Shown: positions 1-64,000 of the stretch, one piece after another
Numbering within the stretch: position 1 is the first letter of the stretch
Layout: every line of letters begins with the position of its first letter
From: Amphiscolops sp. MND2022
Lineage: Eukaryota
Length of the DNA stretch: 64,000 nt
Reading direction: 5' to 3'
Assembly: GCA_964187785.1 (NCBI GenBank)
Contig: OZ076409.1
Span: 51,958,001-52,022,000 of the forward strand
Translations under genes and position numbers: made by a program
The notes under the pieces: model-generated
Seen by the model: the letters and a program-made list of their open reading frames with translations, nothing else
The model's database searches: none
Told to the model about the DNA's origin: nothing

Positions 1-281
1 GCAGAGTTCAAGCCCAAATAAATTTTCTTCGCTTCATTCCCCGCTTTGTAACTACTTGGCATATTAGAAGGGTTTGACCAATTCGAACTTCACGTAACTT
101 GTGACCGAAAACGCAGAAGACGTCCGAAATAGCGCCATTTACTGTTTTCCCGACACAACTAGAAACTACAACAGTTCTGTTGAACTTCTCAAAGTTATGA
201 TGAATCAAATTATTCAAAACTAAATATAGAACCAATTTTGTTCGTTGATGTATGACTCCTTGATTATCCTTCATGCTGAAG

Positions 282-2007
282 CTCTGTGTAACTATCCCTA
301 GCTTACAAAGAGAAGACAAATTCGTCTGTGATATTGCTAGACAAGTTTGTCAATGAGTAAATTAAATAGCAGTCAGAAATCAGAAAAAAGAACGCTCAAC
401 AGAAATCATTTGTCTGGAACTTCAACTCAATATCAATCCTCAATGTCTCTTCAACTTCAAATATTGCAATCATCCTTAACATGGCGCATTCGAAGAGTTT
501 GCGAAAAGACAGAAAAAGTACAGGACACAAGCTACAGAAGCGCCGAAAGCCGCAATGAATCGCGAATCAGAGTATGCTGTAAAAAGAATAAACCCCTATA
601 GTGATTTAGATGCCAAGAATCCATTTCCATAATGGATCAAGTAGAGAACAGCCAGGCAACAAACAACTGTTGGAAATGTTGCAAAATGAGGAGACAGATG
701 GAGAAGTGCTGCAACAAGAAGTTCCCATTGCAGCGTGAGAAATGGTGCAACGACTGAAAAACAAAGATAGAGCACGAATACTGCGAAAGAATAAAGATCC
801 TTCATGACGATTCTGAAGAAGAAGTGTCTGAAATGGACGAAGAGCAAATAGCCTAGCGAGTGGAAAGAAAAGGAAGCAAACATTTTCACATAAAAAGTGT
901 GACGTGAGAAAATTACTTCAAAGAAACTATCGACACGGGATTTCCAGCGTCCATTTTCATAAAGGACGAAAGGCAAAAGATTGTTCGACAGAGAAATGTA
1001 ATTCCTAGATGATTGACGACGAACAGCATCTGGATTGCAGAAAAGGTTAAAGTTATTGGATACCAATTTCCAATTTGTCCGATTAAAAGGAACATGTGTG
1101 ACAGTGGCAGAAGCAATAGGATCAGAACCGCAAAACTCGCGCGCAAAACTCTGTGTAACTATCCCTGGCTTACAAAGAGAAGACAAGTTCGTCTGTGATA
1201 TTGCTAGACAAGTTTGTCAATGAGTAAATTAAATAGCAGTCAGAAATCAGAAAAAAGAACGCTCAACAGAAATCATTTGTCTGGAACTTCAACTCAATAT
1301 CAATCCTCAATGTCTCTTCAACTTCAAATATTGCAAGCATCCTTAACATGGCGCATTCGAAGAGTTTGCGAAAAGACAGAAAAAGTACAGGACACAAGCT
1401 ACAGATGCGCCGAAAGCCGCAATGAATCGCGAATCAGAGTATGCTGTAAAAAGAATAAACCCCTATGATGATTTAGATGCCAAGAATCCATTTCCATAAT
1501 GGATCAAGTAGAGAACAGCCAGGCAACAAACAACTGTTGGAAATGTTGCAAAATGAGGAGACAGATGGAGAAGTGCTGCAACAAGAAGTTCCCATTGCAG
1601 CGTGAGCAATGGTGCAACGACTGAAAAACAAAGATAGAGCACGAATACTGCGAAAGAATAAAGATCCTTCATGACGATTCTGAAAAAGAAGTGTCGGAAA
1701 TGGACGAAGAGCAATTAGCCTAGCGAGTGGAAGGAAAAGGAAGCAAACATTTTCACATAAAAAGTGTGACGTGAGAAAATTACTTCAAAGCAACTATCGA
1801 CTCGGGATTTCCAGCGTCCATTTTCATAAAGCACGAATTGCAAAAGATTGTTCGACAGAGAAATGTAATTCCTAGATGATTGACGACGAACAGCATCTGG
1901 ATTGCAGAAAAGGTTAAAGTTATTGGATACCAATTTCCAATTTGTCCGATTAAAAGGAACATGTGTGACAGTGGCAGAAGCAATAGGATCAGAAGCGCAA
2001 AACTCTG
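282..2007. repeat. Tandem duplication, ~867-bp unit, 2 copies (282-1148 and 1149-~2007)
   Basis: CTCTGTGTAACTATCCCT at 282 and 1149; near-identical ORFs 347..601 and 1214..1468; CGCAAAACTC repeated at the junction. Confidence 0.95.
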
Positions 2008-2377
2008 GTAAGTCGATAGTGGGCCATGATTGGATAATTGCTCTCCACTACCAAATTTTTCAGTAAATAAACAGTTATGAGTGTGAAGAAAGCATCCAAA
2101 TTGTTAAATGCGATGAATAAAAAAACAATGTAAGTACCGAAGAAAAGCTCTGTCACTTGGTTCAGCAATAAAACGGGGCTTTTCCGAATTCGTTCAAGTG
2201 AATAGGCCGTGTGAATAGAGACGAAAAAAAACATGAAGGCAAAGATCACACAAAAAAGAAGTCGAAGGGTCCCAATTCAATGGCAAATTGAAGTTTACAA
2301 AAATTTTGGTAAGCTATCAAAAAATAGCCATATGCAATGTAAATAAAACGAAGATCATGGGTTTTTTGAACCATCAG

Positions 2378-3281
2378 CAGGGCTGTACAAAATGCTGTAT
2401 ACAGCACAATTTGCGGTAAAACAAATACAACTTTCAAAACGCTGTATACCGCGCGGTATGCAGCAATTATAAAAACATTGTTAAAAACTAAATCACTTCG
2501 AAAAATTTTAACTTTCATCATCAATTTCTACCAAATCATCAATATTAACACTACTCCAATTTTAAATTTCTTTTTCGAGTTCAATGGGTTTTTTGTCCTT
2601 TTGCGACACTTTCAGAATAATTTCAAAGTTATACCGTATGGAAAGTGTCTCGTCTAATTTTTCAACGCCCAAACTTGCCCGTAATCGGCTGTGAACTAGC
2701 TTATGACGTGGAAAAGCTCGTTCAACGCTAGCTTCAGAAACCGGAAGATTCTTGATTAAATTTCTTCTGTCAAAACCACTAAAATTGAATCCCCATCGAA
2801 TGATAGGGTCCTCGACAATATCAAACGGCAATACGTTTTTTGATGAACAAATTGTAATAACAACTCTGTCTAACTTTGGGAGTGGGGGTAAATCATGTTT
2901 GTTTTCTGTGTAAATGTCAGAGAAATTTTTGGTAGTTTTGACTGTTTACTGTCTGTTTGGAACAATTCAGGGTGTTGTTTAAGCATATGTGTTCGTAATG
3001 ATGTTCCATGGGTATGCAAGTTTTTAAATTTGATCCGAACTGAGCAAGTGCGACATTTTTTGAAGTCATTTTCAGTTGTAAAGTCTTTTAGTTAAGCAGA
3101 CATAAAAGCGAATTGCCTGTAAAAGACATAAAATGCAAGAAACTTTTCAATGTTAAATAGTAAAATGCGAATGTAAACAATAAAATGAGAATGAGTTGTT
3201 TTACAGCAAGTTTTTGTTTACACAGCAAACAGCAGCTTGCGGTTTACCGCGCTGTATACAGCAATGCTATTGACAGCCCTG
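2378..3281 (-). mobile_element. Non-autonomous hAT DNA transposon (904-bp deletion derivative)
   Basis: Imperfect TIRs CAGGGCTGTACAAAATGCTGTATACAGC / GCTGTATACAGCAATGCTATTGACAGCCCTG; perfect 8-bp TSD ACCATCAG at 2370-2377 and 3282-3289. Confidence 0.93.
2562..2831 (-). pseudogene. hAT transposase C-terminal dimerisation-domain fragment
   Basis: LPVSEASVERAFPRHKLVHSRLRASLGVEKL matches the hAT xPxSxAxxERxFS motif. Confidence 0.85.
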
Positions 3282-3289
3282 ACCATCAG

Positions 3290-4500
3290 TGATAACGGTG
3301 AAAAAAGCAAATCCGTCAAAATGGCGTTGGATACACGACCACTGAATGAGTGAAATTTTTTGAAATGACTGCTGAAAAACTAAACCAAAAAAGGAGGCCT
3401 TGTATTTGTCGGGTATTATGATATACGCACACGGACTCGTCCCAGTACATGAATTACCAAAAAGACAATGTAATTTCCAAATTGTTGGGCCAAAATCCAC
3501 AGGAACTTACCGTTTCACTACGGGACACTCTAGTTTTACACTGATGTCTACGGACTTCGAAAAGAAAAGTTGAATGTCACCGGTGAATATACGTAGTGTA
3601 TTTGTGTGTGCAACAGACAACATTTTAGTTTTGGAAGAAAAAACAAGCAAAAACATTTGAACAAAGTGAAGGTCATGAGAAATACTGAATGAAATTAATT
3701 GGAAATTAAACACGGGAAAATGCATTTTTGCGCAAGATTGTATTGAATTGTTGGGATACAGTATAACCAGAACTGGCGTATCCTGTGATGAATTGCTACC
3801 AACCAACTCAAATTAACTGCTCTCATTTCTAGGAGTGATGATTCATTTTATTAAATTCATGGGTTCGAACAGAGTGATTGATGAACTTATTCGCGAGAAT
3901 AAACACATTTGGCCAACCAAGGACCAGTCGGATTTGTCAGAAAATTTTTTTACGAACTAAGAACAAGTAAGAAAAAGGATGGTAGACCGCCGTTCAAGAA
4001 ACCGATGGGAAGAAAACCAAATTGAGTGAAAACCAGCGTAGTGAAAAATTCTTGCATTCTTCAGTCAGGAAAAATATAAAATGTGTTTTACGCAAACGAG
4101 TGAGAAAAACTCCGGAAGCAAAGGGACAAACCGAAGTCGTGGCCTACGACTTTACGATCTCGTTCCAAATTGCGGAAACAGGAAAAAGTAACTATTCCTT
4201 TTGATTGACCATTCTTCTGGATGACCAGCCGCAAAACGCTAACATCGTCCAACTACAAAAAATTTATTCAATTTCTAAAAAAGTTCTTTGCGTTCTACGG
4301 AGGGAGAGCCGAGAAGATAAGATCGGCCCCATGCACGGTTTTGGCGAGCGAAGAGTTTTTCCAATTTCGTCACCAATATTGCATTGTAGATTGTAGGTTG
4401 GTACGATTTCGTACCAGTTAAATTCTGCAAACTTCTAAAGGCACCAGCTGACCGTATCGTGAAGAAAACTCTTGAATAAGATTTTCAGACGATTTTACAT
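3290..4500 (+). mobile_element. Heavily decayed Ty3/Gypsy pol remnant; probably extends left through the tandem duplication and is interrupted by the hAT element
   Basis: Frame near 3697-3780 reads NWKLNTGKCIFAQDCIELLGYSITRTGV, resembling the Gypsy RT C-terminal LxLNxxKCxFxxxxIxxLGY motif; many stops; boundaries approximate. Confidence 0.55.
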
Positions 4501-6224
4501 AGCATTGCACGCCATTTTACGGAATATTGACAAGATGTCTCCGAAATCATGAAAAGGGACCAAAAAATCTGAAAAAAAAATTGAGCGTAGATTTTCCGTT
4601 TTGTTTTTCCACTTTTTGTGTCTTGCTCTTTTATCCCACTGGTATCAAGATTGGGTCAAAGTGACCCTAGCATGTGTTGAAACATGCTGAAAGGCAATCA
4701 GAGACAAGAGGCGTGCAAAGTTTTGGCGCAAAGTCGGGAGCCAGTGCCAGTGCTGCTAGCGGGCCCCCAGCCCAGCAGTTTAAAAATCAACTTGAAAGCC
4801 CTGATTGTCTTTTTTCGAACGCGCCATGAATCGTTTGTCGGACTTGAATAGTTTAGCGGTATTGCGGTTTAAAGTTTAAACACCAGTTTTTTGGATGGAT
4901 CCGGAAATGTCCTGTTCCATTTAGGGTTAAAGTCGTTCAGAGAAAAACAAGGTATAGAGATATGCCTATAAATCCGAATCTTTCACCATAATACCAAAAA
5001 CATAAATTTGGTGAATGTGCTATTTTGATTTAGTGAATCATGCTTTCTTTCTGCTGGGGGAATTTCCTAAAGTTTTCCGGTAGCTAGATATAAATATCGC
5101 AAACAAAAATAAATAGTTTGTTGGACAATGTTGGTCGATATAAAATCATATTTGAAAATGTGCGGCATTATTCAAATGTTCGTTATAAAACCGGGTCGCT
5201 TCAGGCTCAGTCGTTATAGACGCACTCCAGTGTGTTTGAAAGTTCGAAAACGAAGGCTTCCCACGGCTGAAAGAAACTCATGAATTCGATTAGAGCGTTC
5301 CATCATACTCATGTATAGCAACTGTTGCTCATTCAATTGTAGCTGTAGGTGAACCCAAAGCAAAACACTATAAGGCTCATGATCTGGTTGAAATGTATGG
5401 TTTATGTTTACATCTCTACTCGAACAACAATGAGTTGGCAAATACCATTGCCAAGATAATAAACTCATTGGCAACGTTGATGTCACTTCACCATACAATA
5501 AATTCATTCCAGTTACGTAAGGCCTTCATACCATGGCAAGCCTTCATACCATGGCAACTTATTACAGATTCACGTTTTTGTCTGAATTCGAATTAATCCC
5601 GTGGTATGCATGCCTGAACCATAATTACGCATGAGACAAACTTAGTTTACAAAAGAGTAGCTTTTGTCTGACTTTTTTACAAAACAATAACAAGTTTTGA
5701 ATGTTTTTAAAGCAATCTGTAAACTGAAGATAGTCAAGTGTAGTTATGAAATCATTCTTCCAGGTTCAACTTTCAAATTAAATTCTCAACACAACAATAT
5801 TTTTGGTATTTCAAATATTGTTATTCCGAAGTTTTTCTCAATTTTCCCACCCAAGCGCACACGTTACTTTTGAAAATTAGAAGATCACATGATTAGCATG
5901 TAGAACTTGGGAATATTAAAAACTTCGAAATACTTCAGAAATTTTATTTGAATTATTTCTTTTATGACTGGCGCACTTCAAGTAATCCATTCCTAATTGG
6001 AATTGAGTTTGAATTAAGTCCGGCAAGGGGCAGGAAAAAATCGAATAGAAACTTCTTCGAAATTCATTTAAGTTCAATCATCTCGAGTAATCTTGCATGT
6101 CAAGATTGATAAAACTATTGAATGACTATTGCGTTGGTTTAGATAAATATCTGAATAGATAAATCTGAATGATTATTGTTCTCAGAGGCATACGGAATAA
6201 ATTTTGTTGGATCGCGGTGACCTA

Positions 6225-6559
6225 ATGGCCCTGCACGTGACAATTTCCATACCAGTCAAATGGGCAATTCTTCCAGTAGCTGTCTTCATCTTGGAAATTA
6301 TAGGGCTCCGATTCATAGGGGTACTGTACGCAGTTACGTTTTTCTCTGTCTGGATTATAAAGAATGGTGTCTCCTTTCTCAAAGTTGTTGGGATCAAGAA
6401 ATTGTTTTCTGGCGCATCAGAGGGCACAAAAAACACGAGGAACTTATCTTTCATAGATCGCATGTCAGACATGGAAAAGGAACTGCTGAAGAAACAGATT
6501 GCGCAACTGGAAGGACTTATAATCAGGGATTTTATTGAATCTTGGTCTGTTGAAATCAG
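6225..6559 (+). CDS. SNX-PXA family (SNX19-like) sorting nexin, exon: N-terminal TM segments and PXA start
   Basis: ATG 6225; hydrophobic WAILPVAVFILEIIGLRFIGVLYAVTFFSVWII; PXA-type IIRDFIESW; donor AG|GTACGA, phase 2, matches next exon. Confidence 0.75.
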
Positions 6560-6677
6560 GTACGATTTAAGTGTTTTCAGAAAGCGCTTCTTGTCTTCAA
6601 CTGTCTTTTTGTCGGAAAATCTGCGGTAAAAAATTCTTGATTGAAATGAGATTTGATCATTTCTTACTAGAGTTTTT

Positions 6678-6923
6678 GACTGGAAGTGAAAAAATTCTTG
6701 AATAAAAACGGATTTAATCATTTATTACTAGAGCTATTAGGTGACGCAATTTCATTTGATGGGTTTTGGACGACGATTGGGATGGGACGTTCCTCGACAA
6801 TGGGATTTTCGACGATTCAATCAATCCTCGTCACAAACACATCAAATGAAATTGCGTCGCTAATAGCTCTAGTAATAAATGAATAAATCCGTTTTCATTC
6901 AAAAAGTTTTTTCGCTTCCAGTC
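6678..6923. repeat. Foldback inverted repeat, ~100-bp arms (MITE-like)
   Basis: 6678-6779 is an imperfect reverse complement of 6822-6923 (e.g. CATTTATTACTAGAGCTATTAG / CTAATAGCTCTAGTAATAAATG). Confidence 0.85.
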
Positions 6924-7930
6924 GATTACTCGAAACTGACTATCATTAGATTTAACATATCTTCATGAAATCAGTTAGAAAATGAGAAAAATGAGTTTTT
7001 CTTGGTATTGAAAAAACACTATAGTCAAGCCCGTTATATCCTATCACGTTATTTACCGTAACCGGTTCAACTGAATATGACAGCAGACTTTCCCTGCCGA
7101 TCTAATTAAAGGGTAACTAGAAACTTTTCAATCGGACTTGGGGTAAGAAAAACAGTGTCCGGATATTACGATCAAGGGCATTACACCCAAAGACATTACG
7201 TCAAAGGCGGACATCACGCTCAAAAATGAGACATACAACACACTTTCAAATTATTGGACGTAATATCCGCTTTGGGCGTAAAGCATAGCTTGTTGCATAT
7301 ATAGCTCGAGCTACATAGCTCAATGTTTTCGGAATTTTGACTTTAAAGGTCTGTCTCAAAATATCTGAAAATCGTTCAGAAAATATTGTCTTTGAAGAAC
7401 TGCCACTTCGACTGAGTATTCATATTCCTAACAGGAAATGCGAGCGTTACTTTGAAACTCAATTTTTGAAGTTTTCAACTTTTTTTAGTTTTGTCAAATT
7501 TCGTGAAATCGGAAATAGCACAAGCTTGACTGAAAGACGAAACATACTTTTTGGTTTAGATAAGTTCAATATTTCGAGCGCAAATAACGAGAATTGTGAG
7601 AGGGGGTACAAAACTTATTGAATTTGCAGTATGAATGAAAAAATCGTGAATAAAAACGGAAGCAGAATACTGGTTTCGGGTTAAGCCGGTAAACTTAAAA
7701 AAAACTGTGTTTTCAGTTGTCTGGTTCGTTGCTCCTATACTACGGGTATGTGACCGTGACGATTCACCTTTCTATCATTTAGGAAGAATATGATAGGGAA
7801 TGTTCTCGCTCTGAGCGCTGAATAAATAATTCAAACCGTCTATTCAAAGATAAATTTCAAAGAGCATTCTTGCTCGATATCATGACATGACCTAAACGTT
7901 TCACTGAATACATGTTGTATATTATTTCAG

Positions 7931-8096
7931 TCCTGACTACCATCAGATTGGAAGCGAAATTCAAAAGCTTGTTTCGGAAATGCCGGCAAATTACGAACGG
8001 ATTTTAGCGAAGCTTCAACTGGTTGACGTGATCGAGATTGTCCTTGAGATCACCACCCATCATGTATACACTTTCCGAGCCATTTTTGAACAACAG
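7931..8096 (+). CDS. SNX19-like exon (PXA domain)
   Basis: TTTCAG acceptor, CAG|GTAAGT donor; joins as ESWSVEISPDYHQIGSEIQKLV...LAKLQLVDVIEIVLEITTHHVYTFR. Confidence 0.8.
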
Positions 8097-8632
8097 GTAA
8101 GTTTAAATCAATTTGTTTTGTTAATTCATTTAACATGTGACGTTGTGCAGTTAGGGGCTATACCACACAGGACTAAAAATTTGAGTACGGCTCATTATGG
8201 CTGAACCAATTCTGAGATTTGACCGAAAAACTGAATCCGAAAAAAGAGTTTTATTGATTTGATCCAGAGGAACTACGGAATCTTTTGAGTTGCTATCAGA
8301 TGATCACTAGATTAGTTAGTTTTTGGTCTGCTTCAAACCTTTTTCTTTGATAATTGAACATGCAAAAGATACTTTAGACCATTAGAAATCAAAACGTTTC
8401 TGTCAATTTTTCGTTAAAACGTAAACTTTTCCAGAAGCCAAAGAAAACTTAGTCAAATAACTTTTCTATGCTTTTCTTGAGAAGTACATTGAACAGTCGC
8501 GTTTCCTGGCAAGATCTTTCAAGCTACATATTTTTTGCAAGGATCTTGCAAGATTCTTGCACAGATTGGCATTTGATGCCAACGTGAGGTGAGATCCTAC
8601 AACGTTTTCAAATTAGCTTCGACTATATCCTA

Positions 8633-9154
8633 TGTTCCACACGGATTCGTCCCCATTTGTTGTAAATGAATATTGACAGCACCGCATGTGGACTCAGAGC
8701 GGAGTGAGTCAAATCTACGGGATGTTTGAACCCCTGCACTACGCGGCCAAAGAGGACAAGAAGGTCACCCAGTTGCACGTCGAAGACTGGCTCAACCTTC
8801 TCTTCACAGAAGCCGCAATAGGCAACCCGGAATTGCAGTCTTTTATTGATTCCGTTAGTCCGCAATGAGTCTGTTCTATTCTGCTAAACTAAGTACTAAG
8901 AGAAAAGAATAATGTTAAAATGATATCTCTAGTTTTACCAAATGTATTGCACTCTAGCACAAAGTATAAATGAGACATTCCAATTAAGAGTATTTTGAGT
9001 TTGTTTGTAAACAACTCCTGGCATGTAGACAGTTTGTACACCGAAGCTCGGTTGAGGTTAAGGAACCGGAATGAACCGAATATAACAGTTCACCATCTAT
9101 TCTTTTCTCGCGCAACTTCTTCAAATTCGGCTTGAGGGTCCCGCTGGTGTGACA
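8633..9154 (-). repeat. Probable 3' LTR of the decayed Gypsy element to its right
   Basis: Minus-strand TGTCACACC...CCGTGTGGAACA with imperfect inverted termini, just downstream of pol; no partner LTR available to confirm. Confidence 0.4.
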
Positions 9155-12100
9155 TCATCCTAGGCAGTTCGAGGGTTTTTGGATTACCTCCAGTTGGGGT
9201 GTTCCCTTGTGCATATTCCACAGAATACTTGTAATATACATATAATACTCGTTAAACATTTTATATTTTTCACCCCCCGAAGTTTCCAGGATCAGGTATG
9301 CCACCGTATTTATTCGATTTTTCGCTATTTCGGTTAGATCCTCTTATTTGTCCTTCTAATTTCTCACCCAACATCTCGCCGTCCATGTGTATTTGTAGTG
9401 CGTCTTCGTCCAGCTTGGGCCGAATTGGCACATATCGTCCGTCTTTTTCAGTGTCATAAACTTTTAGCGTTCCAGTTTCTTCCGGCATCTCTTTATCGTC
9501 GTCATCATTGTCATCATCATCGTCTGTAACGGTATCTACCCGCTTTTTGTTCTGGACAATTTTCAATTGTCCATTTTGGATGTCCCGAAGGATTCCATCC
9601 CACAGGCCGTACTTTCCGTCCAGTCCGCCTAGGCAATGCCGATTTTTCGGATAGATTTCGCCGTTTTCTACTCGGTTTTCTACCGTGGTGTAGTCCGAAT
9701 GGTGTTAATTTCAGTCCCGTATGTAGTGTAAATCTCATTAATCGTGAAGCTCGGTTCACGCTTTCGGTTAAACTTACACCGTCTTCCTGGTGTATTGATC
9801 TTTCTACCGCTCCGTTTCCCGTATGCGTTAGGCGTGTGAAATGTTCTATTTTGATATTTCTTTCGGTTTTTGCTAAATTCTCGGTACTCTTTGAAAACAA
9901 ATGCTCCCCCTTCATCAGATTCAATTTTTTTGGGTATTCCGTACAAATTGAAATTGCTTGATAAAAAATCTATGACCTCTTTAGTTTCCGCTGTTTTGCA
10001 AATTTTAACGGTCAGCCATTTGCTAAAAATTTCTACCGCAATCAAAATTTGTACTTCTCCGTGTAAATTATTTTGTGTACTTTCCCGGCAAAATCGATAT
10101 GTATTTCTTGGCCGGGTTAGGTTAATTTTTCTAGCTCTCCGTAGTGTTTATTGGTAATTGGTATTAGAGGTTTTTACCTGATGCGAAGCAGGCTGTACTG
10201 TCTTTCACTTTGTTTTCAATATCCTGTTTCATCTCAGGCCAACAGATTATCTTTGCCTTCGATGTCATCTTCGATATGACGGAATGAGAGTGACGGAAAT
10301 GAAAGATGTCGAGAAGCCGTCGTCTTAATTCCACTGGTATAACAATTTGATCATCGATGAAGACCAACACCATCTAACTGACCGCTTGTCGAATGACGGT
10401 AGCGATCCGGAATTGTTTCCCGGTCCTCGCTTCGCAGGCACTTCCAGACACGGGTTAGCTGCGGATCAATGGCGGTTTTAAAGATGAGTTTCTTGAGATC
10501 CATCATAAACTAAAAATCGGCCTTTTTAATGTGGTCTTCCGTGATTTTCTTGTTGCTTGGCAATTTTTCCACAATCTGATTTATTTGGATATCACGTGCC
10601 TCTTTCCCTTCCGTGATTTACTGAAGTCTACTATTGACAAGTTGTCGCTCTGCAATATCACGGTATCTTCTTCGGTCTCGGCTAATTCTTGTACCAATTC
10701 GCCTTCCTTCCGTACTTCTTCCTTCATCATCTTCCTCTTCTTCAACTTCTTCTTCTTCTACTATTGGCTGATATTCACCGCCGAATCGGTTTGCTCTCCT
10801 CGTAATTTCCGCATCAATTTCGGCTATTTTGTCTCTGTTCCTTTGGTTCGGACGAGACGAACGAATACTGTCCGTTGTGTGTAGTCATATTGGCGTGGTA
10901 AAGTTCCAGACTGGGATAATTTAATTCTCTGGTATATCAGTCTGCGTGTCTCCGGGATGTTTTTCCGTCTGCGGATAGTCTGCATGATTGTGCGTGTGGC
11001 GCCACAATGATACAAGTTTTCGCGATCCATTTTGGTAGTTTCCGTATTTAATTTTGAAAATCTTTGAAACTGTTTGAGTTTCGTAATATCTTTCGATATG
11101 CAACTTGAATTTGGCGCGCTAATTTGGGACTGCCCGGGTGTAACTGTAGTGTTTTGTTGAATTTGTTTCACGCTGTATTTGCTCTCGAATGTTCTATTCG
11201 TGTGTGATTGGTTTACGCTTTTCTTATTTTGTTCTTCGTATGTACCATTCTTTGTTTCGGCTTTTGTTTTGTCGCAATTTTGATTGGTCGGCGAATAATG
11301 GTCCGTATTTTATGTTCAATTCAGCTTGTTCCGTAAGTATGTTAATTACGTATTCCTCATCGTAATTTTCATCCGGCGTGGCTCCGCTTACCGGATTTCT
11401 GCTGAGATAATCGGTGAAGTTCAAACTGCTGCCTGCAGTGTTTTGTATTTATATGTCAAAATGGGTCAGGCAATCTAACCATCTTTGTAATCTTGCGCTA
11501 TACTGTTTATTACTCCGGTTTCTTTACTTTTGATCAATGTTTCTAATGCTTGGTGATCAGTTCAACGGAATTTCTCGAGTCCCCATACAGCTGCTACTAT
11601 TTCCAATTCGCCGATTGAGTATTTCGCTTTAGTGTCATTCAAGTATCTGCTACCGTATGCTATCGCCTTTGTATTCCTGTCATCTTGTTTTTGGCCATAA
11701 TATTTTCCCCAGTCCGGCTGTGCTAGCATCCGTTGTCACTATGGTATCTTTCTCTTTTGCCTAAAGTGCTATTCACGGGCTTTTGGGTAACATTTGTTTT
11801 TCCGAATTCTTTTTGTTGTTCCTTTCCATATCCATTGTTCATTTTTTTCAATAATTGTCTCAATCAGTTTCTTTGCTTCGAAAGTTTTGGTAAAACTTTT
11901 ACCATATACTGTATTGCCCTGGGAAAAGAACTATATATTTTTTGTACTTTCTGGTGGCTTTAACTTCAGGATGGCTTCCACTTTTGTTTCGTTGGGATTA
12001 ATGCGGTTTTTGTCGATCTCGTGTCCCAGCTATTCTGTGCGGTTCGTAAAAAACTCTGACTTCTTGCTTGCTAAGTAGCCGGCTTTTTCTAATTTGTTCA

Positions 12101-13670
12101 GAACGTCAAATAGTTTCTTCTCGTGGTCTTGTTTGTTTCCTCGTGTTACTACAATTATGTCGTCTAGCCACGCCCATGTGCAGTATCCGAGCGTTCGGTC
12201 AATTTTTGCTTGAAATATAGTAGGTATATCGCCAAGTCTGAGAAAACATTTTTTCAATCAATATTGTCCGCAATTATTCGCCGGTTAGTGCAAATACGCA
12301 TTGACGACTTAGTTCTCCGGATATTTCCCTTTGCCCGTATGCGTAGTCCAGATTTGTTGTTGAGATAAATACTTGTACTGTCCGGTCGCGGGTAATTTTT
12401 ACTGAGATTTGGTTCAAAAGCTCTTCCACATTTGGCATGAGTGGTCTCATCTTATTGCAGCGGTCATTCAATTTCCGTGAGTCCAGTACTATCTTCATCA
12501 ATTTGTCGTTGTTTACAGTTATGGCTAGCGGCGATTTAAAGCAGTCTTCGTCCACGTCGTTTATCTTTTCCAAGTGTCCGAACTTTGTTAAATTTTCTAG
12601 TTCACAGCCTACATCTTCTTGCAGGTGTAGCGGTACCGGTCTCGTTTTTTGTTTTACCGGATAGTGTCCTGGTCTCAGTTGGATGTTCATCTCGGTTTTT
12701 TTATCGTTTCGTTATTTTCAAACAAACGCGGAAATTTGTTGAATACCTTCTCGCGTTCTGATTGGTTGTTCTCGGTCAATTGTATTCCACGGATTTTCAA
12801 TTTGAATTTTTTCATCGTATCCTTTCCTAGAAATGGTTTCATTTCCGTTCATTCGGTTATCAAAATCCCCATTATTTGTTTGTTGTTTTCGTACTCTACA
12901 TTTACCGGAATTTTTCCCCGGAACTTCACTTCGTTTTTGATCACACTTTGATATCGGTTTGTTATTTTCTGTCTTCCGGCGGACTTCATGATTCTTTTGT
13001 TTGGTGGCATTCTTGATTTTGGTGATTTGGTGTCTAATATGAATAATTCTTTCAATACTCCGTTGATCTTTGTCGTTGCAGTGAAGTGTTTGTTTGTTTT
13101 GTCAATTTGCTTTATTTCTTTTATGTGGTGAACGCTTTCGTCCGACTCCCGTGATAGTTCGTCCGGTTCGTTTATTTCGTTTTCGGTTAGTTTTTTACGG
13201 TTCGGCTGTTGTTGGGTTTCTGTCTGCATGCTTTCGCATAGTGTCCCTTCTAGCCGTATTTATTACAATTTTCGTCTAATGCGAGACATTGGTTCATTGG
13301 TGTCCAGTTTGAAGCACTGCAGAATCTGCATGGTCTGTTTTCGAAGTTTTTATTTTTCGGTCTTGTTCCGAATCATTCAATTCTATGGATTGTTTCGTCC
13401 TTTACTATGTGTTTTTCTTTTGTTGGTATCAATGCTTCCGGTCTTGTGTTCTTTTGAGTTTTCTGCTCGTATGTAATTTGTTTGATCAATTCGAAAATCT
13501 TTTTTTGTTTTAGTTTTGTCACCTTTTATAATCTTGTCTCGTACTTTTTTATCGGTGATTGCGGTCATATATTTTGATATCAACAACGCTTCAGCAGAAA
13601 TTGTGTTTTAGTTACATTCTTTTTCTACTTCTATTAACGTCTCCAAAACTCTTCTGGCGTTTCCAACTTC
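8633..13670 (-). mobile_element. Decayed Ty3/Gypsy LTR retrotransposon, 5' truncated
   Basis: Fragments in Gypsy order: gag (13383-13586), protease LFILDTKSP (12849-13229), RT RPVPLHL..LDYAYGQ and WLDDIIV (12030-12690), RNase H tail DYLSRNP (11224-11424), integrase (9517-10373, NGAVERSI); multiple frameshifts. Confidence 0.9.
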
Positions 13671-13674
13671 TCTA

Positions 13675-14507
13675 GAGTTTGGAAAGTTACAAGTTTCACA
13701 AGAAATAGGGCCTTCCCAAAATGGGTCACCCTGTCCGGCTGAACCACTCATTCAAACACTATCAAACGTGGCATGTATTTGCTAGCGGTTCTACAATAAT
13801 TTTCACTCAAAACACCCTAACCCGTATCTCCCTTTTGTCCCGAGCAATTAACACCGAAAGTTGACCCCATGAAAACCATTTTTTGCTATACATGTTAATA
13901 TTTGATTTTCTCATATGACCTTGAAGAAAATGTTCCTCTGTTGAAAGTAATTTTACTTACATTGTGTAAACATACTTTCTAGCCCACCTGACTAACATGC
14001 CAAAACCAACACATTGTTTGTTTACTTAGCCAATAACATCATATTATGCTCTAAATGTCATTTATTATTACTTACTTTTTTTGCGTTTTTTTTAGAAGAA
14101 TTCTAAACGATATGTATACCAAAATTAGATAGAGACTTTCACGACTGTATAGCTATGGTCAAGTTTGGTCTCCGGACCGCGAGACGTATTAACTTTCCAC
14201 ATCTTTACAACTTTTCGCTAGAGTCAGAGCGAAAAAGTAGCTACTCTCATAGTTGGAGAGCCGGAGCGCGTAAAGATACCGAGCGGGAAGTATGTGCAGG
14301 ATCACATCGGAACCAAGTCAGTGCAAAACGGGATCGCAGGAGATTCCACGGGTCACATCGGACCCTTCAGCCAAAAGATAAAGTCCTTTAAAAACAAGAA
14401 AACCAGTAATTGTTTAGTGACGGTCCACAGCACTAAGCAAAAGATCAGGGCGACGTAAAGCTTGTCGAGCCTCAGCGCATGATAAGGGCAAGAAGGCAGT
14501 CGTTACA
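13675..14507 (+). repeat. BEL 5' LTR (first ~100 bp missing), followed by PBS-like TTTGATCCGACCCGGACAGG
   Basis: Similar to 20655-21495; ends GTTACA at 14507. Confidence 0.85.
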
Positions 14508-16850
14508 TTTGATCCGACCCGGACAGGAAGAAGACGATTCGTTGGTGGACAACTGAGAAGATTGCCTAAGAAAAACAGGTGTCTGAATCTTGGAGTCTGT
14601 GCTATTTTCTCTCTGGGACATTGTTGCTATTGTGTCTCTGGGAGTTTGGGCTAATGTGACTCTGCGCGTTTGTGATTTTGTGACTTTGGGAACTAAGTCC
14701 AATCGAAAAGTGAAGAGTTGGCTCAACCAAAACAGTTTGATATCAACAAAATTGAAAACATTCTGAAGAATTCTGCAGACTAAGCCAAAACGTTGAGTTA
14801 TTGGATTGCAGCTGTCGAGCACGGAAAACCGTCAAAGCAATTGATGAAAAACTAGCGAGCAATGATGACAACAAACAGATAGGAGAGCTCCTGTTACAAC
14901 GAACAGATGCCATAAACAGGCGAGAACGGCTAATTAGGTCAATGGAAAGTGCGATAAAGCTCAAGTATTAATCCCAAATACCCGATGCGTTCGCATACGT
15001 GAAAAGAATCGACGCCGATTTGTTGAGATGCAGCATCAAAACTCTAGCATCCGTAAGATGAAATTGCTGATGTCAGCTTCGCAAGATAAAACGGAAGTCA
15101 GATACTAAACTATTTGACATGCTGCAGCATGTCAAGAGTTGCTTCAAAAGATGTCTGACATCAAAACGCAAAATGAAGCTCTGCTGAAGTCAGGAGACGA
15201 CGGAGCAATTTTGCGAAGTCTTGAAGACGCTAAACAAAGACTAGCAGATGTTCGTGCGAGTGCGGCACTGGACAAATCCGAAAAAAATGGTACATCACCA
15301 CAAACGGTTTCGGAACTTGACGAGCAAAAAGAACTCGATGGTCACAACGCAGATGACAGACAAAAATAAAGAAATGGAGCTAGATCGCTGCAAATAGAAG
15401 AATTGAGCATACGTACGCAAGGTGACGAAACGAGAAACAACAAAACCACCGTGTTTTCGAGAACATCAAGTGTGAGACGAGTGCCTGATTTGGAGCTAAA
15501 AGCTCTGAAGGAACAAGAAGAATTGCAAGCTCCCCTGACGAAACTGAAAAAAATGGAAAAAGCTGACTTGCAAGAAGAGTGGGCCCGCAAAGCTAGAATA
15601 GCCGAGAAATAGAAAAAGCAAAAGTGTCGAGTAGTTGTGGGTCTAACTTCCGAAGTATCTCACTTGTCAGGACTTCTGACGACAATCTGACGAAAGTCTC
15701 AGGAAGGATGGACAACGCAGAAGAAGCTGAAAACGTGGCTCAGCCCATTAACGTGCCATCAGTATATCCCCAAACGTCAGTAGTAAAACCGAGGAAAACA
15801 GTATTATCATTGTATGGAGGACAATGCTCCGTGTAAGCAAGGGACTTGAAATCCTCATTGAAATCGGTCATGCCCACAAAAGCTGCTGTTCGAGAAGTTG
15901 GAAGTGACAGAACAAAAACTGACCATGGTGCTGGCAGTCAAACAACAACAACACAATCAGAAGTGAAGTTCGCTACATCGAAGCCGTCAATGACCCTTAG
16001 TGCAACCGAGAATCAGTTACCGCGTACAGTTGGAGGCATTCCGAGTGGTGCAATTCAAGTACCACAGCTTGTGAACACACAGAAGCAGTATTTGCCAAGT
16101 CAAGTGCCAAACATAGCGACAAATGCAAGAGATGACTACTTCATCAGATCTAGCTTGCCAAAACTGGAGCTGACTGAATTTTCAGGTGACCCAGTGGAGT
16201 GGACAGAGTGGTCACAAGTATTTCAGGCAACCGTCCTCGCAGCCACTATGTACGACAGTGTGAAGATGAATCACTTGGAAACGATGGTAACGCGCAAAGC
16301 CAAAGAGGCTTTTGCTGGTCTGGGGTACACTGCTGAGATGTACATTGTCGCGTGAAACGTTCTAGTTCGAAACTTTGGAAAACCACAAATGGTTGTGAAC
16401 GCTCAGCTGTAGCGAATATACCCCTTTCCACCGATGAAATCTTATGACGGAGCCGCAGTGATCAAGTTTGCGAGAATAGTGTCGAGTTGCGTGAATGTTC
16501 TGGCACAATTCAACTACGTGGAAGACCTAAATTCAGAAGGAGTTCTGGGCAGTGCCACAAGAACGTTAACACTGAACATGAAAACGAAATGAACCTGTAT
16601 CAACTTCGACTCGCTGTGTTCAGTGAGTTGCTCAATGATACAGCAGATGTTCAAAATGAATTGCTTTTTGTCTTCAGACCCGAATGCAGATCGCGCGAAG
16701 TCGAGCTTCAAAGAAAAGGGCAAAGGCTCTACGTTTGCAACATCAGAAACAACCACAGCGAGTGACAATTCGAAGAACCAGCGAGAGTGTGCGCTGAAAG
16801 ACGGCAAACTTCCAATATGGAAATGTGAGAAATTCAAGAACATGCATGTC

Positions 16851-18590
16851 GACCTTGAAAGAAAAGTAACTCTGTTGAAATTAACAAGACGCCCGCTAAG
16901 CACCGTGTTATTTTCTTCCCTTTTCGCCTTCATCACTTGAGCCGTAGCTATTTTGGGAGGGGAGTAGGATCTAATCAATAAGATCTAAAATTTAGTGATT
17001 TAAGATCTTATTCCCTTCAGATTTTTTCCCGTCCTGAAATTTCAGATCTTATTCCCTTTAGATCTTAATCATATTTTTACTGTAGATGTTATTCCCATCT
17101 CAGTATGAAGGATGAAGGCTGAGCAGGGACACTGAGTAAGTGGAGTGGAGTTGTACAAAGTGGAGTTTTGGCAGAATTTGGAAAAAAAACGCAACACAGA
17201 TGATGATTTTGCTCCCCCATTGAAAATGTGGATCAAAAAATGGTAATATTTACATCGTGTAAACATACTTTCTAGCTCACCTGACCAACATGACAAAACC
17301 ACCACAATGTTTGTTTACTTAGCCAATAACTTCATATTATGCTCTAAATGTCATTTATTGTTACTTACATATTTTTATTTTTCTTTAGTGAAGAATTGTA
17401 AACGATATGTATACCAATATTAGATAGAGACCTTTACGACTGAATAGCTATAGTCAAGTTGGGTCTCAGGACCACGAGACGGAATAACTTTCCACATCTT
17501 TACACTTTTTCGCTGGAGTCAGAGCGAAAAAGTAGCTACTCTCATATTTGGAGAGCTGGAGCTCGTAAAGATACCGAGCGGGAAGTTTGAACAGAATCGC
17601 ATCGAGTCCAAGTCAGTTCAAAACGGGATCGCAGGAGATTCCTCGGGTCACATCGGACACATCAGCCAAAAGATACAGTCTTTTAAAAACAAGAAAACCA
17701 GGAAGTGTTTAGTGACGGTCCACAGCACTAAGCAATGGATCAGGGCAGCCGAGAATCAGTGACCGCCTACATTTGAAGGCATTCCGAGTGGTGCATTTCA
17801 AGTACCACAGCTTGTGAACACACAGAAGCAGTATTTGCCAAGTCAAGTGCCAAACATAGCGACAAATGCAAGAGATGACTACTTCATCAGATCTAGCTTG
17901 CCAAAACTGAAGCTGACTGAATTTTCAGGTGACCCAGTGGAGTGGCCAGAGTGGTCACAAGTATTTCAGGCAACCGTCCTTGCAGCCAACATGTACGACA
18001 GTGTGAAGATGAATCACTTGGAAACGATGGTAACGCGCAAAGCCAAAGAGGCTTTTGCTGGTCTGGGGTACACTGCTGAGATGTACATTGTGGCGTGGAA
18101 CGTTCTAGTTTGAAACTTTGGAAAACCACAAATGGTTGTGAATGCTCAGTTGTAGCGAATAAACCCCTTCTCACCGATGAAATCTCATGACGATGCCGCA
18201 GTGATCAAGTTTGCGAGAATAGTGTCGAGTTGCGTGAGTGTTCTGGCACAATTCAACTACGTGGGAGATCTAAACTCAGTAGGAGTTCTGGGCAGTGCCA
18301 CAAGGTAACATTGAACATGAAAATGAAATGAAACTGTATCAACTTGGACTCGCCGTGTTCAGTGAGTGGCTCAATGATACAGCGGATGTTCAAGATGAAT
18401 TGCTTTTGTCTTCAAACCCGAATGCTGATCGCGCAAAGTCGAGCTACAAAGAAAAGGCCAAAGGCTCCACGTTTGCAACATCAGCAACAGCCACAGCGAG
18501 TGGCAATTCGGTGAACCAGCGAGAATGTCCGCTGAAAGACGCCAAACATTCAATATGAAAATGTGAGAATTTCAAGAACATGCTTGTCGA
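16851..18590 (+). repeat. Internal third BEL LTR fragment (16851-17747, with an insert at ~16884-17242) plus duplicated gag segment (17745-18590, similar to 16004-16853)
   Basis: Direct sequence similarity; ORF 17814..18113 repeats the C-terminus of ORF 15846..16355. Confidence 0.88.
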
Positions 18591-20554
18591 TGAAAGAGGA
18601 CAAGAGGCGATAGAACTGAAACTGTGCTCGAAATGTTTGTCAGACGCACATTTGATGAAAATTGCTTTGGCAGACTCTGCGACGTTTACGGGTGCGGTGA
18701 ACTTCATCACCGATTGCTACCATCTAACCTGTCCTGAGAAGCCGTGGTGTGCTTCCAGTCATTGCAGTAACGACAGGGAGTGGGAGCAAAACACTGAAAA
18801 CATTTGCTTTGTGCGACTCTGGAACTAATCTGTCGTTTGTAGACGAGAATCTAACGAAAGTGTTGAATCTGACGGGGCAGCCTGTGGATTTGAATGTTGC
18901 AGGGATTCATGGAACCACAGATATTAGTAGCAAACGACTTCGAGTCAAGATTGGAGATCAAGACGGAAGGTCAAAGAAGATGTCAAAGATGGCCTTTAGT
19001 GATCCCAACGTGAATGCAGGAAATCGAACGTACTACTTCAAGAAATTGAATGAAAGAAACATATCCTCACCTTTCACATTTGAAAGACTACCATCAACTT
19101 AGGAGATGTCAAGGTTATCTTGAGACAGGATTGTTATCTTTTGCATAGAGCAACCAAATATAGAAAATGTGGAAACGCAAAGCCTTGAAGGACGCAAAGC
19201 CCTGAGTGCAAAGGAAGCTGGGATCGATGCTCAGTGAGCCGTTGCTCAACAAAAGACTGTGGAACTCGCAACTGAAAGTCTACTTGCAGCAGAAGGGGAC
19301 CCATTAGCGGATCAAGCGAAAAGTCGATGGAGCAAACAATCGTGTGCTTCCAACCGCAGTGTATCCGAAATAATCAAGGAAAGTACGGAGAACTCACAAG
19401 TTATAATCGTCGTAGAGATCAACTGGCGGGAAGTCAGCACTGAATCCCTCCTCGCGGAACTCAAGGAAGTTTGGCAAGATGAAGTGCACCTAAGTGTGGG
19501 TGCCCATAATATAGTCAAACGACAAGAGAACATGGATTGCTTAATTACAGAAGAAAAGTACATGAAAGTCTGGCAGTTACATCAAACCTTCAAACTTCGG
19601 AAGAATTCTGTGTGACGTTTGATTTGCCGAAACAGAAAACAGATGTCGCCTCTGTACAACAGCAGGTGAAAGAGAAGCAGTCAACTCAATTGAAAACGAT
19701 GAAGCTTTAACTCTTGAAGAGGGAAAAAGTATTCTCGAGTAGAAAAGTTAGTATATTCGTGAATGAGTGTCACTTGAACTTCATGAAGTTTCAAGAAGAA
19801 TAGCGATGTATCGAAGACCCTTCAGTGGTTTGATGGAACGAGACCACCCACCAAAGACAATTAAGTAAGGAAACAAACTCCGTAGATGTGTCATTTGGGA
19901 GAAAACACAGTTTTGAGTTGAAAGAAAAACTGAAGGTCCAAATCATTCAAACGATAGTGAAAATTGGAACAATCGGTTAGGTAAAGGATACTCGGGAGTG
20001 GATGCAGTGGCACAGGCTAAACGTTGCGAGTAAACTCATCTGACCAAAGGCCACAGGAAGCGATTTGAGAAGAGAGCTTGGAAGTTTGAACCTAGCTCAA
20101 ACCTATTACCTAAAATGGACGAAAGAGTTCAATTAAATTCAAATAACATCCTATATGCAAAGATTTTGACAGATGAAATTGCAGACGAAATATCACTGAT
20201 GTGAACGCGAATGGGTTCTTCAAAAGCACGAACAACAACACGTTTTGAAAATGGGCCTTGCATGTGGCCGGGCGCCTCATTGGAAGAAATGATGACGAGA
20301 CTTGAATCTTTTGAAAAATGGAACAAGGAAGATGTTGCACAGCAGGAAGTCAATGATTTGGTCTTGATAGTGAATGAAAATGTGAAAAGAGCACATTACA
20401 AGATGGGTAGAGTGTTGGTAGTCTACCATGGAAGCGATGGGCGAGTGAGCTCAGCGCTGGTGAAATGTGAAGATGGAAAACTGAAACGACCAGTACTGAA
20501 ACTGGCACCCGTGTTCTATGAAAAAGTTTTTCGGGAGAAAAACAGTGCCGGTGA

Positions 20555-21495
20555 TGTTGGCGCCAGTCAATTGCAAGACGAGAAACCAAATTTTGAACGT
20601 GATTGAAGAAAGTCAGAACTCAAAACACTTAGAAACTTTGTCAAGATTTTAATTGGAAAATTACAAGTTTCACCAGAAATAGGGCATCTCTAAAGTGCCC
20701 CCCGTCCGTGTGAACCACTCATTCAATCACCATGAAACTTGGCATGTATATGCTAGAGGTGCTACACTAACGTTTCACTGGATACACCCTACCCCGTATC
20801 TCCCCTGTATCCCGAGCAATTGACACCGAAAGTGACCTAGGTCGGACCCCGAAGAAGCCCATTTTTGCTATACAAGTTTTTTTGTGATTTTCTCATATGA
20901 CCTCAAGGAATTGTAACTCTCTTGAAATTAATAATGTTTACATTGTGTAAACATACTTTCTAGCCCACCTGACCAATATGCCAAAACCACCACATTGTTT
21001 GTTTACTTAGCCAATACTTTCATATTATGTTCTAAATGTCATTTATTTATACAACATCTTTTAATGTGCCTATTTATATTTACTGCAGAATTGTAAACCA
21101 GATTTATACCATCATTAGATAGGGATTTTCACGACTGACTTGCTATAGTCAAACTTGGTCTTAGGACCAAGAAACTACATATTCAACTTCTCAATCTTCA
21201 CAACTTTTCGCTAGAGTCAGAGCGACTAAGTAGCTACTCTCATAGTTGGAGAGCCGGAGCACGTGAAAATACCGTGAGGGAAGTGTGTGACGGATCACAT
21301 CGGATCCAAACAAGTGCAGAGACGATCACCAGGAGATCCTTTGGGTCACATGGGACCCACCAGCCAAAAGACACAGTCCTTTAAAACAAGAAAACCAGGA
21401 TTTGTTTAGTAACGGTCCACAGTACTAAGCAACGGATCAGGGCGGTGTAAAGCTTGTCAAGCCTCAGCGCAGAATAAGGGCAAGCAGCCGTTACA
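20555..21495 (+). repeat. BEL 3' LTR (941 bp)
   Basis: TGTTGGCGCC start after purine-rich GGGAGAAAAACAGTGCCGGTGA; ends CCGTTACA. Confidence 0.85.
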
Positions 21496-21643
21496 GACTC
21501 AATTTTTGATTATGAAGAAATTGTTTGGGATAAGTGCTTGTTTTTATTGTTTAGGAACCAGAGAAACCAAATAAAGGAATCTGTATCACTGAATATTTTT
21601 TGAAGTTATAAGACATATTTGATGGTTCCATTTCCTTCATCAG

Positions 21644-21824
21644 GAATCTGGGTACAGAATTCTTTTGTGCATTCTCTCCAAACATTTGGTCACCCTGTTG
21701 AACTACATTTCTGACCCGGACATAATCAACCAGTTGGTTGTGAAAGCACTTCAGCCGACAAAAGAGCCAGCGACAGTGGTGCATTCGGATAATGTAGCGA
21801 GAAACAATGAAGGACCGACCACAG
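21644..21824 (+). CDS. SNX19-like exon (PXA C-terminus); true acceptor may be 21555 with a stop and a frameshift
   Basis: LLNYISDPDIINQLVV is the PXA SDPDxIN motif; donor ACAG|GTATGT, phase 1. Confidence 0.7.
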
Positions 21825-22046
21825 GTATGTACGTCAGAGTTCTTCAAAACGCTGCAATCATCAATTCCCAGAAGTTGTAAGAGTCGAAAACTATAACAGA
21901 TCTTTGCATTCATCGTTTATAGAATCGTGGTCGAGAATGTTTAGAAAATATTGAGATGACTCCCTGATTATACGGAATTTATTCCTCAAACGATGTCGCT
22001 GTCCATGACAATACGAAAAATTGAAAGTTTCCACATGACATTTTAG

Positions 22047-22221
22047 ATTCGCCTCGAGTGCGGTTGCAGCGAGACAGGAGAACTTTATGCGTGGGGGACC
22101 CTGCATTCCTGTCTGACGCAGTGGGAAGCGGGGCTAGTGATGGCAGTGACAATGACACCTCGATCTCTTCTATTCTCATCGCCGAAACCTCATCCCCTAA
22201 TCGGACTCAAGCCCGAAACAG
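22047..22221 (+). CDS. SNX19-like linker exon
   Basis: TTTTAG acceptor, phase 1, in frame with the previous exon (DSPRVRLQRDRR...); donor is a non-canonical AG|GC. Confidence 0.55.
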
Positions 22222-22502
22222 GCAGATACGACAGCACTAAATTGGTCCGTTATCCAAAACGACCGACAACTTTAACCTCCACTTTGCTGATTAAACCCTA
22301 GTCTGACTAAATTGGTTCTTAAAACAGACCTTTGATCACTTTGGAACTTAAGAAATCTAATAGGCTTCAAAAAGGACTAACTTTGATAAAAAAACTTTTG
22401 CCGTTGAATATTCGAAAGTTTTTGAACGAAGGATCAAGATTGAAAATCTATTTTTTGTACCCCTCCCCAGTTGCACGCCTGGAACAAACTCATTAAGGGA
22501 TA

Positions 22503-23810
22503 AGGTGTGTAACAGCAAAATCAGAATTTTTTCGACTTCTGTTTGTCAACAAACTAGCTTCCGGAAAATTGAACAAACTAGCTAACTCAATCTCTTTCAT
22601 ACTAGACCAAAGAATACTTGAGGGTAATATGAAAACTCGGATAACCAATCAATTCTCTGAAGAGGAGTCTAGAAATATCATCCATAAATTTTTTTAAAAA
22701 AATCCATCAATGAAGAAAAAAGACAGGGTAGAAAAGTTCAAAAAGTTCAGGTTTTCGAAGACGTGCATTTACAATTTACTCGCGAAACTCGAGCATATCA
22801 ATGACGATACTCCCTCTCTCACGTCAAGTGGGCAGCGTAGGCCACAATGAGATATTATCAGTACAAAATGAGGTCCGAATTGAAATGGACTTCAACCACC
22901 AAACGGGAAAATCTCAGAACAAATTGTCGGAAAAATTCAAAGTTTCGCCCATGACAATCAACCGACCTCTCAAAAAACTGGACATCAAGTACCGTGAAAG
23001 AGCGCTGTATCCTAAGGCCTCAAATTATCAAATCCAACGCATCAAAGACCTGGCCAAAAACAAAAATTAAAAACACAATAAAAACCTATCAAAATCGTAA
23101 TGCATGACGAAAGCTATTTCACTTTTTCTGGGTGCAAACTGCCTTCAAACGAGGGACTTTATTCATCAAATGTCGATCAAACACCTCGGGAAACCAAACA
23201 GTATCCTACTAAGGAATATGAATGAAAAATATTGATAAAATTCGCAGTTTCCAACTTCGAACATTCGTGACATCCTTTGTATCGTTTTACAAAGTCCTGT
23301 TCACGTAGCAGAAAAAGGAGAAACGATGAACAAAGAACGCTACCAGTCTATTCTCAAGTCGCATTCCTTACCGTTCCTTGATATACAATGGCCGTCGTGA
23401 TAACTATTCGGCGTTCAATATATGACGTTCAAACTTGGTTAACTTCGGAGAACGTCGAGTTTGTGAAACGTGAAAACAACCCTCCAAACTGTCCCCAGCT
23501 GAGACCTATTCAACATTTTTTGGTCTATTCTTAAATAATTGGTATACGAAAACGATTTTCAAGCAACTTCAATAGATGATTTGATCCAAAGAATCAAACA
23601 TTGTGTCAAGAAGGTAGATGATGAGCTCATCGAAAAGATGATAAACAAAGTACCCCAGAAGATACAAAAAAAAATCACCCTTCTTCAATTGGTTGCCAAC
23701 CCTGGTCCTACATCTTTTTGTTAGAATAACTCTGTTTTTTTGTCTTGAGTTGACAATTGATCACTGTTATAATGCGTTTAATTTTTTCCTAATTTTGCTG
23801 TTACACACCA
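22503..23810 (+). mobile_element. IS630-Tc1-mariner element, DD37E-type, transposase pseudogene
   Basis: TIR GGTGTGTAACAGCAAAAT / ATTTTGCTGTTACACACC; TA TSD at 22501-22502 and 23811-23812; IVMHDESYFTFSG (~23094) and NPPNCPQLRPIQ (~23478); stops and frameshifts. Confidence 0.92.
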
Positions 23811-23948
23811 TAAAAAATTTGGTCCACAAAATGTAAAGTATTGTTCTGAAGCAATATGTTTTTTCAGCAATGATTTCAGTGGTTCATAGATTGTTTTTTT
23901 CATTCCAAACTAAATCAACTCCTATTTTGATTGGTCGAAACTGCCTGA

Positions 23949-24174
23949 GGCGACAGTGCTTCGCTGTCCTTTATGGACCAACCGACTGGTGCCCTAAGAT
24001 CCAAGGTGCAGAGCTCTTTTGGCAGACTGGCGAACAAATTCTCCAACAATGGGCGCAAACGACAGATTCTTCAGAGGGCTCTGACTGTACACGAGAAGAC
24101 AGGAGGGAAGATATCCGAGAGAGCGACTTATTTCAAAAACAAATTCAGTCGAAGAAGGAGCAGTTTACCCGCAG
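23949..24174 (+). CDS. Probable SNX19-like linker exon, 5' part disrupted
   Basis: Open frame GDSASLSFMDQPTGALRSK...RRSSLPA ending at strong donor CAG|GTATGA (phase 1); upstream acceptor 23868 is out of frame and has stops. Confidence 0.4.
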
Positions 24175-27100
24175 GTATGATCATCGATTAATCTTTCAAA
24201 TTCCCATTAGCATCTGAGAAGATGATTATGATAATGCATTATTGTTGTATGATTCAATAAATTTTTGGAAGATGACAACATAGATCACTTCGCATTGGTC
24301 GAACATCCGCATAAAAGCTTCAAATTTTTGCCCATTAGTTTTTTTCAGCATTCCTTGTTTTTAAAAGTCAATTGCGTAATCAACGGTATGAAAAAAGTTA
24401 TCGATAAGTTACTAAGGATTCTTTATTCTTGTAAGGATTTTCGACGATTGAAGGTAGTGGATTCGAATCCCATTAAGATCACGCTTTTTCGAAAGTTCTT
24501 CAGCTAGGCTTTCAGAACTCAACTTCGAAGAAAAAATTTTTTTGAAGCTTTCACCTTGTTTGTTGAAATTCGTTTTAAATACGCGTTTTCAAGAGCCTGG
24601 AAAATCTTCGTTTGAACTTTTTCATCATAGAATATTTCATTGAAATACAATATTGTGATGGAGCTTCATGTGACTGGATAACAGTTTTTGAATATTTCAT
24701 TTATGTTTAGCTTATCTAACACAGATCCAAAGGGTCATCCTTTGTTAGAAATCAGCGGTTTTAGTTATAAATCTTTTGCGGTAATTCAGCAATGTCAACG
24801 TTCATTCATCATAGTTTGTTACATTCAGTCTACATAATAATGTCTATAATTCATTGAGAGCAGGGAATGTCTGACCAGTAAAGGCAAAGTAGAAACAAAA
24901 GTCGTGAATGAGGAATTCATCATGAAGTTGATTGATATTGCAAAGTTCATTGATAAATTCATTGATAAAATCCATTGTGTCATTCGTGATATCCTTCGTA
25001 TCGTTTTAGTTGGTGTTGTTTTTTCTAAAAATAAAAAGGGGTCGTCTAAAGTCGACACCCCGCTTAAAGATCAAACAGCGGAAAGTCTTGCAGAAATGCC
25101 AAGGATGGCTATCAAGAAACCTTCATACCTTCAAGAGTGGCAAAGGTATCCCAAAAGACTACCTATGGCCTCGAAAAAGATTTTTTCCCATGGAAAACAT
25201 CAAAAAGTGCTCAAAGTGGTTTTTAAAAATTTAAAGAAATTGCAGAGTACCAAAAAACAAAGGGTTCACGCCCCCTCTCTGACACGTCAAGGTTGGCAAA
25301 GGAAGATATTATGTCCAAAACAGGAATCGAACAGCCTGCCGTCTGCTTGGGAAACGACGATCCTAATTACTGGCGGCGTGAACAATCTGTATTCAAAAAG
25401 TTGACACTACGATTGCATTCTGTGGTCTAACAAAAAATATTGTATACTTTAATAGTCGTGCACATTTTTTTTTCAAAATGCGTCGACGGAAAAGCAGGAA
25501 AACTTGTGATGCGCTCGAGCTAAGACCAAATAATATACCATCCATGCACCTTGCCCGGTCTGGACCAGCCATGTGCAATTTTCGGAAAACGTTCAAACTC
25601 AACGATCATTGAATTCGCTATAGACCTTGTCTGACAATTCATGGACATCCTTTTGGAAAAAACACTCGGAGATATTCTAGAACCTAAAAACAGAAACTTA
25701 GAAAAATGAAATGCAATTATGGCAAAACCACACAATTTGGCAAAAAATAAGAACATTGATTCTTTCAGGTCTACTTTTTGGGGAGTCTTGCGAATGATTG
25801 GAAATTAAAGGTCCAAACATCTGATTATGACACTACTGTAGTTGTTTTTCCAAATTCCAATTTCTGATAAACTCCTCTTGTCTCAGCGGCAAAATCCACA
25901 CTGCAAAAACACACCATAAAGACACAAAAATCTAACATTCAACTTTTGTAACTGGATTGCTCTCCATTCCTGATTCTCAGCCAACCATTGGCTCTTCTGA
26001 TCCAATCTGGCCAACATATGAGCAAAATCGCAAAAGTACACCTTGATTTAGAGCTTCTCTAATTCAGACAGCTAAAATAGTAATGTCTATCTTCGAAGAT
26101 GAAACCATGTTAGTAAATATGTGCGAGTTTTCATCTAAAATTGTTCTACAATTCTATTGACTGCGAAGGTAGGAATATCAATAGACCAATCTTAGCTGTC
26201 ATTGGATTTCAAACTGACACCACTTAAATCAGTTCCATCCCTAATCATTCCTGGACCATGGATGGAAAGCCTTGGAGTCTCTGTGCAGGAGTGGTTTGAG
26301 TCTGTCTTTGGAGGCAGCAGATCTCCGTGACTCCACTCGTACTGACACTTCAGCGGATTAAAAGACATCTTAGTCTAACTCGACTATTCGAAGAGGACAT
26401 GAAGGATGAAAGTAGCTCTTATAATGATTGGTCACAGATGATTCGGAACTTTTCAAGCCCTCACCAGTCTTGGTGCAGTCCTTGTGAGAAGTTGAGAAAT
26501 ATGTTGGTTTTGCTTTATGATTGATGCTCTCTTGCAATTGGTTATCAACATAAAAATTTGGAATTTCAGTTTCAGTTATCCTGGTGGTGAGGATGCGATG
26601 CTCCGAGCACCAAAGTCCGTGTGCAATTTACTGTTTTTCCAAAGTTCTTGAATTTTCGTTGGCCAATGAGATTTCTATGACTGGTACGACCTGGTCCAGG
26701 ACTTGAAGGATGAAAATGGCCCTTGTAAGGACTAATCACACACTCGAAACTTTTCAACTTTTTAAGTTTACTGAAAGCTCGTTAGAGTCTCAAAAATGAT
26801 TCTATGAATTCTCAAAATTAAACACTCTAAAATGGTTTTTTCAACTAGTTTTCTCTTCTACATAACGTCAAATATCTATCTGACTTCTCGATTTTGGTAT
26901 CTTTGAAAATCGGTTTGTTTAGCAAAGAATTTTGTTGGTGTGTTTTCTTGTTACCATGTTTCTTGATATATTTTGTTGGTTTCAAGCATAATCAGTAATG
27001 ACGCTATTCACCCACAAATGAACCAGAAGTTTTATCGAAATGACGTTCTTGTCTACTGCCATGAATTACCGATTTTTGTCTAGGAAACTCAGCCAGGCAT

Positions 27101-27895
27101 AGAAGGATTTCCTCGTTGATATTTCAGTGACAAGGTTGTATAAACATTCCACCAAAATTCAAGTCAAAATCCATCAAATTCGTCGGACTTTGTTTGTTGC
27201 AATTTTTCAATATCACCATGGATGCTTAATTACTTTTTGTCTTCTTGTTGCGAAGTTTCAGTGTCTTCAATATTTTCTAAATCTAGTTTATTTAATGTGA
27301 GCTAGTTATAAATTTCTTTTTTTTTGAAAGTGGTGGAAATTATTTGTGGAATTCTAATAGATTCGTTTTATTTGTTTGCTTTGAAAATGTTTCTGGTAAA
27401 ATATTTGACTGAATAGTCTTTCCTAACAAAAATATACTTTGATTTTGGGACCTTTAGGTACTTTTGTGTTGGGACCATATGTCGATGTAGTAACCTTTAT
27501 TCATTCAGTGGCGGGTATCCACAATGTTACTTTTATAATTTTTTAATCAGCGAAAATCTCGGCAAAGTAATTCGATGCGATAAATACGGCAAAGGCACTG
27601 TTCTGTTCTACAATTTTCTAGGCCAAGAGAAAAGATTATATTTAAACAAAGTCTCTATTGCTAGCAACTGTATTCTTCTACAACAAACAATAATGTAGTT
27701 TTTGATTAAGTACTTCTTTTCTAGTCTTCTAGACAGTAGATGAACCAAAACTCTGTAGTGGTCAGAAACCGGATTGAACCGTATATGACAGGCACCGCGC
27801 CTCTTGTTGATGGTATATTGAGATTTTAAATTCTTTTTATTCATTTTCTGCAATCATTGATCGATTTTTTTTCTTTCGTATCAATATTTTAACAG

Positions 27896-28290
27896 GTACT
27901 TTGAATGATGCTCAACTTCGAGTACTCGTGGGAATCAACAACGACTCGGATGAACCGGCTCGTGCAGAGTCTTCAGACAGCAGTGATGATGACGGAGTTC
28001 CTGTTAATATTGATCAGACTCTTCATGAAGAAGAGGAATCGGAGGGGACCGAAAACTCCATCCATGGCCCTATAGATAGTGACGAGGACGATAATGACAA
28101 CCATGCGCAATCAGAAACATCATCAGTGTTGACAGAGAATGCTGGCACTAGTGAACATGGCGAACATTCGACAACCTCTGATCTGGAATCATTGTCAGAG
28201 CAGGTTACACCTCTACATTTCGAGTCAAGATTGATTGAAACTGACAGTGAGTTTCGAGACCAGCAACCTCTTACAATTGAAATTTTTAAA
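27896..28290 (+). CDS. SNX19-like acidic linker exon
   Basis: TTTTAACAG acceptor, phase 1; open acidic frame; AAA|GTATTC donor, phase 0, joins the PX exon at 46061. Confidence 0.65.
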
Positions 28291-28451
28291 GTATTCAGAG
28301 CAGTTTAAAACTTTTTTGAAAAGGTAAAAGTAAAATTGGTCTTTGAACTCTTGGTATCTTCGAACAAACTCGTTTCTAAACTTCTTTAGAAGATTCGAAA
28401 ATTACTCTAAACATTTTTCATTTGTAAAACAATTTCATGAAGAACGTATAC

Positions 28452-30343
28452 TGTTGGAACTCACGTTCCTAGTAGTATTTTCATTTCCCAGATTGTCTAT
28501 AGGGTCGGTTTCTAGTTCGAAACGCAAAGCGGAACTGCACTGTTCCAAGGCAGAGTTAGAGAGATTGTCTACTTTTGATGTTAAGTCCTCGATCAATCTT
28601 AGGACTTCTCCCTGTCCAAATTCAGTGTCCCTTAATCGTTTAGACAAGCGATTCTCTATTTTACTGGAGATATCCTCAAAGTCTTGCTCAGAAAGACTAA
28701 CGTTTTCGTCATTCGAGTGGTTACAGTTTTCGATCTCTTCCTGGCTAGTGCTTTGGTCACTTCTCAGTTTCCTTTTCTGTGACTTTTCGGGCATTTTCAA
28801 GAATGTATATTCGCTTGGAAAAATTGAATTGAATATTTTCCTGGTGGTAGTTACAGGCGAGTTATTCCCAAGCAGTACTAGTTGATCACAAAATAATATC
28901 CAAAAAGTTTGAGATTTACAAATGAAAGAATTATCAGCGAACAGGTGAAAACAACAATTATTAAGAGTGTGGAAAAAAATATTTGAAATAGCGGTCAAAC
29001 GGTTCGTACAATTATAAAATAACAACTGGTCCTTTCATTATCCCGCTTCAGGTATATATACTTTACGCTAGACGCGCGGGATAAATCCCGCGCGTGAATT
29101 CACACCTTGTTCAGCTCGGCGTCAATCCGAGGCGGGAAATTTTGAATTGGGTCCGCTTCCTCGGGATTCGGCGTTCGGCGTCATCTCACTTCTAAGGAAA
29201 AGTGGGAATCAACTTTCTGCCGAAGTCCCGATTCCGCTTCGCTTTCTTCGTTTCTTGCCAATTCAGGACGCCGAACCAAAGTTGGCACTGAAAATTCATG
29301 AATCTAGCTACTGAAGCGGGAAAGGAAAGTGAAATTAGCATCGAATAATCCCAAATTTTACTGCTGATAAATTAAGGGAAATGCTTCAAATTATTAAATT
29401 AACAGCACTGATTTCCTTTAAATCAGACAATTATGGCCGTTGATTGGCATTTTAAGTCAAAACGAACATTAAAATCCTGGATGAACGCCGGGTAACGTGT
29501 TTCATTTAGAGTAGCCTGGCCGGTTGACCAGGCGGTTGACGCAACTATACATGAACAAAACACTGCACTGTGATAATAGTGAATAATAGCACTGGGAGGG
29601 TTATTTTACCACAATCTTATTAGGTTTTATATTCAACAAGGACAGGTTTGCAATTCAGGTAGCTAGAAGTTATATATTAATTAAATATGTTCGGTCATCT
29701 GCCCAGGCTGTTGTCTTATTAAAGAAAGTTAGCGCTTTGCCTGGGAAGTTGACTCAAATACAAGGTGGATCAAACATATCAAAATACTTCAAATATCGTT
29801 GATTAGTATTTATTGGATGCTCTTTTGGTATTTAGCTTCTTCTAAGCTGTGAAAAACTTGTTTGAATTAGCATCGATTATTTATGGTTGATTGTTCAGGT
29901 AGTGCGACTGAGCGTGCGTCCCAGCTTCAGTCGACTGGTAAGCTGCCTGGGACGTTGACTCAATTCATCAATTTGTATTATCTGCGCTTAAATCTGATTG
30001 GCTAATGCGGATGGAACTATTGAAATTCACTGCTGCCGCTGAGGCAAGTCCCCAGTCAACGCGTTGATTGAAATAATTTCGGTCGGCGCGCTGGCTAGTT
30101 GACTGAACAAATACTGCATTCACTATCATTATTTAATTATTTACATATCTATGTATTTTAGGTACGGCACAGAGGAAGAAAATGTACGTTTGCGTGTTAT
30201 TTAAACAATATCGGGCTGTTTATTGGTCTTCTATTTTAGATTTGTTTTTAGTAATTCTGATCTGCCCTGGTCGTCTTCCTCACTTCCTTCTTCAGGCGTT
30301 CCTCTTATTATATGTGTTCCGTGACACCTCTGGGGTCGCGACA
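28452..30343 (-). repeat. 3' LTR (1892 bp)
   Basis: Direct repeat of 41986-43879. Confidence 0.97.
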
Positions 30344-30358
30344 GTCCCCGGCTTTCTT
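30344..30358 (-). other. Polypurine tract
   Basis: Minus strand AAGAAAGCCGGGGAC immediately precedes the LTR start TGTCGCG. Confidence 0.75.
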
Positions 30359-31235
30359 GAGGGACGTCCGGTATAGGAGGGTGTGGGGAAATCGGTCTGA
30401 ACGGCGACGAAATAGGCTGTTGGAAAACAGATTGTATTAAAGAGTCGTTTGAGAACCAAGACGAGTCAGTCGTCCAGTCGCTCCCCGAAAAGTAGCCAAT
30501 TGAGCTAGAATGGCTCGAAATGGGACTGACTGTTCCAATATTAGGGGCGAATAACCAGCTGTCCATTTCATGATAATTTCGGGATGGACTGATATTTATG
30601 TCATCTTGGATCACGGGGTTGTCCCTGGTAAATCGCCGGATAGTCGGGCCTTCTTCGCTCGCTATAGAGAAAATTTCCACTGGTGCCGTGTCATGATGCA
30701 AAACCAAATGATCTTCTTCGGTCTTTTTGATCTCGTATACATCATGTATTACGGCTGGGGGGGGGGGCGGGAGCCGTTTTGCGGAGATAATTGGATGGTA
30801 GGGGTAGATTGAGCTTGAGGCAATTTCAGGTATTCGTCCTTGTCGCGGTCCAGAATGAAACAGTCGTTAGATAAATCGAATTCTGGTGTCTGCAGTTTCT
30901 TTTGGTTGTAATTGCAAGTATAGCAATAATTGTTTTGACAATAATAGGCTGCTAACAATTTAAGAGTAAGCTGCGGAATAAAGGTAATTATAGTCAACTG
31001 CGTTGGGAATAGTTGAAACGTTTAAGTGATAATTCCCTTTCTTGTAGTTCGTTCACGCCGCTTGCGTGATTGAGAAAGTTTTCAGCTGGCAGACTGAATG
31101 ACTTCCATTACGTCAAAATAATAATACTTCATATTAATGATTACGTTGTTTTTACGCCACGTCTTCGTTTTAATCCCGTTGATGTTATGGTATGGTACTT
31201 TTTCAGATTTGCATTGTTATTTGTCATAACTTAAG

Positions 31236-34200
31236 ATGGCTGCGTCTACTGATGAGGATGCCGCTCGATTTCTGCAGTCTCGCCAGCTGGGCATTGTCGA
31301 AAGTGATGCAGAGGTGGGAAGGAGGGATGAGTCTGTCGAAGAGGATGAGTCGGAGTCGCGTCTTGTAATTGTGGAGAGTTCAAAAGAAAGGGAAGCGGTT
31401 GAGGAGACTGGAGATCGCGACAGTCCTGGTTTGCAAGGTGCTGGCCGTGTTCCTGGATTTGGAGAGGTGGACGATGGTTCAGAGGAGGAAAGTGCTTCTG
31501 AGAGGGATAGCGCTTCCGATGATACCTTGAATTCCGACGGGGATGGCGAGAGTGGTTCAGCCCATTCAACTGGCAGTGACGCCAGGCATGATATAGACTT
31601 CCCTCGTGACCAGCTTGGTAAGTCCTTAGCTATTCTGTTAATGGCCAGTTAACGTTATGAGAGCTAGTATTCTGACGCGTCAATTCATCTACTTTCGTAT
31701 TCTTTGTAGGTCTTTCTGATGACTCACAAGACTAGGATTTCTCTCCTGGCAAATTGCCTCCCGTTTCTGTGTTTCGGCGGAGTAAGCGTTTGAGCTCTAT
31801 TCCGCAGGAGGGGCCGAGTAAGCGAGCTCGTGAGATGTCGCTTGGTGGAGGCGCTGGATCCGGTGATGAGGAGTCATCCAATGTTTCTACTGTAAAGAAT
31901 GAAGGTAGGCATTCATTTGTGTTTGCTGATTGTCTGGAAGTATCGGGGAATGGGTTGTTTTCTTTCTGTCTTCGATGTTTAGTTGTTGGTTGTGTTTCAG
32001 GTCGTAGAGTTAGGTTTGCCGAAGATGTTTCAAGTGATGCCATCTTCGATGTTCCTGGTGTCTCCCAGGATGATGACGGGATTACCGTCGTTGGTGCAAG
32101 TTCCTTCAAAGCTGTGCATGAGCGTACTCAGCATTCTCGCCCCGCAGAAGGACTGGAGGCTTCTGTTCTTCACAACGAATGGGAGCAAGGTTAATCCTCT
32201 CACTATGTTCCTGGGTGTCGGGTTTTGATTGGTAGCGGGTTGCATTGTTTGGAATATTGTTCATCTCCAGTATTTGCGCTTGTGTTTCAGCTGGCTTATC
32301 GGAAATTCCGGCGGGTGCTGTGTGTCTCTCCTCTTCTCAGGTGTTGGCGTTTGGTCAAGCTGCTGTTCGCTTGGAGAAGACTCAGTCGCGTCTGGAATCC
32401 AGTTCTTTGACCCGTCGTAAGTAACTGCTAAGTTGTTTCCTCATCTGATTGGTTCTCTGTTTTCTGATTGTGGTTCCGACAGATTTGTGTATATCTCGTA
32501 GTTTGTTTGCTTCTGTTGGTCTTTAGTTGGTAATGGTTTTGTTTTTGTTTGTAAGCGTTTAGTTGTGTGTTTAGAGCTGGAAGAAGTTGCGCGTCTTCTG
32601 AAGTCGAAAGCGATTCGCCTGCATCGCGATCAATCTGAGGCTGGAGCCGAGGACGATGCTAAACGGAAGCTGTATGCTTCATTTTTGAAGAAGAAGAAAC
32701 ATCCGACTGAGCGTCATGTACTTCGGAAAGAGATGGCCAAGCATGCGATACCTTTATTGTTTGTGAGCCAACGTTCTGATAAAAGCCCCAACGGGTTCAA
32801 CTGCGCTATCTGTCGCAAGGATATCTCATTCTTGAGCAAGGGAGAACCAAAAATTTGGCGTCACTTCGGGAGTAGGACCCATTTCTTGCGTGACAGGCGA
32901 TACAGGCTCGACCATGAGGATTACTTATACACTCCGCGATTCGATGCTGTGGAAGTCTCGTCTATATCAGCCGAGTTACGGGCTGAGATTGAAAAAACTC
33001 CAGCTGTAGTTCTTGGTTGCAAGAACCCATTCGTCGAGGACGAGGTGGATGCTTTGATTGGGGTGTCATCGAACGTTCCTGCTTCCACTCTTGTGGGGGG
33101 TTTATTTGAACTCCTACGTAGTGGTTCGTCGCACAGTTTCCTCAGGAGGTTGTGGAATCAGTTCAGAACTACCATGCCAGTTGATTCCGAATGTGCTCAC
33201 ACGACTTGGAGCAAAACAGAGTCTCTTGACATTTTGACTCAAACTTTGTATCCAAGGATCATCCGCCGTGTACAGTCCTGGTGTAAGGATGCTCAGTTTA
33301 GCGTCAGTTTCCGTGAAGATCGTGATGGTCTTCGGTGCTTTGTGCACTGTTGGATTGCCGGTATTTTACATGAAGTCTGTGTATTGTGGGAACCCGTGAG
33401 GCCTGGTATCTGCGATGATGAGATTTCCTGTTTGTTCCGTTTGTTAGCTGTTCTTCCTGCTGGGACTACACCTCTGTCGTTGCGGGGTTGTTCATCGACC
33501 TTTTTCAATGTCTTCGTTGAGTGGTGTCGGGCTGATAGTCGTCCTGTGCCGATTCTGATGATGGAATATTCTGTGGAGATGTTCAAAGAACATGTACGTG
33601 AGGCTTCTGGGCCAAATGTTGGGTCTTTGGATCCCTTCTCAATCATTAAGTACCTGCTTCTTCGTTTGGGGAAGGCTTCGCATCAGCCCTGGCTTATGGG
33701 TTTGAGTGAGTTGCGTCGTTGTGTGCAGCAGAGTGCAGTGCCCTTCTCTTCTCTATGTGCAGTGCTGGAAGAATTGATATGTAACTGGGGTGATGTCCAG
33801 TCTTATCTGAAAAAGTCTTCAGTTGTTCCTGCCAGTCGGAATAGGGCGCCCTCTGATTTGAATCCGATGGTCTTGGCTGATGCCCAAGTGTTGCCCCGTT
33901 TGAGCCTGTTACACCTTTTGGTGTCGTGCTTCCAGGCTAACTTCCAGAAACTTGCTGCTCAGGGAGGTTGTGACTACAGATGCCGCAATTATGGCGAGTT
34001 CTGCTTTCTCTATTGGAGCATCCTGAGCAAGATGAAGAAACTCTCTGATCTTCCTGACATCGACTCGTGGAGCGAATACGTTGGGCGACCTCTGACTACT
34101 TGGTCCAATGTGGCGTATGTTGATTGTTTCCGTGGAGAGCGCATTATCGGTTTTGCCATGACAGGATTTACTGAGGCTCGGAAACGGGCTTTCTTGCGAG

Positions 34201-35215
34201 ATTGTCATGGTCTGCTGATGGAATTCTTGAAAGTGTTATCACGTTGTCCATTCATTTTCTCACAATTTCCATCAAATTTGAGTTGCTTCTCGCCAGATAT
34301 GTTGCTTCTGGGAGATGAAAATTATGTTGTTGAACTGTTCCGTGGGTTGATGGTGTGCTTCCAGGAGTGTGGGCGTGTGACGAATGTGGTTGCTGAGGGT
34401 GCCTGCAATGAATTCAAGTCCTTTTTAGTGGAACTTCGCCGTCGTAACCGACGTGTCTTGGATACCATCACAGACACCTTCGTATCCTGCAGCAGTCCGA
34501 GGTTTTTAGCTGTCGTGGGAATTTGTCTCATGTAATCCAGTTGGCTTCGCTTGTGGCTATTCCTCGCGAGGTGCAATACCCAGTCGTGGAGTTCTCCCTA
34601 AGTGGTGTTCAGATCCCCAAGAAGATATTACTGTCCTCCATCTTTGCTGTGCAGTCTTTCGTTTCTGCTCCTGGGTTCAATTCAGGCGAATTGTTGACTA
34701 AAGATTGCTTGCTAGAGTTGAAAGCCAATTTGCCTGTTGGAAGGGACTTTCTGAACAATGAGAGTTTCGCTCCATGGCGGCCACTGTATGTACTCAATCG
34801 TCAGGATCTTTACCGTAGTTTGCGGGGCCGGTTCGATGAAAATTATTTGGAGCAAGTTGCTGAGTGGCGTCGTCGTGCTGGTCAGCCGCCACTTACTGGA
34901 TTAACAACCTCCACGATGTTGTCCGTTGCCGATGTCAGTCCACAAACGTCAGTGGCGCCTGGATTGATTGTGGATTCGTCTGTCTCCCCGTTATCAATTG
35001 GTGTATCTTCTGCTACTGTTGTTGGAGCAGAGGGAGGTACTGGATCTGCGGAGTCTCCTCAGGCTTCCTCTTTGTTTGCTGCTCTGTTGTATTCACCGAC
35101 TTCTTCCCGTGATGTTACCGTTACCCGAATGTTGAGGCAGAAACGAGAAGCTCGACAGGCATCGCAAGAGGCAGCGACAGGGGGGAAAGATTCGACCCCA
35201 GTAAAGAAGCGCTAG
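31236..35215 (+). pseudogene. Antisense cargo gene, 5 exons (31236-31617, 31710-31904, 32001-32189, 32291-32416, 32575-35215), ~1180 aa, BED-finger / hAT-transposase-like protein; this copy has TAG at 31733 and a 1-nt deletion near 34484
   Basis: Four GT-AG introns, all phase 1 and frame-preserving; C-X2-C-X16-H-X5-H finger at 32802-32882; 656-aa plus 230-aa ORFs joined by one frameshift. Confidence 0.85.
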
Positions 35216-35567
35216 AATGGGTTGTCTGCGGCCTGAGGTCGTTGGATTTAGACTTCGTAATTGACTGTAACTTTGTTGTTCCTTCTATATTAATTAATTT
35301 CTTTGTAGTGTTCTTGCAATAGAGAAGTGTAAAATGGGAAAAGAAAAAAGTAAAAAAACCCTCAGTCATGATGGGGTATTATCTCAATACATTTTTGGCT
35401 CCTTGTATGTGGTTTCTCTTGAGTTCTCAGATTGAGAAATAGTGATAAGTGAGTCATTTGCAAGTTAATAAGTAAGACGATTATCCTTCCAAATAATTAA
35501 ATATAAGCAGTTTATAAAGTTGGGTCAATGTTCAGCGGATTATATTACGCATAATCCTTTTTCCAGT

Positions 35568-38500
35568 TTAATGGGGGTCTGCTCGCAAATTGTATTTATT
35601 CTTTCGTGGAGAATTTTGGACCGATGGATCAATTTCATGGTTGTCTGAACTGACGTTAGGTACTGTGTCATTTGGGTGTCCATCTGGGTTAAGTGCTGGG
35701 TGAAAATCTTCTGGGTGGGGTGATCGGGTATCTCTTCTAGTCGCTTGGTCTTCGGGTGCCTCGAGAATTGTTAGGGCGGGTTCTGCCTGTGAACGGGTGT
35801 TGGGTGCGGGCAAAATCTTCGGAGTTTGATTGCCAGGCTTGAGCGTATTGATCGTCATGGAAGACGTCTACTTCCTTGTCTGGTATGTAATCCTTGGGTA
35901 AGACTGGTTTGTCTAGGAGCGGTTTGTCAGTTGGGCACGGTTTTAAGCGGATCCTATGAAGGATTCGTGTAAACTTTGTCTGGAGTTTGCGTATGAGGTA
36001 GTTGTTGTTTGGCAAGACTTTGACGACTATGTAAGGTCCTGTCCAGAGGTAATCTCTAAACGGGATTTTGGTGCCATGGGTAATCGCTTTCGGATGAAGT
36101 GCGTAGCAGTATTCGTTGACGTGTAGGGGGTGAGCGTTAGCTTTTTTGTCATAATACTGTTTGTATCGTATATAAGATTGCATTAGGTTTTTGCTCACAG
36201 TTTCTTTATCTGCTGTGTTTTATGGAGTATATCTTCTCCAGGGACCGTCGTCGGTGTTGTTTGTTGTGCGTTACGGATGCCAAGTTTGAGGTCTAACACG
36301 TTGTACGGTATCCTCCCGTGGAATACCCTGCTTGGTTCACAACCTAGGGCGGAGTGGTACAACGTGTTGTAGTTAAGCGTTGCAATAGCCACGTATTGGT
36401 GCCACATTGATCTTCTTTCACCGGTTGAGATCTTTAATGTCTCCTTTAGAGAGGCGTGGCATCTCTCTAGTATTCCAATGGTTTGGGCGTGTTTAGTCGT
36501 GGCATGTCTGAGTTGTATGCCCAGGGTTTGAGTTGCGTCGGCCATGACTCCAGACATGAATTGCGTGCCTTTGTCTGTAATGACTGTGGTTGGGAGGTAG
36601 GCATGGCGTGTCATGATATCTACCAAAACTCGGGCTACTGTGGGGGCATCCGTTCTGATTACGTTGTAAGTAAACAAATGGCGGGTCCATCGCCGTGATG
36701 ATTGCAGTGTAGCCGCCGGAGGGTTCGTCAAAGGGGACAATATCCATTTGGAGGGCATCTTCCGGGCCTAGGACCATCTTGGATGTGTCTACCATCGGTG
36801 GCGTGATGGACCGTTTGTCCGTTCGTTTCGTCTGCATACATTCGGTGCATCGGGAGATGTGATGAGCTATCCTGACTGACCTGCCCGGGTAGTAGTATTT
36901 CTCTCGACACTGCTGTATGACTTTCGCTAAGCCGGGGTGTTTACCTGCCTGGCCATGGTGCGCTAGAATGAAAGATTCGATTAGGTGCTCAGGTAGCAGA
37001 ATCTGTAGGAATTTGACTTTTCCTGCGTGATCGTAGTACTGTCTGTATAACAGTCCATCTTTTAAGATTATTCTGCTGTCCTGGGCAATGTATCGAGCTG
37101 CGCGGTGGTCGCTTGCTAGGAGTTGCTCGTTGTAAGGTTCTTTAAGCAAGCGGAGTTTATAGTTTCGCAGGACGTTGTCTTTGTCCTGTTGGTGTCTCAT
37201 GGTCTTCAATGGACCCTCACACTGTTAGTTTCGGAAGTTGTTTGAGTTACTAGTACTTCCGTTTGGAAGAGGGTAATTTCTTGGTCACTGTTCGTTGTTT
37301 CTGTAGTTATTTCGTTTGTTTGGGGAGGGGGGTCGACTTCGGAAGTGAATTTCTTGCGGGCGCGGAGCTTACGCTCCCATATTTGTATTTGTTCTTCCAT
37401 TTCCAAATCGTCATCGGGCATGAAAAAAATTGTTCTTCTTCTGCAACATCGGACGACTGGATACTTACCTGGATAGGTGTGGTACGAATATCGTCCCGTA
37501 TCGTGAGGTGTACTTTGTCTTTCGGCTGAATGTCAAGGCGGGACAGGAAATCCGCGGCTGTGTTCATTTTGCCCGGTACATGAGAGATGGTGAAGTGGAC
37601 TTGGAGGACGAAATCGCACGCATTCCACAAAGCTTGTGGGATGATTTTCGTCTGGAAAAATCGCGTCACAGATTTGTTGTCCGTGAGGACGACAACCGGT
37701 TTGATTGATTCCCAAAGAATGTGGCTACTCCATGAAGGCGAAGTAGATGGCCAGGAATTCTTTCGCATATATGGAAATTTTTATCTGTGACGGCGAAAGC
37801 ACTTTGGAACCAAATGCCACTGGTTCATAGGTTTTCCTGACTGACGTGATCTTTTCTTCTGCATTCTCCTCAATCATGAGGGCGTAACCCGCTTTCTTGA
37901 AGTTGGCGTCGGTCATGAGCACGTATTGTCTGTTGGGCATGGGTTGTTTGAGCCGTAAACCGCACGCGTTGTCTAAGGATTTGTTGATGCTGGTAAAGCT
38001 GTCCATGATCTCTTTTGTGATCTTGATAGGATTTTCGGCTTTGATAAGATCGTGGAACGGGGCTATCTTTTCGGAGAGCCTGGGGATATAGTTCCGATAG
38101 TAATTTACGAAGCCAATGTAGAGCTGTAGGCCTTTCTTGGTTTTCGGGAAGGTCAATTTTTGCAGGTAATTCTGGATCTTTTGATCTTGTGGGGCAATTC
38201 CCTCGGGTGACACGGTTCGTCCAAGGAGTTGGACTTCCTTGGCATCGAACTGGCATTTAGCCATTGTCAAACGCAATCCTGCTTCGCGGACGCACTGGAA
38301 GACCTCACGCAGGTTGATCTTCAACTCCTTAGCGTTATGGGTGGCAATCCCGATGTCATCGACGTACTGAGCGCACTTGTCAGCTTTGATGACTCTGTCA
38401 AGATATTCTCTCATAAAACTTGAGAAGGAGGAGAGGGATCTGCTGAGCCCTTGTACGAGGCGCAGGTATGCGAATGTTCGACTGGCGAAATTGGAAGCTA

Positions 38501-40923
38501 GTAGTTCTACCGACTTTTCGTCTGCCATCTGCAAGACGTGATAAGCCTGGGAGCAGTCTAGCTTGCAGAATAGCTTCTTTCCGGCGAGATGTTGTGCTGC
38601 GTCGGAGAAGGTGGTGACGGGGTGGTTGTTGTTCGTATAGTCATCAGCTATCAGGCTGTTGATCTTACGGAGGTCCACTAGTAGTCTAAGGCGCCCGTTT
38701 GGCTTTCGTTGAGCAAATATGGGGCTTGAGTACTTGCTGAACGGTAGTGTAGTTATGATGCCATAGTCGTGCATCAGGGCAAGTTCCACCGTGAGATCTT
38801 CCTTGAGGTTTACTGGGCAGGGTAGGCTCTGCGTGTATGCAGGCTGGTCATTTTTGGGCGTCAGTTTTATTTTGAAGTCGTGGTTGACTCCAATGTCTAG
38901 GCGGTGGCGAGCGAATATGTCGTGGTATTCGACGAGGATGTCCTCTATATCTTTCCGGTCTTGTTCGCCAAGCTGTGAGTCTTCCCACTTGAAGTTCTCA
39001 ATGATTTTCTGTTCTTCCTGTGGGCTGTTTGTGGGGTTCAGCTTCTGGATTTCCTCTAGTTCTTCAATTTCTCTAAGGATTCGTCTTTGGACGGGGGTGT
39101 GCGAGGAGGGGTCGCCCGGGTTGTCCGTGGTGGGGAACCAGAACTGTTGGGTCGTTTCTGGCTTTTCCGTTGTTTTTAGCAATTCGTTTACATACTCAAG
39201 AGCTTGTTCTGAGTCGTCTTCGGTTAAGACCTTTATTGCCGCTGTGGATAAAGGTTTGAAGTTTTTGGCTTCTTTTGGTGTTGTGATGTGGAATTCGGCT
39301 ACCACTGTGTTCTTCTTGATAGTGAATGGAGTGGGTGAGGTATTCGTGAGTCGAATGGGTACTCTCATGTTATGGACCGTGGATAGGGAGCTGGCGAGAC
39401 CTATGGGTTTGTCATCTGAATAGTTCTGAGTTGGTTGGATGATGCCATTGGTATCCGCGATTGATTTGAAGTTGACTATGGCTTCAACTGTGATGCACTG
39501 GTCTGGGGCCAACGTCGTTTGGTTCGTGAGGGTCACCTTGTGTGGTTTTGGTGTTTGCTCAACGGTGGTGGCGTTTATTGCGTAAGTTAGGTGAGGGAAG
39601 TGTAGGAGTCCTTGGCTGGCGTCCAGTATGGCGCTGTTGTTCTTCAGGAAGGAAAGGCCCAGGATAGGGCCTGTGATTTTGTTTGCCACGATAAAAGTTT
39701 CCTTGAACGTCCAATCACCAATTTCAAACTGGACTTGGATTGTCTTGGTTGGACATTCACTGTCGCCATTTGCGACCTGTAATTTGAAAGGTGGAGGATC
39801 AGTTTCTTGAAGAATATTGTTAGGACTCATATTTTTCAGTTTTTGGAATTCACGTTCGGGCATACAATTGACTAGGGCGCCGGAGTCAATGAGTGCGTCT
39901 ATGGAGAAGTGTTGAAAATCCATTGGCGCGAAGAGCATGCGTCTTTCCTGTTTGAGGGCGATTGCCGAAAATGAGGGTAGGCATTGTTCGCCTGTCGGGC
40001 TGTCGCTGGTCGTGATGCTGGTTAATAGATTTGGGTCCAGCTGTAGCAACATATTGCTCTCATTCTGTTTGTGGTTGTCGGGTTCGTGATTTTCCTTGGT
40101 ATCGGTATGTGCATGGTTGTCGAACTCGTGAGTTAGGGCCCTTTTGATCCGTCTTGTTTTTGGTTTTGAGGCGACACAGGTTTGGGTTATGGGGTTGACG
40201 GGTGTCCCCGGCTTTGTATGTGTCGCATACAGCGGTGGTTGTGGTTTCTGTTTGATGTGGGCGTTGTTTCGTTGGAAGTTCTGGGCTCTGAGGAGATGAT
40301 GGTGATGATGTCATTGAGGCCCTGATTTCGTTGGTGGATGCCGGAGTTCTTGTAGGTGACCTGCTTACGGTCGTGTCGTGGACAAGTGTTTTGAGGATTG
40401 GCTTAAGAGGGTAAGCTGGTGGTGACACGACGACTTGTAGCTCCATGTCTTGTTCGTCGGCGTGGGGTATGGGTGGCTGATCACCATTGTTTTCAGTTCT
40501 CCTCTTGGTGATGTCCTGGTTCATATTCGTCTTCTTGACGAATTCATGGAAGGATACGTTAATCGTCTCTTTGAATGTTAAGGTTGTTTGGTCGTACAAG
40601 TCGGGGCTGTGGTAGGGGTCACAACCGTAGTCGGGATCATGAATGTAAGTCTCGGGAGTGGAACTGGAAGGGAGAGGGCGTCTAGTTGAGTTATACAGTT
40701 GGGGGTTTTCTAAGTACCATTCCGGGCATTTCAATTTGTCTACGGTGGATTTGTTAAACTTTATGAGGCGTCGAATGAGCCATCTCCGCTGCCAGTCGGT
40801 AGATGGTTCACCGGAGCATTCTGCAAACATTTCGGAATCGAGGTTCTTCGGGGGTTCAGATATCGTGTAATATCTGTAGTCGATGTAGTTCCCGAAGCGA
40901 AGACGTGGCTGTAGTAGTTTTTT
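35568..40923 (-). pseudogene. pol: Gypsy pol (protease, RT, RNase H, integrase with GPY/F motif), frameshifted
   Basis: ALIDSGA; KLDCSQAYH and YVDD; MTDANF..EFLAIYFA; integrase Zn finger AHHG..HPG..CTEC; LQMDIV, DKGTQF, LERCH; WTGPY. Confidence 0.96.
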
Positions 40924-42330
40924 GGTTCATTCGTAGTTTGCGTCACGGTTGGTGGTTGAGACATTGGTGCAGTTTGCGGCTGTTGCATTTGGGTAGCTTG
41001 TGATTGTTGAGGGATCGGGATTTTGTTTGGAGGTGTTGTTTTGGGTGTCTTCCACCACGTTGGGCGGTTTGCCCAGTTGGCTCCCGAATAGCAATCTTTT
41101 GTCTCATGGCTCATTTTGCCGCATGCTTCGCATGGTGTATTTTGGGTTGGATTTTGGTTTCTTTGGGATCGTTTGTCCCTGTTGGTTTTGCGACAGTTTC
41201 GTAATAAGTGTCCTGGGTTGCCGCACCCAAAGCATACTCCTGTTTGTTTGGGGGGTTTTTCTTGTTGTTGTTGCAGGATTAGTTCGAGGTTGTTTACCCC
41301 TGTAATTGATGAGCTGTCGGTCGTTGCTAGATCTTAAGTTCGATTTCCCTTTCGAGGTGTTGTACCATTGTTTCATAGGACTCCGTCTCGCGTCGGGCTT
41401 GCTTCAAGACCCTCTTGAGGTGGGGCGGCATCTTAGCGTAAAATGAAGTTTCTATAAACCTGGAGGCATCTTCTCCGTACGCTTCCTGTGCCAATTTCTG
41501 GTACTGTTCTAGGAAGTCGTTGAAGGTTTGTTGGCTCGGGTTAAGAGATAGATTTTCCCATTTGCAGCGTGCCGTTGCTACAGATTGTTGTCGAACATAT
41601 CTGCGGCGGAAGCCTGAAAGAATGTCATTGAGATGTTCACGGGTGGCATCAGTCATATTTCTGAATGTTTGTAGGGCTTCGCCCCGGAGGAGGGAGTGAA
41701 AGTAGTGGATCTTCTCTTCTTCTGTAATGTTGGGGTACACTTTCAAGCTCGTTTGAAAGAGAACCTCTAAGTGTTCGAATTTGTCTGGTTCCTCATCAAA
41801 TGTGGGCATCGTGGTGGACATGGCTTTGGGTAGTCTGCGAATTCCAGTGTTGTGTGTGGTTGCCGTTTGCAACGATAATAGAAGCTTATCTATGAAGTCA
41901 TCAGGATGCCTCTCGCTTGGAGGCGGCAAGCTTGATGATCGTTGGTGGCTGTTTTCTTGCTGGTTCGCGGAAACTCCTGTCATCATGTTGGAACTCACGT
42001 TCCTAGTAGTATTTTCATTTCCCAGATTGTCTATAGGGGGTCGGTTTCTAGTTCGAAACGCAAGGCGGAACTGCACTGTTCGGAGGCAGAGTTAGAGAGA
42101 TTGTCTACTTTTGATGTTAAGTTCTCGATCAATCTTAGGATTTCTCTCTGGCCAAATTCAGTGTCCCTTAATCGTTTAGACAAGCGATTCTCTATTTTAC
42201 TGGAGATATCCTCAAAGTCTTGCTCAGAAAGACTAACGTTTTCGTCATTCGAGTTGTTACAGTTTTCAATCTCTTCCTGGCTAGTGCTTTGGTCACTTCT
42301 CAGTTTCCTTTTCTGTGACTTTTCGGGCAT
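40917..42330 (-). pseudogene. gag: Gypsy gag starting inside the 5' LTR, two CCHC knuckles, frameshifted
   Basis: ATG 42330 (MPEKSQKRK); capsid-like MPTFD..KFE..EKIHYFHSLLRGEALQ; CFGCGNPGHLLRNC and CEACGKMSHETKDC. Confidence 0.88.
41973..41985 (-). other. Primer-binding site, degenerate, tRNA-Leu-like
   Basis: TGATGACAGGAGT directly after the LTR end CA; 2 mismatches to TGGTGTCAGGAGT. Confidence 0.55.
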
Positions 42331-43879
42331 TTTCAAGAATGTATATTCGCTTGGAAAAATTGAATTGAAAATTTTCCTGGTGGTAGTTACAGGCGAGTTA
42401 TTCCCATGCTGTACTAGTTGATCACAAAATAATATCCAAAAAGTTTGAGATTTACAAATGAAAGAATTATCAGCGAACAGGTGAAAACAACAATTATTAA
42501 GAGTGTGGAAAAAAATATTTGAAATAGCGGTCAAACGGTTCGTACAATTATAAAATAACAACTGGTCCTTTCATTATCCCGCTTCAGGTATATATACTTT
42601 ACGCTAGACGCGCGGGATAAATCCCGCGCGTGAATTCACACCTTGTTCAGCTCGGCGTCAATCCGAGGCGGGAAATTTTGAATTGGGTCCGCTTCCTCGG
42701 GATTCGGCGTTCGGCGTCATCTCACTTCTAAGGAAAAGTGGGAATCAACTTTCTGCCGAAGTCCCGATTCCGCTTCGCTTTCTTCGTTTCTTGCCAATTC
42801 AGGACGCCGAACCAAAGTTGGCACTGAAAATTCATGAATCTAGCTACTGAAGCGGGAAAGGAAAGTGAAATTAGCATCGAATAATCCCAAATTTTACTGC
42901 TGATAAATTAAGGGAAATGCTTCAAATTATTAAATTAACAGCACTGATTTCCTTTAAATCAGACAATTATGGCCGTTGATTGGCATTTTAAGTCAAAACG
43001 AACATTAAAATCCTGGATGAACGCCGGGTAACGTGTTTCATTTAGAGTAGCCTGGCCGGTTGACCAGGCGGTTGACGCAACTATACATGAACAAAACACT
43101 GCACTGTGATAATAGTGAATAATAGCACTGGGAGGGTTATTTTACCACAATCTTCTTAGGTTTTATATTCAACAAGGACGGCTTTGCAATTCAGGTAGCT
43201 AGAAGTTATATATTAATTAAATATGTTCGGTCATCTGCCCAGGCTGCTGTCTTATTAGAGAAAGTTAGCGCTTTGCCTGGGAAGTTGACTCAAATATAAG
43301 GTGGATCAAACATATCAAAATACTTCAAATATCGTTGATTAGTATTTATTGGATGTTCTTTTGGTATTTAGCTTCTTTTAAGCTGTGAAAAACTCGTTTA
43401 AATTAGCATCGATTATTTATGGTTGATTGTTCAGGTACTGCAACTGAGCGTGCGTCCCAGCTTCAGTCGACTGGTATGCTGCCTGGGACGTTGACTCAAT
43501 TCTTCAATTTGTATTAACTGCGCTTAAATCTGATTGGCTAATGCGGATGGAACTATTGAAATTCACTGCTGCCGCTGAGGCAAGTCCCCAGTCAACGCGT
43601 TGATCGAATTAATTTCGGTCGGCGCGCTGGCTAGTTGACTGAACAAATACTGCATTCACTATCATTATATAATTATTTACATATCTATGTATTTTAGGTA
43701 CGGCACAGAGGAAGAAAATGTACGTTTGCGCGTTATTTAAATAACATCAGGTTATTTATTGGTCTTATATTTTAGATTTGTTTATGGTAGTTCTGACCTG
43801 TCCCGGTCGATTTCCTCACTTTCTTCTTCAGGCGTTCCTCTTATTATATGTGTTCCGTGACACCTCTGGGGTCGCGACA
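41986..43879 (-). repeat. 5' LTR (1894 bp)
   Basis: Direct repeat of 28452-30343 with a 2-bp longer G run near 42036. Confidence 0.97.
42589..42631 (-). promoter_or_regulatory. LTR TATA box (TATATATA) with adjacent 24-bp GC-rich palindrome; also at 29053-29095
   Basis: TATATATA ~260 bp upstream of the gag ATG; ACGCGCGGGAT-AA-ATCCCGCGCGT. Confidence 0.55.
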
Positions 43880-44010
43880 TATACTATTTCCAGAACGTAT
43901 CAGTTTGCACTTATTTTTTTCTTTTCTGTATTGCCTTCGTTTTGATATTTTCATTCTTTTTACATTTTCCTTTCCTTTATCCTACGTTTCTCTCTTTTAA
44001 ACTATCTTGA

Positions 44011-46018
44011 TGTCGGAGGCTACCGCCTGTGATGGCAACGTTTATCAGGTTGCCCAAGAAGGAGGTAATTCAAATTCTCTGTCAGGTGTTTTACCCATCT
44101 GAACGAAAGTACCTTAGGTCCCCTTGACTATAAGAAAACTTTCAAGCCCTTTGTATATTATACAGGTTTTAGTTAGACTTGTGTATTTATTACACATAAT
44201 TAATCAGGACCTTGTTTTTACCACTTTCAATTTGGACCTAAACTAAGTGTGACTACAGTAATTCCGAGGTTCAATAATCAGTTTTACTTTTGTAATCGTC
44301 CAAGTGTTGCGTTAACATTTATTCATTATTCAGAACTAGTACTTTACCAATTGTCATTGGTTGTCAACTTGATAATACTGTGCTGATTTTAAAGCAAGTT
44401 TAACTGGTGCACGTAAGGAAAAGCGTCCAACTGGACTAACGCTCTAGTTCAGTTGACGCGTGGTCCACACTTGCCAACCAATCACATTGCAGTATCAAAT
44501 GTAAACAAATTCATACTGTAATCAACAGGACTCAATGTCCACTCTGTTGACGTTGCCGCTTATACACATAGAAGTCATTCAGAGCATGAAAGCACTCAAC
44601 CAAGTAAAAATTTGAATCAATTCATCTTCCCCTGATATGTAATGGTTATCAATAGTAGTGTTGCTATTTCTAGACCAGAGTTGCTATCACGGAAGCTGAC
44701 GTAATATTCTACCCTAAAGTCAAGCTAATTATGACCCCGATGTTGTAATAAACAATTGTATCTCCATGACACCCTGTTTTCTGTGTGTCATCGCCCGCTG
44801 AGTATAAATAGCTTGACACCCGCAACAAGAGGGATCATACTAGATCAATTATCAAATTGATACAACACTCTCCAAACCTGATATCTATACTCCTAAATTT
44901 GTTGTTACTTTATACAGTTGTTTCGGACGAAATAGAGTGAAAAAATGATTACCTTTCGCGATTCTTTCAACTGGAATCATAAGACCAAAGAAAAATGTTC
45001 ACGATTGTCCAAAGTAATGTCAGACTTAAGCAAGTTCGCAACGGCCGAAAACAGCGCCATATCTAAGGTTCAAAAATAACAAAAGGACTTCAAAGTGTCA
45101 AAGTATTCTCTGCTTAAGTATTCGAAAAAAAACGAAAATTGGCCCAGTTTGTTGCGCCAAGAGGATCCTTTGAGATCTTTCTTCCATTCTGTCACAAATC
45201 GTCAAAAAATAAGGGGCCCTTTGTTGTTATTTTTTTTTAAAAAAAAGTCACAATGCTGAAAAAATTGAAAAGGGAACCCTATGGGCTTGTCCAGTTTTGT
45301 ATGTGATGCTAAAAAAGGAACAAAATATAGTCCAATTTCCTGAGCCAAGAAGTACAACTTGCGCCCTAAAAGTTTGTAAAGCTTTTGATAGAACTTTTGT
45401 GGACAATTCAATTGCATTGAAAAAAATACTGACGAGCACTCATGACAATAGTCTATTGTTTTAAAAAAAATCGAATAAAAGTATGGACGGAATGTTCAGG
45501 AATTTTCCCAGACGTGTTCATGATAATCATTCCACTTGAGAGAGGTCAAGGTGGACTCAATGTCCGGTGGTATACAAAAAATTACTGATAGAACAGGTTT
45601 TTAGATCATAGTAGATTTTTTAGATCATTTTAGATTTTTAAATAGCAATAGTAGAAGAAATGGCGAAATGACCTCTGAGACAGCCAGAGTGGTTTTTTCA
45701 GAATTAACTTCTGAGATGACAAGGAAACTAAATGAAATAAAATTGAACTAAACTCACAAATTCTACAACCTATAGACGCTGCAATAGGAGACAAGGTACT
45801 TCACCAACTGCAAAATAATCTTGGTGTGTCTGAAACTGGACTGAACGCAAAGTTGGGCCATCGGTCCGCGCGACTACATAGGAACACCGAAGTCAATCCT
45901 AGCATCCTAGCTATGGAGCGAACTCTAAACAATCCAAAAAGGATCAAAATCACGGTAACTCTGTTCACTATAAAAGAGAGTTCCGTAGACTCCCAAATGA
46001 GTGAATTAGGTTTTGACA
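44011..46018 (+). mobile_element. Solo LTR of a related Gypsy family with decayed internal gag-N ORF and a nested insert (45028-45480)
   Basis: TGTCGG...TTGACA; 5-bp TSD CTTGA at 44006-44010 and 46019-46023; TATAAATA near 44803; peptide remnants like the ORF at 53645-54230. Confidence 0.85.
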
Positions 46019-46060
46019 CTTGATATAACCATTGTTGATATAGACTGTTTGATATTTCAG

Positions 46061-46362
46061 CCTGAATCCGATTTTCTTTTTGTCTTATCCGAACAAGTTC
46101 TGACGCAAGACTGGGTTATCCCCGACACCCCTATTTTCGACATTTCAATCCCAAGGTGCAAAATCAAGTTTCGAGCCTCGGAAATGATTCCTCGACGCAA
46201 ACAGTACATTGTTTATGAGGTCAATTTCGACGTCATCAAATCCAGAGGGTCTCTTGAAAGATCGTCTAGTACCAGAAGAGCCACCAATGACAGCGCGAAT
46301 TCCAAGGAAAAGCCGAAACCAGATAGCAACGTCAAAATACACTCATCTCGGCTGATATACAA
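46061..46362 (+). CDS. SNX19-like exon, PX domain start
   Basis: TTTCAG acceptor, AA|GTGAGT donor; DISIPRC...KQYIVYEVNFD...RLIYK. Confidence 0.8.
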
Positions 46363-46620
46363 GTGAGTTGAATTTCAAGTCAATAATATTTTCTTGAAAT
46401 AAAAATAAAAAATGCTTCATTGTAAAAAGAAAGCTCGTTTAAGATTCTATTGATTTTTTGTAGATTTATCCTTCAACAGTATCCTATACAAATTGAACTT
46501 TTCTAGACTATCAAGACCAATTTCAATCAAATGCTACATTAATTTATTCCGACGTTGTCTAGATTCAAACTGCTTGAATCAAAAGCAAAGGAAGCTATAA
46601 ACTTTGAAGATGTTCCATGA

Positions 46621-47263
46621 TTTTTGGTCGATGCTTCATGAAGTGAAACGCGACTATAATAGTGACGCTCTTTTATTTTTTTCTCCACACGAACTGGTCA
46701 AAATAGTTCTACAATGTTCTTCAAATTTTAAGGTGCCAAATTATATCATTTGGACCAGAGAACTGAACTATAATAGTTGCTCCTTTTTCAGCCTAACATA
46801 CAATACAAGACGAGATTAAAGAGCCCCTTGAATTTTTTGGCACTGTGACTTATTTTCAAAAAATGTTTCAATATCTCAAAGGGTTCCCTTTCACTTTGTT
46901 GATATTTTGCAATAGAATGGATGTTTAAAAATTCCAAATGGTCCCCTTTTATACTTTTTGGCACTATGAGACTGTTCAAATTTCTCAGTTTTCTTCAGAA
47001 ATTAGGTTTCCCCCAATAAATTTGTACCCAAAAAATTTTTTCATTGTTATCCGAATGTTTGACGTTTTATCCGCAGTAAGTTGCTTTTCACTAAAGAGGA
47101 AGACTTCGCGCTAAATAAAGCAACGCGACAGGGGCCCGATGCGCCAGTTCGGTCCCTTTTTGGGTTTTTTGGGTACTGTGGAAGAAAATACTTGACGCTT
47201 TGAATTCCTTTTGCTACTTTTGAGTATAAGCAAGGCGCCGACTTATGCCGTTCACGACTTGTT
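46621..47263 (+). mobile_element. Non-autonomous dispersed repeat, Helentron/HINE-like; partial copies at 52928-53318 (+) and 45028-45480 (-)
   Basis: Shared GCTTCATxAAGTGAAACGCGACTAT head; T-rich start; CTTGTT end; no TSD or TIR seen. Confidence 0.55.
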
Positions 47264-47267
47264 TCAG

Positions 47268-47408
47268 GCGTTTCAGAGATTTCCTTCTCCTCCACACAGC
47301 TCTTTGTGACGACCCTAGAATGGCCTTTTACGTATCTCAAATAACCACACCCCATTTTTTGGTTCTACCTTACACCCCCTACTCAAAACGAATTCTGGAG
47401 CACCGAAG
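47268..47408 (+). CDS. SNX19-like exon, PX core
   Basis: Joins as YKRFRDFLLLHTAL...PYTPYSKRILEHRR (PX RRY/FxxFxxLH motif); phases 2/2 match neighbours. Confidence 0.88.
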
Positions 47409-47695
47409 GTTTGTGGCAACTTTCAGGAACCAAACAAAAATCAAAAAGTCAGTTCGTTGCAGATATTAAGCTTAAACTTGGCCAATTTGATTGTCTTTTG
47501 ATCGTAATGCCAGTGAAAACAGTGATTTGGAAAATAGTTTCACCTAGAAAAAAGCCTTCTAAAGTTTCAATTACATTCATTTTATTACCGAAGGGAGGGG
47601 TTGATAACTGGAGAAAGTTTCGAAATTTTGTATCTTCAATTTTGTAAACATAAAACGAAATGTTAAAAAATCCCACAGAAACTTTTCGTTATAAC

Positions 47696-48240
47696 TGTCA
47701 TTTTCAAGAAAACGCTTGCTCCTCCGCTGCAGATAAATTTTGTACTGATAGGAATTAAAAGATGTATGGTCCCTGATCTGTATCTTCACAAGCAGGTCTA
47801 GATTTCTTCGTTGTTAAATTTGTTGGAGTTCAATCCGGTTGATCACTGAGATTTTGACTGCAAGAGGACGAACCCGTCTTAGAATTGTTTTCTCGCATCA
47901 AGATGTTTTCCACTTCACTATGAATCTGATGAATGAATCTATCATTTATCGCAGAACCAATGGCCCTTTTTATCTGTGTTTGTATGACATTCATGTGCGA
48001 ATCCCCTTCCTGAGATTCAATCCTCCAGAAAGTATCTCTATCCATTCCAAAACCTTGTGCGGTCTAATTTTCTCAGATCTATGCCAATGTTTCTGATTTC
48101 ATTTTTTAGCAAAAACATTCTCTGCATGTTGTGATTGTTTCAGGTTCTCCGCGTCCTTCGGAGGCATTGGCCTTACTTTCGAGTTCCCTCTGTGGAGTTT
48201 AGGTTGCTCTCACTAAGCATAATATCCAATTGCTAATAAT
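47696..48240 (-). mobile_element. Decayed LTR fragment encoding a gag-N-like peptide
   Basis: MNVIQTQIKRAIGSAINDRFIHQI resembles MNSVNVQIQRAISEAISTQVLPQI in ORF 53628..54230; right boundary uncertain. Confidence 0.65.
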
Positions 48241-48649
48241 GGCATGTCATGTCAATTTCCCTTTGGCCGCTTACTTGAAACGTTTGAATTCTTGTCAAAG
48301 GCATTCAAAAGAAAATTCAGGAAAATATTTAATTTGTTTCCCTATCCGTGGTATTAGTTTTTTGTTAACGCTGATTTAAAATTAGTATGTCGTCAACAGA
48401 GATTTCGGGTCTAAATGTATTCAACAGAATGACATACACTTCCTTGGTGATCATGCTACTTTAAATAGCGCCTTCCATCTACAATTAGCAACGTCGATTA
48501 CGTCAAAGAGCTAAATATAGCCTCAAATGGGTGCTTCTTTATACAGGTTTACCTGATGTATCTGATGAGTACATGTAAAGGTGGACTAACTAGTCAATTA
48601 TAAATCTAAAACAACGTATAAAAACAAGGACAACTGAACGGCGGCTATT

Positions 48650-48744
48650 CACAAGTCCGAAAATAAATTTGGGTTGCACAAGTCCGAAAGTAAATTTGGG
48701 TTGCACAAGTCCGAAAATGAATTTGGGTTGCACAAGTCCGAAAA
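48650..48744. repeat. 27-bp minisatellite, 3.5 copies
   Basis: CACAAGTCCGAAAATAAATTTGGGTTG unit. Confidence 0.95.
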
Positions 48745-48754
48745 GATACTTATC

Positions 48755-48881
48755 ATATTTGTTGTATGGCTCGATCGCTTCGCTCCCTTCGCGAAGTAGC
48801 AACATTGAGGCATGGAAATATAGCACGTCGCTCCGCTTCGCTCCTGCATTTAGGGCACTAGGAGTATGTGAACATAGCTGA
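48755..48881. repeat. ~125-bp dispersed repeat; second copy at 57083-57214
   Basis: ATATTTGTTGTATGGCTCG...CTCCTGCATTTAGGGCACTAGG...CATAGCTGA in both. Confidence 0.85.
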
Positions 48882-49699
48882 CTAGGGGAAATTGAACAAT
48901 TCATTTTTTTCATCTTTGAACGGGCTTCGTTCCGGTTCGACTCAATCAGATTGGACGAGTGAAGAAAACTACGTTTGAACGACGGTGGGATTTCTGAAAT
49001 CGTATTCGACGAAAATAATTAATGACTTGTGACCCGACACCCAACTGAGCATCAACATGTGAAAACTTCATAAAATAAACGGACTTCACAGTCCTTTGTA
49101 CATGATTTACGTACATCTTTACATTTCACTTCAAGGATGGTACCACTGCACTTTGATTATTTGGAATTTTTGCTGCCAGTACCGCCGGCAATATTTGGCA
49201 GACAAACACTCGAACTCGTTTCCGTACTTACTGTCAGTAACCATGCTGTTACGCCTGACGTCTAATGGAGTAAAGGTACCTCCCAATTTTACAGTATTGA
49301 ATACCATGAAATGAAAGAAAAGTATAAAATAAGGTTTCTAGTTTCATTTATGCTCTCAACTTTTAACTTCTCTCTTGGCAGTGTTATTTCTTTACCCCTA
49401 TTCTTTAGCTTAGCGCAATAGATCCGTGAAGGGCTTTTTGCTCTGTGTACATTATTGAAAATAGGTTGCAATCACAGGCGACCGCCTGGGACTTTCGACA
49501 AGGCAATAACTATTGTTTTGGGTAGCTTGCTTCTTTGTAGACTTCATAATGCATTCTCCTCAATTCTGGAAATACCACCGTTAAGTTATAGTTTCACCCA
49601 TAGCCGCATAGCAAGAAATATAATTCCGTGTAATTTCGAGAAAAGCCGTTCTTTAACCTTTTCTTTCTTTCTCCGGAATCTAAAGAACTATATTTTAAG

Positions 49700-49867
49700 G
49701 TTGGTGCTTGAACGATACTTGCAACATCTGGCAGCTTCTAACATGGTTTGTGAATGCTCACCGTTCCTCGAATTTCTGGGTTTGAGTCAATGCTGCAACG
49801 ACTGTTCTTCAGAAACAGGCTCTGATTCATCAGAATTCAAGAAACAGTATCCTCTCACTAAAACAAG
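49700..49867 (+). CDS. SNX19-like exon, PX C-terminal helices
   Basis: RRLVLERYLQHLAASNMVCECSPFLEFLG (PX RxxxLxxYL...FL motif); phases 2/2. Confidence 0.85.
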
Positions 49868-50079
49868 GTTACATCAAAAACTGTTTTTATGTCAGTGAAT
49901 TCAAGACAGAAAAAATGCTACATGCTTGTTCAGCATACTCTTACGGAGAAATATTAGGTTTCATGTTGCAGAAAAAGGAATAAAATGAACTGAAATGTTT
50001 CAAGTATCCAAATTTTTCACCATTTGTTGTGAAGTTTGTACAAGACGTGGGCGTTTTTGTGGTTATGAGTTTCCAAAGA

Positions 50080-50812
50080 GTTCGAGAAAAACATATAGGT
50101 AAATAGCTAAATCTTGCATCAAAAAAGTTGGCCCGTTTTTCTCCATTAAAAGGATAGGATGAAACGCAAAATTTTCAATTTCTAGAACTCTTTTTACAAG
50201 CTTGTTTTTTAATCCCGATTTGCAACAGACGTCTGAAATAAGGAAGGATGCTTTGGCAAGGCTATGAAGTCCGAGAAAATGTGGAACGCTTTCCCAATAA
50301 AACCTCCGCTACTTTTATAGAATATCGATAAGCTTCATGAATTGTTTTTCCGAATAAATGCACAATAACTCAAATCCTACTACTACAAAACACTTGAACT
50401 TGGAATGAAAATGGTATGACGCCTAGCAACGTTTTCGCTTTTTTCCTGGGCTACAAATACAACCAGTTTTCAGTTTTGCACCTTCATTTCTATCTGTATT
50501 TACGTGTAAATTTACACAGTTAACTGCTTTGGAAATAGATTTACTAGTTTCCTGTTTCCATCAAGATTTCGAGTAGTTTTTGCGTTGACTGTGTCTGTTG
50601 ACTTTCAATTGGCATTTGCCCACAGATCGTTAACCGGTTCCAATGAACTCTGTGTTCTTCTTAGATTGCACGTTTTTGCAGGTATAAGTTTCAACAATGT
50701 TCGAGAAAAAAAACATAGCTAAATAGCCAGCTCTAGCATCGAAAAATGTGGCTCGTTCTTCTCCATAAGATGAAACGCAAAATTTTCAATTTCTAGAACT
50801 CTTTTTGCAAGC
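50080..50812. repeat. Degenerate direct repeat, ~120 bp (50080-50203 and 50699-50813)
   Basis: GTTCGAGAAAAA...GATGAAACGCAAAATTTTCAATTTCTAGAACTCTTTTT in both. Confidence 0.8.
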
Positions 50813-50845
50813 TCGTAGTCATTGGCTATATAGCCCCTATATAGC

Positions 50846-50935
50846 CCCAAAAAAATTCAGCAGCAACATATTTTTGAGGTTTGAGCGTATATACGCTCAA
50901 ACCTCAAGAATATGTTGCTGCTGAATTTTTTTGGG
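50846..50935. repeat. 90-bp spacerless palindrome, 1 mismatch
   Basis: CCCAAAAAAATTCAGCAGCAACATA...GCGTAT|ATACGC...TATGTTGCTGCTGAATTTTTTTGGG. Confidence 0.95.
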
Positions 50936-51325
50936 CGTTTCAACAGACGTTTTGTTGACTTTTTATGACATGAAAATGTTAACATATTATATTAGCACTC
51001 TAATTTTTCCAGGGTTACTTGTAGTGAGTCCTTGACTAGTATTTTGTCAAATTTCTGGAAAACTCGCATTCACCGAAGCATTTTTTTGGAGCAACAACTT
51101 TACTTCCCCTCTGAACGAATTTCAAACAGATTGCTGAGAAAACCTCTTATTCATAAAATGACCAGAATTTGAAGTAAAAGACGAAGTTGGGTTTTCATAT
51201 TTATGGACCAAAACAGAGAACATGGAATCTTTCTTGAACTGAATCATCGAAATGGGTGTACAATGAAAATGCGAAAACAGATTGGTTCCACAGTCGGGTG
51301 GAAAAAGACAACTGCACCGCGCAAC

Positions 51326-51397
51326 GAATGAATGAATGAATGAATGAATGAATGAATGAATGAATGAATGAATGAATGAATGAATGAATGAATGAAT
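51326..51397. repeat. (GAAT)18 microsatellite
   Basis: Direct reading. Confidence 0.98.
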
Positions 51398-52078
51398 AAT
51401 TTATTAATTTGCAAACAGTTTCGGCAATGTGAAAAAATCGTTGTGAGGCGTGAAATGAAATGTTTCACAATACTCAAATATTTCCTCCTCTTGTGTTTCC
51501 ATTGGACTTTTAAGGGAAATCCTTTGAGCGGACATTGATTAAAAACTTACAGTATACAGATAGTTTTTATTCTATAGACTATAAAATCGGAAATGTTGAT
51601 ACCCATGAGCAGGGATACACAAAGTAAATTTGCACTCATTCCTCACAATCCCAAATCTGAATAGCTTGACATTGAGTTCCTGTTGAGTTCCTGTTTCATT
51701 CCAATTGTTTAATCAGTGGTAGCATACTTTAATTATCCATGTTTAAGGAGTGATTTCGAACACACCTGACCATTTGACAACAAAAACATGGAACGAAGTG
51801 GAAAGAAAATTAATATGGTTGATGAACAGTTCGCTCTAAAACAAAGCATGGGGAAAAGGCTTAAAACAACTAAATCTTTGTTTTCAAGAGTCTCCAAACT
51901 CAATTTTTTTACACTTCAGCCATCAACGTCCTGTCACCATTGACGACTTGCGGTAATTAGTAATTTTCGTAATTAGTTTTGGTACTTTCTTCTTAGGTGG
52001 GTTTTCAAAATGTAGCTTGATGTAATGTATGAAAAGACACTGTGCTGGATGTTTGATGCACCTTGTGTTCTGAAACAG

Positions 52079-52259
52079 GAGTCTCGAAGAGGACAACCAC
52101 CATCATAAGCCACAACACTATCACTCCACGCACAGCTCCAGTTCTGACTCAAGGCCCTCTTCGTCAAATCTAAAGGAGGACCCAAGTATGCTGGGAAAGT
52201 TCTTCACCACTGCCAAGGATTTCTCCTCACTCATTATGCCCAAACGTGGCATTGCAAAA
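52079..52259 (+). CDS. SNX19-like exon after the PX domain
   Basis: AACAG acceptor, phase 2, matches previous donor; open frame SLEEDNHHH...MLGKFFTTAKDFSSLIMPKRGIAK; GTAGGT donor. Confidence 0.65.
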
Positions 52260-53627
52260 GTAGGTTCAGATCTTACCCCTCTTAAATCTCTCATACCCCA
52301 AGTTGACGCTTTTATTAGCATCTTGGCTGATATTGCAAGATCTTGTGAAACTCTTATTACATCTTGGCCGCCATAAAACCAATTGCAAGATTCTTACTAA
52401 GATCTTACCATAATGCATCAATATTCCAAGACCGACTCTTACTAATATGGAAGAAATTCTAAGATTTCAAAATTTTAATTAAGAACTCAAAACCCATCTG
52501 CAATTCTAGAAGAAGTCTATTGCCGAGTCATTATGCGATTGTTTTTGTTGTAGACATTGATTTCCTGTGAAAATTTAAAATCTCTGAAATCAGACAGGAG
52601 AAATCATCGTCGTTCTTGGGAATTCTATATCGTATTCTAGTGATTTTTAGACATTCCAGTGGTTTCATAAAGTGCTTTAGCTTTTCACTAAAAGGCTCAA
52701 GTCAAACTTGGCTCTCGAGGGCGAAGACTCGAAAAGCAATTATGCCCCTTCTTCGTACTTTCATAAGTCATATGTAAAAGTCATATGTTCTTTTATGGAT
52801 ATCTATATGTATCATCCAAATAAATTACCTTTTCTTCTCTTTTCTTTTCTTCCTTTCTAATGGAATAAGAACTAAAACCACTGGAAAAAATCTTTCATTC
52901 CGTTAGTTTTAGATCCTATTACAGTGATTTTTGTCGGCGCTTCATCAAGTGAAACGCGACTATACTAGTGCCTCTTTTTTCCAATTCACACGAACTGACC
53001 AAAATAGTTCTACAAAATTCTACGTAATTTTAAGGTGTCAAATCGGACCATTTGGGCCAAGTAACTGAACTGTAAAGGTTGTTCCTTTTTTCAACGTAAC
53101 ATACAATACCAGGCGAGACTAAAAGGTCCCCTTTTCAGTTTTTTTGGCATTGTGAGATTTTTTTCAAGAAATTTCCATGTCTCCAAAGGGTCCTCCCTCA
53201 ATTCTTGATATTTTGCAACAGAATGGACGTTAAAAAATCCAAGATTGTCCCCCCTTATAGCGCGCCAATACTTGACACTTTGATCTCCTTGTGCTATTTT
53301 TGAGCCTTAGGTATGGTGATCTCAGAATAGAGCTTTAGTATCAATAGATCTTTTACCAGTGAAATTGGAAACTTACAAGTTTTTGGGCTTCTCCAGTAAA
53401 TATTAGGTCGTTTTTTAATGGGGTTAGTTTTTATTCTAGGGTTTTAGTTTTTATTCCAGAGGTTTTCAGATGTCTTTGCGACTTTTAGACGTTATTACAG
53501 TAGTTTTGGATCCTATTCTAATGCTTTTTGCATATGAATCCAATGGTTTCAGATGTTGTCTAAATATTTGTGAATTCTCTTTATCCAGTAGTTTTAGAAC
53601 TAAGTTATTTCCACATTATATTTCAAA

Positions 53628-54230
53628 TTACCCTTCATAACATATGTCATGAACATTCAGTTCAGGGTAATCATTGTTTAGTTGATTCTCATCCTGTTCA
53701 TTTCTCAAGCTGTTTTTTACATTTAGGTTTCGCTGAACTTCGGAATTTAATTCCGGTCTCTCGGACAGAACGTCCCATCCCTTTCTGGTCCCGTGTCCTG
53801 ATCCGGCCATAATAACATTTTGAATTTGAGGAAGCACCTGAGTGCTTATTGCTTCACTTATAGCCCTTTGTATCTGGACATTTACAGAATTCATCATCTC
53901 GTCCATTTCTCGTGAAATGCGGGAATTTAATTCGCTTGACAACCTGTATATCTCAGCACTAGAATTGCCAGTAGCTGAATTCCGGTCACATTCGGTATTT
54001 GTCCTAGAGTTAATATTCCCTTGGTCTCTACCTATGTTCCCGTCCTCATTTTCAGATTCATTGCTTGCAAAGCTTCTAGACCTCCTGGGCAAGTTAATAT
54101 TCAAACTGCCTTCCCTTTCTCTAGTGTTGAAATGATTCTCGCCTAGCAGAATATCTAAATTCTCGATATCAGATAACATTTCAAGTCCTCTTGACTTCCT
54201 TGTCTTCTTCTGTTTTCTAGTGGTTGGCAT
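53628..54230 (-). CDS. LTR-encoded gag N-terminal ORF (195 codons within the LTR, stop supplied by the flank)
   Basis: Uninterrupted MPTTRKQKK... frame runs through the LTR end; same layout as the full-length element. Confidence 0.6.
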   Translation of the reverse strand: MPTTRKQKKTRKSRGLEMLSDIENLDILLGENHFNTREREGSLNINLPRRSRSFASNESENEDGNIGRDQGNINSRTNTECDRNSATGNSSAEIYRLSSELNSRISREMDEMMNSVNVQIQRAISEAISTQVLPQIQNVIMAGSGHGTRKGWDVLSERPELNSEVQRNLNVKNSLRNEQDENQLNNDYPELNVHDICYEG

Positions 54231-55319
54231 TGAAACAGTTCCGAATTAAACAATAAATTAAGCAACTCGGAAAACAACAGCGGAGCCGTTTGTTAATCAA
54301 TCTTTGCTAGTAGCGTCTCAAATGAATTGTGTCCCACTCAGGCCAAGTATCAGTATATATACTCATGAGGGGGTGGTACTTATGACATATTCCCATATTT
54401 TACATACTTTGGGAATATTACAAGTAACACTTTGAAAGGTATTTAACATATACCGCAACTTCAAACAACACATCTAATGAATTACTATCATTCAAGTATC
54501 AACAAATATTAATATCCAACTATGGAATTTTGACATACCGAACTTCAGAGAGTTATGCCGGCACGTGCCGCCACACAAGTGAAATTGAGTTTGTTAGCGG
54601 AAGAAAATACATGTAGTGTATAAAGATCACATCAACACTTGTCCTATTCGTCACAATGGCTTTAGATGCAACACCTTCAAAATAGAACCAGATTTGACCA
54701 AATCCAAATCATTATATTAAACTGCCAAACAGCACAAAAGTGTTTTTTTTAGCACTGGGGATATAGCTATAATAGCTCCAATCAATTGCTAGCGTAATTA
54801 GTATATCATCATCATATTTACTTGAAATGGCCGGAACCGTCCATTTGACCAAAGCACAGATTAAAACAATCATCTTTAAGTCAATTGGCCTTACTTGGCC
54901 ATCACTCACATAAAAGCTATACTGGTACTGCTCAATGAAGCGCTGTGGTTGGTTGAATTATTGAGCTCAAGTGACGCATACGGGATAGGTGTTCTGTTCA
55001 CTTGAACTCGTTTCCTTTACGTTGTATAGCCACGTTGCCAATCGTTCCAACTGCTTACATTATTATACAGCACCTCTAATCCTGATTAGTACCAACTCAA
55101 TCTTTCGATTGTAATCTTTAACAGACTAATACGTACTTGTATATAAATGAGAAAATTTAACAACGTCAATAAATGCAACATATTCAAAGCAACAAAATAG
55201 TGTAAAAAGTTCGTTTGAATGTTCTTTTGACTAATAAATGGGAAGTGTGCCGGAAGCTGTCTCCTGCCCTTGAGTAGTTGTCGTGATCCTAGTGCCGTCA
55301 CGAGCGGCAGCCTGCGACA
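53645..55319 (-). mobile_element. Solo LTR (1675 bp), Gypsy-related
   Basis: TGTC..GACA termini; 5-bp TSD ACATA at 53640-53644 and 55320-55324; TATATATA near 54354. Confidence 0.92.
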
Positions 55320-55939
55320 ACATATAATTTAATTTCGATACTTGTTTCCTGTTATATCGCCGTTCTTTTACCATCTTGGGATTCTTAGTAAGATTTTTCA
55401 TGGAAACATACCTGTCTTGATAAGATCATAGCATTTCAAAGTACTTACTATGGCGAGATCTTAGCAAGATCTTAGCTAAGATTGTTCTTGCCAAGAACTT
55501 ATTAAAGATGTTTTGAGGATCTATTTACGGTAAATTGATAACCAAAATCACGTAGCAATGTTCGGCACATTAATTTTCTCAGCACTGAGACTAGTGAGTT
55601 TATGACAAAAGAGTTAAGACCTGTTGTTGATTTAGAAAGAAGTGACTAAGCGCAAAATTTAAAATTTTAATTTTTAAACCGAATATCTGAGAAGTTCTAG
55701 ACATTTTTGCGTGTTTCAAACGTTTTCACTCAGAATACTTCAATTCAGCACTATGTCGTGAGCTTACATATGTAGATGCCCAATGTTTCTTCTTGTAACT
55801 TCTCTGTACGATTATCCGAAAGCGCCAACAAATTCACATCACTGCGTTCTATTATTTTTAGATATCGCATAAACAAATAATCATAGTTTTGATTTTTTGC
55901 CAATAGCTATTTGAAGCGCTGGTGGAAAGCTGGAAATTA

Positions 55940-56040
55940 TTTTCCACTTGGCCGAGCGGTTAACGCGAATCTCTATGCCCTGTGACAGGGTCTGGGAAGC
56001 AAGAGTACATGGGTTCGAGTGTCGCGTTAGACCAAAAATA
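55940..56040 (+). other. tRNA-derived sequence or SINE head
   Basis: A box TGGCCGAGCGG at 55949 and B box GGTTCGAGT at 56012; no clean cloverleaf. Confidence 0.45.
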
Positions 56041-59000
56041 TTTTCAGCTGGCAAATGTAGATGGGAGAATGTACTTCTTTGGCTCCTTTTCCTAACTGTA
56101 ACTTTGATTAAAATTTTCGCAATAATTGTCCCATTGCGTATTTGAAATACTTTGCTATGTTTGAACTTTGAGCTTGCGAAACCAGTTTTCAGTGAGTCGG
56201 TTCCTTCGATTCTTCTTTTCACATTCCGCGTCTCGTGTTCTTTCGTATGTCATGAAGAACCCGGAAAAGCCCGTGAAGAATCCAGAAAACCTAAATAACG
56301 TGTTTGAAGAATCCAGAAACGTGTTCAAGAATTCACAAACGTGTTCAAGAATTCAAGAAATGACAAATGCGAAGAATTCTCACACCAATGCTGTTACATG
56401 TGCAGCATAGATTATCAATAATATGAGAATCCACAAAGCATTTTCCTCATTTCTTGAAAATTTAAGTTTTGCACTGCTAATATTAGTGTGTGGATTCTTC
56501 AACCATTTTGGCGGCAGGCTCACATTCTTTGAAGTGCACAACTTTCATGAATTCTTGAAAACACATTTTGGTAGGTGCGAAAACCAACTTTCGTCAATTC
56601 TTGAAAAATTCAAAACTTCCCCGATTGGCGTCGTAATGATCACATCGCAAATCCGCAACCCATATTTGATCAGCTAGCTCAATAGTGTTTCCCCTACCTT
56701 AGAAAGATTTTGAATTCCTTCAATTTATTTGATGAAATGATCCAAACAGAAATTTTTTTGTGTACTATTGAAAAAATGTTCAAAATGTTATTTCACTCAT
56801 ATTTATCATTTTATACAGAGAAGATACCCGCTTCTAGAGAACATCAAGTTGTATGAAATTTGAAGACAGCTTTTTGTCTCATCCAGTTAGGATACTGTTG
56901 ACTATCATTACTGCACCATCCCTTTACTGTACAAACGCCGTTACAGCGCTATTGGAAATCAATTCCGGTGACTATTCAAATCGTAGAATATTCAAAACGT
57001 CCAAACAATTAGGGCTATTCAAAGCGTCGAAAAAATTTCCATAGTTTTGATGATTTTCATGTTATTATTTGAAGAGGTTAGTATATTTGTTGTATGGCTC
57101 GGTCGCTTCGCTCTTTCCGCCAGGTAGCAACATTGAGGCATGGCCATATGGCACATTGCCCCGCATCGCTTCACTCCTGCATTTAGGGCACTAGGGGTAT
57201 GTGAGCATAGCTGATTACATCATCGTAATTAGTTCGTCGTTTGTGCTGTATTCAGTTTACTGGAAATTGATTGGCTCATTGAATGAAATTTTGGCCACGT
57301 GACTTTGACGCGCAGTATTTACTGCGTGCAAACTGCTTTTGACGCAATGAATCTTCTACGATTTGAATCCTCCCCGTCAATCCCCATCAAATTATACATG
57401 TAATGCGTTATATGTTGAATTTTTCGTCATCGCGTAAGACCTGTTATTGCACAACTGGCCATATAGTCCTCAAGGGTGTGAAGTAATGAGAGTCAACTGT
57501 ATGAGAGTTATGGGCAAACCTATTCTTTGGAAATCCTAAGTTGCCTGTAGGGTTGTTTTGCCCTATCTTCAATTTTGATATCAATATTACCATTCTCCTA
57601 TTCAGTTCGCTTAGTCATTTTTGCGCAAGTAATTTGCCTAGGGTTTTTCCACGAGATCTTTCCATTGAAAAGTATTGTTGCCACTTGCAAACAAAACATC
57701 TGTCCCTAATGAAATTCAGCTAAAAAGACGCTAAAAGCAGTAGCAAGAAATTTACTTACTGCCCTCGAACGCCTTCATTTATTTTTTACTCTTAAATACT
57801 GCTGTAATGCTAAGAAAAGTTTTACGGAATCTGAAGTTAAGTTTTTTTCCAAGATCTCATCAAAAATCTCGACACTGATCGCAATTATCAAAACAGCTCC
57901 TTGTCAATTAAGGGAATTCCAAGAACCGTTGGTTCTTTTCTGTATCCAACATCACCTAATTTTTTTGAAAAAGTTTGGAAAAAAAATTAAAAGACTTAGA
58001 ACTGAATTAGAAACCTCTACTTTCATATTTATTCTCAGAATAACCGTTTAGAATTCAGATACAAACTTTGCGCATGGTTTTTTCCCTTAGAAGCTACTCA
58101 TTTTTTGATTACGAAATCAACAGCGTCCTTTTTTGAGTCACAAAAACTGGAATTCGAACATGATCACAGTCAAACAGAGTCAAAATTATTTTGCTCAAGC
58201 GAAAAACTTCTTCATTAGAAGGTAACTTCTTTTTTTTTGGAAGAAAATTTCTCTTCGAGTAAGGCCACTTTGAAAGAAGTTTGAAAGAAACGTTCCAATG
58301 AACACGGGGCTGGTTGGAACTGCTTAAATTTTTTACAACTTTCAGTAGGTTATCAAGCTAATTTTCCATGATTTTATAAAGTTCCCAAGGAAACGTCCAT
58401 GCATTAAAAGTTTACTGATTCGAATATATTTCAGGCTCCCTAGCTGAGACTACTGGAACTTTTTACCTGCTGCAGGACTAGGACTGCATGCAGGGTAATG
58501 TTGTAAAAAACCTTTAAAAAATTCAGTAAGGTTCCTGTACTAAATCTTGTAAAATTAGATTGCATTTTCCACTACTACAATTAAACTTGAAAAAATTTCC
58601 ACTTCTTTTCGGACACGATCACGTTGTATTCAAATATTGATTTATCAACTTTTCATCTAAGTTAAAGACCGCTGCTCGAATAGACGCTAAAGTTGACGCT
58701 AGTTTGTTGTTTACATTGTGAAGGAAGTTAATTTGCATCAAAACGGCGGCAAAATTGGTGACGTCTCAGCTGCTTTTAAAATTAGAATTGAAGCATAATG
58801 AAACTTGTAGAAATTCACTGCTTGAAATTGCCGCCAAAACTTGGATGATTATTTCGAGCAGCTTGACAAAAGTTGATGGCAGCAGAGAAAAATTACCACA
58901 TTGAAGTTTCTCAAAGTTTTTTTCGAAAATCATTATCAAAGTTTCTGGCACCTTAAAGAACATGTAAAAAGTTCAAGCATGTTCAACAAGGGCTGCCTAT

Positions 59001-59455
59001 CAGATGCATAATAAGTTTTGCAGGTTTCATTGAGACGCAGTTCCCATTTTGAAAGTAGCTGAGACCCTCATCAATTTTGCCACTATTTCAAAGGAACTTA
59101 AGTCACATTATAAGTTTCTAAGAAGCGTCATATTCAGCGTGCTATTTGACTAACGGATATTACATAAGATGGTTACTTAGGCGTAAGAGAAACTTGGGCG
59201 TAAAAACAGAGTGATCGCGGCGGTGAAACAGTGGAAGTTCTTTTCAGTTTTAATTCAAATAGTGGAGGCTGCAGTGTAATCCTACAAAATGTTTCCATGT
59301 ATGACTGCATGTTTTCATGCAGCATGTAAAAAGTTCAAGCAATCTCGACTTGGGAGGGAACAGAAAAGAGCCGAACCTTCATCTAACAATGTTTTCTGAA
59401 GATTAATTTTCGTAAGAAATTTTACAAAAACAAAATATTGTGCATGAACTATCTT

Positions 59456-62400
59456 TCTAACGTCCAGCAGTCGGCGAATGAAAATTACAAAATTTCGATG
59501 AAAAATTCGAAATGTGCGATTCAAAATAGACGATCTGGGAGGTACCAAAAATCGTGAAAGAAGCAAAAAACGCACAGAAAATACCCCCAGCCAGCCCGAG
59601 AGAGAACACCCCGCATTAGAACTATCCCTGAAATCGCCGTGTGGTGCCCTCTCCCTCGGAAGACGTTCCAGCTACCAGCGGAACCCGAAGAATGGCCCAA
59701 GAGATGAAGAAACTCAGAAGTTCGCCTATTTTGCATGTGCCACCCAGCAGGTCAAAAACTAGCTGACACTGACGCCTGATGTATCCTTAGTCTGTTGTTC
59801 CGTATTTGTGGTTTTTGCAGATATTTGGTGATGTTCGACCCCTGTTTTCGTTATTTTAGACGTTACTCATCTAATTAAAATGTACTTTAGCTAAACCCCT
59901 GTTTTCGGACCTCGGAGGTATGTAGAGTCGCCTGAAGGTTAGGAACTTTAGGATACGTTTTTACAGGCTAGTGGGACGTGTCCGGATTTTGAGTTCGCCG
60001 GCACGTCGCAACGGAGCTCTAACTGAGGAGCCTCCTTTACGTATGGAAAAGTCCCTTTTAGGAGACCATTTCGGGATTAAGAACTAATGTCTAGGGCTGT
60101 AGTAAGACAACGGTCTCCTGTTTAAGCACCCTAGGCATTATGCCACTTCTTATGATGTACTCTGCTAGGTGGACGTTACATCTAGAATAGTTTTTATGGC
60201 GCCTCACAAGTACCCTTTTTTCATTTTTGCGTCGTACTAGGAGGTTTTCCTCCTTCACGGCCCCGGAGGGTCCAGATCTAAGAAAACTTATTGGAGAATC
60301 CTATATTATTTTTATTGCCTTTGTCAAGCCTGTAAGGTTTTCTTCTAACAGAATTCCTGCGTTTCTTGCGTATTTCCGGGGTCCGAAATGAGAAATAACC
60401 GATTGATAGCAAAGTACAGTTTAGATACCGTTTCTGTTTCTTGAAATTAACCATCCGGCTAAACCGGATTTTGTTCAAAAGGGTTTTGTAGCTCTATTTC
60501 AGTCTATTTGCAATGCATTGGGATGGGGAACAAGCAGAGTCACAGTCCTTACCCCATCAGCGGTGACGAAGTGGAGACGAACTGTACAACACCACTTCCC
60601 TCACCCATTCGATTGCAGTAAATCGGCTGGGTTACATCAATCCTTTTGTTTTTGTGGCTTGAAAAGCATATACCTAGGCGCACCCTCATTAGTATGAATT
60701 AAGAAAAATACCCATAAGGTATTCCGATTGTTTTCTGAGAAGATATAGCGAGCTAGCCATAGCACCTGATATAGCTCGATTTTTCACTTTGTTACTTTCA
60801 AAATCCAAAATTATTCAGAAGAGGGTACGGCCAGTGACAATACCAAGAAAACACTCTTTCAGACGTGGTAGGTCAAGAACAGAATCTTTCAATAGGCTAA
60901 AATGTGGAAATAACAAAAAATTTAGCTAATTTTGTTGAAAAAACATCAAATTTGGCCTAAAAGACCAAATGTGTTGAGGGCGAAGCCTTAGGCGTTTGTT
61001 TCCAAGCTTCTAAAGCAACCCAAAAACCTTTTTCCCGAGCCTGGTAGTACAAAACACTACTGCCAGGACGTTTGTTAGCTTTCCCCAATATAAATTGAAA
61101 TTTAACCCTTGATTTTGTTTTATATACATAGACCTGAGTACAGGACCCCATAGACCTGAGAGTTATAACATCAAAACTAATAATTGAAACAAACTCAGTC
61201 CCCTGAATAAAAATTTTACAGTTTGTTACGTTACGTTTAGAACTATCCCGAGCATCTGGGAACCGAGAAAAAAAGTTCTTAGGGAAGACACGTATTTTTT
61301 ACATTGTTCCCAGAGTGTAAAAGGTGTAACTTGAAAGTTTTTTGAGAGACTTTATTTGAAACGCGTTAGGTTTTGCTTGCCTATTTTCTTTTAGTATAAA
61401 ATATAACGTTGCAAACGCAGAAAACTGCGAGTATTTCCAACCAGTAGTTGCCGAGAAAAGGCCAAAAACGTGTTTTTAAGTGACAATTTCGAAACACTGG
61501 AGTAGTGTTCCTAAGACCGACCGAAATCTCTCCTAGTTAGATCAACCCAAAGCAAATTGCACCACCGTGTAGACCACAACAAGTTACGTTGGTGGTGTAA
61601 ATTTCGTAGCGTTACCATTACTAGTGATTGAGAAATCTTAGCCGCAGTTCTGCCCAAAAATTTGTACGAAATTGTTGAAAAAATTCGAATTTTAGTTGAG
61701 CATATTGCAATACCTTCGGAGTACCCCAGCACTAAAACTTTTACATTTTCAACCACACGGCACTAGATCCGGACGATTTGTGCATTTTGAGCGGCTTGCT
61801 ACTGTCCAACTTGGAGAAAATTTCATTTTTGTGAATTTAGACGCAAAAAAGTGACATCAAGGGTACATCATAGTTTTGTCAACTCGGCTTGCAGAATGTA
61901 GCCCCGGGCTCCCCGCCATTCTGTTTTTCTGTTACGTGGGCATAATTCACGGTCGCATACAACATTTCAGGTGGCTAGAATGCCCGGAAGGCGAGTTTAA
62001 CAAGTTTGTGTGAGTTTCACAACATAGTCGATTTTTCTAACAACATTGTCAAGCTATCGTAAGTCACGTAGAGTCAATCTTAGCACAATCAGTGGTGATT
62101 TTGCCACGATTCAGCTCTTTTAGTATACTCTGTGAAATTTACAGGTCGCTACTTGCTCTAGAAGTGATTTTCACTATTCCCAGACGTGCATATTGTCACG
62201 TTGTTGATTTTGTTGAAAAATTGTTGATTTTGTGAAATTTTACAATAAAGCACATAGTTTCCGCAACCGTAATCGCAAGGGAGGCCTCAAACGACCCCAT
62301 TATTATACCATTAGCCCATGGCACGTCCTGCCGAAGGACTTTTCTTAGAGGTTAGTAAACCCTAAGACCTCGGGTCTCGGAGAAAACGGTCTACGAGTGA

Positions 62401-64000
62401 CATAGAGGTGAAAAACCAAAAATCGAAATTCACCTCCTAACTGCTTTCAAAGTCACCTTAGTGCAAGTTATCCATTGTGAACACGCATGCTTGGTTCTCT
62501 ATGTACCCTGCGAGTGCTGAACTTCCTTAATAGGCAATTTTAGTGGTGTAGACTTTGAACGCAGTGCGTCTCCAGACAGAACAACAAATACATTAGTGAC
62601 TAACATTGTTGAACAAGAACGTTTTGTCTGATCGTACTACAATCGAAAGGCAAGAAATCACTTCAAAATCAGTGTCCATCTTTCTAATCGCCCTATAGGT
62701 CTCTCCCCAGTCCCTGATCACACTAACGTTTTTACTTGTGCTCTCCATAAACAGGGCAGCTTGAGTGACAGAAAGACTTTTCTGACATTCTAACGTCCGT
62801 AGCCTAGCAGGCTTCTCAAAAATCAGCGTTCGTTGCTCAATTCATGCCAAAGGTGTACCGCGGTTCTCGTTACCACAGTTGGGTGAATCATGTCGATGTT
62901 AAAACACCGGACAAGAGATTGGCCCGGGGAGTACCTGTACCCTCCCGAGAGAAAGCAACACCGAGCATGATAAAACACCCAGAGCCTCGAAGCTCTGAAG
63001 ACTGCTTTGCCAACGGTCGTGTTTTTAAATTTCAAATGAATGCTCTGGAACTTGTTTCCAATGCCAAAAAATGTTTTAATGATCTATCATGACTGATTTT
63101 ACACTTCCATGGGTCCTTGTTTACCATAGCCATCGACATAATCATCCTCTAGAGAAACAGTTTACTATCATCTCTTACATACACACTGGTGCTTATAATA
63201 CCTAGACGATACTTTTGTCTGAGCGTACACTGCTAAAACAATAGACTGAAAGGGTCCTCACGTTTGGTGTTATTTATGATTCTTTGAGGACTGTTTCACC
63301 ATTGGTGCTATTTATTGTGCAGTTTCTGGTGGCCATGAACTACAACACTTTAGCAAGACCACAGCTGTTACTTTTACTTTTCGCTTCTCAAGAGCTATCG
63401 TGCATTTTGTAAAACCGACCTTATCAGGTGGGCCCCAGACCAGTGCCAAATCTGTTGTGATGAGAGCTTTTTATACAGATGCAGTAACATAAAGTGCTAG
63501 AAATTTTGGTGCGAAATTAAGAGTTTGAAAACTTTTTGAGTATAATGCCGTGCATTTAAAGTTGCTAATGCTATTCCAGTGCAAGACCTAATATTGCTGT
63601 AGAATCTGAGGGAGCCTGCTAGGCTAGCGCCAAAAACTCATCTTTTCGGACAATGACTTCTATCTGGGCAACAACTTCCATTTAGATTCCTGAAGTACTA
63701 TGTTGCAACATCATCACTGGACGACGGCAACCAAGACGTGAACATCCTCTCTTGTTTGTTGAGGATAACAAACTACGGTCTGGGGATGATGTAACGTCCA
63801 GCAGTCGGCGAACGAATATTACAAAATTTCGATGAAAAATTCGAAATGTGCAATTCAAAATGGCCGATCTGGCAGGTACCGAAAAACGTATAAGAAACAA
63901 AAAACGCACAAAAAACACCACCACCCAGCCTGAGAGAATCTTAGGATACGTTTTTACAGGCTTGTGGGACGTGTCCGGACTTTGAGTGCGCCGGCACGTC
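59456..64000 (+). mobile_element. Decayed, internally deleted Gypsy element: 5' LTR 59456-60180, 3' LTR from 63790 running off the window
   Basis: Direct repeats with inverted termini TGTAACGTCC/GGACGTTACA; PBS-like TGGCGCC at 60197; PPT-like GGGGATGA; RT remnant YLDD at 63199-63210; the 3' LTR lacks ~59608-59946. Confidence 0.85.

What the first reader, a model, noticed from the sequence alone, without database searches (positions are those of the whole stretch)
31236..35215. Gypsy retrotransposon carrying an antisense, intron-containing gene for a hAT-transposase-like Zn-finger protein
Seen: between pol and the PPT, on the opposite strand and convergent with pol, lie five exons separated by introns 31618-31709 (GTAAGT..TGTAG), 31905-32000, 32190-32290 and 32417-32574 (GTAAGT..TTTAG). 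All four are phase 1 and splice into one ~1180-aa frame with only two lesions (TAG 31733, -1 nt near 34484). The protein has an acidic/Ser-rich N-terminus, a basic patch (KKKKH) and C-X2-C-X16-H-X5-H (FNCAICRKDISFLSKGEPKIWRHFGSRTH). It then has FSVSFRED, where hAT transposases have FSLxxDESTD, and a C-terminal EFKSF...NLSHVIQLASLVAIP resembling the hAT dimerisation region. Known: introns survive retrotransposition when antisense to the genomic RNA, and antisense ORFs occur in some plant Gypsy lineages and in HTLV-1 (HBZ). Inference: an animal LTR retrotransposon has domesticated a catalytically dead DNA transposase as an accessory DNA-binding factor (LTR regulator, anti-silencing or targeting factor). 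I know of no described animal example.
Basis: partly seen in the sequence, partly recalled or inferred. Interest (0 to 1): 0.95.

Follow-up and report, generated by a model that had tools for sequence, protein, structure and literature searches.

The report
Retrotransposon carrying an antisense transposase-like gene
A Gypsy-type retrotransposon in an animal genome carries, on its opposite strand, an intron-containing gene for a zinc-finger protein shaped like a hAT DNA transposase; many copies keep this gene intact, so one mobile element has recruited a protein of another kind.

Summary
The element spans 28452-43879 on the minus strand: 1.9-kb LTRs 97.5% alike, 5-bp target duplication, gag and PR-RT-RH-IN pol. 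Between pol and the 3' LTR lies a plus-strand gene of five exons and four GT..AG phase-1 introns at exactly the stated coordinates. The window copy is broken by a stop at 31733 and a one-base gap after 34487.

It is not a nested insertion. All 27 sampled copies have pol convergent just downstream. No terminal inverted repeats bracket the gene. Element lineages whose proteins are only 27-49% identical share the layout, and 7 of 15 modelled copies give an open spliced frame of 1094-1175 codons. dN/dS between sublineages is about 0.1.

No Pfam or profile match links it to hAT. An AlphaFold model, however, matches only Hermes hAT transposase (Z 12-13; next fold about 6). The usual catalytic aspartate positions carry no conserved acidic residue. 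The CCHH zinc finger is invariant.

A 120-bp upstream block, a candidate internal promoter, is more conserved than the coding exons. A small sense ORF3 lies next to it.

No RNA data were available, so splicing and function are inferred. Best guess: a nuclear DNA-binding regulator of the element. I found no animal precedent in print.

The parts
28447..28451 (.). target-site duplication, left copy (5 bp); the right copy is at 43880-43884
   Evidence: The same 5 bases flank both LTR outer ends.
28452..30343 (-). 3' LTR of the element (element sense = minus strand)
   Evidence: blastn of the two ends gives 97.47% identity over 1894 columns with 41986-43879. The ends are TG..CA.
30344..30362 (-). 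purine-rich tract next to the 3' LTR (PPT-like)
   Evidence: Read directly. Its function is inferred.
30231..31021 (-). sense-strand ORF3, frameshifted in this copy into two overlapping frames (30231-30866 and 30749-31021); it ends inside the 3' LTR
   Evidence: Homologous ORFs exist in the C5, C10 and C7 elements, 38-55% aa identity, E 1e-12 to 1e-39. The ORF is intact (198 and 208 aa from Met) in two close lineages, with pN 0.21 against pS 0.67. It has no Pfam match.
31047..31166 (+). conserved non-coding block between ORF3 and the antisense gene: candidate internal, possibly bidirectional, promoter. It holds an E-box-containing 18-mer at 31081-31098, a TATA-like run at 31131-31138 and a CACGTC-containing 17-mer at 31150-31166
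   Evidence: The block is invariant or nearly so in 6 of 6 aligned elements whose exon-1 DNA is only 40-45% alike between the window and the C lineages. The 18-mer occurs 366 times in the genome against 0 for the reversed control. Promoter function is inferred.
31236..31617 (+). exon 1 (ATG at 31236); acidic, Ser-rich
   Evidence: The exon is 382 nt in 12 of 12 close copies.
31618..31709 (+). intron 1, phase 1, GTAAGT..TGTAG
   Evidence: It is more conserved than the exons: 95-98% among close copies and 77-87% among C5, C10 and C7.
31710..31904 (+). exon 2, with an in-frame TAG at 31733-31735 in this copy
   Evidence: The other 11 copies have a sense codon at that position.
31905..32000 (+). 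intron 2, phase 1
32001..32189 (+). exon 3
   Evidence: A conserved peptide block is shared with the C5, C10 and C7 copies.
32190..32290 (+). intron 3, phase 1 (GTTAAT donor)
32291..32416 (+). exon 4
32417..32574 (+). intron 4, phase 1, GTAAGT..TTTAG
32575..35215 (+). exon 5 (2641 nt), the body of the protein; a one-base gap after 34487 shifts the frame in this copy
   Evidence: Intact exon-5 frames of 830-890 aa occur in the protein collection and in this genome.
32802..32882 (+). C-X2-C-X16-H-X5-H zinc-finger motif
   Evidence: The four ligands are invariant in 20 of 20 family members. They are also invariant in 8 of 8 sequences that include the 30%-identity lineage.
33096..34681 (+). region with a hAT-transposase-like fold: an RNase-H-like beta-sheet core at about 33297-33569, then an all-helical insertion and C-terminal part. 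Coordinates are approximate and were mapped from P0001 residues 178-706
   Evidence: AlphaFold model mb325e1185e08 against Hermes: Foldseek E 3e-5; VIA Z 12.1-12.9.
35737..40310 (-). pol (protease, RT, RNase H, integrase), split into several frames in the integrase part of this copy
   Evidence: Pfam RVT_1, RT_RNaseH_2, gag-asp_proteas, Integrase_H2C2, rve and Integrase_p58_C. The domain order is confirmed on an intact 1950-aa pol of a related copy.
40060..42570 (-). gag, in several broken frames in this copy; it starts inside the 5' LTR
   Evidence: Related copies have an open 497-524-aa gag frame with DUF1759 and Retrotrans_gag matches.
41986..43879 (-). 5' LTR

Best explanation
What it is. 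The region is an integral accessory gene of a large clade of Ty3/Gypsy-type LTR retrotransposons in an animal genome. The gene sits between pol and the 3' LTR on the strand opposite to the element's genomic RNA. That orientation is why its four spliceosomal introns survive each round of reverse transcription.

The protein. It has about 1100-1175 residues: an acidic, Ser-rich, probably disordered N-terminal third (exons 1-4) with basic patches, an invariant CCHH zinc finger, and a body with the fold of a hAT DNA transposase. The canonical positions of the two catalytic aspartates carry no conserved acidic residue.

How it most likely works (inferred). The gene is transcribed from a conserved internal promoter just upstream (31047-31166), spliced by the host, translated and imported into the nucleus. 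There it binds DNA through the zinc finger and the transposase-derived body and acts in trans for the element. The most plausible role is a transcriptional regulator of the element's own promoters, with the acidic N-terminus as the effector part.

This copy. The window copy is an older, decayed member. Gag, integrase, ORF3 and this gene are all broken.

Shown versus inferred. Shown: anatomy, conservation, purifying selection, fold, element-borne status. Inferred: transcription, splicing, loss of catalysis, DNA binding and the regulatory role. I put about 0.9 on the anatomy and the hAT-fold origin, and about 0.35 on the transcription-regulator mechanism.
For: Element. LTR pair, TG..CA ends and 5-bp duplication; Pfam order PR-RT-RH-IN.

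Gene plan. Canonical phase-1 introns are kept in 46 of 48 introns of 12 close copies and in 12 of 12 introns of three copies whose exon-5 proteins are 48-49% identical to the window's. The spliced frame is open in 4 of 12 plus 3 of 3 copies.

Selection. dN/dS is 0.09-0.10 between sublineages and 0.43-1.09 within a young sublineage. In deep pairs exon 5 has pN 0.16-0.17 against a saturated pS of 0.79.

Element-borne. 27 of 27 copies from three lineages have the pol C-terminus convergent just downstream. No bracketing inverted repeats were found. A lineage at 27-36% identity shows the same layout with at least one extra intron.

Long residence. Four-fold degenerate sites of the gene (T 0.37, G 0.26, C 0.21, A 0.16) mirror those of pol on the other strand (A 0.33, C 0.37, G 0.16, T 0.14). 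The strand skew runs across the whole element.

Fold. Model pLDDT is 71.5, and 84-95 over most of residues 220-400 and 520-670. Hermes is the only strong match. The nearest named clusters in the ESM Atlas are hAT-derived families at 0.89-0.93.

Zinc finger. The ligands are invariant.

No conserved D/E on beta-1 or after beta-4.

Internal promoter candidate. A block is conserved in 6 of 6 elements across lineages, and its 18-mer occurs 366 times against 0 for the control.

N-terminal third. 18-20% D+E and 17-21% S+T.
Against: No transcript evidence: no RNA run was listed for this sequence. Promoter use and splicing therefore rest on conservation alone.

No sequence-level link to hAT. Pfam gave nothing for the window ORFs, for 20 family members or for 20 remote hits. 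A PDB sequence-profile search gave only a chance row at E 0.084. hhalign against five intact hAT transposases of the same genome gave probability 0.1.

The fold match has rmsd about 5 A and 10% identity. The model has 160 residues under pLDDT 50.

Loss of catalysis was judged from secondary-structure register, not from a superposition. One acidic column (D/E at P0001 residue 676) is 100% conserved, and the window's own sublineage has an acidic cluster right after beta-1.

The zinc-finger domain modelled alone was poor (pLDDT 59.5) and matched nothing, so 'BED finger' is unproven.

Nothing shows what DNA, if any, the protein binds. Two elements with LTRs 95.5-96.5% alike carry accessory proteins only 74% identical. 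That does not fit a tight protein-LTR co-evolution.
Confidence: 0.6

Rival explanations
1. Same gene and protein, but its job is integration targeting: the transposase-derived DNA- or chromatin-binding body tethers the pre-integration complex or integrase to preferred sites.
For: The DNA-transposase fold and invariant zinc finger suit DNA recognition. LTR retrotransposons are known to use tethering for site choice (general knowledge of Ty1, Ty3, Ty5 and chromoviruses; recalled). The gene is maintained under purifying selection in every lineage sampled.
Against: No insertion-site preference was examined. The one target duplication read here says nothing on this. The long acidic N-terminus is more typical of an effector or activation region.
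Confidence: 0.2
2. Same gene, but the protein counteracts host silencing, for example by binding the element's DNA or host repressors. The cassette diversifies in an arms race.
For: The accessory cassette evolves much faster than pol and is exchanged between backbones. Two elements are 99.0% identical in pol (1399 aa) and 97.8% identical over 8.9 kb of DNA, yet their accessory proteins are only 74% identical. Close copies with 90-92% identical accessory proteins sit next to pol C-termini of different types. Many protein types coexist in one genome.
Against: Overall dN/dS is low, 0.09-0.10, with no sign of positive selection sought or found. Module exchange is explained by ordinary recombination of co-packaged RNAs. 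No host partner is known.
Confidence: 0.13
3. The protein is still an active hAT-like nuclease or transposase that cuts or joins DNA for the element or for another mobile sequence.
For: The whole transposase body, not only a DNA-binding part, is kept. One acidic column is 100% conserved, and several others are conserved at 80% or more in the core.
Against: No conserved D/E lies at the beta-1 or post-beta-4 positions in 20 sequences. None of the hAT signature blocks seen in this genome's real hAT transposases aligns. No terminal inverted repeats lie around the gene.
Confidence: 0.04
4. A chance or recent nested insertion, a captured host gene in this one copy, or an antisense transcript whose coding capacity is incidental.
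For: This copy is broken, and its function is unknown.
Against: 27 of 27 copies carry the gene. Lineages at 27-49% protein identity keep it. dN/dS is about 0.1. Silent sites are adapted to the element's strand bias. There are no TIRs.
Confidence: 0.02

Closest known systems
Antisense additional ORFs of plant Ty3/Gypsy elements (Retand, Grande, RIRE2)
   Same: An extra gene lies between pol and the 3' LTR, antisense to gag-pol. It is conserved across a whole lineage and is suspected to be a DNA-binding regulator (passages of PMC11963269 read; passages of PMC7264820 read).
   Different: Those are plant elements. Their ORFs mostly encode the TRP28 domain (PF04195), which was not found here. 'Intron' does not occur in either paper's text. 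Here the gene has four to at least five introns, is about 1100-1175 codons long, has a hAT-transposase fold, and sits in an animal.
Antisense genes of complex retroviruses (HTLV-1 HBZ, HTLV-2 APH-2)
   Same: An antisense-strand gene near the 3' end of a retroelement, spliced, encoding a nuclear regulator (title and abstract of PMC1459196 in the listing; passages of PMC11963269).
   Different: By that paper's title, HBZ transcripts start in the 3' LTR. That HBZ is a small bZIP protein with one intron is recalled, not read. Here a conserved promoter-like block lies inside the element, the gene has four introns, and the protein is transposase-derived.
Hermes and other hAT transposases, and host genes derived from them (ZBED, GTF2IRD2, FAM200 families)
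   Same: The overall fold of the transposase body matches Hermes. An N-terminal CCHH zinc finger is present. The nearest named Atlas clusters carry Dimer_Tnp_hAT, DUF4371 and FAM200-ZBED5 domains. As in domesticated hAT genes, the catalytic acids appear to be lost (inference).
   Different: No sequence or profile similarity. No TIRs or 8-bp duplication. The 'domesticator' is a retrotransposon, not the host.
Bdelloid rotifer LTR retrotransposons with captured third ORFs
   Same: Animal LTR elements that acquired extra genes shared among retroelement types (title and abstract from the listing; term search of the text, PMC5408684).
   Different: The one passage returned lists the ORF3 types (env, DEDDy, GDSL and others). 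The terms 'intron', 'hAT', 'transposase', 'opposite' and 'zinc' do not occur in the text, and the single 'antisense' refers to small RNAs.

Membership tests
Ty3/Gypsy-type LTR retrotransposon | Two long terminal repeats with TG..CA ends and a short target-site duplication | tested here: met
   1892-bp LTRs, 97.47% identical; TG..CA ends and a 5-bp duplication.
Ty3/Gypsy-type LTR retrotransposon | pol domain order protease - RT - RNase H - integrase | tested here: met
   Pfam hits on the window's pol pieces. On an intact 1950-aa pol of a related copy the order is PR 446-538, RT 849-1014, RH 1084-1216, IN 1422-1776. No RT tree was built, so the lineage within Ty3/Gypsy is not resolved. Gag also matches DUF1759.
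Ty3/Gypsy-type LTR retrotransposon | Primer-binding site complementary to a tRNA, and a polypurine tract | tested here: inconclusive
   A purine-rich run abuts the 3' LTR. The sequence after the 5' LTR was read but not matched to any tRNA.
hAT transposase superfamily (protein) | RNase-H-like catalytic core interrupted by a large all-helical insertion domain, with a C-terminal region packing against it | tested here: met
   The model has a beta-beta-beta-alpha-beta-alpha-beta core at residues 245-335 followed by helices to about 770. Hermes aligns at Z 12.1-12.9 with 379-402 residues, model 178-706 onto Hermes 116-609.
hAT transposase superfamily (protein) | Conserved DDE catalytic residues and hAT signature sequence blocks | tested here: not met
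   No column with 80% or more D/E on beta-1 (247-254) or just after beta-4 (308-310) in 20 sequences. hhalign against five intact hAT transposases of this genome gives probability 0.1. The register was taken from predicted secondary structure, not from a superposition.
hAT transposase superfamily (protein) | Match to Pfam hAT models (Dimer_Tnp_hAT PF05699, DUF4371, zf-BED) | tested here: not met
   0 families at E <= 0.1 for the window ORFs. None of these models matched among 20 family members at E <= 1. None matched among 20 remote relatives.
hAT DNA transposon (element) | Terminal inverted repeats and an 8-bp target duplication around the gene | tested here: not met
   None of the 14 inverted pairs found brackets the gene. 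The gene lies inside the LTR element in 27 of 27 copies.
BED-type zinc finger | CCHH zinc-binding motif with the BED fold | tested here: inconclusive
   The C-X2-C-X16-H-X5-H ligands are invariant. There is no Pfam zf-BED match. The domain model is poor (pLDDT 59.5) and has no significant structural match.
Plant antisense aORF proteins (TRP28, PF04195) | Transposase_28 domain | tested here: not met
   No Pfam match of any kind.

The most novel reading that the evidence does not exclude
An invertebrate LTR retrotransposon clade behaves like a 'complex' retroelement. Besides gag-pol it carries a two-gene accessory cassette: a sense ORF3 and an antisense, multi-intron, hAT-transposase-derived zinc-finger protein, driven from a shared conserved internal promoter. 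The transposase-derived protein is an element-specific DNA-binding factor (transactivator, targeting factor or anti-silencing factor). The cassette is reshuffled among gag-pol backbones by recombination. This would be a case of one class of transposable element domesticating the transposase of another class for its own propagation.
Probability: 0.45. Interest if true: 0.9.

Novelty: new variant of a known kind. Interest (0 to 1): 0.78.

Why it matters
Domestication of transposases is known as something hosts do. Here the beneficiary appears to be another selfish element. A retrotransposon has kept a DNA-transposase-shaped protein under purifying selection through lineages that have diverged to 27% protein identity.

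The gene is a natural multi-intron gene that passes through reverse transcription in antisense orientation. It extends conserved antisense accessory genes, so far described for plant Gypsy lineages and a few retroviruses, to animals.

The many coexisting protein types, the module swapping and the strongly conserved internal promoter make the system testable. Does the protein bind the element? Does it control its transcription, its targets or its silencing?

Practically, gene predictors that meet these copies will call hundreds of 'hypothetical proteins'. In the protein collection searched, the family exists only as unnamed entries.

Tried and rejected
- RNA evidence: no RNA holder was listed for window:31100-35300.
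- Sequence links to known families: Pfam gave none. PDB sequence profile gave one chance row at E 0.084. hhalign against five real hAT transposases gave nothing. DUF4371 gave no match in the own genome, and its control also rang nowhere.
- First multiple alignment of 12 loci: it was wrong because six loci were on the other strand. It was redone after reverse-complementing them.
- Intron 1 as an RNA hairpin: rejected. Six folds (four introns, two also on the other strand) gave z-scores from -0.16 to +1.32.
- ACGCGT palindromes as a shared binding site in intron 1 and the LTR: sites exist, but the pattern is not consistent across elements.
- Counts of AATAAA/ATTAAA on either strand of the gene: expected numbers are too small to say anything.
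- Tandem repeats in the element: only two weak rows.
- Rfam on 28000-44500: no match at E <= 0.1.
- Relatives in JGI metagenome contigs: 108 pattern matches, none confirmed.
- Second protein search with the profile: only unnamed ENA entries again.
- N-terminal domain fold (A3): poor model and no significant match. Foldseek gave 0 rows at E <= 0.001; the best VIA Z of 5.5 fell on helices 163-232. Weak rows to small C2H2 fingers of TUT1 and spliceosomal proteins are not significant.
- Literature: six searches found no animal LTR retrotransposon with an antisense intron-bearing or transposase-like gene. OVEX1 (PMC2717909) turned out to have a sense ORF3. Repbase reports and subscription journals are not in the library.


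Full report
**The element.** The finding lies inside a complete LTR retrotransposon on the minus strand. A blastn of the two ends of the region gives one repeat pair, 28452-30343 and 41986-43879, 97.47% identical over 1894 columns (a gap-free scan had seen 300 nt of it). The repeats begin TG and end CA and are flanked by the same five bases. A purine-rich run abuts the 3' LTR.

On the minus strand the window's pol pieces match gag-asp_proteas, RVT_1, RT_RNaseH_2, Integrase_H2C2, rve and Integrase_p58_C. On an open 1950-aa pol of a related copy the order is protease, RT, RNase H, integrase. That is the Ty3/Gypsy order; I built no RT tree. The genome is 1.07 Gb in 1929 contigs. It has many rhodopsin-type receptor genes: 75 matches at E <= 1e-10 from 1133 first-look candidates. 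It is therefore an animal's genome.

**The observation.** The ATG is at 31236. The exons are 31236-31617, 31710-31904, 32001-32189, 32291-32416 and 32575-35215. The four introns are 92, 96, 101 and 158 nt, with GT..AG ends and pyrimidine-rich acceptors, all in phase 1. The joined frame of 3533 nt is interrupted by a TAG at 31733-31735 and by a one-base gap after 34487 relative to 11 of 11 other copies. A 6-nt in-frame extra stretch lies at 35114-35119. The quoted protein motifs are all present.

**It is a real, spliced-type gene.** No transcript could be examined, because no RNA run was listed. The case rests on comparison.
- The exon-5 DNA has 434 first-look candidates in the genome; the 40 scored are 83-100% identical.
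- In 12 copies with 1.5-kb flanks, the start codon and all four introns are at the same places. 46 of 48 introns keep GT..AG; one donor reads AT and one reads GG. Exon lengths are 382/195/189/126 nt in nearly all.
- Under the same plan the CDS is fully open in 4 of these 12 copies, at 1136-1175 codons.
- A protein from the public collection that is 49% identical to the window's (P0013) has dozens of 98-99% identical open copies in this same genome, plus further types at 72-75%.
- I fetched three such copies with 18-20 kb of context. Each has homologous exons 1-4 and four phase-1 introns at the same positions. Each gives a stop-free spliced CDS of 1094, 1110 or 1127 codons.

So 7 of 15 modelled copies are open from ATG to stop.

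**Selection.**
- Between sublineages of the window's own type, dN is 0.055-0.057 and dS 0.57-0.59, giving a ratio of 0.09-0.10.
- Within one young sublineage the ratio is 0.43-1.09, as expected for copies decaying after insertion.
- Among the three divergent copies, exon 5 has pN 0.16-0.17 against a saturated pS of 0.79. The N-terminal exons are looser, with ratios of 0.14-0.20 among these three copies and 0.37-0.43 against the window copy.
- Introns 2-4 are 41-53% alike, where exons 4-5 are 68-71% alike.

**It belongs to the element.**
- Each of the three divergent copies lies between LTR pairs that are 99.6-99.95% identical. Each has gag and pol on the other strand.
- In a sample of 27 further copies (11 of the window's type, 12 of the P0013 type, 4 of a remote type), 27 have the pol C-terminus convergent and directly downstream.
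- None of the 14 inverted-repeat pairs in 30344-35800 brackets the gene.
- A remote type, 27% identical in the C-terminal half and 36% around the zinc finger, is also abundant in this genome: 8052 first-look candidates, many with open frames. It sits in the same position in LTR elements. There the equivalent of exon 5 is split. One extra intron, phase 0, has canonical ends at the same place in two copies.
- The gene's silent sites show long residence. Its four-fold degenerate sites are T 0.37, G 0.26, C 0.21, A 0.16. Those of pol on the opposite strand are A 0.33, C 0.37, G 0.16, T 0.14, roughly the complement. The strand skew covers the whole element but not its flanks.

**What the protein is.** Sequence methods find nothing.
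- No Pfam family for the window ORFs.
- No hAT model among 20 family members at E <= 1 or among 20 remote hits.
- Only a chance row in a PDB sequence-profile search.
- In the protein collection the family exists only as unnamed ENA-derived entries: 46 and 43 hits in two searches, with no names among cluster members. A full HMMER scan of 1.84 billion representatives gave 854 hits, mostly fragments.

Structure is informative. An AlphaFold2 model of an open 880-aa exon-5 product (P0001, 89% identical to the window's), built with a 20-sequence alignment, has mean pLDDT 71.5. It shows a three-strand/helix/strand/helix/strand core at residues 245-335, followed by a long helical region.
- Foldseek against the PDB counts 12 matches at E <= 0.001. 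The 11 listed are all chains of Hermes hAT transposase (E 3e-5 to 5e-4, probability 1.00). The next row has E 0.017.
- VIA-align gives Hermes Z 12.1-12.9, rmsd 4.9-5.5 A, 379-402 residues, model 156/178/215..706-707 onto Hermes 113/116/142..609. The next family (ISCth4 transposase) scores 5.6.
- An all-against-representatives run that does not depend on Foldseek finds Hermes as the only one of 48,161 chains with Z >= 8.
- The ESM Atlas feature search lists, after two unnamed clusters, clusters carrying Dimer_Tnp_hAT, DUF4371, FAM200-ZBED5 and GTF2IRD2-like domains at 0.89-0.93.

Against membership by sequence: this genome has many ordinary hAT transposons (2215 first-look candidates for Dimer_Tnp_hAT). 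Five open transposases of 597-697 aa show the usual signature blocks. A profile-profile comparison with the family gives probability 0.1.

The four zinc ligands are invariant in 20 of 20 sequences and in 8 of 8 that include the remote type. In the core, no column on strand beta-1 (247-254) or just after beta-4 (308-310) is acidic in 80% or more of sequences. One acidic column further on (residue 676) is 100% conserved. I read this as loss of the two catalytic aspartates. That reading rests on the predicted secondary-structure register, not on a superposition. The N-terminal 240 residues of exon 5 modelled alone were poor (pLDDT 59.5) and matched nothing significant, so a BED finger is not shown.

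**Around the gene.** Upstream of the ATG there is a 120-bp block (31047-31166) that is almost invariant in six elements, although exon 1 is only 40-45% alike between the window and the C lineages. It holds an 18-mer with an E-box (31081-31098), a TATA-like run (31131-31138) and a 17-mer with CACGTC (31150-31166). The 18-mer occurs 366 times in the genome and its reversed control 0 times.

On the other side of this block, on the element's sense strand, lies a small ORF3 that ends 50-80 nt inside the 3' LTR. It is homologous between lineages (38-55% aa). It is open in two close lineages (198 and 208 aa), with pN 0.21 against pS 0.67. It is frameshifted in the window. The two genes are therefore divergent neighbours around a conserved block, which I take as a candidate bidirectional promoter (inference).

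**Recombination.** Two elements are 99.0% identical in pol over 1399 aa and 97.8% over 8.9 kb of DNA, with LTRs 95.5-96.5% alike. Their accessory proteins are 74% identical, and the exon-5 DNA 70%. Among copies of the window's type, accessory proteins that are 78-92% identical to the window's (90-92% in most) stand next to pol ends of different types. The cassette is exchanged among backbones. In general it evolves faster than pol: 48-49% against 70-72% between the window and the three divergent copies.

**Mechanism.** The following are shown:
- an element-borne, conserved, selected gene;
- an antisense orientation that lets introns survive;
- a transposase fold and an invariant zinc finger;
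- an acidic, Ser-rich N-terminal third (18-20% D+E);
- a conserved upstream block.

I infer that the gene is transcribed from that block, spliced and translated, that the protein enters the nucleus, and that it binds DNA without cutting it. The architecture (acidic region, basic patches, zinc finger, oligomer-prone transposase body) is that of a transcription factor. I therefore favour a regulator of the element's own promoters, at about 0.35. The alternatives are an integration-targeting cofactor (0.2), an anti-silencing factor (0.13) and a still-active nuclease (0.04). Nested insertion or incidental coding is excluded by the comparative data.

**Comparison with what is known.**
- Antisense extra ORFs between pol and the 3' LTR are a hallmark of the plant Retand/Grande/RIRE2 lineages. 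They mostly encode the TRP28 domain, and introns are not mentioned (passages of PMC11963269 and PMC7264820).
- HTLV-1 expresses a spliced antisense gene from its 3' LTR (title and abstract of PMC1459196).
- Bdelloid rotifer LTR elements captured third ORFs (PMC5408684; title and abstract in the listing, term search).
- Six full-text searches found no animal LTR retrotransposon with an antisense, intron-bearing or transposase-derived gene. Repbase reports and most subscription journals are outside the library.

I therefore file this as a new variant of a known kind: an LTR retroelement with an antisense accessory gene, but in an animal, with several introns, and derived from a DNA transposase.

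**Limits.** There is no expression data. The fold match is to a single solved family, at 10% identity. Copy numbers are first-look counts, not censuses.

Noticed in passing
window 30231-31021 (minus); related copies L054:2754-3458 and L055:2750-3430 (minus): A fourth gene. A sense-strand ORF3 of about 200 aa lies between the antisense gene and the 3' LTR and ends 50-80 nt inside the LTR. It is conserved across lineages and under purifying selection (pN 0.21, pS 0.67). It has no Pfam match and is frameshifted in the window copy.
   Followed up: partly
window 31618-31709 (intron 1): Intron 1 is more conserved than the coding exons: 95-98% against 83-94% among close copies, and 77-87% against 55-71% among three divergent copies. 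It contains short palindromes. RNA folding gives no signal (z from -0.16 to +1.32). The reason is unexplained.
   Followed up: partly
window 41986-42570; loci L027, L029, L052/L053: The gag start codon lies inside the 5' LTR. 118-132 gag codons are LTR-encoded in four related copies, so the 3' LTR carries the same open stretch (window 28435-29034, minus strand).
   Followed up: partly
loci L025/L026 against L027/L028: Two elements are 97.8% identical over 8.9 kb (pol, gag, 5' LTR) but only about 70-81% identical across ORF3 plus the antisense gene. This indicates exchange of the accessory cassette by recombination. The 3' LTR of the first element is also about 630 bp shorter than its 5' LTR.
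   Followed up: partly
G000:C10:2574282-2604013: Three identical-scoring copies of the gene are spaced 13,639 bp apart on one strand, which suggests a tandem array of elements sharing LTRs. Similar pairs appear on C5, C8 and C11.
   Followed up: no
window 30001-42000: Strong strand asymmetry is confined to the element: plus-strand GC skew +0.14 to +0.26 and AT skew -0.15 to -0.34. The sense RNA is therefore A- and C-rich, and the antisense gene's silent sites carry the mirror bias.
   Followed up: yes
loci L041-L045: The same genome holds many conventional hAT transposons, some with open 597-697-aa transposases that carry the usual signature blocks. They show no detectable sequence relation to the element-borne protein.
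   Followed up: partly
window 27811-28308 (plus), just outside the 3' LTR: A 165-aa open frame rich in Asp, Glu and Ser lies in the flank of the element. It was not examined.
   Followed up: no
window 8001-20000: Other stretches show marked AT skew (-0.14 to -0.33 at 8-14 kb; +0.10 to +0.21 at 14-20 kb) and raised G+C. They may be further mobile elements. They were not examined.
   Followed up: no
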